Below are positions 1 through 64,000 of a stretch of 64,000 nt of DNA, one piece after another. The notes under the pieces were generated by a model, which was not told where the DNA came from, ran no database searches, and worked only from the letters and a program-made list of their open reading frames with translations. Positions within the stretch are counted from its first letter, which is position 1. Each line of letters opens with the position of its first letter. A program made the translations under genes and the position numbers. Source of the stretch: Octopus sinensis (lineage: Eukaryota); the NCBI RefSeq assembly GCF_006345805.1, contig NC_043023.1, positions 9,858,001 to 9,922,000 on the forward strand, written 5' to 3'.

Positions 1-207
1 AACTCAGGGATATATTACAGCTGTATCGATCAGAAGACACAGTATTAACTCAGGGATATATTACAGCTGTTTCGATCAGAAGACACAGTATTAACTCAGG
101 GATATATTACAGCTGTATCGATCAGAAGACACAGTATTAACTCAGGGATATATTACAGCTGTATCGATCAGAAGACACAGTATTAACTCAGGGATATATT
201 ACAGCTG
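1..207. repeat. 46-bp tandem repeat, ~4.5 copies, cut by the window start
   Basis: Unit AACTCAGGGATATATTACAGCTGTATCGATCAGAAGACACAGTATT starts at 1, 47, 93, 139, 185. Confidence 0.95.
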
Positions 208-424
208 CATGTATCCAAAGACACAGTATTAAGCAACACAACACAGTTCTCATTTCGAATGATTTATTTAATTTTAATATTTTAATTTTTCCAGGATTTT
301 TGTTTTATATTTTTAATTAAAAATTGCTTACTTGTTAATTGATGATTTACGTGTCAATTAGTTGATGAACTTATAATCAATAATTCATTAATTCATTTAC
401 TTAATTAATATTTTGTTAATTAGT

Positions 425-602
425 AGGTGATGGGCTGGCAGAATCGTTAGCACGCCAGGCAAAATACTGACATTTTGCCCATCTCTATGATCTGAGTTAA
501 AATTCAATTTTGCTCTTCATCTTTCCATGGTCGATAAAATAAGTACCAGTTGATTTACCCCTTCTCCTGAAAATGCTGGCCTTGTGCCAAAATTTGAAAC
601 CA
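425..602 (+). mobile_element. Diverged tRNA-derived SINE (GGCGGCGAGCTGGCAG family)
   Basis: GGGCTGGCAGAATCGTTAGCACGCC head and GGTCGATAAAATAAGTACCAGTT body match the full copy at 53088. Confidence 0.7.
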
Positions 603-1175
603 ATATTTTGTTAATCATTAATAATTATATTAATTAATTTCTTTCTCTTTCTCATTTTATTTCTTTTTTCTTTTTCAATTTTTTTCCACCATTTTTTCTA
701 CCCAAAAAAACCCCAAAATTTCCACAAATTGAATCACCAACAACAACAACAACAAATTTTAAAACATTTCTCCAAACTTCGAAACAAAAAAATATCTTGG
801 TGTTTGAACTTATTAACTGATGCCCAATATCTCAACAAACCACTGAATCGATACAGGAACCATTATCAGCAGTGTCAAGCACACGGCACAACAACAATAA
901 CACCATTACCTCCTGCAGATGCTGTCGAAATATCTGCTGCACTTTCAGCTAACAGTCAAACTAGTGATTACATTGGCGTAAAAAACGATGACTTCAGCAA
1001 CAGTGTCGGATACATCACCCCCGCCAACACCAATCTCAATAGTAACTATTATCTTAACTATTCTTACATTGGCAGCATAGAGAAGAGAAAAGCCAGCGAT
1101 TTCTTCTGTGATAACAAATCAAAATTTACGAATGTCCGTGCATCGCCAACAAATAAGAAAATCATAAACAAGAAA

Positions 1176-1325
1176 ATGAGGAGAAGAGAAAAATTAATTA
1201 CTGATGTTTTAGTTTTCGTTATCAGTATATTTGCTGGAATTCAAATAACAACGTCGATATGCTATACATTTTTCCATCAACATTTTATGAAATGTCCAAA
1301 CGTAACTTCCAACACACAAAATCAA
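1176..1325 (+). CDS. CHSY1: Chondroitin sulfate synthase, exon 1 (type II membrane anchor)
   Basis: MRRREK basic tail, then hydrophobic LITDVLVFVISIFAGIQITTSICYTFF; donor CAA|GTAAGT at 1326, phase 0, in frame with exon 2. Confidence 0.8.
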
Positions 1326-1399
1326 GTAAGTATTTCATTTTTTTATAGTTACTTCCCCATTTTTTTTCTCTTTCATTTCATGTGTTTACCTGAAGAGAA

Positions 1400-2012
1400 T
1401 GATAGTGATGACGGTGGTGGTGATGACGATGACGATATGATGATGGTGGTGGTGGTGGTGATGATGATGATGATGATGACAATGATGATGGTGATGTTGA
1501 TGATGATGGTGAGGGTGGTGGTGGTGATGATAATGATGGTGATGACGGTGGTGGTGATGACGATGACAACAACGACAACGGCAATGACAGCAGTGATGAT
1601 GACGATGACGATATGATGATGGTGGTGGTGGTGGTGGTGGTGGTGATGATGATGATGATGACAATGATGATGGTGATGTTGATGATGATGGTGAGGGTGG
1701 TGGTGATGATAATGATGGTGATGACGGTGGTGGTGATGACGATGACAACAACGACAACGGCAATGACAGCAGTGATGATGACGATATGATGATGATGGTG
1801 GTGGTGGTGGTGGTGGTGATGATGATGATGATGATGATGACAATGATGATGATGACGATGATGATGGTGATGTTGATGATGATGGTGAGGGTGGTGGTGA
1901 TGGTGGTAATGATGATGATGCTGAAGACGATGACAACGGCAATGATAACAATGATGATGACGAAGGTGATGATGATAATGATGATGACAATAATGATGAT
2001 GATGATAATGTT
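1400..2012. repeat. (GAT/GGT)n compound microsatellite in CHSY intron 1, with ~177-bp higher-order duplication
   Basis: GACGATATGATGATGGTGGTGG block recurs near 1430, 1607 and 1780. Confidence 0.9.
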
Positions 2013-2054
2013 GACTACGATTAAAGGTATTTATATTTTCTTGTACTCTTTCAG

Positions 2055-2544
2055 AATATCGCAAAGGTCCCGATTGAGCCTTTCATCGAGGAACTCGGAG
2101 ATTTCCAATTCAACCCGGGTCCCAAGAAAAAACTCGTTCTGGTCGGCGTGATGACGAGTTCGCAGTATTTCGATACCCGAGACTGGGCCATTCGAATGAC
2201 GTGGCTGAAATCGATCCCTGGCGACGTGGTCTTCTTCGTCGGCAACAGCACAGATCCAGCCCCTCCCGGGATGCCCTTAATAAGGCTGAATCGCGTACCA
2301 GACAACGTGTACCCACCACAGGGCAAAGTATTCGAGATGCTGAAGTACCTACACGAGAATCATGCGGATAAATACGAATACTTCATCCGTGCTGACGACG
2401 ACGCGTTTATAAAGGGCCAAGAACTGGGAAGTTTGCTCAAGTCCTTAAACAGTGAGGAGAAGATCTACATGGGCCATTACGGTCAAGGGGTTCCTGGAGA
2501 AATCGGAAAATTGGGAATGGGAAAAGATTACTGGTTTTGTATAG
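2055..2544 (+). CDS. CHSY1: Chondroitin sulfate synthase, exon 2 (Fringe-like/GT31 domain)
   Basis: Acceptor TTTCAG|2055; LVLVGVMTS...TWLKSIPGDVVFF and FIRADDDAFIKG (DXD motif) match CHSY1 VGVMT/FMRADDD; donor ATAG|GTAAGT, phase 1. Confidence 0.95.
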
Positions 2545-2654
2545 GTAAGTGATTGAACGCCACGCATCCATTTCCAAGTTTATATATATACATACACACA
2601 TACACACACACACACATAAAAACACACACACACATATGTACTCTCTACTCTACT

Positions 2655-2990
2655 CTTTTACTCTTTTACTTGTTTCAGTCATTTGACTGCGGCCATGCTG
2701 GAGCACCGCCTTTAATCGAGCAACTCGACCCCGGGACTTATTCTTTTGTAAACCCAGTACTTATTCTATCGGTCTCTTTTGCCGAACCGCTAAGTAACGG
2801 GGACATAAACAGACCAGCATCGGTTGTCAAGCAATGCTAGGGGGACAAACACACTCACACAAACACACACACGTATATATATATATACATATATACGACG
2901 GGCTTCTTTCAGTTTCCGTCTACCAAATCCATTCACAAGGCTTTGGTCGGCCCGAGGCTATAGTAGAAGACACTTGCCCAAAAAAACACC
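2655..2990 (-). mobile_element. tRNA-SINE family A, 5'-truncated
   Basis: Reverse complement of the body and GAGTAAAAGAGT tail of family A. Confidence 0.85.
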
Positions 2991-3128
2991 AAGGCTGTAT
3001 AGATATTAGAGCATTTATAGATAGATGGCCTTACAGCTGTTTCTAGGATGTTAATAATATCCCTTCATCGAGCACTTATTCGGCATTACCTGACGCCTTT
3101 GGGTCTCAATGACACCATTATCTCTCTC

Positions 3129-3166
<38 letters not shown>

Positions 3167-3167
3167 G

Positions 3168-3216
<49 letters not shown>

Positions 3217-3292
3217 TAATACAATTGTTTGTTTGTACTCCACCTGCCTTCGTCTTTTGTTTATTTTCGTAAACCTTCCCGTTGTATATATA

Positions 3293-3354
<62 letters not shown>

Positions 3355-3854
3355 GCATTTGCAACAGGCTTGCTTCAGTTTCCCTCTATGAAATTCCCTT
3401 CACATAGCTTTGGTCATTCTGCGGTTATAGCACCAGACACCTACCTGTCTAAGGGGGTTCCGCGCAGTGGCACTGAATTCAATGTGAAGCAATGCGGTTT
3501 TGGGAAGGAAGCGAGCTTCTCTCCACCTGCCTACGCATGCACCTTCGTGTGCATAACAACGGCAGCACTGTCCCACGCTTGTGGGGCAGCAATTAGTAAT
3601 AGGGTCCACAACGCGCACGTGTGTGTGTATGTGTGTGAATAACAATAAGTGTCCTCTGTATGGCAACTGTAGTGTAGAATGCCTGTGTCCCAGATGTGTG
3701 AACAATACGGTAAGGTAGTAAGGAATGTTTGAAGGTAACATTAGAACTGTGACAAAAGGGGTCAGGGGTTAGTGGGAAGGGGAGAGGGTAAGGCAAGGCA
3801 GCGAGTCGTTTCGCTTCGTTTATTTTTTGCATACCTTTTAACTACCGTGAACAC

Positions 3855-4563
3855 GTGTTTGTGTGTGTGTGTGTGTGTGTGTATACAGTCTTGTATGTGT
3901 GTGTGTGTGTATGAACTTGTTTGTGCATGCGTGTGTGTGTGTGTATGTGTGTGTGTGTGTACGAATTTGTCTGTGCATGTGTGTGTTTGTACGAACGTGT
4001 ATGTGTGTGTGTGTGTGTGTGCAAATTTTGTGTGTATGTGCGTGTGTGCAAACTTTGTGTGTGTGCGTGTGTGCAAACTTTGTGTGTGTGTGTGTGTGAA
4101 AACTTTGTGTGTGTGTGTGTGCGTGTGTGCAAACTTTGTGTGTGTGTGTGTGCAAACTTTGTGCGTGTGTGTGCAAACTTTGTGTGTGTGTGTGTGTGTG
4201 TGTGCAAACTTTGTGTGTGTGTGGTGTGTGTGTGTGTGTGTGCGTGTGTGCAAACTTTGTGTGTGTGTGTGCAAACTTTGTGTGTGTGTGTGTGTATGTG
4301 CAAACTTTGTGCGTGTGTGTGTGTGTGTAAACTTGTGTGTGTGTGTGTGTGTGTGTGCGTGTGTGCAAACTTTGTGTGTGTGCGTGTGTGTAAACTTTGT
4401 GTGTGTGTGTGTGTATGTGCAAACTTTGTGCGTGTGTGTGTGTGTGTAAACTTTGTGTGTGTGTGTGCAAACTTTGTGTGTGTGTGTGTGTGTGTGTAAA
4501 CTTTGTGTGTGTGCGTGTGTGTAAACTTTGTTTGTGTGTGTGCGTGTGTGCAAACTTTGTGTG

Positions 4564-4597
<34 letters not shown>

Positions 4598-4745
4598 CAA
4601 ACTTTGTGTGTGTGCGTGTGTGTAAACTTTGTGTGTGTGTGTGTGTGTGTGTTGTGTGTGTGTGTGCGTGTGTGTAAACTTTGTGTCTGTGAAGAGGTGC
4701 AGACTTTATTTGTGTGTGTATGTGTGTATGTGTAAACTTTGTGTG
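3855..4745. repeat. (TG)n minisatellite punctuated by CAAACTTT
   Basis: Dozens of GTGTGTGCAAACTTT units; source of the spurious HT/CV-rich ORFs. Confidence 0.95.
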
Positions 4746-4762
4746 GGGGGAGGTGCATATTA

Positions 4763-5137
4763 GGCGCAGGAGTGGCTGTGTGGTAAGTAGCTTGCTAACC
4801 AACCACACGGTTGCGGGTTCAGTCCCACTGCGTGGCACCTTGGGCAAGTGTCTTCTGCTATAGCCCCGGGCCGACCAATGCCTTGTGAGTGGATTTGGTA
4901 GACGGAAGCTGAAAGAAGCCTGTCGTATATATGTATATATATATATATGTGTATGCGTGTGTTTGTGTGTCTGTGTTTGTCCCCCTAGCATTGCTTGACA
5001 ACCGATGCTGGTGTATTTAGGTCCCCGTCACTTAGCGGTTCGGCAAAAAGAGACCGATAGAATAAGTACTAAAAGGTGGTGCTCCAGCATGGCCGCAGTC
5101 AAATGACTGAAACAAGTAAAAGAGTAAAAGAGAGAGT
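4763..5137 (+). mobile_element. tRNA-SINE family A, near full length
   Basis: GGCGCAGGAGTGGCTGTGTGG (A box), GGTTCAGTCCC (B-box-like), CCTTGGGCAAGTGTC core, (AAGAGTA)n tail; about 18 copies in the window; probably one of the described octopus tRNA-SINE families (OK/OR1/OR2), not assigned. Confidence 0.9.
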
Positions 5138-5212
5138 ATTAATATTATTATTATTATTATTATTATTATTATCATTATCATCATTATTATTATTATTATT
5201 ATTATTCAACAG

Positions 5213-5367
5213 GTGGCCCAGGAGTGATATTCAGTCACAGGGCACTGACGGCATTGGCCCCAAATCTGGATACATGTAAAGATAACACTTTCACAAGCCA
5301 CGAGGACACTGAATTAGGAAGATGTGTGGAAAAGTACCTGAAAATAAAATGCAAATCAAACAGAAAG
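5213..5367 (+). CDS. CHSY1: Chondroitin sulfate synthase, exon 3
   Basis: Acceptor CAACAG|GT completes CI-G-GPGVIFS; HEDTELGRCV matches CHSY1 HEDVEVGRCV; donor AAG|GTAAAA, phase 0. Confidence 0.95.
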
Positions 5368-5396
5368 GTAAAACTTAATCTATCTACATATACAGC

Positions 5397-5451
<55 letters not shown>

Positions 5452-5489
5452 TTCTGCATATATATACATTTATATATATAATATATATA

Positions 5490-5873
5490 CTAGCAGTAAA
5501 TTCCGGCGTTGCTCGGGTTTGTAAGGGAAATAACTATATAAGCATTTTTAGAGAGTTATAGCCAAAAAATGCATTGAAAATGGAAAAAAAGTTATGGTAA
5601 ATTTTTTTTTAAATCGTTGACTCATCGTAGACATTTTTAGAGAGTTACTTCCCTTAAATAATAATGAAAAAAATGCATTAAAATGGAAAAATAGTAGGTA
5701 AGTTATTTTTAAAATCGTAGACTCATCGTAGACGCGCACTAATACCCAGAAGGGCTCGATATGAATCACGACTATAAGATACCCGGTTTTGGTTAAACTG
5801 CACCGCAAAATGTGGGAGTAGTTAGGAATCTAAATCATAGGAGACAGACACACAACTTCTCTTTTATATATAA

Positions 5874-5876
<3 letters not shown>
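5490..5876 (-). mobile_element. Non-autonomous Helitron family H1
   Basis: On -: A|TCTTTATATATAAA 5' end, 3' hairpin CCCGAGCAACGCCGG, then CTAG|T; no TSD. Confidence 0.8.
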
Positions 5877-5949
<73 letters not shown>

Positions 5950-5957
<8 letters not shown>

Positions 5958-6672
5958 GTGTGTGTGGTGTGTGTGTTTGGCAGGTTTGGTAGCCTTCAAC
6001 TAACACTCTCTCCTCCGAGACCCTGCGGCGCAAGTTGACCAAAATTGAGAGTATGATAGAAAAAGGGTTGCTCTTCATTCCATAGAACAAATCGGTCCAT
6101 GTTAACACCAAAAATGATTTACATCAAAAAGGTGCTCTTTTTCTATGAAAATCCCTATTTTTTATGATTTTTTGACTGCTGTGTCACCATTTTTCGGTGC
6201 ATTTCAACCAGAAAAATGTTCACTTAAAGAGAATAACAAGCTACATAATGCAAAATTTTTACTTTTCAAAAATTCCAATTCTAAAGGGTCGAAACAAACC
6301 TGAGCAACTCCGGGAGATACTGCTAGTATATATATAAAGCTGAAGTTGTCTGTCTGTGGCAGGTTTGGTAGCCTTCAACTAACACTATCTCCTCCGAGAC
6401 CCTGCGGCGCAAGTTGACCAAAATTGAGAGTATGATAGAAGGCTTTTCTCTTCCTTCCGTAGAAGAAAAAATTCAAATCGGTCCATGTTAACACCAAAAA
6501 TGATTTACATCAAAAAGGCGCTTTTTTCTATGAAAATCTCTTTTTTGACTGCTGTGTCGTCATTTTTCGGTGCATTTCAACCAGAAAAATGTTCACTTAA
6601 AGAGAATAACAAGTTGCATAATGCAAAATCTTTACTTTTCAAAAATTGCAATTCTAATGGGTTGAAAAGAAT
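5950..6672 (+). mobile_element. Non-autonomous Helitron family H2, head-to-tail dimer (second copy 3'-truncated)
   Basis: First copy ends TACTGCTAG at 6326 and is followed directly by TATATATAAAGCTGAAGTTG. Confidence 0.8.
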
Positions 6673-6975
6673 ATTTTTGCGATGTCATTGGTTTTGAGCG
6701 AACAATGGATCCGCTGCTCCAATGCAGAGGAATAATGTTCTCCGCATGAATGCACTACTTTTCAAAGTCGTCAACTGCCACAGCTTTGAGTACAATTCAG
6801 CAATTTCAATTATTTTTTGTGAGAAAAACATTGCATTAGCGTAAGACAGACCATTTTGCTTAGTCATTTGGACTGACCTGCCTTAGTATGCTGCAACAAA
6901 TTATAATTGGTGTGACCGTTATACTTTGTAAGATTTTTCCTAATTTTTTTTTTTAAATACCAACTTAACTACGGC

Positions 6976-7515
6976 TCTTTACTTTTTCACTTATTTCAGT
7001 CATTTGACTGTGGCCATGCTGGAGCACCGCCTTTAGTCGAGCAAATCGACCCCGGGACTTATTCTTTGTAAGCCCAGTACTTATTCTATCGGTCGCTTTT
7101 GCCGAACCGCTAAGTTTACTCTTTTACTTGTTTCAGTCATTTGACTGCGGCCATGCTGGAGCACCGCCTTTAGTCGAGCAAATCGACCCTGGGACTTATT
7201 CTCTGTAAGCCCAGTACTTATTCCATCGGTCTCTTTTGCCGAACCGCTAAGTGACGGGGACGTAAACACACCAGCATCGGTTGTCAAGCAATGCTAGGGG
7301 GGCAAACACAGACATACACACACACACACATATATATATATATACATATATACGACAGGCTTCTTTCAGTTTCCGTCTACCAAATCCACTCACAAGGCAT
7401 TGGTCGGCCCGGGGCTATAGCAGAATACACTTGCCCAAGGTACCACGCAGTGGGACTGAACCCGGAACCATGTGGTTGGTAAGCAAGCTACTTACCACAC
7501 AGCCACTCCTGCGCC
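6976..7515 (-). mobile_element. tRNA-SINE family A with duplicated 3' part
   Basis: Internal junction GAGTAAA|CTTAGC (on -) near 7114. Confidence 0.85.
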
Positions 7516-7577
7516 TATCTAAAAAATTTATCTTTTGTTACGTTCTTTCTTAATTGTTCGATAACAATTAAATGAAT

Positions 7578-7862
7578 GTGACGTACATTTGCCATTTAAA
7601 TATGGCTAACCCCTAAGGGTGGATGCTACTGTAGTTTGTAGCCCCAGGAAGATATCTCCTCCAGCTGGCTATAGACACACTTTCTGTGCCCTATCAGTAT
7701 TTGCAAAGGGAAGCCATCCTTCTCGTCTGGCTTCCCTTTGCAAATACTGATAAGGCACAGAAAGTGTGTCTATAGCCAGCTGGAGGAGGTGTCCTCCTGG
7801 GGCTACAAACTACAGTAGCATTCATCCTTAGGGGTTAGCCATATTTAAATGGCAAATATACG

Positions 7863-7909
<47 letters not shown>

Positions 7910-8041
7910 CCTTCACAAATACTGATAGGGCACAGAAAGTGTGTCTATAGCCAGCTGGAGGAGGTGTCCTCCTGGGGCTACAAACTACAGTAGCATTCGC
8001 CCTTAGGGGTTAGCCATATTTAAATGGCAAATATACGTCAC
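7578..8041. repeat. Foldback element: ~140-bp arms with 11-nt loop, plus a second right arm after a (TA)n tract
   Basis: GTGACGTACATTTGCC...GAAGCCA loop TGGCTTC...GGCAAATATACGT; right arm repeated at 7908-8041. Confidence 0.9.
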
Positions 8042-8319
8042 GATGTGTTGTAGCTACTGTTTATAACTCGCTCTGAGATTTATTATTAATTAAATGAATT
8101 TTTTGGCGCTAACTAACGGAAACATGTAAAATTTTTTAATTGTGGTGCATGCTGACATCATCATCATCGTTTAACATCCGTTCTCCATGCTAGCATGGGT
8201 TGGACGGTTTGACCAGGGTCTGGGAAGCCAGAAGGCTGTACCAGGCTCCAGTCTGATCGGGCAGTGTTTCTACAGCTTGATGCCCTTCCTAATGCCAACC
8301 ACTCCGTGTGTGTAGTGGG

Positions 8320-9425
8320 TGCTTTTTACGTGCCACCTGCACAGGTGCCAGGCGTGGCTGGCAACGTCCACAATCGGTTGCTGCTTTTTACGTGTCACCA
8401 GCACGGAAGCCAGTCAAGGCGGCGCTGGCATCGTCCATGTTCGGATGGTGCTTTTTACGTGCCACCGGCACGGAGGCCAGACGAGGCTGGCAACAGCCAC
8501 GATCGGTTGGTGCTTTTTACATGCCACCGGCACAGGTGCCAGGCATGGATGGCAACGTCCACAATCGGTTGGTGCTTCTTACGTGCCACTGGCAGGGAAG
8601 CCAGTCAAGGCGGCGCTGGCATCGTCCATGTTCGGATGGTGCTTTTTACGTGCCACCGGCACGGAGGCCAGACGAGGCTGGCAACAGTCACGATCGGTTG
8701 GTGCTTTTTACATGCCACCGGCACAGGTGCCAGGCATGGATGGCAACGTCCACAATCGGTTGGTGCTTTTTACGTGCCACCGGCAGGGAAGCCAGTCAAG
8801 GCGGCGCTGGCATCGTCCATGTTCGGATGGTGCTTTTTACGTGCCACCGGCACGGAGGCCAGACGAGGCTGGCAACAGCCACGATCGGTTGGTGCTTTTT
8901 ACATGCCACCGGCACAGGTGCCAGGCGTGGATGGCAACGTCCACAATCGGTTGGTGCTTTTTACGTGCCACCGGCAGGGAAGCCAGTCAAGGCGGCGCTG
9001 GCATCGTCCATGTTCGGATGGTGCTTTTTACGTGCCACCGGCACGGAGGCCAGACGAGGCTGGCAACAGCCACGATCGGTTGGTGCTTTTTACATGCCAC
9101 CGGCACAGGTGCCAGGCGTGGATGGCAACGTCCACAATCGGTTGGTGCTTTTTACGTGCCACCGGCAGGGAAGCCAGTCAAGGCGGCGCTGGCATCGTCC
9201 ATGTTCGGATGGTGCTTTTTACATGCCACCGGCACGGAGGCCAGACGAGGCTGGCAACAGCCACGATCGGTTGGTGCTTTTTACATGCCACCGGCACAGG
9301 TGCCAGGCGTGGATGGCAACGTCCACAATCGGTTGCTGCTTTTTACGTGCCACCGGCAGGGAAGCCAGTCAAGGCGGCGCTGGCATCGTCCATGTCTGGA
9401 TGATGCTTTTTACGTGCCACCGGCA
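8320..9425. repeat. Higher-order repeat: 62+67+62 bp monomers (A-B-C) x ~5.7
   Basis: Core GCTTTTTACGTGCCACC occurs 18 times; the B monomer recurs every 191 bp (near 8401, 8592, 8783, 8974, 9165, 9356). Confidence 0.95.
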
Positions 9426-9589
9426 CAGGGATCACAACTACAATTTCCATTGATTTTTTATGTTGATGTACTTGACTAAATAGGTATCATCAAGCACAGG
9501 GTTGAAACAGTGTTTCTTTACTTGCCACCTGCACAGGGGTCAGTCCAGCGGCACTGACATCGCCAGGTGACAGTCATAGGATTTGGTTC

Positions 9590-9850
9590 AATTTCGATAT
9601 CGATTTCACTTGCCCCAACAGGTCTTCGCAAGCAGAGTTTTGTGTCCAATGAAGGGAGGTTGGCATGGGTGTCAGACATCAGATGAGGTTCGATTTCGAA
9701 TTCAATTTCGATTTCACTTGCCCCAACAGGTCTTCACAAGCAGAGTTTAGTGTCCAATGAAGGGAGGTTGGCATGGGTGTCAGACATCAGATGAGGTTCG
9801 ATTTCGAATTCAATTTCGATTTCACTTGCCACAATAGTCCTTCGCAAGCA
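9590..9850. repeat. ~110-bp tandem duplication (x2.5) inside family D
   Basis: GATTTCACTTGCCCCAACAGGTCTTC...GGTTCGATTTCGAATTCAATTTC repeated. Confidence 0.85.
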
Positions 9851-10106
9851 GAGTTTTTTTGTCCAAAGAAGGAAAGGTATGCATAACGTAGTAGGAATTA
9901 AAACCACCTCTTTTTACGTTTTACCTTTTAAAATTTCTTCGCATTTAAGATACACTTTTTACCACATCACTTTGCCTAAACGGGCTTCACACGACAATGC
10001 CCAATAACAAAAGAGGGCTACGATACAATCAACCTAAAAACAGATGATGAAAAGACGGTTACTTCATTCACCATCGTTAAGTAGTAGAGAGTTACAGTTT
10101 CTGTTG

Positions 10107-10748
10107 GGTTAAAATCATCTTTGGGTGTGTGGGATCGAGTGGGGGTGAGGATTAGGTTTTGATGGACTATTGTTATGGAAAAGTGTTTTGGAAAATTTTT
10201 TATTGGTTAAAATTGAGTTGAAATCATCAGTGGGTGTGTGGGATTGAGCGGGGGTGAGGATTAGGTTTTGATGGACTATTGTAATGGAAAATTTTTTATT
10301 GGTTAAAATTGAGTTAAAATCATCTTTGGGTGTGTGGGATTGAGTGCGGTGAGGATTAGGTTTTGATCAACTATTGTTATGGAAATGTGTTTTGGAAAAT
10401 TTTTTATTGGTTAAAATTGAGTTAAAATCATCTTTGGGTCTGTGGGATTGAGTGGTGGTGAGGATTAGGTTTTGATCGACTATTGTTATGGAAAAGTGTC
10501 TTGGAAAATTTTTTATTGGTTAAAATTGAGTTAAAATCATCTTTGGGTGTGTGGGATTGAGTGGGGGTGAGGATTAGGTTTTGATCGACTATTGTTATGG
10601 AAAGGTGTTTTGGAAAATTTTTTATTGGTTAAAATTGAGTTAAAATCATCTTTGGGTGTGTGGGATTGAGTGCGGTGAGGATTAGGTTTTGATGGACTAT
10701 TGTTATGGAAAAGTGTTTTGGAAAATTTTTTATTGGTTAAAATTGAGC
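10107..10748. repeat. 109-bp minisatellite, ~6 copies
   Basis: TTGGTTAAAATTGAG at 10407, 10516, 10625, 10733. Confidence 0.95.
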
Positions 10749-11363
10749 CTACGTATCCGTTTAGAATTTATTCGTGCATGTAGAACTTTCTAAACAAGCC
10801 TGTAGGCGTTTCTCTTTTGTTAGGTAGTAACAAGGTGTGACAGTGTTTTGTGGCTTTTGGTATAATTGGATTTAATCCTTTTGCTTTGACCGATTTTCTG
10901 TGTCAACAAAGACATAACACTCTTCACTAATAACCGCGACATGACAAATAAAAACAGGAAATACCCAAAATAACAACAACAACAACAACAACGACAAGTA
11001 AAGACAGGACCAGACTAAACTTAGAACTTATCTACATTCTATTGTGAAAAACAAGTTGACACGTAGCTGTGTGGTAAGAAGCTTGTTTCCCAACAACATG
11101 GGTCTGGGATCAGTCCCACTGCATGGCACCTTGGACAAGTGTCTTCTATTAAAGTCTTGGACAATAGTGTATATATGTGTGTGTAAATATATATATATAT
11201 ATATATATATAAATGAAAAGAATGGTGTCGAACGAAGACTTTAACAAAATTCCTTTACTTTCAACATATGTTTCGAAGACCGCACACTCTTAATTCTGAA
11301 GTAATGAAGGTTGCATTATTAAGAAGCTTTTGTCCGTCTTGAGGCTGATAGAGGTTCCTTGTA

Positions 11364-11444
11364 TTTCCTGATGAGAAGACGGCATAATGCAATCTTCATT
11401 CCTTCAGAATTAAGAATGTGCAGTCTTCGAAACATATGTCGAAA
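11364..11444 (+). ncRNA. Type I hammerhead ribozyme (PLE type) in CHSY intron 3
   Basis: TTTC-CTGATGA-GAAGAC..42 nt..GTCTTC-GAAA-CATATG-TC|GAAA; core, G10.1-C11.1, stems I and II and GUC triplet all canonical; stem III ACATATGT is palindromic. Confidence 0.85.
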
Positions 11445-11666
11445 GTAAAGGAATTTTGTTAAAATCTTCGTTCGACTCCATTCTTTTCATTTATTCATAT
11501 AAAAAAATCACACAAATTCCCACACACAAACACGGGGTTCTGCCCTTGGCAGGTAGCTTCAAACGTGTTTTACTGACGTAAATTTGCTACTCAGGTATCG
11601 ATTAACCGAATTATCCATACTAGGATAATTCATTCACCTACTTAAATATGTATATATATATATATA

Positions 11667-11973
11667 TCTTTATATATAAAATTGAAGTTGTGTGTGTGAG
11701 ACTCTGTCTCCTCTGATTTAGATTCCTAACTACTCCCACATTTTGCGGTGCAGTTTAACCAAAAGCGGGTATCTTATAGTCGTCATTCATATCGAGCCCT
11801 TCTGGGTTTTAGCGCGAGTCTACGATGAGTCTACGATTTAAAAAAAAATTTACCATCATTTTTCCGCATTTTTAATGATTTTTGCTCGGGTTACATAAGG
11901 GAAGTAACTCTCTAAAAATGCTTATATAGTTATTTCCCTTACAAACCCGAGCAACGCCAGGCGATACTGCTAG
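11667..11973 (+). mobile_element. Non-autonomous Helitron family H1
   Basis: A|TCTTTATATATAAA...CCCGAGCAACGCCAGGCGATACTGCTAG|T. Confidence 0.85.
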
Positions 11974-11998
11974 TATATATATATATATATATATATAT

Positions 11999-12350
11999 GT
12001 GAAGGCGCATGGCTCAGTGGTTAGAGCGTCGAGCTTACGATCGTGAGGTTGTGAGCTCGAATCCCGGACCGGGCTGCGTGTTGTGTTCTTGAGCAAGGCA
12101 CTTTATTTCACGTTGCTCCAGTTCACTCAGCTGTAAAAATGAGTTGCGATGTCACAGGTGCCAAGCTGTATCGACCTTTGTCTTTCCCTTGGATAACACT
12201 GGTGGCGTGGAGAGGGGAGGCTGGTATGCATGGGCGACTGCTGGTCTTCCATAAAAAAAAAAAAAACCTTGCCCAGACTTGTGCCTCAGAGGGTAACTCT
12301 CTTGGTGCAAACCCATGGTCACTCATGACCGAAGGGGGTCTTTACCCTTT
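11999..12350 (+). mobile_element. tRNA-SINE family B variant
   Basis: TGGCTCAGTGG A box, CTCGAATCC B box, CTTGAGCAAGGCACTT core. Confidence 0.8.
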
Positions 12351-12761
12351 ATATATATATATATATATATATTGTACTGTCGTTACTGTCCTGTTTTTGT
12401 TACCATTTTTACCCCTCCGCAAAAAGATCTCAAATTTTATTTTATTTGCTTTTCGCGGGAAGGAAAGTTTCTATCGAAGATGCGTATCGCCTTCACCTTC
12501 GAAATGCAGAGTAGATGAAACCGTGGCGACTGAAGAAGGGGAATTTTCCTTGTTTTGTATGTCTTGTACTCTATTCTTTCGTTGTTTAAAAGAAATGTCT
12601 ATTTCCTTGGTTTTGTGTTTATGTTTTCGTTTCTCATTGTGTTCGACGTTTTTTTTGGTGTCCTGTACCCATATATGCATGTATATATACATGTAGAGGT
12701 AGGTACGTACATATATGTATGTATATATGCATGTTTTATTTATTAATTTATATATATATAT

Positions 12762-13088
12762 TGTGAGGGCGCGTGGCTTAGTGGTTAGGGCATTCGGCTC
12801 ATGATCGTAAGGTTGTGAGTTCGATTCCCGGCGACGCGTTGTGTCCTTGAGCAAGACCCTTTATTTCACGTTGCTCCAGGCCACTCAGCTGGCAAAAATG
12901 AGTTGTACTTGTATTTCAAAGGGTCAGCCTTGTCACTCTCTGCGTCACGCTGATTATCCCTGAGAACTACGTTAAGGGTACACGTGTCTGTGGAATGCTC
13001 AGCCATTTGCACGTTAATTTCACGAGCAAGCTGTTCCGTTGATCGTATCAGCTGGGACCCTCGTCGTCGTAACCGGTGGAGTCAAAGA
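12762..13088 (+). mobile_element. tRNA-SINE family B variant with a different 3' body
   Basis: TGGCTTAGTGG A box, GTTCGATTCC B box, same core as 11999. Confidence 0.8.
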
Positions 13089-13106
13089 AGAATATATATA
13101 TATATA

Positions 13107-13614
13107 CTAGCAGTATCGCCCGGCGTTGCTCGGGTTTGTAAGGGAAATAACTATATAAGCATTTTTAGAGAGTTACTTCCCTTATAAATTCGGGCTTTCT
13201 TAGCCATTTTTGTTTTGGTGTCTTCAAGCCATGAAGTCGTTGTTCTAAAAGAACGCTGGTCTCCTTGACAACGCATTACGACGTTGATTTCTTTACACTT
13301 CCTTCCCCACAGCTTCACGAGGGAGGGAAGGGGGAGAAGCAAACAGGTGCAGCTGTGAGCGTGGACGCCAACTCCGCCGCCATCGACACACGATGCATTT
13401 TATGCATTAAAATGGAATAAAAAATGATGTTAAATTATTTTTAAAATCGTAGACTCATCGTTGACGCGCGCTAATAGCCAGACGGGCTCGATATGAATCA
13501 CGACTATAAGATACCCGAATTTGGTTAAACTGCACCGCAAAATGTGGGAGTAGTTGGGAATCTAAATCGAAGGGGACAGACACTCACACAACTAGAGTTT
13601 TATATATATATAGA
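13107..13614 (-). mobile_element. Non-autonomous Helitron H1 with an extra internal segment
   Basis: CTAG and hairpin at 13107-13135; TCTATATATATATAAA 5' end at 13614; 13190-13400 is absent from the other H1 copies. Confidence 0.8.
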
Positions 13615-13737
13615 TATATATATATATACATGTCGTCTGTTTCTAAAAATTTATTCTAGTTTTTTTGCTAAACAATTTTGCAAATTTTATTTATATTAAT
13701 TTAATTCATTTTGTTTCTTTACGCTTTTATTTTGCAG

Positions 13738-15246
13738 GTGAGAGCCATATTCTACCAGAATTACCGTGAAGTGAAGGGCACGTTTAGCCATGAACTAGGA
13801 AAGAAGGAAAGTCATGCATTCACGTTGCATCCAGTGAAGAATAGTAGTTTCGTAATACGTTTGGCATTGCATTTCAAAGACGATGAAATTAAATGGTTGA
13901 AAAGAAAAGCAGACAGCTTGAGAAATGAGCTGGAAATGGTCAAGAGGGGAATGGCCTCAAAACAGCTGGAGCGTCTGTCAATGCCTATGATGAAATATCT
14001 TCACAATATTGAATATTTTAATAGAAAACATGAACCGAAGAAGGCCTCTGTCAAATTTTGGTATGATACTGGTGATGACACAGCACAATGGGAGCATATT
14101 GAAATGGAGTCAATTTATTCCATGGCAAATATTCATCAGGCACCAAAACAGAAGCTGAGTGTGAAAAAACATGATGAAACCGTACAGAATGCTGTCAGAG
14201 CTCTCCTTAACCATTATTGGGAAGGAGTAGATAATATCAAGTTTAAGAAGTTTCTCCGAGCCTATCGTTACATGTCACCTATCCAAGGGGTACAACATCT
14301 ACTACAAGTCTACTTATTGCAACGAAAGACTGAAAATGGTTATTACAATGGCACATTTATGGCCTCGCAGCGTCTACTGCCTCTGAAGTTTACTGAAGAA
14401 GTTGACTTGTTTAAGCGCCATTTTGATATCAATACCAAATACAATAACAGCAATGGTGGTGGGCAGATGAAAGAAATCAATCTGATTATGCCAATTGCTG
14501 GAAAATTAGAAGCATTTGTACGATTTACAGAGACACTAGAGAAGATCTTCAAAAGAACATTGGAGAACCTCAAAGTGATCCTTGTTATCTACAAAGATCC
14601 AGAAGGAGCCTGGGTCAAACAAATCGCTATGATGAAACGTTTAGCATCTCAGTACCCTTCCATGAAACTAGAAGTAACACTTTTGACTGGAGATTTTGCT
14701 CGTGGGGTGGCATTGCAGCATGGCATGAAGAACTGCAGTAATGACTCCCTTCTCCTTTTTATTGATATCGATATGGCCATCACAGAGACATTTCTACATC
14801 AAGTACGCGTGAACACAATATATGGCAAGCAAGTGTATTTTCCGATTTATTTCAGCCAGTTTGATCCTGAATCTATTTGCTACAAACCAAATTGTAAGAA
14901 CAACCATTACTTATTTGGCAAAGATGACGGCTTTTGGAGATATTTCAGTTTTGGTATGGTGTCCATCTATAAAAAAGACTTTCTGGAAGTGGGTGGGTAT
15001 GACACAAAAATTGAGGGATGGGGCAAAGAGGACATAGATTTCTATGAACTATGCCTCAGGTCTAACCTGACAGCAATTCGGGCACCTGATTTGTCACTTA
15101 TACACATTTACCACCCAAAATTCTGTTCACATGATTTGAATGATGAACAATACAAAATGTGTCTAGATTCAAAAAGCGGTATCTTTGGGTCTCGTCATCA
15201 AGAGGCTAGGGCTGTTTACAGATTACCAGAGATATTGAATAAATAA
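13738..15246 (+). CDS. CHSY1: Chondroitin sulfate synthase, exon 4 (CHGN/GT7 domain)
   Basis: Acceptor TTTGCAG|GTG, phase 0; [60 protein letters not shown] match CHSY1; total CDS 2304 nt = 767 aa. Confidence 0.97.
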
Positions 15247-15499
15247 CAAAGACAAACAGACAGACAGACAGAAAAGTGAAAAATACAAACTGCAAGGAGG
15301 AGACGTAGTTGTAGATGGAGTAAGAAAGAGAGATGAAAACATGGTTACGAGGTATTTGTTTGTCACTTTGCAAACACAAGTATATACCTAAATATTTGTG
15401 TATAAACACAGTGACATGTGCTATACTCGTGCATATACACGCATAAATACCATACACAAACATGTATATAAGCCTGTATGTGTGCTTAAATGCATGCAT

Positions 15500-15573
15500 T
15501 CCACTCACAGACACACGTATGCATACATATATACATACATGCAAACATACATATATATATATGTATGTATATG

Positions 15574-15608
<35 letters not shown>

Positions 15609-15618
15609 GTATATATAT

Positions 15619-15650
<32 letters not shown>

Positions 15651-15657
15651 GTATATA

Positions 15658-15689
<32 letters not shown>

Positions 15690-15774
15690 CACGCATTCTT
15701 ATGCACATAAACATATGCATACAGACACATATATGTGTGTACATACATGTTGTGTATATATATAAATATGTATG

Positions 15775-15822
<48 letters not shown>

Positions 15823-15829
15823 TTATATA

Positions 15830-15865
<36 letters not shown>

Positions 15866-15936
15866 TATGTATATATATATGTTATATATTATATGTATTA
15901 TATATATATACTATATATATATATATATAATACATA

Positions 15937-15987
<51 letters not shown>

Positions 15988-16032
15988 TATGCATATGTAT
16001 ATATATATATGTATATATATATAATGCATATG

Positions 16033-16123
<91 letters not shown>

Positions 16124-16140
16124 TATGTATTATATATATG

Positions 16141-16171
<31 letters not shown>

Positions 16172-16183
16172 GTATAATATATA

Positions 16184-16223
<40 letters not shown>

Positions 16224-16225
16224 TA

Positions 16226-16257
<32 letters not shown>

Positions 16258-16380
16258 GCATGTATGTATGTATATATATATATGCACACACATTCTTATG
16301 CACATAAACGTATGCATACACACACATATATGTGTATACATACGTGTGTGTGTGTTTGTGTGTGTATGTATAAGTAGGTA
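15500..16380. repeat. Long (TA)n-rich microsatellite
   Basis: ~900 bp of TA with TG interruptions. Confidence 0.95.
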
Positions 16381-17708
16381 TGCTTTTATTTGTATATTCA
16401 TAGAAAATGACTAAAATTCTCTGCAGAATAGCTACGAAGACAGCTTAGACAATCGGGCAGGTACCCTGAGGGGTGCAGGGCTCAATTCTCCGTAGGGCTT
16501 TTGCTGGCCATGGGCTTGAGAACACGAAGTGCAAGGGATGCAAGAGCACCCGCTAAAATTTTTGTTGGGTGCAGAATCAAGATTTGCACCCCGACTTACT
16601 TTTCTCACGTTTAGAAATCTGAGCAGAAAGGGATCTGTAAAGAGCAACTTTGGGTTAGGGTTCTTCTCCAAGAACAAAAGATAAAAACCAAAAAAAAAAA
16701 AAAAAAAAAAAAAGGCGGCGATGCCTCGGTATACGTACACACACGTGACTTTGTTTACATTTCTGAAGATAACAGAAACCCTTTTCTCTCCCCCCCCCAT
16801 AACCCTTCGTTCATGAGCCACTTTTTTGTTGGCCACTTTTTTCTGTACTTTAATGGGTTTACCCCATATTTTAAAGCTGTCTTCATAGCCATCGAGAATC
16901 CCTTTGTTTTCTGTAGAATGCTAACTCAGCACTTGTAAGTTCGTTTACAAAAGTTATATATTTACACGCACACAAGCACACATATATATCAACCCCCAAT
17001 CTCTCTCCACTCCACCCAGGCCCACAACCACCAAAAAGTCATACATATATTTATTTCTCAATGTCTTTCCTACATTAAGGCGGCGAGCTGGCAGAACTGT
17101 TAGCACGCCGGACAAAATGCTTAGCGGTCAGCCCGGGGCTATAGTAGAAGACACTTGCCCAAAGAGCCATGCAGTGGGACTGAACCCGGAACCATGTGGT
17201 TGGTTAGCAAGCTACTTACCACACAGCCACTCCTGTGCCTGTATATTTCGCATTTGTCTTTCATATCCATTCTTTGTCTTTCGCTATGCAATTTTTTTAA
17301 CCAAAAACTAACACCTTTTGATGTTTGTAATGTGTGTTTAGATTCCAACCCTCTGGGTTGCTATTTATTTGTTTATATATTATATAAATGTACACTATAT
17401 TTATTATTGTAGTTTTGACTTTAAGAGTCCCTCATAGCAGGAGGCATTTTTGTGTATTAATACCCTTAATAGAAATATATATATATATATGTATAATCAA
17501 AATAATCAACAAGAATGACTCCGGTAGTTTGGTACGATCGTGTCGCACTACATCATTTTATTAAATGTTGTAAGTATTACAACAGTTTTAAAATGTTGGG
17601 CACTCATCAGCCAATTATAGAGATTTCCCATTAATACAAAAGTTTTCATACCTTCTCTATAATGTTGCCACTTGATATGAAAATTTTTGTATTAATGGAA
17701 AACCTCTA

Positions 17709-17801
17709 TAATTGGCTGATGAGTGCTCAGCATTTTAAAACTGTTGTAATACTTACAACATTTAATAAAATAATGTAGTACGAAACGATCGTACCAAATT
17801 A
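17709..17801 (+). ncRNA. Type I hammerhead ribozyme (PLE type) in the right arm of foldback 17492-17834
   Basis: TAATTGG-CTGATGA-GTGCT..AGTAC-GAAA-CGATCG-TA|CCAAATTA; palindromic stem III ACGATCGT; the inverted copy in the left arm has GAAA>GACA. Confidence 0.85.
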
Positions 17802-18448
17802 CCGGAGTCATTCTTGTTGCTTATTTTGACTATAATCACCCCACAGATTTTTATGGATAACACCATACAGAATTCTGGTGCATCTAAATTAAGTAACATA
17901 TTCATTTGAATCTAAATTTTTGCTGAACTTATATATATGTATATATATATAAACTTTTAAACAAGGGCTAAAGAAAATTACTTCTATGCCAATATGCTGA
18001 TAACGGACTTTTAATCGTCAATTTCCACATATTATTTACTCGCAACAGAAAACACGTAGAGCTGAAATCGAGGAATGTTAGCCAACAGGATTTTTTTTTA
18101 AAGTTCGTTATTTCTATCAGTAGAAAATACTGTTTATAAATTGTTTATAATTTTAACCTTAAAGGTATTTTAATATGCTGCCACATTTTTTGATGAAATT
18201 TTTTTCTGTAAAAAAAATTCATCCTATATTAGTAGTAGTATATATATATATATATATATTGGAAGGTTTGGAGATGATGTACAGGTATTATATATTAGAA
18301 GAAATGAGGTAATCAGAAGATCGGATGGTTTAACCCCACTAGAATGGGAGAAAGCGCTAATGATCTAAATATGATATATATGTAAAATGTAATATATAAA
18401 GAAATATCTGTAAATACAAACCATCCGATCTTCTGATTACCTCATTTC

Positions 18449-18498
<50 letters not shown>

Positions 18499-18692
18499 AG
18501 AAATATGTAAAAAAAGAAAATACAAAATATAAAATACACGTGGAAATGTAAGGCAAAATGTGAAAATCACACGAAATACACATTGTAAATAAAAAAAGGG
18601 TTTTTAAAATGTATGTATTTGTCATTACCTTTCATAAAGAGCCTTTTTTTAAAATTTATAATGTGCATTTTCGTTGATTTTTCATATTTTAC

Positions 18693-18740
<48 letters not shown>

Positions 18741-18795
18741 TACGTTTAAATATTTGTTGTGCAAGATTTTTTATGTGAAGTCGTGTGTTGAAACA

Positions 18796-19045
18796 AATAT
18801 TGTTGTATTTAGGAATGGTCATATTGCCAGTTTAGCCAATAAAAACACACACACTATATATTTGGTGTTATTTTGCTTCAGTGATATTTATTTTTTACAT
18901 TAATCTTAATCTTATTTTTTTTTCTTATATATAAGAAATAAGATTAAGATTAATGTAAAAAATAAATAACACTGAAGCAAAGTAACACCAATATATAGTG
19001 CGTGTGTTTTTATTGGCTAAACTGGTAAAATGACCATTCCTAAAT

Positions 19046-19053
<8 letters not shown>
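18796..19053. repeat. Near-perfect 258-bp palindrome in (TA)n
   Basis: ATTGTTGTATTTAGGAATGGTC...centre TTCTTATATATAAGAA...GACCATTCCTAAATACAACAAT. Confidence 0.9.
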
Positions 19054-19098
<45 letters not shown>

Positions 19099-19213
19099 TA
19101 AAAGGAATTCTAACCTGTCTGATTTTCACGTTTTATTTACAATCTTATGATATAATATAAGATAATATAATATAATATAATAAAATAATAGAATGTTAAA
19201 TGTTCATTCGGAT

Positions 19214-19258
19214 TGAACTAGTACTTTCATGCATTAAATTCTGCAATCTTCAGGTTCA
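19214..19258 (-). ncRNA. Minimal type I hammerhead ribozyme, U-U at base of stem II
   Basis: On -: TGAAC-CTGAAGA-T-TGCA(8 nt)TGCA-T-GAAA-GTAC-TA|GTTCA; stem I 5 bp; palindrome AGTACT. Confidence 0.75.
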
Positions 19259-19481
19259 TGTAGTAGTGGTGACAGTCATGCTTCACAAATTTTGACTGTG
19301 TGAAAACGTGAAAATTAGACAAGGTTGGAATTACTTTTATTAATATATACTTCTATACACAATCACACACACCCGTATATATATATATATATATATGTAG
19401 GTCCCGGGTTTAGTCGGGGTTAACCACAGTAAATAAGGTACTCAATGCATAGCAGAGTAAATTAATTTATTATATAGAAGG

Positions 19482-19532
19482 AGCTTCTACAGGAGGAGAA
19501 CTGTTTCATTCAAATGAAATCATCAGGAAGCC
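19482..19532 (-). ncRNA. Type I hammerhead-like motif, U-U at base of stem II
   Basis: On -: GGCTTC-CTGATGA-T-TTC(ATTT)GAA-T-GAAA-CAG(8 nt)CTG-TA|GAAGCT; lies at the centre of hairpin 19464-19598. Confidence 0.65.
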
Positions 19533-19591
19533 TGATGATTTCATTTGAATGAAACAGTTCTAGTCCTGTAGAAGCTCCTTCTATAAAATAA

Positions 19592-19640
<49 letters not shown>

Positions 19641-19962
19641 TATATATATTACAGTTTTTCTTCTATGTTAGTGACAGATAGTGATTTTAAATATTTTTGT
19701 TCTGATATAAATTTTCAGGAAGAAAAAAAATAAGTAAAACAAATGTTTGTAAATATGGAAAACTAGAAAAGAAATTCCTTTTGCAGGTGTAAAATTAAAA
19801 TTAAAAATAAATGTTCCACTATTTTCATTTAAACTTATCTGATGTGTTTTCTTTATTTATGATAAATATTTATCAGAGCGTGCTTCCCAACCACGTGGTT
19901 CCGGGTTCAGTCCCACTACTTGGTACCTTGTATAGAGCCCAGCGTTGAACTAAGCCTAGTGA

Positions 19963-22570
19963 GTGGATGGATGGATAGATGGGTGGATATACGGATGGAT
20001 GGATGAATGGGTGGATGGATTGATGAATGGATGGATGGGAGGGTGGATGAATGGATGGATGGATGGGTGGATGGATGGATGGATGGATGGGTGGATGGAT
20101 GGATGGATGGATGGGTGGATGGATGGATGGATGGATGGATGGATGGATGGGGTGGTAGTTGATGGATTGATGGTGGATCGATGGTGGGATGATGGATGGA
20201 TGGATAGATGGATGAATGGGTGGATGAATGGATGGATGGATGGGTGGAGGGATGGAGTGGTGGATGGATGATGAGTGGATGGATGGAGGTGGGGATGGAT
20301 GGATGATAGATGGATGGATGGATGGATGGATGGATGGATGGTATGATGATGGATGGATGGGTGGTGGATAGATGATGGATGGGTGGATCGATGGATGGAT
20401 GGATGGATGGATGATGGATGGTTGATGGATGGATAGATGGATGGATGGGTGGATGAATGGATGGATGATGGATGATATGGATGGAGGATGGATGGAGTGG
20501 TGGATGGATGAATCTGTGGATGGTTGGATGGATGGATGGATGGATGGATGGGTGGATAGGGGATGGATGGATGGATGATGAATGGATGGGAGGATGGATG
20601 GATGGGTGGATGGATGAATGATTGGATGGATGGATGGATGGATGGGTGGATGGAGGATGGGTGGGTGGATGGATTGATGAATGGATGGGAGGATGGATGG
20701 ATGGGTGGATGGATGAATGATTGGATGGATGGATGGATGGATGGATTGGTGTGGATATAGGATGATGATGGATGGATAGATGGATGGATGGGTGGATCGA
20801 TGGATGGATGGATGGATGGATAGATGGATGAATGGGTGGATGAATGGATGGATGGATGGGTGGAGGGATGGAGTGGTGGATGGATGAATGAGTGGATGGA
20901 TGGATGGGTGGATGGATGGATGGATAGATGGATGGATGGGTGGATGAATGGATGGATGGATGGATGGGTAAGTGGATAGATGGATGGATGGGTGGATCGA
21001 TGGATGGATGGATGGATGGATGGATGGATGGTTGATGGATGGATAGATGGATGGATGGGTGGATGAATGGATGGATGGATGGATGGATGAATGGATGGGA
21101 GGATGGATGGAGTGGTGGATGGATGAATCTGTGGATGGGTGGATGGATGGATGGATGGATGGATGGGTGGATAGGGGATGGATGGATGGATGGATGAATG
21201 GATGGGAGGATGGATGGATGGGTGGATGGATGAATGATTGGATGGATGGATGGATGGATGGGTGGATGGAGGATGGGTGGGTGGATGGATTGATGAATGG
21301 ATGGGAGGATGGATGGATGGGTGGATGGATGAATGATTGGATGGATGGATGGATGGATGGATGGGTGGATGGATAGATGGATGGATGGATGGATAGATGG
21401 ATGGATGGGTGGATCGATGGATGGATGGGTTGATGGATGGATAGATGGATGGATGGGTGGATGAATGGATGGATGGATGGGTGGAGGGATGGAGTGGTGG
21501 ATGGATGAATGAGTGGATGGATGGATGGGTGGATGGATGGATAGATGAATGGATGGGTGGATGAATGGATGGATGGATGGGTGGAGGGATGGAGTATGGA
21601 TGGATGAATGAGTGGACGGATGAATGGATGGGTGGATGGATGGATGGATGGATGGATGGGTGGATAGGGGATGGATGGATGGATGGATGGATGGATGAAT
21701 GGATGGGAGGATGGATGGATGGGTGGATGGATGAATGATTGGATGGATGGATGGATGGATGGATGGGTGGATGGATACATGGATGGATGGATGGGTGTAT
21801 GGATGGATCTATGGATAGATGGATGGATGGGTGGGTGGATGGATGGATGGTTGGATGGGTGGATGGATGGATGGGTGGATGGGTGGATGGATGGATGAAT
21901 GGGTGGATAGATGGATGGATGGATGGATGGGTGGATGGGTGGATGGATGGATGTATGGATGGGTGGATGGATGGATGGGTGGATGGATGGATGGATGGAT
22001 GGGTGGGTGGATGGATGGATGGATGTGTTGATGGATGGATAGATGGATGGGTGGCTGGATGGATGGGTGTGTGGATTGATGGATGGGTTGATGGATGGAT
22101 GGGTGGATTGATGGATGGATAGATGGGTGGATGGAAGGATGGGTGGATGGATGGATGGATGGGTGGATGGAAGGATTGATTGATGGGTGGGTGGATGGGT
22201 GGTTGGAAGGTTTGATGGATGGATGGATGGGTGGATGGAATGATGGATGGGTGGAGAGATGGGTGCTTGATGGATGGATGGATGGATGGATGGATGGATG
22301 GGTGGATGGATGGATGGATGGGTGGAGAGATGGATGCTTGATGGATGGATGAATGGATGGATGAATGGATGGATGGGTGGATGGATGGGTGGATGGACTG
22401 ATGGATAGATTGATGGATGGATGGGTGGATGGACGGATGGATAGATTGATTGATGTGTGGATGGATGGATGGATGGTTGGATGGATGGATGGATGGATGG
22501 ATGGATGGTCGGATGGATGTATGGGTGGATGGATGGATGGATAGATAGATAGATGGATGGATGGATAGAT
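19963..22570. repeat. 2.6-kb (GGAT)n simple satellite grading into (GATA)n
   Basis: Direct reading; source of the spurious 918-aa and 635-aa HPSI ORFs. Confidence 0.97.
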
Positions 22571-22600
22571 AGATGGATAGATAGATAAGATAGATAAGAT

Positions 22601-23686
22601 ATGTTTCTTTATTAGTCACACAGGGCTGCACACAGATAGAACAAATTATAAGGTAGAGCTTTTCTTTTGAAGGTTTAAAAAAAAAAAAAAGGTAGGGGGG
22701 AGTTTCGATCAAAAGGGATCGTAAAAGGAGAGATTGAGGACAAAAAAAGGGGGGGGGTTAAAAAAAAGGGGAGAGGAAGAAAAAAAAATTGATCAATAGT
22801 GATCGTTATCACAGAAATGTCAATATGAAGTGTAAAGGGGAGGACAGGTGAGGTTTACCCGTGGAAAGAAAAGCCTACGGAAAAGACCACGGTAACCTCG
22901 GTCAATGGAGTCACATGTTGTATTTCTTTATTTTTTTTTTTGCGAATAAGCAACTCTCTGTTTTCAATTTCTGGGTTCATAGGATTATGCTCAAGGTGGC
23001 TTCGTCATTCATACGTGCCATTCTTGCTACATTCACCTATCTTTTTTTAAAACATTCGCTGGACAAAACTTGCCTCTCTACTCTCACTTTCCTTTTCAAG
23101 TGGTACTTGAAGAAGTTGATGAGAGATTGACCAGAGAGGAAAGTGTTTGTCTCCAATCATTTCAGACGCGTCCACCAGATACATTCTTTCGCCATAGCCA
23201 CGAGGATGATGAAAATAGCTCTTCCTTCCCGTTTGAAGGAAGGAGGCGTGACAATATTGACGATAGACTCAGCTGATAAACCGACTCGCCACATGTGACA
23301 GCAGTGTTCGACATAAGCCCACAGGTCGGAAATTGTTGGACACTGCACGAGTGCGTGCAGAACGTTTTCATCGCTCTGACCGCATCTCGGGCAGGTCGGC
23401 CCCGTGTTTCTCGAGCCGTGTCTGTAGAGCTTATCCCGAACGGGTAGCGCTTCTCGGTAGCACTGCCAGGCCAGGGATCTCTGGAAGTTGTCCATGGACC
23501 CTGGCCCGAAAGTCGTCCTGAACAGGCGGGTCAGGTACTCCACGTCGACGTCCAGGTTCGCCCCGAGCTCGTCGTCGTACCTCCCCTCCACTAAACCCCT
23601 ATAGAATGCTTTGGTTGTGTTGAAGTCACTCAAGGTCAACCCAGGACGGCAGAGTTGCTTGAGAGCAACGCGACACTCGCGGTGAC
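22601..23686 (-). mobile_element. 5'-truncated L1/Tx1-clade LINE (ORF2 C-terminus and 3' UTR) with 16-17 bp TSD
   Basis: zf-RVT-like AWQCYREALPV..L.R.G....CPRCGQSDENVLHALVQCP...LW; two in-frame stops downstream; AATAAA at the 3' end; ATAAGATAGATAAGAT at 22585-22600 and 23687-23702. Confidence 0.85.
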
Positions 23687-23697
23687 ATAAGATAGAT

Positions 23698-23750
<53 letters not shown>

Positions 23751-23779
23751 CCATAGATAGAAAAAATAGATGGATAGAC

Positions 23780-23837
<58 letters not shown>

Positions 23838-24343
23838 GTAGATAAATAGATAGATAGACAGAGATATAGATATATATGTGTGTGTGTGTGTGTTTGTATC
23901 TGTGCTGGTCACCCTCCACCATCTCTTGACAACCGATGTTGGTGTGTTTACATCGCTCTAACTTAGCAGTTCGGCAAAAGCGACCAATAGCATAAGTACT
24001 AGACTTACAAAAAGTAAGTCCTTGTGTCGATTTGTTCAACTAAATGCGGTGCTCCAGCATGGCTGTAGTTATGTATTTGTCTTTTGTTTTCCTGTAAATT
24101 TGAATTATATATATATACTCTTTACTCTCTCTTTTACTCTTTTACTTGTTTCACTCATTTGACTCTGGCCATGCTGGTGCACCGCCTTTAGTCGAGCAAA
24201 TCGACCCCAGGGCTTATTCTTTGTAAGCCTAGTACTTATTCTATCAGTCTCTTTTGCCGAACCGCTAATTTACAGGGACATGAACACACCAGCATCGGTT
24301 GTCAAGCGATGTTGGGGGGACAAACACACACAAATAAACATAT

Positions 24344-24384
<41 letters not shown>

Positions 24385-24849
24385 GGCGAGGAAAAATTTT
24401 AAAAAGGCAGAATGCTAAATTGAGGGTAAATTTTAATAAAAATGGGTGTATTGAAAATTAAAGAAATAATTTTTAAAATATTAACTCTAACCGGTTTTCA
24501 TCGCGAAGCAAATTTTCAAGAATTGAAAGGTGAAAACAAATTTTTTTTTAATTGAGGAAGGGGGAAAAAAAGAAATTTACAGTGTTTTTTCAAAAAAAAA
24601 TAATAAACATAAATATATATATATATATATATATGTATATATGACAGGCTTCTTTCAGTTTCCGTCAAGGCTTTGGTCGGCCTAAAACTATAGTAGAAGA
24701 CACTTGCTCAAGGTGCCACGCAGTGGGATTGAACCCGGAAGCATGTGGTTCGTAAGCAAGCTACATACCACACAGTACTCCTATGCCTATATATATATAT
24801 TCTTTTATTCTTTTACTTATTTAGTCATTTGACTGCGCTCATGTATCTA

Positions 24850-25145
24850 ATGAACTCTACGTCCACGATGTCTATAACAACATGTTATTTAGCAAACCGG
24901 AATGCTTCATCAAGCAGTGAACTTGATATAGAAGAATAAAAATCTGTAATATCGACCTGAATAAATCTAGTCTTGTGCTTATTCTCAATGTGCTTAAACC
25001 AGTTTATTACAGAAATACAATTATCCCATTGTTGTAGCCTAGCGGTCTCTCTAATCTTGACTGTCATATTCTTAAGTTGTTTTTTTTGTTGTTTTTTTGT
25101 TGGTTTTTTTTTTTTTTTTGGTGGGGCTACCAACCTAATTTCAGT
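24850..25145 (-). mobile_element. Penelope-like element RT fragment
   Basis: KIRE...LQQWDNC..VINWFKHIENKHKTRFIQVDITDFYSSIS..LL..AF.FAK resembles PLE RT motif A (family recalled; needs HMM check). Confidence 0.7.
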
Positions 25146-25159
25146 GTTCACTGCGTTTG

Positions 25160-25731
25160 ACAATCTACAAATATTTTATTACGAAAATTGGGTTTATGGT
25201 CCCTTATAGTAATAAAAGGTATAATCTACAAATGTTTTATTATGAAAATTGGAATTATTTTCATAAAAATATTATCATTATTATTATTATTATTATTATT
25301 ATCATTATGAAAAATATTCCAAAATATAATCTACAAATGTTTTATTATGAAAATTGGTTTTTTTTGTCCCTTATAGTAATAAAAGGTTCCCTGTTTTACT
25401 AAACATTCCAAAATATAATCTACAAATATTTTATTACGAAAATTGGGTTTTTTTGGTCCCTTATAGTAATAAAAGGTTCCCTGTTTTACTAAACATTCCA
25501 AAATATAATCTACAAATGTTTTATTATGAAAATTGGGTTTTTTTGTCCCTTATAGTAATAAAAGGTTCCCTGTTTTACTAAACATTCCAAAATATAATCT
25601 ACAAATGTTTTATTATGAAAATTGGGTTTTTTTGTCCCTTAAAGTAATAAAAGGTTCCCTGTTTTACTAAACATTCCAAAATATAATCTACAAATGTTTT
25701 ATTATGAAAATTGGAATTATTTTCATAAAGA

Positions 25732-25764
<33 letters not shown>

Positions 25765-26356
25765 GAAAAAACATTCCAAAATATAATCTACAAATATTTT
25801 ATTACGAAAATTGGGTTTTTTTGGTCCCTTATAGTAATAAAAGTTTCCGTTTTACTAAACATTCCAAAATATAATCTACAAACGTTTTATTATGAAAATT
25901 GGGTTCATTTTCATAATAATTATTTTCATAACGATATTATTATTATTACTATTATTATTATTATTATTATCATTATGAAAAATATTCCAAAATATAATCT
26001 ACAAATGTTTTATTATGAAAATTGGGGTTTTTTGTCCCTTAAAGTAATAAAAGGTTCCCTGTTTTACTAAACATTCCAAAATATAATCTACAAATGTTTT
26101 ATTATGAAAATTGGAATTATTTTCATAAAGATATTATTATTATTATTATTATTATTATGAAAAAACATTCCAAAATATAATCTACAAATATTTTATTACG
26201 AAAATTGGGTTTTTTTGGTCCCTTATAGTAATAAAAGTTTCTGTTTTACTAAACATTCCAAAATATAATCTAGAAACATTTTATTATGAAAATTGGGTTC
26301 ATTTTCATAATAATTATTTTCATAACGATATTATTATTATTACTATTATTATTACA

Positions 26357-26391
<35 letters not shown>

Positions 26392-26500
26392 CATTATGAA
26401 AAATATTCCAAAATATAATCTACAAATGTTTTATTACGAAAATTGGGTTTTTTTGGTCCCTTAAAGTAATAAAAGGTTCCCTGTTTTACTAAACATTCCA
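25160..26500. repeat. ~88-bp AT-rich satellite with (ATT)n-containing variant units
   Basis: CAAAATATAATCTACAAATGTTTTATTATGAAAATTGG repeated about 15 times. Confidence 0.9.
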
Positions 26501-26564
26501 ATCTATCGTCGATTTTACAACTTTTAGTGAGGAATGTAGCTTCGTTGTTAATATCTTTGTATCT

Positions 26565-26730
26565 CAGTAAAATTACCATATTTCTGGGGCCCCAATATAA
26601 AGAGCATAATTACAAGCAAACACGACCAAGGGTCTACTCCCAGGTGTAACTGTCGAAACCCAGGAACTTATCCACTCGACCAAGGATGCATGATTAAATG
26701 TGTCAAATATGAAGCAGAAGTTACAGTAAT
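26565..26730 (+). mobile_element. Penelope-like element fragment: RT end and Cys-rich linker before GIY-YIG
   Basis: VKLPY-(frameshift)-PNIKSIITS...CNCRNPGTYPLDQGCMIKCVKYEAEV resembles VKLSYSCMPNIKSII...CNCR....CPL.G.CL...V.Y.A.V. Confidence 0.65.
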
Positions 26731-26905
26731 ACTATAGGGTGTCCACGAAGTCTGGGTACATGGAGTAAGTAAAATCATAACAAAAAATTAATTACAGAGA
26801 TGTACTTGCATAGCAAGTGACCTGATCTGAGACCCTGTGCTGGAACAAAACAATTGCAAGCGTGGAAGGTGTTTATAAGCCATTTAAGAAACACACAATA
26901 GCCGT

Positions 26906-26986
<81 letters not shown>

Positions 26987-26993
26987 TATATAT

Positions 26994-27296
26994 AGAGGCG
27001 CAATGGCCCGGTGGTCAGGGCAGCGGACCCGCGGTAGTAGGATCGTGGTTTCGATTCCCGGACTGGGCGTTGTGAGTGTTTATTGAGCGAAAACACCTAC
27101 AAAAGCTCCACGAGGCTCCGGCAGGGGATGGTGGTGATCCCTGCTGTACTCTTTCAGCACTCTTTCTCTCACACTTTCTTCTGTTCGCCTGCTCGCTTAG
27201 TCAGCGGGGTGGCGTCATTTGAAGGCTAAAACAATGCAAAGCGCATTGTGACCAGCGATGTGTAGCAACATCTAATGGTCTGGTCGGTCGCGTGTT
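26994..27296 (+). mobile_element. tRNA-SINE family B variant
   Basis: GGAGGCGCAATGGCCCGGTGG head, GTTTCGATTCCC B-box variant. Confidence 0.8.
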
Positions 27297-27514
27297 ATAT
27301 ATATATATATGTATACACACATATATTTGCAGAGATGTACTTGCATAGCAAGAGACCTGATCTGAGATCATGTGCTGGAACGAAAACAATTGCAGCGTGG
27401 AAGGTGTTTGTAAACCATTTAAGAAACACACAAAAACCGTTCGATTCACTTCAACATTTAAGTTTAATTTGTCAAAATATTTTCATCACCTTGAGCCACG
27501 TATGAGGTTTAAAG

Positions 27515-27677
27515 TCAAGTGGATGTGTGGTAAGTAGCTTGCTTACGAACCACATGGTTCCAGGTTCAGTCCCACTGCATGACACCTTGGGCAAGTGCCT
27601 TCTACTATAGCCTCAGGCCGACCAAAGCCTTGTGAGTGGATTTGGTAGACGGAAACCCGTCGTATATATTTATATAG

Positions 27678-27718
<41 letters not shown>

Positions 27719-28300
27719 AATATATATATATATATATATAGGTGAAGGAGTGGCTGTGTGGTAAGTAGCTTGCTTATGGCACCTTGGGCAAGTGTCTCCT
27801 ACTATAGCCTCGGGCCGACCAAAGCCTTGTGAGTGGATTTGGTAGACGGAAACTGAAAGAAGCCCATCGTATGTATTATAGGTTTAGGAGTGGTTGTGTG
27901 GTAAGTAGCTTGCTTATGAACCACATGGTTCCGGGTTCAGTCCCACTGCATGGCACCTTGGGCAAGTGTCTTCTACTATAGCCTCGGGCCGACCAAAGCC
28001 TTGTGAGTGGATTTGGTAGACGGAAACTGAAAGAAGCCCATCGTATGTATTATAGGTTTAGGAGTGGCTGTGTGGTAAGTAGCTTGCTAACCAACCACAT
28101 GGTTCCGGGTTCAGTCCCACTGCATGGCACCTTGGGCAAGTGTCTTCTACTATAGCCTCAGGCCGACCAAAGCTGTGAGTAGATTTGGTAGAAGGAAACT
28201 GAAGGAAGCCCATCGTATATATATGTATAAAGGTGCAGGAGTGGCTGTGTGGTAAGTAGCTTGCTTACCAACCACATGGCTCCAGGTTCAGTCCCACTGC
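27515..28300 (+). repeat. Tandem run of ~5 family-A SINE 5' halves
   Basis: GGAGTGGCTGTGTGGTAAG...GAAAGAAGCCCATCGTATG units; two are joined by an identical TATTATAGGTTTA spacer. Confidence 0.85.
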
Positions 28301-28436
28301 GTTAATCAGCCGAAATTGCGAGGATGATCCGTTCTTGACTGAATTAGAGGCTCCGAATGACCTGTCCGTTTTTTATGTTGTCTCTTTGAGTGTTTTGTGC
28401 GTCCTTGTCCCCTTTTGTATTTTTATATATATATTT

Positions 28437-28468
<32 letters not shown>

Positions 28469-28705
28469 TATATGATGTATGTAGTGGGTGGTATATTTGT
28501 GTGTCTCTGTTTGTACTCACAACATCGCTTGACAAACAGATATGTGTGTCTATGTAAATAAAGCACACGGTACACATTGCAAACTGGTTAGAATTAGGAG
28601 GGAATCCATCCAAAGAATCTCAGCCAAATTAGACTAGAACCTGGTGCAACACTAAAGTTTGCCAGCTCATGTCACACTGTGCCACACGTGCCAGCATATA
28701 AAATT

Positions 28706-29358
28706 GGATCTTTTCCTTTTGAAGGCCAGATTTCAACACAATTTCTAGTCAACTAAACACTTTAAAACTTCGTATACTGGTAGAATGTGTCAAAATAAAA
28801 CATATTTTTTCTCTTGGCTTTCTTGAGAAAATTGTAATTTGTTTGTTTAACGTAGTTTAATTTTTCGAATTTTAACCAATCCTATGCTCTCTTTTGAGCT
28901 AAAATCATTTGCTGCGTCTAAAACTGAGACAACATCCTGTCACTAACCCGAAACCTCCCCCTAACCCTAACCCTGAATTTTTTTTTTTCTTAATTGTTAA
29001 ATTAATTTAATTGTTACGCATGTAAAAAAAACTAAAACAATGGAATTAAATTAATTTAACAATTAAGGAAAAAAAAATTTATGGTTAGGGTTAGGGGGAG
29101 GTTTAGGGTTAGTTACAGGATGTTGTGTCAGTTTTAGACGCAGCAAATGATTTTAGTTGAATGGAGGTAATCGATTGGTTAAAATTGCCGAAATGCTCGG
29201 ATTTTTAGACGAAATATCTTACAAACTATAGAATTTTCTCAATAAAACCAAGAGAAAATGATGTTTTATTTTGACACATTCTCCCAGTATATGAAGTTTA
29301 AAAGTGTTTAGTTACCTAGAAATTATGTTGAAATCTGGCCTTCAAAAGGAAAAGATCC
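28706..29358. mobile_element. Long-TIR (~300 bp arms) member of the GGATC MITE family
   Basis: GGATCTTTTCCTTTTGAAGGCCAGATTTCAAC ... GTTGAAATCTGGCCTTCAAAAGGAAAAGATCC; no clean TSD. Confidence 0.8.
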
Positions 29359-29551
29359 AAAATATTGTTAAAGGATGATGATTATGATGATGATGATGAA
29401 AACACAGACAAAATCAACAATTTAATCTTTTATTCATAATTCTTATTTCTTTATTCTTTCATAACAAACTTCTCAAGAATCCAACAACACCATCTTCAGC
29501 AATCAAAGTCATCACTGAGCTTATATATTTACCTTTTTTAAATACTTTTTA

Positions 29552-30367
29552 GGCGCCCTTTTAAAGCCTAGCCAGTCTCATGGGCCCGGTTTCCCGGTTT
29601 CTGTGGCATATGCGTTACCCCCTGCTAGACGGGGCGCCAGTCCATCGCAGCGTTACTCAAGAAACAGGAAGAAAGAGTGAGAGAAAGTTAGGGCAAAAGA
29701 GTACAATAGGGGTCGCCACCATCCCCTGCTGGAGCCTTGTGGTGCTTTAGGTGTTTTCACTCAATAAACACACACAACGCCCGGTCTGGGAATTGAAACC
29801 GCGATCCTATGACTGCGAGTCCACTGCCCTAACCACTGGGCCATTGCACCTCCACAAACAAATGTGCCCTTTTAAAGCCTAGTCAGTCTCATGGGCCCGG
29901 TTTCTGTGGCGTATGTGTTCCCCCCAGCTGGACGGGGCACCAGTCCATCGCAGCATTACTCAAGAAACAGGAAGAAAGAATGAGAAAAAGTTGGGGTGAA
30001 AGAGTACAATAGGGGTCGCCACCACCTCGTGGTGCTTTAGGTGTTCATGAAATTAACGTGCAAGTGGCTGAGTACTCCACAGACATGTGTACCCTTAACG
30101 TAGTTCTCAGGGAGATTCAGCATGACACTGAGTGTGACAAAGCTGGCCCCTTTGAAATTACAGGTACAACAGAAACAAGAAGAAAGGGTAAGAGAAAGTT
30201 GTGGTGAAAGAGTACAGCAGGTGTCGTTACCACCCCCTGCCAGAGCCTCGTGGAGCTTTAGATGTTTTCGCTCAATAAACACTCACAATGCCCGGTCTGG
30301 GAATCGAAACCGCGATCTTCCGACTGCGAGTCTGCTGCTCTAACCACTGGGCCATTTTGCCCTCCAC
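29552..30367 (-). mobile_element. Cluster of three family-B SINE copies
   Basis: Heads end CCTCCAC at 29855 and 30367; middle copy partial. Confidence 0.8.
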
Positions 30368-30505
30368 TATATATTTACATATACATACGATATTGAAGTT
30401 GATGAATTTGATGTTGACATTGATGAAATTGAAGTTGATAATGTCAAATTTGAAGAGGAAAAAAACGTCTTTTATTAGACAAAATAGTCATAACTTTTGT
30501 CGTAA

Positions 30506-31153
30506 TCTCTATATATAAAGCTGAAGTTGTCTGTGTATGGCAGGTTTGGTAGCCTTCAACTAACACTATCACCTCCGAGACCCTGCGGTGCAAGTTGACC
30601 AAAATTGAGAGTATGATAGAAAAAGGCTTGTTCTTCCTTCCGTAGAAGACAAAATTTGAATCAGACCATGTTAACACCAAAAATTATTTACATGAAAATG
30701 GTGCTTTTTTTCTATGAAAATCCCTGTTTTTTTACAACTTTTTGACTGCTGTGTCGTCATTTTTCGGTGTATTTCAACCAGAAATATAAGGCTGAAGTTG
30801 TCTGTGTATGGCAGAGTTGGTAGCCTTCAACTAACACTATCTCCTCCGAGATCCTGCAGCACAAGTTGACCAAAATTGAGAGTATGATAGAAAAAGGCTT
30901 GCTCTCCTTTCCGTAGAAGAAAACATTCAAATCGGACCATGTTAACACCAAAAAGGTGCTATAGTTTTCTATGAAAATCCCTGTTTTTTTACAATTTTTT
31001 TACTGCTGTGTCGCCATTTTTCAGTGTATTTCAACCAGAAAAATGTTCACTTAAAGAGAATAACAAGCTACATAATGCAAAATTTTTACTTTTCAAAGAT
31101 TCCAATTCTAAAGGGTCGAAACAAACCCGAGCAACTTCGGGCGATACAGCTAG
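30506..31153 (+). mobile_element. Helitron H2 tandem pair ending 21 bp from the ZNF stop codon
   Basis: A|TCTCTATATATAAAGCTGAAG start; hairpin then GCTAG|T at 31153. Confidence 0.8.
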
Positions 31154-31174
31154 TAAATTTTAAAACTGATACAG

Positions 31175-33340
31175 TTATACTTGTGTGTGAATACTCAGAT
31201 GTGTATTTAAGTGACTTTTTTGAGAGAATGATTTACCACAGGTATCACAATGATATGGTTTCTCACCTGTGTGAATACGCTTGTGTTTAGTTAATTCACC
31301 ACTTTCAGAGAATGTTTTGCCACAGATATCACATTCGTAAGGTCTTTCCCCTGTATGAATGCGCCTGTGTTTTGTAAAATTACTATTTTCAGAAAATGAT
31401 TTGCCACAGATATCACAATGATATGGCTTCTCACCTGTATGAATTCGTTTATGCCTTTTCAGGTAACTGGAATTGGAAAATGATTTACCACAGGTATCAC
31501 AATCAAATAGTTTTCCCCTAGTATGAATGCATTTGTGTTTAGTAAAATCACCATTTTTAGTGAATGATTTACCGCAGACATTACAAAGATATGGCTTCTC
31601 ACCTGTATGAATAAGTTTGTGCCTTTTCAAGTTACCTGCATCAGAAAATGACCGACCACAGATATCACAATGATATGGTTTCTCACCTGTATGAATACGC
31701 TTGTGTTTATTTAACTCACCTCTTTCAGAAAATGATTTTCCGCAGATATCACAGTGATATGGTCTCTCCCCACTATGAATGCGTTTGTGTTTAGAAAAAT
31801 TACTATTTTCAGAGAATGATTTATCACAGATATCACAATGATATGGCTTCTCACCTGTATGAATTCGTATATGCCTTTTCAAGTAACTGGCATTGGAAAA
31901 TGATTTACCACAGGTATCACAGTTGTATAGTTTTTCCCCAGAATGAATGCATTTGTGTTTAGTAAAATCATCATTTTCAGAGTAAGATCTGCCGCATATT
32001 CCACAGCTATAAGGATTCTTGTCTGTATGATTACATTTGTGACCAGTTAAATCACCATCTTCAGTGAATGATTCACCACAGATATTGCAACGATATGCCT
32101 TCTCTCCTGTATGAATATCTCCATGATAACTGCTATTTCCAGAGAATGATTTACCACATATAACACAGTGATATGGTTTTTCCGCATTATGAATGCATTT
32201 ATGATTCTGGCTATCACGATATGGCCTCTCACCTGTATGAATATATTTGTGCCTTTTCAGGTTACCAACTTCAGAAAATGATCTGCCGCAGGTATCACAA
32301 TGATATGGCTTCTCACCTGTATGAACACGCTTGTGTTTGGTCAACCGACTGTTTGCAGTGAATGATTTATCACAGATATCACAACGATATTGTTTTTCCC
32401 CAGTATGAACGCATTTGTGTTTAGCCAAATTACTATTTTCAGAGAATGTTTTACCACAGGTATCACAACAATATGGCTTCTCACCTGTATGTGTAGGTTT
32501 ATGATTATTCAAGGGATTAATCATATCATACTGATATGGGTTTACTCCAGTATGAAAACATTTGTGACTAGTCAGGTGACTATTAGAAGAGAATGATTTA
32601 CCACAGAAATCACAATGGTATGGCTTCTCACCTGTATGAACACGTTTGTGATTGGTTAAGGTGCAATTTTCAGAAAATGATTTACCACAGGTTTCACAGC
32701 GAAATGGTTTTTCTCCTGTATGAATGCGTTTGTGACTGGTCAAATGACTATTTATAGCGAATAATTTACCACAGATTTCACAATGAAATGGTTTCTCACC
32801 TGTATGAATACGGAGGTGTTTAATTAAGTTACTGCTCACAGAGAATGATTTACCACAGATCTCACAGTGATATGGTTTCTCACCTGTATGAATACGCATG
32901 TGCCTAGTCAGGTGACTGCTTTCAGAAAATGATTCACCACAGACATCACAATGATAAGGTTTCTCCCCTCTATGAATGCGCTTGTGCTTAGTCAAATGAC
33001 TATTACGAGAGAATGATTTATCACAAATATCACACTGATATGGCCTCTCTCCTGTATGAACACGTTTGTGTTTAGTCAAGCAACCATTTTCAGTGAACGT
33101 TTTACCGCAGATATCGCAATGATACGGCCTCTCACCTGTATGCGTACGTTTGTGTTTAGTTAAGGCGGTCCTGTGTGAGAACGGCTTACCGCAGATATCA
33201 CAACGATATGGCTTTTCTCCTGTATGCGTACGTATATGACAAGTCAAGTAACTCCTCCGGGAGAACGAATTACCACAGACATCACAGGAATATGGTTTCT
33301 GGCTTGGGTCAGGATTTTTTGGTGCAGTTAAATCATTCAT
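31175..33340 (-). CDS. C2H2 zinc-finger protein, 721 aa, 23 intact and 3 degenerate fingers, no effector domain
   Basis: CxxC-x12-HxxxH with TGEKP linkers; first ATG after the acceptor TTTCAG|33479 is at 33340 (MNDLTAPK). Confidence 0.92.
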
Positions 33341-33579
33341 TATGAGAGAATATTTATACAAAAAAGTTGATCTATCGATGAACGCTACTTGTAAATGTAT
33401 CGTTTTCCTTTCGTTGATAAAAGTATCAAAGGCACATTTGAATGAAGGGATCCCTTTTCTGTCAACTCGGTGTGATATTCTGAAAATAAGAAAAAAGAAG
33501 CGGTAAGATAAAGACAATAGTTAAACGACATAGTAATAGAAAATTATGCTATCAAAATAAATCATCTTTTTACAGATCT

Positions 33580-34480
33580 GCGTAGGAGTGGCTGTGTGGT
33601 AAGTAGCTTGCTTACCAACCACATGGATTTGGTAGACGGAAACTGAAAGAAGCTCATCGTATATGTGTATATATATATGATTGTGTATGTATGTGTTTGT
33701 GTGTCAGTCTTTGTCCCCCCCAACCCCAATATCGCTTGATAACCAATGCTGGTGTGTTTACGTCCCCGTAACTTAGCGGTTCGGTAAAAGAGACCGATAG
33801 AAAAAGTACTAGGCTTACAAAAGAATAAGTCCTGGGGTCGATTTGCTCGACTAAAGGTGGTGCTCCAGCATGGCCGCAGTCAAATGACTGAAACAAGTAA
33901 AAGAGTAAACTTAGCGGTTCGGCAAAAGAGACCGATAGAATAAGTACTGGGCTTACAAAGAATAAGTCCCGGGGTCGATTTGCTCGACTAAAGGCGGTGC
34001 TCCAGCATGGCCGCAGTCAAATGACTGAAACAAGTAAAAGAGTAAAATCCCAAAGGTGGGGGGGAACCCTCTTTACATCCGCCACATGAATGTGTTGTTT
34101 ATGATGGAAAATATTGAAAACCATCAATACATAGGCGTAGGAGTAGCTGTGTCGTAAGTAGCTTGCTTACCAACCACATGGTTCCAGGTTCAGTCCCACT
34201 GCGTGGCACCTTGGGCAAGTGTCTTCTACTATAGCCTCGGGCCGACCAAAGCCCTGTGAGTGGATTTGGCAGACGGAAACTGAAAGAAGCCCTTCGTATA
34301 TATATATATATATAGGTGCAGGAGTGGCTGTGTGGTAAGTAGCTTGCTAACCAACCACATGGTTCCAGGTTCAGTCCCACTGCGTGGCACCTTGGGCAAG
34401 TGTCTTCTGCTATAGCCTCGGGCCGACCAGAGCCTTGTGAGTGGATTTGGTAGATGGAAACTGAAAGAAGCCCGTCGTAT
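33580..34480 (+). mobile_element. Cluster of family-A SINEs in ZNF intron 1 (one with a 3' duplication)
   Basis: Junction GAGTAAA|CTTAGC at ~33909; two 5' halves at 34133 and 34316. Confidence 0.8.
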
Positions 34481-34508
34481 ATATGTATATATATATACAA
34501 TATATATG

Positions 34509-34546
<38 letters not shown>

Positions 34547-34667
34547 AATTTTATATAGAGGGCATTATACATACATGCCACACGCTAAGAGGGACAATAG
34601 TCATTTCTACCAAAATATTACTAATCCCACCGAATGCAATTTTCAAGTAAGACATTTAAAAAATATA

Positions 34668-34712
34668 GACCTGTATCACAGTGATTTCATACTTACGTAT
34701 CATCAGCAGGCC
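34668..34712 (-). ncRNA. Minimal type I hammerhead ribozyme in ZNF intron 1 (sense to the gene)
   Basis: On -: GGCCTG-CTGATGA-TAC(GTAA)GTA-T-GAAA-TCACTGTGA-TA|CAGGTC; stem I 6 bp; quasi-palindromic stem III. Confidence 0.7.
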
Positions 34713-35989
34713 TGGATGTATCATAAATAAACGACCTGCCCGCTTAAGCCGATCAGCTAATGATCAACATCAACGAAGCACATGGGTGAGTTTACATATA
34801 TTACATCCTGTAAATGGCATACTTTTACGAATTGCATTTCGGGAAAGGAAAAGTTTTTTCGGAATAAAAATTTAGCAATTAAGGACAACTACTTAATAAG
34901 GAAAACTTAACAAGAAATTGTCAGGTAGATAGCATGAAAACCTCATAAGAGAATAAATTTCGAAAATAATTATTTCTTATTGAACATATTAATTTATATA
35001 TAGTAATATTTTTGGTAGAAATGACTAATTGTCCCTCTTAGCGTGTGGCATGTATGTATAATGCCCTCTGGCATGTATGTATAATGCCCTCTATATATAA
35101 ATTAATATGTTCAATAAGAAATAATTATTTTCGAAATTTATTCTCTTATGAGGTTTTCACGCTATCTACCTGACAATTACTTGTTAAGTTTTCCTTATTA
35201 AGTAGTTGTCCTTAATTGCTAAATTATATAATATATATATATATATTATGTATAATATATATATATATATATAAATAAAAACTTACTTGGAGAAGAGAAA
35301 CGACGCGTGCGTTCGGTCATATAATAACAATATAATAAATAAATAAAATATATGCATATATACATACATATATGTACGTACTTACATCTACATGTATATA
35401 TACAAGCATATATATATATATATATATGAGTACAGGACACCACAAATAAACGTAGAACACGAGAAACGAAAACACACACACATATATACACACACACATA
35501 TACATACATATATATACACACACACATATACATACATATATATATATACACACACATATACATACATATATATATATACACACACATATACATACATATA
35601 TATATATACACACACATATACATACATATATACACACACACACATATACATACATATATACGTATATATATATATATATATATATATACACGTACATATA
35701 TATATATATATATACACACACACATATACATACATATTTTTATTTTCATAAGAGCTAAAAACCACTATGTGGACAGCCATATGCTACAAATAGATCACCT
35801 ACGATCAAACTACAGTAGGTGATCTATTTCTAGCACATGGCTGTCCACATAGCGCTTTTTAGCTCTTAAAATACACACAGGTATTACAATTTTCTCTGAT
35901 TTTTCAGATTCTTGTATGCTAGGCTACTGGTTTTAAATTGATATTAATTAAATTAATATTCAATTTATCTCCCTCATTACTTAAATGTT

Positions 35990-36429
35990 GAGTGGCTGTG
36001 TGGTAAGTAGCTTGCTAACCAACCACATGGTTCCGGGTTCAGTCCCACTGCGTGGTACCTTGGGCAAGTGTCTTCTACTATAGCCTCGGGCCGACCAATG
36101 CCTTGTGAGTGGATTTGGTAGACGGAAACTGAAAGAAGCCTGTCGTATATATGTATATATATATATATATATGTGTGTGTTGTGTGTGTGTGTGTGTGTG
36201 TGTAGATATGGTTTTGTGTCTGTGTTTGTCCCCCTAGCATTGCTTGCGAAACCGATGCTGGTGTGTTTACGTCCCCGTCACTTAGCGGTTCGGCAAAAGA
36301 GCCCGATAGAATAAGTACTGGGCTTACAAAAGAATAAGTCCCGGGGTCGAGTTGCTCGACTAAAGGCGGTGCTCCAGCATGGCCGCAGTCAAATGACTGA
36401 AACAAGTAAAAGAGTAAAGAGTAAAGAGT
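35990..36429 (+). mobile_element. tRNA-SINE family A, full length
   Basis: Head, core and AGAGTAA tail present. Confidence 0.9.
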
Positions 36430-36881
36430 ATATGTATGTATGTATGCGTGTGTGTATGTTTGAAGAAAAAACAACAAATATCTTACAAACTGTAGAATTT
36501 TTTCAATAAAGCCAAGAGAAAAAGATGTTTTATAAACACATTCTACCAGTATACGAAGTTTAAAAGTGTTTAGTTACGTGGAAATTATTTTAAAAAACTG
36601 CCGGTCAAACCGAAAAGATCCGAAAATTGACCTTTAGTTCAACAGAATATCTGAAAAAAAGACGAAAAAAAATTTTCACTGAAGGCCAAAGGGGTCTAGT
36701 TGGGCCCCGAGGACCCTATTTCATGCTATAATATCTATGACTGGAAATTTTTAACTCGAAATTTCTAGGTATATATATAAACCTTTGACAATAAAAGCCA
36801 TCATTTAAATAAAAAATACAAAACATTGCATAATTTTAAAAATTTTCTGGGGTCCCAAGGGTCACCGCCAGCCCAACTCAC

Positions 36882-37040
36882 CGTATTCGGACTTAAATTG
36901 CAAGTCAGTGCCCGGCAATTAACGACCTTAATTAATAATTTAATTCGGTGCTTGGTTTAAGTGTTGTAGAAGTTATTGCCCTTTATATGATTGTATTTCT
37001 TTAATTCGCCAATAGATGGCTCTTACTGACTGGCTTGGTT
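36882..37040 (-). promoter_or_regulatory. Putative promoter and non-coding exon 1 of the 31-33 kb ZNF gene
   Basis: TATAAAG at 36987-36981; CCAATAGATGGC at 37009-37020; donor ACG|GTGAGT at 36881; homologous to 51.7 and 62.2 kb. Confidence 0.65.
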
Positions 37041-37138
37041 TCGTTTCGGTGGTTTTTAGATGTTTCCTTCTGTCGACAATTTTATTTTCAAATTTTTGGA
37101 AAAAAAATATTCCCCAGATTATTTTAAGAAGGTTTATT

Positions 37139-37986
37139 CGGCAATCTTTCGTCTCTAGTAGACCTTTCCGTCGATTTCCGTAAAAAAAATTTTTTTTTTT
37201 TTTACAGGCGCAGGAGTGGCTGTGTGGTAAGTAGCTTGCTAACCAACCACATGGTTCCGGGTTCAGTCCCACTGCGTGGCACCTTGGGCGAATGTCTTCT
37301 GCTATAGCCCCGGGCCGACCAATGCCTTGTGAGTGGAATTGGTAGACGGAAACTGAAAGAAGCCCGTCGTATATATGTATATATATGTATATATATATGT
37401 GTGTGTGTGCGTGTATGTTTGTGTGTCTGTGTTTGTCCGCCTAGCATTGCTTGACAACCGATGCTGGTGTGTTTATGTCCTTGTCACTTAGCGGTTCGGC
37501 AAAAGCGACCGATAGAATCAGTACTGGGCTTACAAAGAATAAGTCCCGGGGTCGACTTGCTCGACTAAAGGCGGTGCTCCAGCATGGCCGCAGTCAAATG
37601 ATTGAAACAAGTAAAAGAGTAAAAGAGTATATGGGTTTGCGGGAACTTTTGAAGTAATGAGAGCGAAAGAGACTAAGAGAAAGCGATTGTATGACGAGGG
37701 AAGTTCTTTTGAAGTTACCGTGCATGGGAAGCATTGATGTAGATGTGTGTGTGTGTTTGATGGGTGTGTGGGAGACAGTATGTTGTGTAAGTGAAGTGCT
37801 TCTGTTAGTGTGTGTGAAGAGACAGAGTAATGTGTGAAAGAAAGAGATAACTGAAAGTTTTTACTCGGTGTATGTGTATATGTATGTATATTACTTCAAA
37901 AGTTCCCGCAAGCCCATATGTAAAAAAAAAAAAAATTTTTTTACGGAAATCGACGGAAAGGTCTACTAGAGACGAAAGATCGCCGG
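37139..37986. mobile_element. Nested structure: 66-bp-arm foldback containing a family-A SINE (37207-37628) and a second 30-bp-arm foldback (37630-37919)
   Basis: Arms at 37139-37205/37920-37986 and 37630-37659/37889-37919 are reverse complements. Confidence 0.8.
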
Positions 37987-38037
37987 TTTATTCATATATT
38001 CCACTCTATCATTGTTTCGAGCAGACAAGTTGACGGT

Positions 38038-38700
38038 ACTATTTAAGAAGAGTGGTTACGGTGTGCGCACTCGCAAAACACGCGCATCCGCACTAGCTAG
38101 TCGTGACTAGTCGATCCTTACGTTGTTTTTTTTTTGTGTTTTATTTACTTTACTCTTTTACTTGTTTCAGTCATTTGACTGCGGCCATGCTGGAGCACCG
38201 CCTTTAGTCGAGCAAATCGACCCCAGGACTTATTCTTTGTAAGCCTAGTACTTATTCTATCGGATCTCTTTTGCCGAACCGCTAAGTGACGGGGACGTAA
38301 ACACACCAGCATCGGTTGTCAAGAAATGCTAGGGGGACAAACACAGACACACAAACATACACATATGTATATACATATATACGACAGGCTTCTTTCAGTT
38401 TCCGTCTACCAAATCCGCTCACAAGGCATTGGTCGGCCTGGGGCTATAGCAGAAGACACTTGCCCAAGGTGCCACGCAGTGGGACTGAACCCGGAACCAT
38501 GTGGTTGGTAGGCAAGCTAATTTACCACACAACCACTCCTGCGCCTACTTTGTTTAAATAAATTATTTACTTGGTGAAAAATAAATTATTTATTTTGTAT
38601 TTTATTTACTTTGCTAGGTGGTCGTTGTAGGATCGACTAGTCACGACTAGCTAGCAAGGATGCACGAGTGCACGCACCGGGACCACTCTTCTTTAATAGT
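38038..38700. mobile_element. Foldback element interrupted by a family-A SINE (38146-38545, -)
   Basis: ACTATTTAAGAAGAGTGG...CTAGTCGTGACTAGTCGATCCT is inverted relative to 38628-38700. Confidence 0.75.
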
Positions 38701-38709
38701 ACCCAAGTT

Positions 38710-41700
38710 GGATCTTTTCCGTTTGAACGGCAGTTTTTTCTAGCGGTGTCATATGAAATTGTCACCCATAATTATGACCCTAGTATCGATCTATTGCATT
38801 TCAATCTGTTTTAGGGTTAGGGTTAGAGGTGGGGGGAAGGGTATCTTTTTTTTTCTTCAGAAATGTAAATAAACCCAATCTGTTTCTTAAACGAGGGACA
38901 TATTCATACGGCACAGAATATTTTTTACCTCAATAGACGTCATTGATTGGTTGAAATTGCAGAAACTGAAGAAAAAAAACAACAAATATCTTACAAACTA
39001 TAGAATTTTCTCAATAAAGCCAAGAGAAAAAGATGTTTTATAAACACATTCTACCAGTATACGAAGTTTAAAAGTGTTTAGTTACGTGGAAATTATTTTA
39101 AAAAACTGCCGTTCAAACCGAAAAGATCCCTTTTTTCTTCAGCAATGTAAATAAACCCAATCTGTTTCTTAAACGAGGGACATATTTATACAGCACAGAA
39201 TGTTTTTACCTCAATGGACGTCAGTGATTGGTTGAAATTGCAGAAATTGAAGAAAAAAAAACAACAAATATCTTACAAACCATAGAATTTCCTCAATAAA
39301 GCCAAGAGAAAAAGATGTTTTATAAATACATTCTACCAGTATACGAAGTTTAAAAGTGTTTAGTTACGTGGAAATTATTTTAAAAAACTGCCGTTCAAAC
39401 GGAAAAGATCCCAAATATCTTACAAACCATAGAATTTTCTCAATAAAGCCAAGAGAAAAAGATGTTTTATAAACACATTCTACCAGTATACGAAGTTTAA
39501 AAGTGTTTAGTTACGTGGAAATTATTTTAAAAACTGCCGTTCAAACGGAAAAGATCCCAAATATCTTACAAACCATAGAATTTTCTCAATAAAGCCAAGA
39601 GAAACAGATGTTTTATAAACACATTCTACCAGTATACGAAGTTTAAAAGTGTTTAGTTACGTGGAACTTATTTTAAAAAACTGCCGTTCAAACGGAAAAG
39701 ATCCCAAATATCTTACAAACCATAGAATTTTCTCAATAAAGCCAAGAGAAACAGATGTTTTATAAACACATTCTACCAGTATACGAAGTTTAAAAGTGTT
39801 TAGTTACCTAGAAATTATTTTAAAAAACTACCGTTCAAACGGAAAAGATCCCAAATATCTTACAAACCATAGAATTTTCTCAATAAAGCCAAGAGAAAAA
39901 GATGTTTTATAAACACATTCTACCAGTATACGAAGTTTAAAAGTGTTTAGTTACGTGGAAATTATTTTAAAAAACTACCGTTCAAACGGAAAAGATCTCA
40001 AATATCTTACAAACCGTGGAATTTTCTCAATAAAGCCAAGAGAAAAAGATGTTTTATAAACACATTCTACCAGTGTACGAAGTTTAAAAGTGTTTAGTTA
40101 CCTAGAAATTATTTTGAAAAACTACCGTTCAAACGGAAAAGATCCCAAATATCTTACAAACCATAGAATTTTCTCAATAAAGCCAAGAGAAAAAGATGTT
40201 TTATAAACACATTCTACCAGTATACGAAGTTTAAAAGTGTTTAGTTACGTGGAAATTATTTTAAAAAACTGCCGGTCAAACTGAAAAGACCCAAATATCT
40301 TACAAACATAGAATTTTCTCAATAAGCCAGAGAAACAGATGTTTTATAAACACATTCTACCAGTATACGAAGTTTAAAAGTGTTAGTTACCTAGAAATTA
40401 TTTTAAAAAACTACCGTTCAAACGGAAATGATCCCAAATATCTTACAAACCATAGAATTTTCTCAATAAAGCCAAGAGAAAAAGATGTTTGATAAACACA
40501 TTCTACCAGTATACGAAGTTTAAAAGTGGTTTAGTTACGTGGAAATTATTTTAAAAAACTACCGTTCAACGGAAAAAGATCCCAAATATCTTACAAACCA
40601 TAGAATTTTCTCAATAAAGCCAAGAGAAAAAGAAAAAGATGTTTTATAAACACATTCTACAGTATACGAAGTTTAAAAGTGTTTAGTTACCTAGAAATTA
40701 TTTTAAAAAACTACCGTTCAAACGGAAAAGATCCCAAATATCTTACAAACCATAGAATTTTCTCAATAAAGCCAAGAGAAAAAGATGTTTTATAAACACA
40801 TTCTACCAGTATACGAAGTTTAAAAGTGTTTAGTTATGTGGAAATTATTTTAAAAAACTGCCGGTCAAACTGAAAAGACCCAAATATCTTACAAACAATG
40901 GAATTTTCTCAATAAAGCCAAGAGAAAAAGATGTTTTATAAACACATTCTACCAGTATACGAAGTTTAAAAGTGTTTAGTTACGTGGAAATTATTTTAAA
41001 AAACTACCGTTCAAATGGAAATGATCCCAAATATCTTACAAACCATAGAATTTTCTCAATAAAGCCAAGAGAAAAAGATGTTTTATAAACACATTCTACC
41101 AGTATACGAAGTTTAAAAGTGTTTAGTTACCCAGAAATTATTTTAAAAAACTACCGTTCAAACGGAAAAGATCCCAAATATCTTACAAACCATAGAATTT
41201 TCTCAATAAAGCCAAGAGAAAAAGATATTTTATAAACACATTCTACCAGTATACGAAGTTTAAAAGTGTTTAGTTACGTGGAAATTATTTTAAAAAACTA
41301 CCGTTCAAATGGAAAAGATCCCAAATATCTTACAAACCATAGAATTTTCTCAATAAAGCCAAGAGAAAAAGATGTTTTATAAACACATTCTACCAGTATA
41401 CGAAGTTTAAAAGTGTTTAGTTACGTGGAAATTATTTTAAAAAACTACCGTTCAAACGGAAAAGATCCCAAATATCTTACAAACCATAGAATTTTCTCAA
41501 TAAAGCCAAGAGAAAAAGATGTTTTATAAACACATTCTACCAGTATACGAAGTTTAAAAGTGTTTAGTTACCTAGAAATTATTTTAAAAAACTACCTTTC
41601 AAACGGTAAAGATCCCAAATATCTTACAAACCATAGAATTTTCTCAATAAAGCCAAGAGAAAAAGATGTTTTATAAACACATTCTACCAGTATACGAAGT

Positions 41701-42920
41701 TTAAAAGTGTTTAGTTACGTGGAAATTATTTTTAAAAACTGCCGGTCAAACCGAAAAGACCCAAATATCTTACAAACTATAGAATTTTCTCAATAAAGCC
41801 AAGAGAAAAAGATGTTTTATAAACACATTCTACCAGTATACGAAGTTTAAAAGTGTTTAGTTACGTGGAAATTATTTTAAAAAACTACCGTTCAAACGGA
41901 AAAGATCCCAAATATCTTACAAACCATAGAATTTTCTCAATAAAGCCAAGAGAAAAAGATGTGTTATAAACACATCTACCAGTATACGAAGTTTAAAAGT
42001 GTTTAGTTACCTAGAAATTATTTTAAAAAACTACGTTCAAACGGAAAAGATCCCAAATATCTTACAAACCATAGAATTTTCTCAATAAAGCCAAGAGAAA
42101 AAGATGTTTTTTATAAACACATTCTACCAGTATACGAAGTTTAAAAGTGTTTAGTTACGTGGAAATTATTTTAAAAACTGCCGGTCAAACCGAAAAGACC
42201 CAAATATCTTACAAACTATAGAATTTTCTCAATAAAGCCAAGAGAAAAAGATGTTTTATAAACACATTCTCACAGTATACGAAGTTAAAAGTGTTTAGTT
42301 ACGTGGAAATTATTTTAAAAAACTACCGTTCCAAACGAAAAGATCCAAATATCTTACAAACCATAGAATTTTCTCAATAAGCCAAGAGAAAAAGATGTGT
42401 TATAAACACATTTCTACAGTATACGAAGTTTAAAAGTGTTTGTTTAGTTACCTAGAAATTATTTTAAAAAAGCCGGTAAAACGAAAAGACCCAAATATCC
42501 ACACAACTATAGAATTTTCTCAATAAACAAGAGAAAAAGATGTTTTATGAACACATTCTACCAGTATACGAAGTTTAAAAGTGTTTAGTTATGTGGAAAT
42601 TATGTTAAAAACTGCCGTTCAAACTGAAAAGATCCCTTTTTTCTTCAGCAATGTAAATAAACCCAATCTGTTTCTTAAACGAGGGGCATATTCATACGGC
42701 ACAGAATGTTTTTTTTTACCTCAATAGACGTCAGTGATTGGTTGAAATTGCAGAAATTGAAGAAAAAAAACAACAAATATCTTACAAACTGTAGAATTTT
42801 CTCAATAAAGCCAAGAGAAAAAGATGTCTTATAAACACATTCTACCAGTATACGAAGTTTAAAAGTGTTTAGTTACGTGGAAATTATGTTAAAAAACTGC
42901 CGTTCAAACCGAAAAGATCC
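38710..42920 (+). repeat. GGATC-MITE-derived array: one full MITE, a 283-bp part, 22 x 147-bp right ends, and another 283-bp part
   Basis: Every unit ends in the TIR CCGTTCAAACGGAAAAGATCC; ends counted from 39557 to 42635. Confidence 0.93.
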
Positions 42921-43074
42921 TTCAAAATTTGTTATTCTTCTTGACAAACTCTTAGAAGAAAAGGAATTTCAAGAATGCCTTTTATCACAAATCTTCTCAA
43001 AATTTCAAAGTAAACTAAGGGAGACCAGTCATGTCTTATTTATAATTCTGTTTAAACGATTGAATTTGGATTTA

Positions 43075-43861
43075 ATCTCTCTATATATAAAGCTGAAGTT
43101 GTCTGTGTGTGGCAGGTTTGGTAGCCTTCAACTAACCCCATCTCCTCCGAGACCCTGCGGCGCAAGTTGACCAAAATTGAGAGTATGATAGAAGAAGGCT
43201 TGCTCTTCCTTCCGTAGAAGAAAAAATTCAAATCAGACAATGTTAATACCAAAAATTATTTACATCAAAAAGGTGCTTTTTTTTCTATGAAAATCCTGTT
43301 TTATTTACAATTTTTTGACTGCTGTGTCACCATTTTTCGGTGTATTTCAACCAGAAAAATGTTCACTTAAAGAGAATAACAAGCTACATAATGCAAAAGT
43401 TTTGCTTTTCAAAAATTCCAATTCTAAAGGGTCGAAGCAAACCCGAGCAATGCCAGGCGATACTGCTAGTCTATATATATAAAGCTGAAGTTATCTGTGT
43501 ATGGCAGGTTTGGTAGCCTTCAACTAATACCATCTCCTCCGAGACCCTACTGCGCAAGTTGGCCAAAATTGAGAGTTTGATAGAAGAAGGCTTGCTGTTC
43601 CTTCCATAGAAGAAAAAATTCAAATTGGACCATGTTAACACCAAAAATTATTTACATCAAAAAGGTGCTTTTTTTTCTATGAAAATCCTGTTTTTTTTAC
43701 AATTTTTTGACTGCTGTGTCGCCATTTTTCCGTGTATTTCAACCAGAAAAATGTTCACTTAAAGAGAATAACAAGCTACATAATGCAAAATTTTTACTTT
43801 TCAAAAATTCCAATTCTAAAGGGTCGAAACAAACCTGAGCGACGCCGGGCGATACTGCTAG
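43075..43861 (+). mobile_element. Helitron H2 perfect head-to-tail dimer
   Basis: Junction TACTGCTAG|TCTATATATATAAAG at 43469/43470; ends CTAG|T at 43861. Confidence 0.88.
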
Positions 43862-44027
43862 TGGTAGATAAGGGCATACTTTCGATTTGACTTGATTTTT
43901 CCCAACAAAAAACTCGGTGATTTCTGTGAACATGTGCTGTCCTGTCAACTTCTAAGTTGACGAAATGGAATGAGAAAGCTAATGGGCTGTATGTGCGTAT
44001 GTGCTTGTTTGTTCTTTGTGTGCGTGT

Positions 44028-46076
44028 GTGGAGGTGCGTGGCTTAGTGGTTAGGGTGTCAGCATCATGATTGTAAGATTGTGGTTTCAATTCCTGGACTG
44101 GGCGACGCGTTGTGTTCTTGAGCAAAACACTTCATTTCACGTTGCTCAAGTCCACTCAGCTGGCAAAAATGACTAATGCTGTGATGGACTGGCGTCCCTG
44201 TGGAGGCACGTGGCTTAGTGGTTAGGGTGTCAGCATCATGATTGTAAGATTGTGGTTTCAATTCCTGGACCGGGCGACGCGTTGTGTTCTTGAGCAAAAC
44301 ACTTCATTTCACATTGCTCCAGTCCACTCAGCTGGCAAAAATGAGTAACGCTGCGATGGACTGGCGTCCCTGTGGAGGCACGTGGCTTAGTGGTTAGGGT
44401 GTCAGCATCATGATTGTAAGATTGTGGTTTCAATTCCTGGACTGGGCGACGCGTTGTGTTCTTGAGCAAAACACTTCATTTCACATTGCTCCAGTCCACT
44501 CAGCTGGCAAAAATGAGTAACGCTGCGATGGACTGGCGTCCCTGTGGAGGCACGTGGCTTAGTGGTTAGGGTGTCAGCATCATGATTGTAAGATTGTGGT
44601 TTCAATTCCTGGACTGGGCGACGCGTTGTGTTCTTGAGCAAAACACTTCATTTCACGTTGCTCCAGTCCACTCAGCTGGCAAAAATGACTAATGCTGCGA
44701 TGGACTGGCGTCCCTGTGGAGGCACGTGGCTTAGTGTTAGGGTGTCAGCATCATGATTGTAAGATTGTGGTTTCAATTCCTGGACTGGGCGACGCGTTGT
44801 GTTCTTGAGCAAAACACTTCATTTCACATTGCTCCAGTCCACTCAGCTGGCAAAAATGACTAATGCTGCGATGGACTGGCGTCCCTGTGGAGGCACGTGG
44901 CTTAGTGGTTAGGGTGTCAGCATCATGATTGTAAGATTGTGGTTTCAATTCCTGGACTGGGCGACGCGTTGTGTTCTTGAGCAAAACACTTCATTTCACG
45001 TTGCTCCAGTCCACTCAGCTGGCAAAAATGACTAATGCTGCGATGGACTGGCGTCCCTGTGGAGGCACGTGGCTTAGTGGTTAGGGTGTCAGCATCATGA
45101 TTGTAAGATTGTGGTTTCAATTCCTGGACTGGGCGACGCGTTGTGTTCTTGAGCAAAACACTTCATTTCACGTTGCTCCAGTCCACTCAGCTGGCAAAAA
45201 TGACTAATGCTGCGATGGACTGGCGTCCTGTGGAGGCACGTGGCTTAGTGGTTAGGGTGTCAGCATCATGATTGTAAGATTGTGGTTTCAATTCCTGGAC
45301 TGGGCGACGCGTTGTGTTCTTGAGCAAAACACTTCATTTCACGTTGCTCCAGTCCACTCAGCTGGCAAAAATGACTAATGCTGCGATGGACTGGCGTCCC
45401 TGTGGAGGCACGTGGCTTAGTGGTTAGGGTGTCAGCATCATGATTGTAAGATTGTGGTTTCAATTCCTGGACTGGGCGACGCGTTGTGTTCTTGAGCAAA
45501 ACACTTCATTTCACATTGCTCCAGTCCACTCAGCTGGCAAAAATGAGTAACGCTGCGATGGACTGGCGTCCCTGTGGAGGCACGTGGCTTAGTGGTTAGG
45601 GTGTCAGCATCATGATTGTAAGATTGTGGTTTCAATTCCTGGACTGGGCGACGCGTTGTGTTCTTGAGCAAAACACTTCATTTCACGTTGCTCCAGTCCA
45701 CTCAGCTGGCAAAAATGACTAATGCTGCGATGGACTGGCGTCCCTGTGGAGGCACGTGGCTTAGTGGTTAGGGTGTCAGCATCATGATTGTAAGATTGTG
45801 GTTTCAATTCCTGGACTGGGCGACGCGTTGTGTTCTTGAGCAAAACACTTCATTCACATTGCTCCAGTCCACTCAGCTGGCAAAAATGAGTAACGCTGCG
45901 ATGGACTGGCGTCCCTGTGGAGGCACGTGGCTTAGTGGTTAGGGTGTTCAGCATCATGATTGTAAGATTGTGGTTTCAATTCCTGGACTGGGCGACGCGT
46001 TGTGTTCTTGAGCAAAACACTTCATTTCACATTGCTCCAGTCCACTCAGCTGGCAAAAATGAGTAACGCTGCGATG
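44028..46076 (+). repeat. 12 x 172-bp tandem array of a family-B SINE 5' portion
   Basis: Unit starts at 44028, 44200, 44372, 44544, 44716, 44887, 45059, 45230, 45402, 45574, 45746, 45917. Confidence 0.95.
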
Positions 46077-46305
46077 TGTGTGCGTGCTTGTTCTTTGTGT
46101 GTGTGTGTGTGTGTGTATGTGTGTGTGTGCTTGTTCTTGTGTGTGTGCGTGCGCAAGCTTGTTCCCGTGTGTGTACAGCTGGTATTGCTGAATATATAAA
46201 CTTTAGAATCAGGTGTAATTAAACCAATAAAAATTTTAGTAATCTTTATGGTAATAGTTTATTGCTAAAAAATTGGTATTACAAACTATTCATGATTAAT
46301 GATAT

Positions 46306-47260
46306 GTGCAGGAGTGGCTGTGTGGTAAGTAGCTTGCTAACCAACCACATGGTTCCGGGTTCAATCCCACTGCGTGGCACCTTGTGCAAGTGTCTTCTGC
46401 TATAGCCCCAGGCCGACCAATGCCTTGTGAGTGGATTTGGTAGACGGAAACTGAAAGAAGCCCATCGTATATATGTATATATATATATATGTATCTGTGT
46501 GTTTGTGTGTCTGTGTTTGTCTCCCTAGCATTGCTTGACAACCGATGCTTGTGTGTTTACGTCTCCGTCACTTAGCGGTTCGGCAAAAGAGATTGATAGA
46601 ATACGTACTGGGCTTACAAAGAATAAGTCCTGGGGTCGATTTGCTCGACTAAAGGCGGTGCTCCATCATGGCCACAGTCAAATGACTGAAACAAGTAAAA
46701 GAGTAAACTTAGCAGTTCAGCAAAAGAGACCGATAGAATAAGTACTGGGCTTACAAAGAATAAGTCCTGGGGTCGATTTGCTCGACTAAAGGCGGTGCTC
46801 CATCATGGCCACAGTCAAATGACTGAAACAAGTAAAAGAGTAAACTTAGCAGTTCAGCAAAAGAGACCGATAGAATAAGTACTGGGCTTACAAAGAATAA
46901 GTCCTGGGGTCGATTTGCTCGACTAAAGGCGGTGCTCCATCATGGCCACAGTCAAATGACTGAAACAAGTAAAAGAGTAAACTTAGCAGTTCAGCAAAAG
47001 AGACCGATAGAATAAGTACTAGGCTTACAAAGAATAAGTCCCGGGGTCGATTTGCCCGACTAAAGGCGGTGCACCAGCATGGCCACAGTCAAATGACTGA
47101 AACAAGTAAAAGAGTAAACTTAACGGTTCGGCAAAAGAGACTGATAGAATAAGTACTAGGTTTACAAAGAATAAGTCCTGGGGTCGATTTGCTCGACTAA
47201 AGGCGGTGCTCCAGCATGGCCGCAGTCAAATGACTGAAACAAGTAAAAGAGTAAAAGAGT
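46306..47260 (+). mobile_element. Family-A SINE whose 137-bp 3' part is repeated 5 times
   Basis: GAGTAAA|CTTA junctions near 46707, 46844, 46981, 47118. Confidence 0.9.
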
Positions 47261-47388
47261 TGGTGAATAAAGTACATCCCCATTTTATTTTAACAATCAA
47301 ATATGTATCTGAGTAAAATGAGTTGACTGGTAATACCGGGAAAGCAGGGGCTATTCCCAGTTCCTGTTTACCATTACACCGTTCCATG

Positions 47389-47803
47389 GGATCTTTTCGG
47401 TTTGAATGGCAGTTTTTTCTAGCGGTGTCATATGAAATTGTCACCCATAATTATGACCCTAGTATCGATCTATTGCATTTCAATCTGTTTTAGGGTTAGG
47501 GCTAGGGGTGGGGGAAAGGGTATCTTTTTTCTTCACAAATGTAAATAAACCCAATCTGTTTCTTAAACGAGGGACATATTCATACGGCACAAATTGTTTT
47601 CACCTCAATAGACGTCATTGATTGGTTGAAATTGCAGACATTGAAGAAAAAGAACAACAAATATCTTACAAACTATAGAATTTTCTCAATAAAGCCAAGA
47701 GAAAAAGATGTTTTATAAACACATTCTAACAGTATACGAAGTTTAAAAGTGTTTAGTTACGTGGAAATTATTTAAAAAACTGCCGGTCAAACCGAAAAGA
47801 TTC
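47389..47803. mobile_element. GGATC MITE (415 bp) with 9-bp TSD, Mutator-like
   Basis: ~28-bp TIR GGATCTTTTCGGTTTGA..GGCAGTTTTT; CGTTCCATG at 47380-47388 and 47804-47812. Confidence 0.85.
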
Positions 47804-47839
47804 CGTTCCATGTCCTATCCCGCTTCCTGTTCAGTTCCC

Positions 47840-47945
47840 ATCTTTGAGCACAGAGTCAATTCACTTGTAGCCGCAATGCTCACCAGGCAGCTGATCCAGG
47901 AGTCTGATGTTCAAATCATCCTGTCTCATTCTTTGGCACAAAGTT
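47840..47945 (-). pseudogene. Decayed Helitron Pif1-helicase fragment
   Basis: VPKNET-(frameshift)-DDLNIRLLDQLPGEHCGYK*IDSV resembles Helitron ILAPKN..V..IN..IL..LPG....YKSIDSV (recalled consensus). Confidence 0.65.
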
Positions 47946-48021
47946 ATCACCTGTTCTGAGGGCAGCCTTGAGCCTGACAACGTTCCTGTGTGCATTAGCT
48001 GCTGCAGCTTGGGCTGTCTCG

Positions 48022-48336
48022 TCAAATCTCTGTCTTAGCCTTCTTGCAGACACATCTTGAGATTCTCTTGTTCGTTGGTGTGACCCTCTGATTTATTAAG
48101 ACAAGCTTCTCTTTCACTTTGCCCATCTTTGCCTGTCTTGCTCTTTGATGGGCAGCTCTATCTGCACTTAGGCGTGCTTCTCTCTCTGCAGCCGTCTCCG
48201 CTTGTCTTGCTCTTTTACGTGCTGCCCTATCTGCGCTTAGGCGTGCCTCTCTCTCTACGGCTGTCTCCGCTTGCCTCGCTTTTTTACGTGCTGCCCTGTC
48301 TGCACTTAGGCGAGCTTCTCTCTCTGCAGCCGTCTC
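48022..48336 (-). CDS. STPR-like repeat protein, coding exon 2
   Basis: Acceptor TTCATTTTTTTTTTATTTCATCAG|GAG; ETAAEREARLSADRAARKKARQA x3; stop TGA at 48024-48022. Confidence 0.7.
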   Translation of the reverse strand, partial: ETAAEREARLSADRAARKKARQAETAVEREARLSADRAARKRARQAETAAEREARLSADRAAHQRARQAKMGKVKEKLVLINQRVTPTNKRISRCVCKKAKTEI

Positions 48337-48389
48337 CTGATGAAATAAAAAAAAAATGAAAATTAATTTTACTTGTATAGATTTCGTTA

Positions 48390-48852
48390 CTGTATAGATT
48401 TTGAGATGCTCTGTGTTCCTTTCAATTACTTTAAATATAACAAAGAATTTAGTAAAATAACTTAGTTATCATTAAGCTAGTGTTAGCAACATAAATTGTG
48501 ACTCAGGTGGAAAATTTAATTCAGAACTTTTGAAAACAAGACATTTGCCCTATGGAGTCCAGAGGCGGTTTCAGTTGGGTTGGTATCAAAAGGGTTAAGA
48601 ATTGTTTCTCTATTATATATTTTAACCCTTTCGTTACCATACTTCTGTTGAGATGTTCTGTGTTTCTGTCAATTAATTTTAAATATAACAAAGAATTTAG
48701 TAAAATAACTTAGTTATCATTCAGCTAGTGTTGGGAACATAAATTGTGACTAAGGTTTGGTGGAAGATTTTAATTCAGCACTTATGAAAACAAGACATTT
48801 GTACTACGGAACCCAGAGGCAGTTTCAGGCAGGTTGGTAATGAAAGGGTGAA
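48390..48852. mobile_element. Diverged dimer of the piggyBac-like MITE
   Basis: AAGGG|TTAA GAATTGTTTCTCTATTATATATT TTAA|CCCTT junction, as in the 54.6-56.9 kb array. Confidence 0.8.
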
Positions 48853-49039
48853 ACATATGATTTCAAAAATTGGTTGATTTTAGTGAAACAAAACTTGTGG
48901 GGGTATACAGTAGGATAATAAAAACCCGGATTACTGAAATTCTTTACCCTTTAAACATTTGCTCCCTTTGATCATACTTATGTGGGTAACACAGGATGGA
49001 AACCTGGGAGCTGTGTGGCATGAGATGGTTCAGTTATCG

Positions 49040-49960
49040 CTTCCTTCTCGAGCCATATCTGGCTCATAAGGGCCGGTTTCCCGGTTTCTTGGCGTATAGG
49101 TTCCCCACATGGAAGGGACGCCAGTCTGTTGCAGGTGAGCTGCAAGATGCAGGAGGAAAGAGTGAAAGAAAGTTGTGGCGAAAGAGTCAGCAGAAGTTCA
49201 CCATTACCTTCTGCCGGAGTCACATGGAGCTTAGGTGTTTCGCTCATAAACACACACATCGCCCGGTCTGAGATTCGAACCCGCGATCCCTCGACTGCGA
49301 GTCCGCTGCTCTAACCACTAGGCCATGTGCCTCCACAACATGGGATGGTTGACATGGAGCAGGTGACTCGGGGAAGGTGACATAGGATGTATAACATGGT
49401 ATTGGTACTGAAGTACTTTGAAAAGCAGTGTTTTTAACATCAAAAATCGATGGAAACTGCAGTTGCAATCCCTGTGCTGGTGGCACGTAAAAAGCACCAA
49501 TCCGATTGTGACCGTTGCCAGCCTTGCCTGGCACCTGTGCAGGTGGCACGTAAAAAGCACCCACTACACTCACGAGGTGGTTGGCGTTAGGAAGGGCATC
49601 CAGCTGTAGAAACACTGCCAGATCAGACTGGAGCCTGGTGCAGCCTCCTGGCTTCCCAGAGCCCAGTCAAATCGTCCAACCCATGCCAGCATGGAAAGCG
49701 GACGTTAAGCAATGATGATGATGATGATGATCAGTGCTTCTTTCTGAATTTATAAATGAGAGTGATAATTGTACACAAAATATGAAACAAAACTTGTACA
49801 GGTGCAGGAGTGGCTCCATGGTAGTAGCTTGTTTGCCAACCACATGGTTCCGGGTTCAGTCCCACTGCATGGCACCTTGGGCAAGTGTCTTCTACTATAG
49901 CCTCGGGCCAACCAATGCCTTGTGAGTGGATTTGGTAGACGGAAACTGAAAGAAGCCCGT

Positions 49961-50003
<43 letters not shown>

Positions 50004-50211
50004 GTGTGTGTGTGTTTGTCCCCCTAGCATTGCTTGACAACCGATGCTGGTGTGTTTACGTCCCCGTAACTTAGCAGTTCGGCAAAAAGTGACCAATAGA
50101 ATAAGTACTGGGCTTACAAAGAATAAGTGCCGGGGTCGAGTTGCTCGATTAAAGGCGGTGCTCCAGCATGGCCGCAGTCAAATGACTGAAACAAGTAAAA
50201 GAGTAAAAGAG
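49040..50211. mobile_element. Three retroposons in the STPR intron: family B (-, to 49336), family D (+, ~49420-49732), family A (+, 49801-50211)
   Basis: Family-diagnostic heads and tails. Confidence 0.8.
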
Positions 50212-50321
50212 CTATACTTTTAGATAATCAAAATCTAGATTACTCAAATCCTTTACCTGCTCTAATTAATTAAACTTAGTAAAAAAAAAAAAAAATCAAT
50301 CTTAACATGAGTAAGGCATAC

Positions 50322-50396
50322 CTGTGAACGCTTTTTCCGCATTTGCTGTTTGCGTGAAGTTTTAGAGCTGAACTTTGATCGCTTTCGTATTGGCAT
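50322..50396 (-). CDS. STPR-like repeat protein, coding exon 1 (basic, NLS-like)
   Basis: MPIRKRSKFSSKTSRKQQMRKKRSQ, then donor CAG|GTATGC, phase 0, in frame with the acceptor at 48336. Confidence 0.62.
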
Positions 50397-50522
50397 CGTG
50401 TTCTTCTACTTCAAAGCTATTAGGGTAGGAGAAGGTGCACCATTAGACATACATATAGCTTTCGTTTTGTAGTTTAAAGATTGCATTTTTTCCGATGGTC
50501 GGATAACTGAAGAGATGGCGGC

Positions 50523-51156
50523 TATAGAATTTTCTCAATAAAGCCAAGAGAAAAAGATGTTTTATAAACACATTCTACCAGTATACGAAGTTTAAAAGTG
50601 TTCAGTTACAATATCTTACAAACTATAGACTTTTCTCAATAAAGCGAAGAGAAAAAGATGTTTTATAAACACATTCTACCAGTATACGAAGTTTAAAAGT
50701 GTTTAGTTACGTGGAAATTATTTTTAAAAACTGCCGGTCAAACCGAAAAGACCCAAATATCTTACAAACTATAGAATTTTCTCAATAAAGCCAAGAGAAA
50801 AAGATGTTTTATCAACACATTCTACCAGTATACGAAGTTTAAAAGTGTTCAATTACGTGGAAAATATTTTTTAAAACTGCCAGTCAAACCGAAAAGATCC
50901 CTGTTTCTTAAACGAGGGACATATTCATACGGCACAGAATGTTTTTTTTTACCTTAATAGACGTCATTGATTGGTTGAAATTGCAGAAATTGAGGCGAAA
51001 AAAAAACAACAAATATCATACAAACTATAGAATTTTCTCAATAAAGCCAAGAGAAAAAGATGTTTTATAAACACATTCTACCAGTATACGAAGTTTAAAA
51101 GTGTTTAGTTACGTGGAAATTATTTTTAAAAACTGCCGGTCAAACCGAAAAGATCC
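50523..51156 (+). mobile_element. Concatenated GGATC-MITE right ends
   Basis: 147-bp units plus a block resuming at CTGTTTCTTAAAC. Confidence 0.85.
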
Positions 51157-51604
51157 ATATCTTCTCTAATCAATTACACCGTTTTGCTCTCATTTTACAA
51201 ATAAATTTCCTCTATATCACATCTAACATCCGATAATAGGTTTTCACAAACAACAAACCAACATTTCAGTTTGGAAGTTATTAATTAAGACGAGGTACGT
51301 TCTGAGTTCAAATTCCGTCGAGGCTGACTTTAACCTTTTATTCCTTCTGGGTCGATAAATTAAGTACCAGTTAAATATTGGTGCCGACGTGATCGACTAT
51401 CGACCTCCCTCAAATTTCAGGTCTTGTATCTAAAGAAGAAAATATTATTTAAGACGAATTAATATATTTTCCTTATATTTTCATGTTTTCGCTTCGAAAT
51501 AATTACTGTAACATCGAAAGATTCACAGAATTCTATGATTTACAATATTATTATTAGTATTATTATCATCATTAAAGCCTTAAAGTAAATCTTTGTCAAC
51601 TTAC

Positions 51605-51760
51605 CCTGTTCAGATAGAAACTGCGAGTCAGCGATCGCTAATTGAGCACCTTAATTAATAATTGGAGCTTGGTCGATGTAGTGTAGAAGTTATTTCCCTT
51701 TATATGATTGTATTTCTTGAATTCTCCACTAGATGTCTCTACTGAATGGTTGGGTTCGTT
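51605..51760 (-). promoter_or_regulatory. Orphan copy of the ZNF promoter and non-coding exon 1
   Basis: TATAAAG at 51704-51698; CCACTAGATGTC at 51726-51737; donor AGG|GTAAGT at 51604; 51167-51760 is nearly identical to 61650-62245. Confidence 0.65.
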
Positions 51761-51865
51761 CCAGCACTTTAGTTTCATTTTCTCAACTATCTCACTTTCA
51801 GTTTCTTTTTTAATTTTCTTTACACCTAATTATTTTAAGAAAGCTTACTCATATATTCTGCTACG

Positions 51866-52528
51866 GTCTTTACCTTTTGACCTACAGATTTAAAAAATAA
51901 TTTCTAGTTAACTAAACACTTTTAAACTTCGTATACTGGTAGAATATGTTTATAAAACATCTTTTTCTCTTGGCTTTATTGAGAAAATTCTATAGTTTGT
52001 AAGATATTTGTTGTTTTTTTTCTTCAATTTCTGCAATTTCAACCAATCAATGACGTCTATTGAGGTAACAAACATTCTGTGCCGTATGAACATGTCTCTC
52101 GTTTAAGAAACAGGGATCTTTTCGGTTTGACCGGCAGTTTTTTAAAATAACTTCCACGTAACTAAACACTTTTAAACTTTGTATACTGGTAGAATGTGTT
52201 TATAAAATATCTTTTTCTCTTGGCTTTATTGAGAAAATTCTATGGTTTGTAAGATATTTGTTGTTTTTTGTTCTTCAATTTCTGCAATTTCAACCAATCA
52301 ATGACGTCCATTGAGATAAAAAAAACATTCTGTGCCGTGTGAATATGTCCCTCGTTTAAGAAACAGATTGGGTTTATTTACATTTGTGAAGAAAAAAGAT
52401 ACCCTTCCTCTCACCCCTAACCCTAAAACAGATTGAAATGCAATAGATCGATACTAGGGTCATAATTATGGGTGACAATTTCATATGACACCGCTAGAAA
52501 AAAACTGCCATTCAAACCGAAAAGATCC
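51866..52528 (-). mobile_element. GGATC-MITE composite, inverted relative to 50523-51156
   Basis: Same GATCC|CTGTTTCTTAAAC junction on the opposite strand at 52113. Confidence 0.8.
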
Positions 52529-53087
52529 TAAGAAAGTCTACTGATATATTCGGATCTTTTACCTTTTGACCAACAGATTTAAAAAATAATTTCTAGTTAA
52601 CTAAACACTTTCAAACTTCGTATACTGGTAGAATGTGTTTATAAAACATCTTTTACTCTTAGCATTTTTGAGGAAAAATTATTTACAAAGTTATTTCACC
52701 TTAAAGTTCTCGTATTTCGGTTATTTCAACCAATGAATGACGTATATTTAACTGAATAAAATTACTGTTTGTGCCAACCCTAACACTAACCCTAAAACCC
52801 TAACCCTAACAGGGACAAAAGTCCCTGCTATATTTTTTGGTTATCTTTTGCTTCCGTTGTCTGTTTTGGCTTCTTTACCACAGCAGGGTGCATTTCCTAA
52901 TGTCAACCCTTTTACAGAGAGCACTGGGTGCTTTGTTTTTATGGGACACCATCACCAGTGCTGCTGAGTTGGCACTAGTACCTGTGCTTATAATATGAGC
53001 CCCTTATCCGTGCATTTTACGTGTCACCATCAAATGTGCTTCTAATGTGACACCACCATCAATACTTCTTTTTATGTCGTCCCATCA

Positions 53088-53320
53088 GGCGGCGAGCTGG
53101 CAGAAACGTTAGCACGCCGGGCGAAATGCGTAGCTGTATTTCGTCTGCCGTTACGTTCTGAGTTCAAGTTCCGCCGAGGTCGATTTTGCCTTTCATCCTT
53201 TCGGGGTCGATTAAATAAGTACCAGTTACGCACTGGGGTCGATATAATCGACTTAATCCGTTTGTCTGTCCTCGTTTGTCCTTTCTGTGTTTAGCCCCTT
53301 GTGGGCAGTAAAGAAATAAA
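53088..53320 (+). mobile_element. tRNA-SINE family C, full length
   Basis: GGCGGCGAGCTGGCAGAAACGTTAGC head, GAGTTCAAGTTCC box, AAGAAATAA tail. Confidence 0.85.
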
Positions 53321-53454
53321 TATGAGCCCCTTATCTGTGCATTTTACGTGTCACCAACACCAGTGCTTCTAATGCGACACCATCATCAGTGCCTCTGTTT
53401 CTGTGGTACCACCACCAGCACTTTACAAGTTGCACCATCATCAGTGATTTTTAG

Positions 53455-54078
53455 GTGACGCCAGCCTTGTTTGGCCCGTGCCGGTGGCACGTAAAAAGCA
53501 CCATCCAATCGTGGCCGTTTGCCAGCCTCGTCTGGCCCCCGTGCTGGTGGCACGTAAAATGCACCATCCGCTCGTGGCCGTTTGCCAGCCTCGTCTGGCC
53601 CCCGTGCTGGTGGCACGTAAAAAGCACCATCCAATCGTGGCCGTTTGCCAGCCTCGTCTGGCCCCCGTGCTGGTGGCACGTAAAAAGCACCATCCAATCG
53701 TGGCCGTTTGCCAGCCTCGTCTGGCCCCCGTGCTGGTGGCACGTAAAAAGCACCATCCAATCGTGGCCGTTTGCCAGCCTCGTCTGGCCCCCGTGCTGGT
53801 GGCACGTAAAGAGCACCATCCGATCATGGCCGTTCGCCAGCCTCGTCTGGCACGTAAAAAAGCATCATCCGATCGTGGCCGCTGCCAGACTCCCCTGGCA
53901 CCTGTGCCGGTGGTACGTAAAAAGCACCAACTACACTCACGGAGTGGTTGGCATTAGGAAGGGCATCCAGCTGTAGAAACACTGCCAGATCAGACTGGGC
54001 CTGGCTTCCCAGATCCCCGGTCGAACCGTCCAACCCATGCCAGCATGGAAAACGGACGTTAAACGATGATGATGATGA
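53455..54078 (+). mobile_element. Family D retroposon with a homogeneous 63-bp internal array (x6)
   Basis: GGTGGCACGTAAAAAGCACC at 53483, 53546, 53609, 53672, 53735, 53798; (GAT)n tail. Confidence 0.85.
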
Positions 54079-54648
54079 CTTCTAGTATAGCTTTTCTCTT
54101 GGTACCATCAGCAGTGCTTATTACCTTGGACCATAACCTGTGCCATTTACACAGCATTCTGACCGGTGCTTGTGATATGGGTCCAGCACCAGGGCCTTTG
54201 ATATAGCCGAAGCATCACCCTCTTCCTCACCAGCACAACTGCTTTTCTCCTGGCACCATCACCAGTGACCCTTTTTCTGTGGTACCATCACCAATGATTT
54301 ACAAGTTGCACCATCATCCGTGCTTTTTGGGTGACCCCTCTAGTATAGCTTTTCATGTGGAACCATCACCAGTGGTTTTTTCCTGGGACCAGCATCTGTG
54401 CTATTTATTTACCACTGTGACCAGTGCTTCTAATATGGGTCCAGCACCAGGGCCTTTGATATGGTGGAAGCACCATCCTCTTTCCATGGCACCAGCACAA
54501 CTGCTTTTCTCTTGGCAGCATCACCAGTGATTTTTACGTGACAACAAAACTGAAAGGGTCACTAAGGACCCTGTAAGACAAAATAGCCCACAACTGGGAG
54601 GGAGGAAAGTAGTATTAAAGGAATGTCACTTTGTGCCAGTTGAGAGGT

Positions 54649-56860
54649 TTAACCCTTTTGTTACCCTATTTCTGTTGAGATGCTCTGTGTTTCTTTCAAT
54701 TAATTTTAAATATAACAAAGAATTTAGTAAAATAACTTAGTTATCATTAAGCTAGTGTTAGGAACATAAATTGTGACTAAGGTTTGGTGGAAGATTTTAA
54801 TTCAAAATTTTTAGAAACAAGACATTTGTACTACAGAGCCAGAGGCGGTTTCAGCCAGGTTGGTATCAAAAGGGTTAAGAATTGTTTCTCTATTATATAT
54901 TTAAACCCTTTTGTTAGCATATTTCTGTTGAGATGCTCTGTGTTTCTTTCAATTAATTTTAAATATAACAAAGAATTTAGTAAAGTAACTTGGTTATGAT
55001 TAAGCTAGTGTTAGGAACATAAATTGTGACTAAGGTTTGGTGGAAGATTTTATTCAGAACTTATGAAAACAAGACATTTGTACTACAGAGCCGGAGGTGG
55101 TTTCAGCCAGGTTGGTATCAAAAGGGTTAAAAATTGTTTCTCTATATATTTTAACCCTTTTGTTACCATATTTCTGTTGAGATGCTCTGTGTTTCTTTCA
55201 ATTACTTTAAATATAACAAAGAATTTAGTAAAATACTTAGTTATCATTAAGCTAGTTAGGAAACATAAATTGTGACTAAGGTTTGGTGGAAGATTTTAAT
55301 TCAGAAACTTATGAAAACAAGGCATTTGTACTACAGAGCCAGAGGTGGTTTCAGCCGGGTTGGTATTAAAAGGGTTAAGAATTGATTCTCTATTATATAT
55401 TTAAACCCTTTTGTTACCATATTTCTGTTGAGATGCTCTGTGTTTCTTTCAATTAATTTTAAATATAACAAAGAATTTAGTAAAATAACTTAGTTATCAT
55501 TAAGCTAGTGTTAGGAACATAAATTGTGACTAAGGTTTGGTGGAAGATTTTAATTCAGAACTTATGAAAACAAGGCATTTGTACTACAGAGCCAGAGGTG
55601 GTTTCAGCCGGGTTGGTATCAAAAGGGTTAAGAATTGTTTCTCTATTATATATTTAAACCCTTTTGTTACCATATTTCTGTTGAGATGCTCTGTGTTTCT
55701 TTCAATTAATTTTAAATATAACAAAGAATTTAGTAAAATAACTTAGTTATCATTAAGCTAGTGTTAGGAACATAAATTGTGACTAAGGTTTGGTGGAAGA
55801 TTTTAATTCAGAACTTATGAAAACAAGGCATTTGTACTACAGAGCCAGAGGTGGTTTCAGCCGGGTTGGTATCAAAAGGGTTAAGAATTGTTTCTCTATT
55901 ATATATTTAAACCCTTTTGTTAGCATATTTCTGTTGAGATGCTCTGTGTTTCTTTCAATTAATTTTAAATATAACAAAGAATTTAGTAAAGTGACTTGGT
56001 TATCATTAAGCTAGTGTTAGGAACATAAATTGTGACTAAGGTTTGGTGGAAGATTTTATTCAGAACTTATGAAAACAAGACATTTGTACTACAGAGTCAG
56101 AGGTGGTTTCAGCCAGCTTGGTATCAAAAGGGTTAAGAATTGTTTCTCTATTATATATTTAAACCCTTTTGTTACCATATTTCTGTTAAGATGCTCTGTT
56201 TCTTTCAATTAATTTTAAATATAACAAAGAATTTAGTAAAACAACTCAGTTATCATTAAGCTGGTGTGAGGAACATAAATTGTGACTAAGGTTTGGTGGA
56301 AGATTCTAATTCAAAACTTATGAAAACAAGACATTTGTACTAGAGCCGGATGTGGTTTCAGCCAGGTTGGTATCAAAAGGGTTAAGAATTGTTTCTCTAT
56401 TATATATTTTAACCCTTTTGTTACCATATTTCTGTTGAGATGCTCTGTGTTTCTTTCAATTAATTTTAAATATAACAAAGAATTTAGTAAAGTGACTTGG
56501 TTATCATTAAGCTAGTGTTAGGAATATAAATTGTGACTAAGGTTTGGTGGAAGATTTTATTTCAGAACTTTTCAAAATAAGACATTTGTACTACAGAGCC
56601 AGAGGTGGTTTCAGCCAGGTTGGTATAAAAAGGGTTAAGAATTGTTTCTCTATTATATATTTTAACCCTTTTCTTACCATATTTCTGTTGAGATGTTCTG
56701 TGTTTCTTTCAATTACTTTAAATATAACAAAGAATTTAGTAAAATAACTTAGTTACCATTAAGCTAGTGTTGGGAATACAAATTCTGACTAAGGTTTGTT
56801 GAGAGATTTTAATTCAGAACTTTTAAAAACAAGGTATTTGTACTACAGAGCCAGAGGTAG
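54649..56860. repeat. 9 x ~253-bp tandem array of a piggyBac-like MITE plus spacer
   Basis: TTAA|CCCTTTTGTTACCA...TGGTATCAAAAGGG|TTAA; starts at 54653, 54906, 55155, 55406, 55659, 55912, 56164, 56413, 56666 (last one truncated). Confidence 0.92.
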
Positions 56861-57123
56861 AAAGGGGACAGTGTTTAGATATAGAATAACAACACAAACA
56901 CAAAATGGTAACAGTCTAACTTTTTATTCAATGTTTTTTTAACAGATTCCTCAAAGTCCAAATGCAGGCATTTTCATTAATCAAGGTATCTCAGAGTCAA
57001 TATTTTTACAGGTGACCGCAAATTTGAGGTTGACATTGATGGAATTGAAGTTGATGAAAGGAAAAAACCCTGTGTTTTAGCAAATAAAATAGTCTTAATT
57101 GTTGTTATGTTGACATTGATACA

Positions 57124-57535
57124 GCGCAGGAGTGGCTGTGTGGTAAGTAGCTTGCTAACCAACCATGTGGTTCTGGGTTCAGTCCCACTGCGTGGCATCT
57201 TGGGCAAGCGTCTTCTTCTATAGCCCCTAGCCGACCAAAGACTTGTGAGTGGATTTGGTAGACGGAAACTGAAAGAAGCCTGTCGTATATATGCGTATAT
57301 ATGTATATGTATGTGTGCGTGTGTGTCTGTGTTTGTCCCCCTAGCATTGCTTGACAACCGATGCTGGTGTGTTTACGTCCCCGTCACTTAGCGGTTCGGC
57401 AAAAGAGACCGATAGAATAAGTACTGGGCTTACAAAAGAATAAGTCCCGGGGTCGATTTGGTCGGCTAAAAGGCGGTGCTCCAGCATGGCCGCAGTCAAA
57501 TGACTGAAACAAGAGAAAGAGAAAGAGAAAGAGAT
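57124..57535 (+). mobile_element. tRNA-SINE family A, full length
   Basis: Head, core and tail; sits at the 3' end of the second ZNF. Confidence 0.88.
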
Positions 57536-57559
57536 ACAGTTACACCCACATATGTATGC

Positions 57560-57886
57560 ATGTGGCTTTCTCGAGAGAATGATTTGCCACATGTTACACT
57601 GATATGGTTTCTCCCCTGTAGGAATTTGCTTCATCATCATCATCATCATCATCGTTTGACGTCCGTTCTCCATGCTAGCATGGGTTGGACAGTTCGACCG
57701 GGGATCTGGGAAGCCAGAAGGCTGCCCCAGGCTCCGGTCTTATCTGGCAATGTTTCTACGGCTGGATGCCCTTCCTAATGCCAACCACTCCGTGAGTGTA
57801 GTGGGTGCTTTTTACGTGCCACCTGCACAGGTGCCAGGCGAGGCTGGCATCGGCCATATATGTATATATGTATGTATATATGTATA

Positions 57887-57929
<43 letters not shown>

Positions 57930-58165
57930 CATCATCATCATCGTTTATCGTCCGTTTTCCATGCTAGCATGGGTTGGACGGTTCGACCGGGGATCTGGGA
58001 AGCCAGAAGGCTGCCCCAGGCTCCGGTCTTATCTGGCAATGTTTCTACGGCTGGATGCCCTTCCTAATGCCAACCACTCCGTGAGTGTAGTGGGTGCTTT
58101 TTACGTGCCACCTGCACAGGTGCCAGGCGAGGCTGGCATCGGCCATATATGTATATATGTATGTA

Positions 58166-58229
<64 letters not shown>

Positions 58230-59446
58230 CATCATCATCATCGTTTATCGTCCGTTTTCCATGCTAGCATGGGTTGGACGGTTCGACCGGGGATCTGGGA
58301 AGCCAGAAGGCTGCCCCAGGCTCCGGTCTTATCTGGCAATGTTTCTACGGCTGGATGCCCTTCCTAATGCCAACCACTCCGTGAGTGTAGTGGGTGCTTT
58401 TTACGTGCCACCTGCACTGGAGCCAGGCGAGGCTGGCATCGGCCACGGTCGGATTGGTGCATTTTACGTGCCACCTGCATGGAAGCCAGTTAAGGCGGCA
58501 CTGGCTTCGGCCACGATTCGGATGGTGCATTTTACGTGCCACCTGCATGGAAGCCAGTCGAGGCGGCACTGGCTTCGGCCACGATTCTTGTGCACAGTTA
58601 AAGTGGGTCTATGAGAGAATGATTTACCACGGATACCAGAGAGATATAACTTTTCACCTGTATGAATTCGTTTGTGAATTGATAACAAACTGCTTTCACA
58701 GAATGATTTTCCACAGATATCACAACGAAATGTCTTCTCACCTGTATGAATGCACTTGTGACTAGTTAATGAGTTATTTCCAGAAAATGATTTACCACAG
58801 ATATCACAGACATACGGTTTTCCGCAGTATGAATACATTTGTGTCTGGTCAACGGGCTATTAGAAGAGAATGATTTACCACAGACATCACAATGATATGG
58901 TTTCTCACCTGTATGAACACGTCTGTGTGATTTCATTTGATCAGATTCAGAAAATGATTTACCACAGGTATCACAACAATACGGCTTTTCCCCAGTATGA
59001 ATACGTGTGTGCCTAGTCAAATGACTGTTTTCAGAAAATGACTTACCACAGGTATCACAATGATATAACTTCTCACCTGTATGAATTCGTTTGTGTTTAT
59101 TCAAGTCACTACAACAAAAGAAAGATTTTCCACAGGTATCACAGTCATATGGCTTTTCACCTGTATGAATACGTTTGTGCCTAGTCAAATGACTGTTTTC
59201 AGAAAATGATTTACCACAGGTATCACAGTGATATGGCTTCTCACCTGTATGAATATGTTTGTGTATTTTTAAGTGACTGGCTTCGGAGAATAATCTACCA
59301 CAGGTATTGCAATGATGTGGTTTCTCACCTGTATGTGTACGTCTGTGTCTTGTTAACTTACTATTACAAGGGAACGATTTACCACAGGTAATACAAAGAA
59401 ATGGCTTCTCACCTTTATTGGGGATTTTTTTAGTTGAATTATCCAT
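57560..59446 (-). pseudogene. Second C2H2 ZNF gene, truncated or decaying (7 in-frame fingers, then a frameshift, a retroposon insertion and further decay)
   Basis: ATG at 59446 in the same CTCTCATAATG context as the first ZNF; 1-nt loss in GAAAAC at ~58820; fingers continue in another frame to 58590 and resume at 57630. Confidence 0.8.
57631..58587 (-). mobile_element. Family D retroposon, 3' part triplicated (~290-300-bp period), inserted in a zinc-finger codon run
   Basis: CAC AAG | insert | AAG CAA ATT CCT ACA GGG GAG AAA on -. Confidence 0.85.
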
Positions 59447-59959
59447 TATGAGAGTATAATTAATCATACATATCACAATGATAATGATTTTTTCATTTCT
59501 ATGAATATATTTGTATGAAGTTGGATCACTATTTTCAGAGAATAATTTAATGTTAATCTTTCTTTCCTCTGTGATCTTTATACCTAAATCAACAGGTGAA
59601 AACTGTCAACTCTTTTGTAAAGTTTATCCAAGCTTAATTAACCTGTACAGCAGTCATCTCTTCTCCATTCCAGAGAGGGAAGACAAGAAAAATATTTTGC
59701 TGTCGTCTGTCAGAGATTATATTTTTGTAAATCAGTTGATGTATTGATGAATGCTCCTTATAAATATATCATCTTCCTTTGGTTGATAGGAGCAGATAAA
59801 ATATCAGAGGCACATCTGAATGAAGTAATTTCTTTCATATCAACAGGATGTTATATTCTGAAATAGAAAAAAGAAGCTGTGAGATAAAGAGAATCGTTAC
59901 GTGACATCTTAATTCAACATTGCAAATCTTACATCAACACTGTCATCCATTAACATCTT

Positions 59960-60287
59960 GGGCGTAACTTCGGTATAGGTACCGGATAAATTTCAAATAA
60001 GGTTTTTTTTTTATATATATGGGGGGTTAGGGTTAGCGTTTGGGTTGGGAGAAAAGGGTTTCTGTTATCTTCAGAAATGTAAACAAAGCCACTTTCGGTA
60101 CCTATACCGAAGCATCGCCACATCGGTGATCCTTCGGTATAGGTGCCGTAAGTGGCTTTGTTTACATTTCTGAAGATAACAGAAACCCTTTTCTCCCACC
60201 CCAAATGCTACCCCCCCCCCCCATATATATATTAATAAAAAAACACTTTCTTGAAATGTATCCGGTACCTATACCGAAGTTACACCC
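59960..60287. mobile_element. Foldback element with ~150-bp arms and four copies of a 17-bp motif
   Basis: GGGCGTAACTTCGGTATAGGTACCGG ends; CTTCGGTATAGGTACCG occurs in alternating orientation. Confidence 0.85.
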
Positions 60288-60440
60288 ATTCTGTATATAA
60301 ATGAATCGTTACTACATTTCTCTAATTATTTATCTGCTTCCTTTCTTTTTCTCTCTCCTTTCACTTATCGCCAAATACAAAAACGAAATTAAGTAATGTG
60401 GTATACTTAAATCGGTTTCCCTTCATTTTGCTAATTAATT

Positions 60441-61561
60441 GGATCTTTTCGGTTTGACCGGCAGTTTTTAAAAATAATTTCCACGTAACTAAACACTTTT
60501 AAACTTCGTATACTGGTAGAATGTGTTTATAAAACATCTTTTTCTCTTGGCTTTATTGAGAAAATTCTATAGTTTGTAAGATATTTGGGTCTTTTCGGTT
60601 TGACCGGCAGTTTTTTAAAATAATTTCCACATAACTAAACACTTTTAAACTTCGTATACTGGTAGAATGTGTTTATAAAACATCTTTTTCTCTTGGCTTT
60701 ATTGAGAAAATTCTATAGTTTGTAAGATATTTGAGTCGTTTCGGTTTGAACGGCAGTTTTTTAAAATAATTTCCACGTAACTAAACTTTTAAACTTCGTA
60801 TACTGGTAGAATGTGTCAAAATAAAACATTTTTTTCTCTTGGCTTTATTGAGAAAATTCTATAGTTTGTAAGATATTTGGGTCTTTTCGGTTTGACCGGC
60901 AGTTTTTTAAAATAATTTCCACATAACTAAACACTTTTAAACTTCGTATACTGGTAGAATGTGTTTATAAAACATCTTTTTCTCTTGGCTTTATTCAGAA
61001 AATTCTATAGTTTGTAAGATATTTGTTGTTTTTTTTCTTCAATTTCTGCAATTTCAACCAATCAATGATGTCTATTGAGGTGAAAACATTCTGTGCCGTA
61101 TGAATATGTTCCTCGTTTAAGAAACAGATTGGGTTTATTTACATTTCTGAAGAAAAAAAGATACCCTTCCCTGCTACTCCTAACCCTAAAAGAGATTGAA
61201 ATGCAATAGATCGATACTAGGGTCATAATTATGGGTGACAATTTCATATGACACCGCTAGAAAAAACTGCCGTTCAAACCGAAAAGATCCATTTGTCGTT
61301 TTTTTTCTTCAATTTCTGCAATTTCAACCAATCAATGACGTCTATTGAGGTGAAAACATTCTGTGCCGTATAAATATGTCCCTCGTTTAAGAAACAGATT
61401 GGGTTTATTTACATTTGTGAAGAAAAAAAAGATACCCTAACCCCTAACCCTAACTCTAAAATAGCTTGAAATGCAATAGATTGATACTAGGGTCATAATT
61501 ATGGGTGACAATTTCATATGACACCGCTAGAAAAAAACTGCCGTTCAAACCGAAAAGATCC
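60441..61561 (-). mobile_element. GGATC-MITE cluster (4 x 147-bp ends, body, second partial copy) in intron 1 of the second ZNF
   Basis: TIR and unit matches on -. Confidence 0.85.
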
Positions 61562-62087
61562 CTTTTTTTCTCTCCTTTCACTTGTCGCCAAAAAACAAAA
61601 ACGAAAGTAAGTAATTTCGTATACTTAAATCGGTTTCTCCTCATTTTATTAATCAATTACACCGTTTTACTCTCATTTTACAAATAAATTTCCTCTATAT
61701 CACATCTAACATCCGATAATAGGTTTTCACAAACAACAAACCAACATTTCAGTTTGGAAGTTATTAATTAAGACGAGGTACGTTCCGAGTTCAAATTCCG
61801 TCGAGGCTGACTTTAACCTTTTATTCCTTCTGGGTCGATAAATTAAGTACCATTTAAATATTGGTGCCGACGTGATCGACTATCGACCTCCCTCAAATTT
61901 CAGGTCTTGTATCTAAAGAAGAAAATATTATTTAAGACGAATTAATATATTTTCCTTATATTTTTATGTTTTCGCTTCGAAATAATTACTGTAACATCGA
62001 AAGATTCACAGAATTCTATGATTTACAATATTATTATTAGTATTATTATCATCATTAAAGCCTTAAAGTAAATCTTTGTCAACTTAC

Positions 62088-62245
62088 CCTGTTCAGATAG
62101 GAACTGCGAGTCAGCGATCGCTAATTGAGCACCTTAATTAATAATTGGAGCTTGGTCGATGTAGTGTAGAAGTTATTTCCCTTTATATGATTGTATTTCC
62201 TGAATTCTCCAATAGATGTCTCTACTGATTGGTCGGGTTCGTTCC
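62088..62245 (-). promoter_or_regulatory. Putative promoter and non-coding exon 1 of the second ZNF gene
   Basis: TATAAAG at 62187-62181; CCAATAGATGTC at 62209-62220; donor AGG|GTAAGT at 62087; acceptor TTTCAG|59857. Confidence 0.65.
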
Positions 62246-62881
62246 GGTGGCTTTTCTTTGTTTCATTCTGTCAAGAACTTCACTTTCACATTTTTGTTTT
62301 TTTTTGTAATTTTTGTCTACTTTTTTACTCGTTTCAGTCATGTGGCTGTGGCCATGCTGGAGCACCGCCTTTAGTCGACCCCCCCCCCCAGGACTTATTC
62401 TTTGCAAGCCTAGTACTTATTCTATCGGTTCTCTTTTGCCGAACCGCTAAGTTACGGGGGGGGGGCGTATACACACCAGCATCGGTTGTCAAGCGATGTT
62501 GGAGGGGGGGGTGACAAACACAGACACACAAACATATACACACACATGTATATATATATACATATATACGACAGGCTTCTTTCAGTTTCCGTCTACAACT
62601 GAGTGGCTTGGCAAGATAATGATAGAATAATTACCAGGCTTTAAGAGAAATAAGTGCTAGGGCTTGATACATTTGACTAAAGATTCTTCAAAGTGGTGCC
62701 CCAGCATGGTCACAGTCTAATGACTGAAACAGATAAAAAGATACAAGATTAAAAGCTTTGGATGATAAAAATCATCACAGCTTCCAATTACCGTAAATCC
62801 TTGTGTATAATCCGCATTTTTTCCCCCAAAATTTAAAGGTCAAAATCCATAGTGTATACTATACACGAGGTTAAAAATGAG

Positions 62882-63360
62882 CCACTAATACTAACTACTA
62901 TACTATACTATACATTGGATAATGTGGTCCTAGATACACTATGCCCGCATAAAAGGTGGGATGGTCACAGCTGGAATATCTTTGATCATAGGTCTGTCTG
63001 GATCAGGACTGACCTGGGGCTAAACAACAGCTATAGCCACTAATACTAACTCCTGTACTATACATTAGATAATGTAGTCCTAGATACACTATGCCTGAAT
63101 AAAAGATGGGATGGTCACAGATGGAATATCTTTGATCATAGGTCTGTCTGGATCAGGACTGACCTGGGGCTAAACAACAGCTATAGCCACTAATACTAAC
63201 TCCTGTACTATACATTAGATAATGTAGTCCTAGATACACTATGCCTGAATAAAAGATGGGATGGCCACAGCTGGAACATCTTTGATCATCGGTCTGTCTG
63301 GATCTGGACTGACCTGGGACTAAACAAGTTATAGCCACTAACACTTACTACTATATTATA
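62882..63360. repeat. ~150-bp tandem repeat, 3 copies plus a partial
   Basis: CCACTAATACTAAC at 62882, 63037, 63187, 63335. Confidence 0.9.
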
Positions 63361-63374
63361 CATGAGATGACGTA

Positions 63375-63804
63375 CCGTAAATCCTCGAGTATAATCCGCA
63401 TTTTCCCCCAAAAAATTTAAAGGTCAAAATCCCTAGTGCGTATTATATACAAGGCTAAAAATGAAAAATATTTTCTAAGCAATGTCCAAGTCTCTATTTG
63501 CTGTCCGGCAATGTTTATTCAGACGCATTTTGTGATGTCGGGCGCAAAAATACCTTAAGCTAAGCCTGAAAGCAATGAAGTCTTAAAAGAATCATCCATA
63601 ACTTGCAGTAAGCAACATTTATTAAACGTTATTACTGTTATTTCTTTATTTTCTGCTAACAAAATGCACAAAAAAGCTACACGTTTGCATTATGTTATAT
63701 ATACAATAATAATAAAGGACGTTACCGTATACATTTTTACAAACCAAGGATTTTATATGGATCTCCTTGGCTCAAGTTAGAGAAGGGGTGCGTATTATAC
63801 ACAA
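63375..63804. mobile_element. Tc1/mariner (pogo/Tc2-like) non-autonomous element; second left end at 62791
   Basis: TA|CCGTAAATCCTCGAGTATAATCCGCA terminus; right end truncated. Confidence 0.45.
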
Positions 63805-64000
63805 GACTTGGAGAAATTTTTTATTAGAGTCTCCTAGTCCCTTATCTGGATAGAGGAGTGGTCAGTGAGAGCCATATAAGCTTTATACAAGGACACTACA
63901 GGTAAGGTGGGGGTGGGCAACAAGTACAGCAAAGAATTCAGGGTACAAGAAGGGAGTCACCAAGGATCGGTGCCCAACCCTATCTTGTTCATCATAATCC
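63805..64000 (+). mobile_element. Decayed RTE-clade LINE RT fragment
   Basis: DLEKFFIRVS*SLIW...EEWSVRAI*ALY...GSHQGSVPNPILFII resembles DLEKAFDRVPR...GVHQGSVLSPLLF. Confidence 0.75.

What the first reader, a model, noticed from the sequence alone, without database searches (positions are those of the whole stretch)
48022..50396. Hidden spliced gene: NLS plus three STPR-like 23-aa repeats, probably Helitron-derived, inside a C2H2 cluster
Seen in the sequence: a GT-AG intron (50321-48337, phase 0 at both ends) joins MPIRKRSKFSSKTSRKQQMRKKRSQ to ETAAEREARLSADRAARKKARQA / ETAVEREARLSADRAARKRARQA / ETAAEREARLSADRAAHQRARQA, giving an open 129-aa ORF absent from the ORF track. The acceptor falls exactly on a repeat boundary. 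Repeats 1 and 2 differ by 8 synonymous and 2 non-synonymous changes, so the repeat was constrained as protein. A frameshifted fourth repeat and a broken Pif1-helicase piece follow. Established: 23-aa E(T/S)xxxRxxRL repeats form the DNA-binding STPR domain of Bombyx FMBP-1 and human ZNF821. Inference: a Helitron lost Rep/helicase but kept a small DNA-binding module, making it a candidate domesticated regulator or dominant-negative suppressor of the Helitrons that are abundant here.
Basis: partly seen in the sequence, partly recalled or inferred. Interest (0 to 1): 0.85.

Follow-up and report, generated by a model that had tools for sequence, protein, structure and literature searches.

The report
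Broken Helitron remnant keeping STPR repeats
The "hidden gene" is the first ~94 codons of a Helitron transposase (a basic leader plus three 23-residue STPR-type DNA-binding repeats), left in a truncated and frameshifted copy inside octopus satellite DNA, with no evidence that the host uses it.

Summary
Most of the sequence facts hold. ATG 50396, GT 50321, AG 48337, three 69-nt repeats at 48336-48130, stop at 48022, a 129-aa ORF, and 8 synonymous versus 2 non-synonymous differences between repeats 1 and 2 are all as described.

The Helitron and STPR ideas are supported:
- Exon 2 has 25 relatives (best E=7e-21).
- Several relatives carry Pfam STPRs, and three of them also carry DUF6570 and/or Helitron_like_N.
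- One relative sits directly upstream of a PIF1 gene.
- Exon 1 matches their N-terminal leader from Met1, so the splice restores the ancestral order.
- A profile containing the repeats finds only Bombyx FMBP-1 STPR in the PDB (E=5e-10).

The gene idea is not supported:
- After repeat 3 the ancestral frame continues only through a +2 and a -1 indel, so the last 35 residues are out-of-frame.
- The zinc-finger region, Rep and helicase are missing.
- About 73% of the "intron" is nested repeats, and a moth relative has no intron there.
- Neither the 129-aa product nor a close relative is in 15 billion proteins.
- The synonymous excess fits selection on an active transposase.

The Pif1 piece could not be confirmed.

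Verdict: an ordinary dead Helitron fragment in Octopus sinensis. The recurring STPR module in Helitrons is a mildly interesting by-product.

The parts
50322..50396 (-). Leader exon: 25 codons (MPIRKRSKFSSKTSRKQQMRKKRSQ), K/R-rich. It is homologous to the N-terminal leader that directly precedes repeat 1 in Helitron-type STPR proteins.
   Evidence: BLASTP is colinear from Met1 with P0001. Shuffle test: z=5.0 (0/1000) against P0001 and z=4.2 (2/1000) against P0027. The NLS role is inferred from FMBP-1, where the hyper-basic region and STPR together give nuclear localisation (PMC4821344).
48337..50321 (-). 1985-nt interruption with GT...AG ends and a pyrimidine tract. About 73% is repeats that recur in the window: SINE-like 49794-50216, 49436-49731, tRNA-like SINE 49070-49338, and two units of a 253-bp tandem repeat at 48382-48852.
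   Evidence: Removing it restores colinearity with P0001, whose first 381 residues are a single exon in the moth locus L001. Whether it is spliced was not testable.
48130..48336 (-). Three intact 23-aa STPR-type repeats (ETAAEREARLSADRAARKKARQA and two variants).
   Evidence: A repeat HMM built from the relatives only scores 21-26 bits per repeat and finds nothing else in the window. The profile hits 5d23_A FMBP-1 at E=4.9e-10. AF2 predicts helices 3-23, 26-45 and 49-68 with pLDDT 97.
48060..48129 (-). Decayed fourth repeat with a +2 and a -1 indel (KMG | SEREACLN | IRGSHQRTRES). E1, T2 and R9 are lost.
   Evidence: The DNA-only comparison is weak.
47961..48059 (-). Continuation of the ancestral Helitron frame, +1 relative to the 129-aa ORF: QDVSARRLRQRFDETAQAAAANAHRNVVRLKAA (preceded by the ES that ends the fourth repeat). 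It aligns with the post-repeat region of the nearest relative, P0006.
   Evidence: tblastn E=4e-6 in the small target; score 62 against shuffles 24.6+-4.4, 0/2000.
48022..48129 (-). Last 35 codons plus the stop of the 129-aa ORF (KMGKVKEKLVLINQRVTPTNKRISRCVCKKAKTEI*). From its fourth codon on it is an out-of-frame reading of the decayed repeats, not ancestral protein.
   Evidence: Its hit to P0009, a repetitive Homalodisca model, is inflated by the repeats and treated as chance.
47849..47950 (-). Pif1-like motif piece (VITLCQRMRQDDLNIRLLDQLPGEHCGYK*IDSV) in a third frame, with stops. Its identity is unconfirmed.
   Evidence: No support. PIF1-family chains show ...TTNelAdkINqqkLekLkG... at the corresponding position, so the resemblance is at motif level only.
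47400..47807 (.). Flanking satellite: one 147-bp unit plus the roughly 270-bp 'head', the same family as the arrays at 38721-42920 and 60436-61565.
50522..51163 (.). Flanking satellite units on the other side. About 15 nt of the canonical unit junction are missing where the 2.7-kb piece sits, and there is no clean target-site duplication.

Best explanation
The locus is Octopus sinensis CM016885.1:9,906,022-9,908,396, minus strand. It is a dead, internally deleted fragment of an autonomous Helitron.

What survives is the 5' part of the RepHel gene:
- a basic leader
- three intact STPR-type 23-residue repeats
- a fourth repeat broken by two indels
- about 33 further ancestral codons in a shifted frame

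The zinc-finger-like/DUF6570 region, the Rep nuclease and almost all of the helicase are gone. The piece now lies inside a 147-bp satellite array.

In the intact element this module most likely serves as the transposase's nuclear-import and DNA-binding arm. By analogy with FMBP-1, each repeat would form a helix that lies in the major groove. This step is inferred.

The 129-aa ORF exists because no stop or indel has yet hit the first 282 coding nucleotides. The frameshift in repeat 4 then happens to run 35 codons before a stop.

The GT-AG interruption between leader and repeats is either a native intron of this octopus Helitron lineage, later swollen by nested repeats, or an insertion. In either case, removing it restores the ancestral protein order.
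For: - Homology: an exhaustive phmmer search with exon 2 gave 25 hits, the best at 6.7e-21.
- Domains in the hits: STPRs PF21107 above its cut-off in P0001, P0008, P0011 and P0013; DUF6570 above its cut-off in P0007 and P0008 (P0002 23.3 bits, just under 24.3); Helitron_like_N in P0007.
- P0007 is followed directly by a PIF1 gene on its contig. That helicase matches PIF1 and Helraiser chains in the PDB.
- UniRef names P0004 'Helitron helicase-like domain-containing protein'.
- The leader plus repeats are colinear from Met1 with P0001, and the leader similarity beats composition-preserving shuffles.
- Decay: the frame after repeat 3 is recovered only through two indels, and it then matches the post-repeat region of P0006.
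- No other Helitron coding remnant is in the window.
- The conceptual product and its variants are absent from the 15-billion-protein collection. No close relative was found (best identity 58%), although O. sinensis RefSeq and Logan cephalopod proteins are in that collection.
- Context: satellite flanks both sides, and 73% of the interruption is nested repeats.
Against: - The first 94 ancestral codons carry no stop or indel, and every invariant repeat position (E1, T2, R6, R9, L10) is intact in all three repeats. Repeat 4 has lost three of them and has two indels. Counted as five lesions, this clustering is unlikely under a uniform rate (about 0.001). That count is post hoc, the ancestral state of repeat 4 is unknown, and the two indels may be one event.
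- The splice signals are good, and the donor scores best of the 97 candidates.
- Helitron termini were not found.
- The helicase piece is unconfirmed, so 'internally deleted Helitron' rests on the N-terminal homology alone.
- No other genomic copies could be examined.
Confidence: 0.8

Rival explanations
1. A retained host gene. The spliced 129-aa product (NLS-like leader plus three STPR repeats) would be expressed. It would act as a small nuclear DNA-binding protein, for example a repressor that competes with Helitron transposase for its binding sites.
For: - The ORF is intact over the ancestral 94 codons, with all invariant repeat positions kept.
- The donor and acceptor are good.
- Lesions start only after repeat 3.
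- In FMBP-1 a three-repeat STPR still binds DNA in vitro (Kd 547 nM against 119 nM, PMC4856987).
- In FMBP-1 the basic region plus STPR gives nuclear localisation (PMC4821344).
Against: - The exact product is not in the collection, and no close relative from any octopus was found.
- The tail is a frameshift product.
- The synonymous excess among repeats predates or is independent of this insertion.
- The lesion contrast is not significant when only indels are counted (0 in 282 nt against 2 in 169 nt, p about 0.14).
- In vivo, FMBP-1 lacking repeat 4 loses stable binding.
- The locus is embedded in satellite and nested repeats.
- The prior for any one transposon remnant being domesticated is low.
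Confidence: 0.07
2. The 1985-nt interruption is not a native intron. It would be an insertion, or a series of insertions, into a once-continuous exon. The GT...AG ends and the exact restoration of frame would follow from a target-site duplication (TTCACAG ... TTCATCAG), and the piece would never be spliced.
For: - The moth relative has leader and repeats in one exon.
- 73% of the interruption is recognisable nested repeats.
- The last 8 nt of the interruption resemble the last 7 nt of exon 1.
Against: - About 150 nt at the two ends (50321-50217 and 48381-48337) are unique in the window. They look like ordinary intron ends, with a GTATGC donor and a long pyrimidine tract before CAG.
- No terminal inverted repeat or poly(A) fits an element with those ends.
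- The CAG/CAG resemblance is partly what splice consensus itself predicts.
- In the nearest relative's 605-nt contig (L004), the 130 nt upstream of the first repeat also hold no leader and are pyrimidine-rich. No AG is present there, so this is inconclusive.
Confidence: 0.35
3. A fragment of a host STPR transcription-factor gene, an FMBP-1/ZNF821-type ortholog, rather than of a transposon.
For: The best hit, P0001, is named 'Zinc finger protein 821' by its source. The profile hits FMBP-1. The neighbours are C2H2 genes.
Against: - P0001 is a chimeric model. Its first exon has the Helitron-type Cys motif, followed by unrelated Sushi exons.
- Relatives carry DUF6570 or Helitron_like_N, and one is followed by PIF1.
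- The post-repeat region matches the Helitron-type LKAAFNYD segment of P0006.
- Direct similarity to BmSTPR is weak (E=0.008 pairwise).
- Pfam STPRs does not score this sequence.
Confidence: 0.03

Closest known systems
N-terminal leader plus STPR-type repeat region of animal Helitron RepHel proteins. Examples: Euphydryas editha A0AAU9UGP5 'Helitron helicase-like domain-containing protein'; the Helitron-derived first exon of Eumeta A0A4C1V381; the complete element on ENA contig ERZ25068762:ctg136449.
   Same: - The same order: Met-Pro-basic leader, then 23-aa E[T/S]xx[E/Q]RExRLxADR...R repeats starting right after ...RSQ.
- 41-58% identity over the repeats.
- The same degenerate last repeats, followed by an LKAA(F/L)-type segment.
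   Different: - Here the protein stops being readable after repeat 3.
- No Cys-rich/DUF6570, Rep or confirmed helicase part remains.
- A 2-kb GT-AG interruption separates leader and repeats, which the moth copy lacks.
STPR DNA-binding domain of Bombyx FMBP-1 (PDB 5d23) and human ZNF821 (Pfam PF21107).
   Same: - Strict 23-residue period with Glu1, Thr2, Arg6, Arg9 and Leu10.
- A basic stretch directly upstream.
- A predicted 2-residue linker plus 21-residue helix per repeat.
- A profile containing these repeats finds only FMBP-1 in the PDB.
   Different: - The C-terminal half of each repeat differs: D13 R14 A16 R17 A20 R21 instead of M13 S14 Y16 A17 R20 L21, the residues that contact DNA in FMBP-1.
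- It fails Pfam's own model.
- It has three intact repeats rather than the usual four.
- It has a transposon context rather than a host transcription-factor context.
Truncated transposase products that repress their own element, such as the P-element KP repressor (from general knowledge, an analogy only).
   Same: An N-terminal DNA-binding part of a transposase retained without the catalytic part.
   Different: Nothing here shows expression, DNA binding or repression. Unlike KP, the product would end in a frameshift tail.

Membership tests
STPR domain (PF21107; FMBP-1/ZNF821) | Tandem repeats of exactly 23 residues | tested here: met
   Three 69-nt units in register at 48336-48130.
STPR domain (PF21107; FMBP-1/ZNF821) | Conserved Glu1, Thr/Ser2 and Arg9 in each repeat (definition from PMC4856987) | tested here: met
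   E1, T2 and R9 are present in all three repeats, as are R6 and L10.
STPR domain (PF21107; FMBP-1/ZNF821) | The DNA-contacting residues of BmSTPR in the second half of the repeat (Met13, Ser14, Tyr16, Ala17, Arg20, Leu21) | tested here: not met
   These positions here are D13, R14, A16, R17, A20 and R21. The Helitron-linked relatives share D13, R14 and R21.
STPR domain (PF21107; FMBP-1/ZNF821) | Reaches the Pfam gathering score | tested here: not met
   No STPRs hit at E<=10 for the 129 aa or the 69 aa, or at E<=1 for the frame-corrected 164 aa. Relatives P0001, P0008, P0011 and P0013 do pass.
STPR domain (PF21107; FMBP-1/ZNF821) | Sequence profile recognises a solved STPR | tested here: met
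   Profile A1 (this sequence plus 11 relatives) hits only 5d23_A and 1vd7_A FMBP-1, at E=4.9e-10 and in register. This sequence alone gives no PDB hit and a pairwise E of 0.008.
STPR domain (PF21107; FMBP-1/ZNF821) | Each repeat is a 2-residue linker plus a helix of about 21 residues | tested here: met
   The AF2 model has helices 3-23, 26-45 and 49-68 with pLDDT 97. This is a prediction only, and Foldseek found no PDB match.
STPR domain (PF21107; FMBP-1/ZNF821) | Binds DNA along the major groove | not testable with these tools
   Needs EMSA or a structure.
Helitron (RepHel-encoding rolling-circle transposon) | N-terminal region homologous to that of proteins carrying Helitron_like_N and PIF1 | tested here: met
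Helitron (RepHel-encoding rolling-circle transposon) | Rep (HUH) nuclease domain / Helitron_like_N | tested here: not met
   tblastn with P0007 (DUF6570 plus Helitron_like_N) hits nothing in the window outside the repeats. This fits a deleted remnant, not an autonomous element.
Helitron (RepHel-encoding rolling-circle transposon) | PIF1-type helicase | tested here: inconclusive
   There is a motif-level resemblance at 47950-47849 only, with no support. The motif's position in the PIF1 family is seen.
Helitron (RepHel-encoding rolling-circle transposon) | Termini (5' TC, 3' hairpin plus CTRR, A^T insertion site) | not tested
   No such ends were noticed at 50521 or 47808 while reading the sequence, but no systematic scan was run. 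The piece abuts satellite on both sides with about 15 nt of the unit missing.
Domesticated transposon-derived host gene | Open reading frame maintained over the retained ancestral coding sequence | tested here: inconclusive
   94 codons are open, and then two indels break the ancestral frame. The lesion contrast is not significant when only indels are counted.
Domesticated transposon-derived host gene | Product present in annotated or assembled protein sets | tested here: not met
   The exact look-up is negative. No hit above 58% identity exists among 1.84 billion representatives. O. sinensis RefSeq and Logan cephalopod proteins are in the collection.
Domesticated transposon-derived host gene | Single-copy syntenic orthologs under purifying selection; transcription and splicing | not testable with these tools
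   No octopus genome or RNA-seq search was available. Exact look-ups of the neighbouring ORFs failed.
Spliceosomal intron | GT...AG ends, a pyrimidine tract, and removal restoring a colinear protein | tested here: met
Spliceosomal intron | Junction observed in RNA | not testable with these tools
   No RNA-seq access.

The most novel reading that the evidence does not exclude
The leader plus three STPR repeats are kept by the octopus as a small spliced nuclear DNA-binding protein derived from a Helitron transposase. Repeat 4 onward would have been released to decay. This would make it a Helitron-derived regulator, or a competitor for Helitron DNA sites. It would also hint that host STPR factors such as FMBP-1 and ZNF821 share an origin with a Helitron DNA-binding arm.
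Probability: 0.07. Interest if true: 0.7.

Novelty: new member of a known kind. Interest (0 to 1): 0.27.

Why it matters
For this locus it matters little. It is one more decayed transposon fragment in a repeat-dense octopus region, and it should not be annotated as a gene without RNA evidence.

The by-product is more useful. A clade of animal Helitron transposases (moths, a pseudoscorpion, an octopus, environmental eukaryotes) starts with a basic leader and STPR-type repeats. This is the same DNA-binding repeat known from the silkworm factor FMBP-1 and human ZNF821.

No paper in the searched library holds both 'Helitron' and 'STPR'. At least one public gene model, Eumeta 'Zinc finger protein 821', appears to be a Helitron first exon fused to unrelated exons.

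This suggests a candidate DNA-recognition arm for these Helitrons. It also raises a testable question about whether host STPR factors and Helitrons exchanged this module.

Tried and rejected
- Pfam on the 129 aa, the 69-aa repeat block, the Pif1-like piece and a frame-corrected 164-aa reading gave no family.
- The word-index homology search of the 129 aa gave none at E<=1e-3. The exhaustive search was needed.
- The PDB search with the repeats alone gave none. Foldseek on the AF2 model gave none, as expected for short helices.
- The Pif1 piece had no word-index candidate. Its PDB hits were only chance-level retroviral protease and NF-kB chains. It gave nothing against the PIF1 gene of L002 or against L001.
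- I considered reading 'LSGSRLP...QVITLC' as the Helitron 'YHxIGSLLP...FLQIYF' motif (P0004, E=0.65). I rejected it because it overlaps nucleotides better explained by the P0006-supported frame.
- The hit of the ORF tail to P0009 (Homalodisca, E=5e-7) was rejected as repeat-inflated chance. P0009 is a repetitive model with S-methyltransferase-like units.
- Exact look-ups of the spliced product, its Met19 form, the 44-aa read-through, the 34-aa tail and the antisense 76-aa ORF were all absent.
- Exact look-ups of three ZNF ORF versions, meant to reach the annotation around the locus, found nothing on record.
- The neighbouring chondroitin synthase locus reaches only to window position 25246 and lists no other gene.
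- ARAGORN found no intact tRNA in 43500-51000.
- The TSD-like TTCACAG/TTCATCAG was considered as proof of insertion. It was left open because splice consensus alone predicts part of it.
Full report
**Where the window is from.** The 481-aa ORF segment at 13801-15243 is 100% identical to 'chondroitin sulfate synthase 1-like [Octopus sinensis]'. The fetched locus of that gene is identical to the window over 25,246 nt. This places the window at GCA_006345805.1 CM016885.1:9,858,001-9,922,000. The finding lies at 9,906,022-9,908,396 on the minus strand.

**Checking the observation.**
- Reading the minus strand confirms the described anatomy base for base:
  - ATG at 50396 and 25 codons, MPIRKRSKFSSKTSRKQQMRKKRSQ.
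  - CAG|GTATGC at 50322/50321.
  - A long pyrimidine tract ending ...tttcatcag|GAG at 48337/48336.
  - Three 69-nt repeats, then 35 more codons and TGA ending at 48022.
- The spliced product is 129 aa. No listed minus-strand ORF of 40 aa or more covers the repeats, because the exon-2 frame has no start codon upstream.
- R1 and R2 differ by 8 synonymous and 2 non-synonymous changes.
- Over all three repeats, 17 columns vary. Thirteen vary synonymously, where 25% would be expected (p=1e-5). The two other frames give 2/18 and 3/18. The repeats therefore diverged under selection on this frame.
- The two neighbouring ORFs are C2H2 arrays with 24 and 7 fingers.

**Is exon 1 more than chance?**
- Formally, 97 ATG...GT phase-0 first exons lie within 6 kb upstream.
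- The decisive evidence is homology. The best relative of exon 2, P0001, begins MP-RKRSNLSQYSRNAKRMRLVRSQ|ETEEDREARL. BLASTP aligns our first 94 residues to its first 93 from Met1 with a single one-residue gap.
- Against composition-preserving shuffles, the 25-aa leader scores z=5.0 (0/1000) with P0001 and z=4.2 (2/1000) with P0027.
- So exon 1 and exon 2 are two parts of one ancestral coding sequence, and removing 50321-48337 restores it exactly.

**What the relatives are.**
- The word-index search found nothing. The exhaustive phmmer search of exon 2 against 1.84 billion representatives gave 25 hits at E<=1e-3, four of them below 1e-10.
- The named hits come from Lepidoptera and a pseudoscorpion. 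Others come from unnamed ENA, JGI and MetaClust records.
- Pfam results on the hits:
  - STPRs (PF21107) above its cut-off in P0001, P0008 (76.7 bits), P0011 and P0013.
  - DUF6570 above its cut-off in P0007 and P0008; P0002 scores 23.3 bits, just under the 24.3 cut-off.
  - Helitron_like_N in P0007.
- On its contig, P0007 is followed directly by a 719-aa PIF1 gene. That helicase matches PIF1 and Helraiser chains in the PDB.
- UniRef calls P0004 a 'Helitron helicase-like domain-containing protein'.
- After their repeats, the hits continue into the Cys-rich segment and the ...NIRxYNSAFQMTSFG... segment. From general knowledge I recognise this as the Helitron N-terminal region.
- The repeats are therefore the N-terminal module of a clade of Helitron RepHel proteins.

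**Are they STPR?**
- The defining features come from PMC4856987: strictly 23 residues with conserved Glu1, Thr/Ser2 and Arg9. Arg6, Arg9, Leu10, Tyr16 and Arg20 contact phosphates, and Met13, Ser14, Ala17 and Leu21 contact bases.
- Our repeats have E1, T2, R6, R9 and L10, but D13, R14, A16, R17, A20 and R21 in the second half.
- Pfam's model does not score our sequence, and the sequence alone finds nothing in the PDB.
- A profile of our three repeats plus eleven relatives finds only FMBP-1 in the whole PDB (5d23_A, E=4.9e-10), in register.
- AlphaFold2 on that alignment predicts helices 3-23, 26-45 and 49-68 at pLDDT 97. This is the linker-plus-21-residue-helix pattern of STPR.
- I file the repeats as divergent, Helitron-type STPR repeats. 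Membership of the Pfam family is indirect.
- The basic leader parallels the hyper-basic region of FMBP-1, which acts together with STPR as a nuclear localisation signal (PMC4821344).

**What follows repeat 3.**
- An HMM of the relatives' repeats finds only R1-R3 in the whole window. DNA comparison of the next 70 nt with the repeat unit is weak.
- Protein comparison resolves it. The nearest relative, P0006 (58% identity), aligns to window 48089-47961 in the frame shifted by +1. The score is 62 against 24.6+-4.4 for shuffles, 0/2000.
- Working back, repeat 4 reads KMG | SEREACLN | IRGSHQRTRES. It has two extra nucleotides after codon 3 and one missing at codon 12. It is 10/23 identical to R3, and E1, T2 and R9 are replaced.
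- The ancestral protein then continues ESQDVSARRLRQRFDETAQAAAANAHRNVVRLKAA.
- Hence the last 35 residues of the 129-aa ORF are, apart from the first three codons, an out-of-frame reading of decayed repeats.
It also means that the ORF is a truncated pseudogene reading, not a tidy small gene.

**The Pif1 piece.**
- The stretch VITLCQRMRQDDLNIRLLDQLPGEHCGYK*IDSV (47950-47849, third frame) resembles the ...TTNxxAxxINxxxLxxLxG... segment that PIF1-family chains show at the corresponding place. It also resembles, from my memory, the LPGExxxYxSxDS segment of Helitron helicases.
- No tool supports it: no Pfam hit, no word-index candidate, only chance-level PDB hits, and no match to the PIF1 gene of L002. 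I leave it as unconfirmed.

**The interruption.**
- Of its 1985 nt, 1459 (73%) are copies of repeats found elsewhere in the window:
  - a SINE-like unit (49794-50216)
  - a unit related to the 63/191-bp arrays (49436-49731)
  - a tRNA-like SINE (49070-49338)
  - two units of the 253-bp array of 54651-56858 (48382-48852)
- The ends (50321-50217 and 48381-48337) are unique and look like ordinary intron ends.
- In the moth locus the first 381 residues of P0001 are a single exon, so the intron is not universal in this Helitron clade.
- The nearest relative's 605-nt contig also lacks a leader directly upstream of its repeats, but it shows no AG there.
- I rate a native intron later swollen by insertions as somewhat more likely than a pure insertion, and I cannot decide between them.

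**Context.**
- The 2.7-kb piece (47808-50521) is bracketed by a 147-bp satellite family that also forms arrays at 38721-42920 and 60436-61565.
- About 15 nt of the canonical unit junction are missing at the site, and there is no clean duplication.
- Queries covering the STPR repeats, DUF6570, Rep and PIF1 find no other Helitron coding remnant in the 64 kb. 'Helitrons abundant here' is therefore not shown, at least for coding copies.

**Gene or relic?**
- Against a gene:
  - The frame is broken and the catalytic parts are lost.
  - The exact product is absent, and no relative above 58% identity exists in a collection that does contain O. sinensis RefSeq and Logan-derived cephalopod proteins.
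  - The setting is repeat-laden.
  - The synonymous excess is what any active transposase lineage leaves behind.
- For a gene:
  - 282 coding nucleotides carry no lesion and every invariant position is kept, while repeat 4 is badly hit.
  - Counting only indels, this contrast is not significant (0 in 282 nt against 2 in 169 nt, p about 0.14).
  - Counting the three lost invariant residues as well, it is (about 0.001). That count is post hoc, and the ancestral state of repeat 4 is unknown.
- I put the relic reading at 0.8 and the retained-gene reading at 0.07.

**Comparison and novelty.**
- The closest known things are the N-terminal leader and STPR-type repeats of Helitron RepHel proteins, and more distantly the STPR domain of FMBP-1 and ZNF821.
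- This is a new, broken member of a known kind.
- The library search found no paper that holds both 'Helitron' and 'STPR', and none linking ZNF821 with transposons in a relevant way. The recurrent STPR module of Helitrons may therefore be under-described, but that is a database-level observation and not a property of this locus.

Noticed in passing
window 38721-42920, 47400-47807, 50522-52517, 60436-61565: A 147-bp satellite family with a roughly 270-bp 'head' that contains TTAGGG-like units (ccctaaccctaaccctaa). Each unit begins with a 30-nt GGATCTTTTCGGTTTGACCGGCAGTTTTTT segment, and copies in both orientations face each other between 50522 and 52517. Whether this is a non-autonomous Helitron/Helentron-type element was not established.
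   Followed up: partly
L001 (Eumeta GCA_005406025.1 BGZK01000271.1) 3001-10395: The public model 'Zinc finger protein 821 [Eumeta japonica]' (P0001) looks chimeric. Its first exon (381 aa) is a Helitron-type leader, STPR repeats and Cys motif. The later exons carry a Sushi domain. The name seems to come from the STPR similarity alone.
   Followed up: partly
window 44027-46076: Twelve 172-bp tandem copies, 98% alike, of a tRNA-like SINE head (GGCTTAGTGGTTAGGG...GGTTTCAATTCC). ARAGORN calls no tRNA there. A related single copy lies inside the interruption at 49070-49338.
   Followed up: partly
window 54651-56858 and 48382-48852: A 253-bp tandem array of 8.8 copies. Two further units of it sit inside the putative intron, so this repeat has moved or been copied locally.
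   Followed up: no
window 8318-9426, 53460-53851, 57639-58587, 49436-49731: A family of 62/63-bp and 191-bp tandem arrays (GGTGCTTTTTACGTGCCACC...) that gives long spurious ORFs in several frames.
   Followed up: no
window 19964-22586: A (TGGA)n microsatellite of about 660 units produces spurious 635-aa and 918-aa ORFs (HPSIHPS...).
   Followed up: no
window 2148-15246: Exons of a chondroitin sulfate synthase 1-like gene, 100% identical to the O. sinensis protein P0031. Paralogs at 57-64% identity and an 87% O. bimaculoides ortholog are in the collection.
   Followed up: partly
L002 (ENA ERZ25068762 ctg136449) 7264-12753: An apparently complete Helitron. Its first gene has an OTU-protease-like N-terminus (GNCFYHALLDQV, recognised from memory), nine STPR-like repeats, DUF6570 and Helitron_like_N. 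PIF1 follows in the next ORFs, split by apparent frameshifts.
   Followed up: partly
window 50397-50521: Only 125 nt separate the leader ATG from the satellite. They contain an upstream ATG that opens a 26-codon uORF ending in TAG just before the main ATG, which has A at -3.
   Followed up: no
window 23157-23912: A minus-strand ORF with a LINE/RT-like C-terminal region (...CPRCGQSDENVLHALVQCP...), apparently another retroelement remnant.
   Followed up: no
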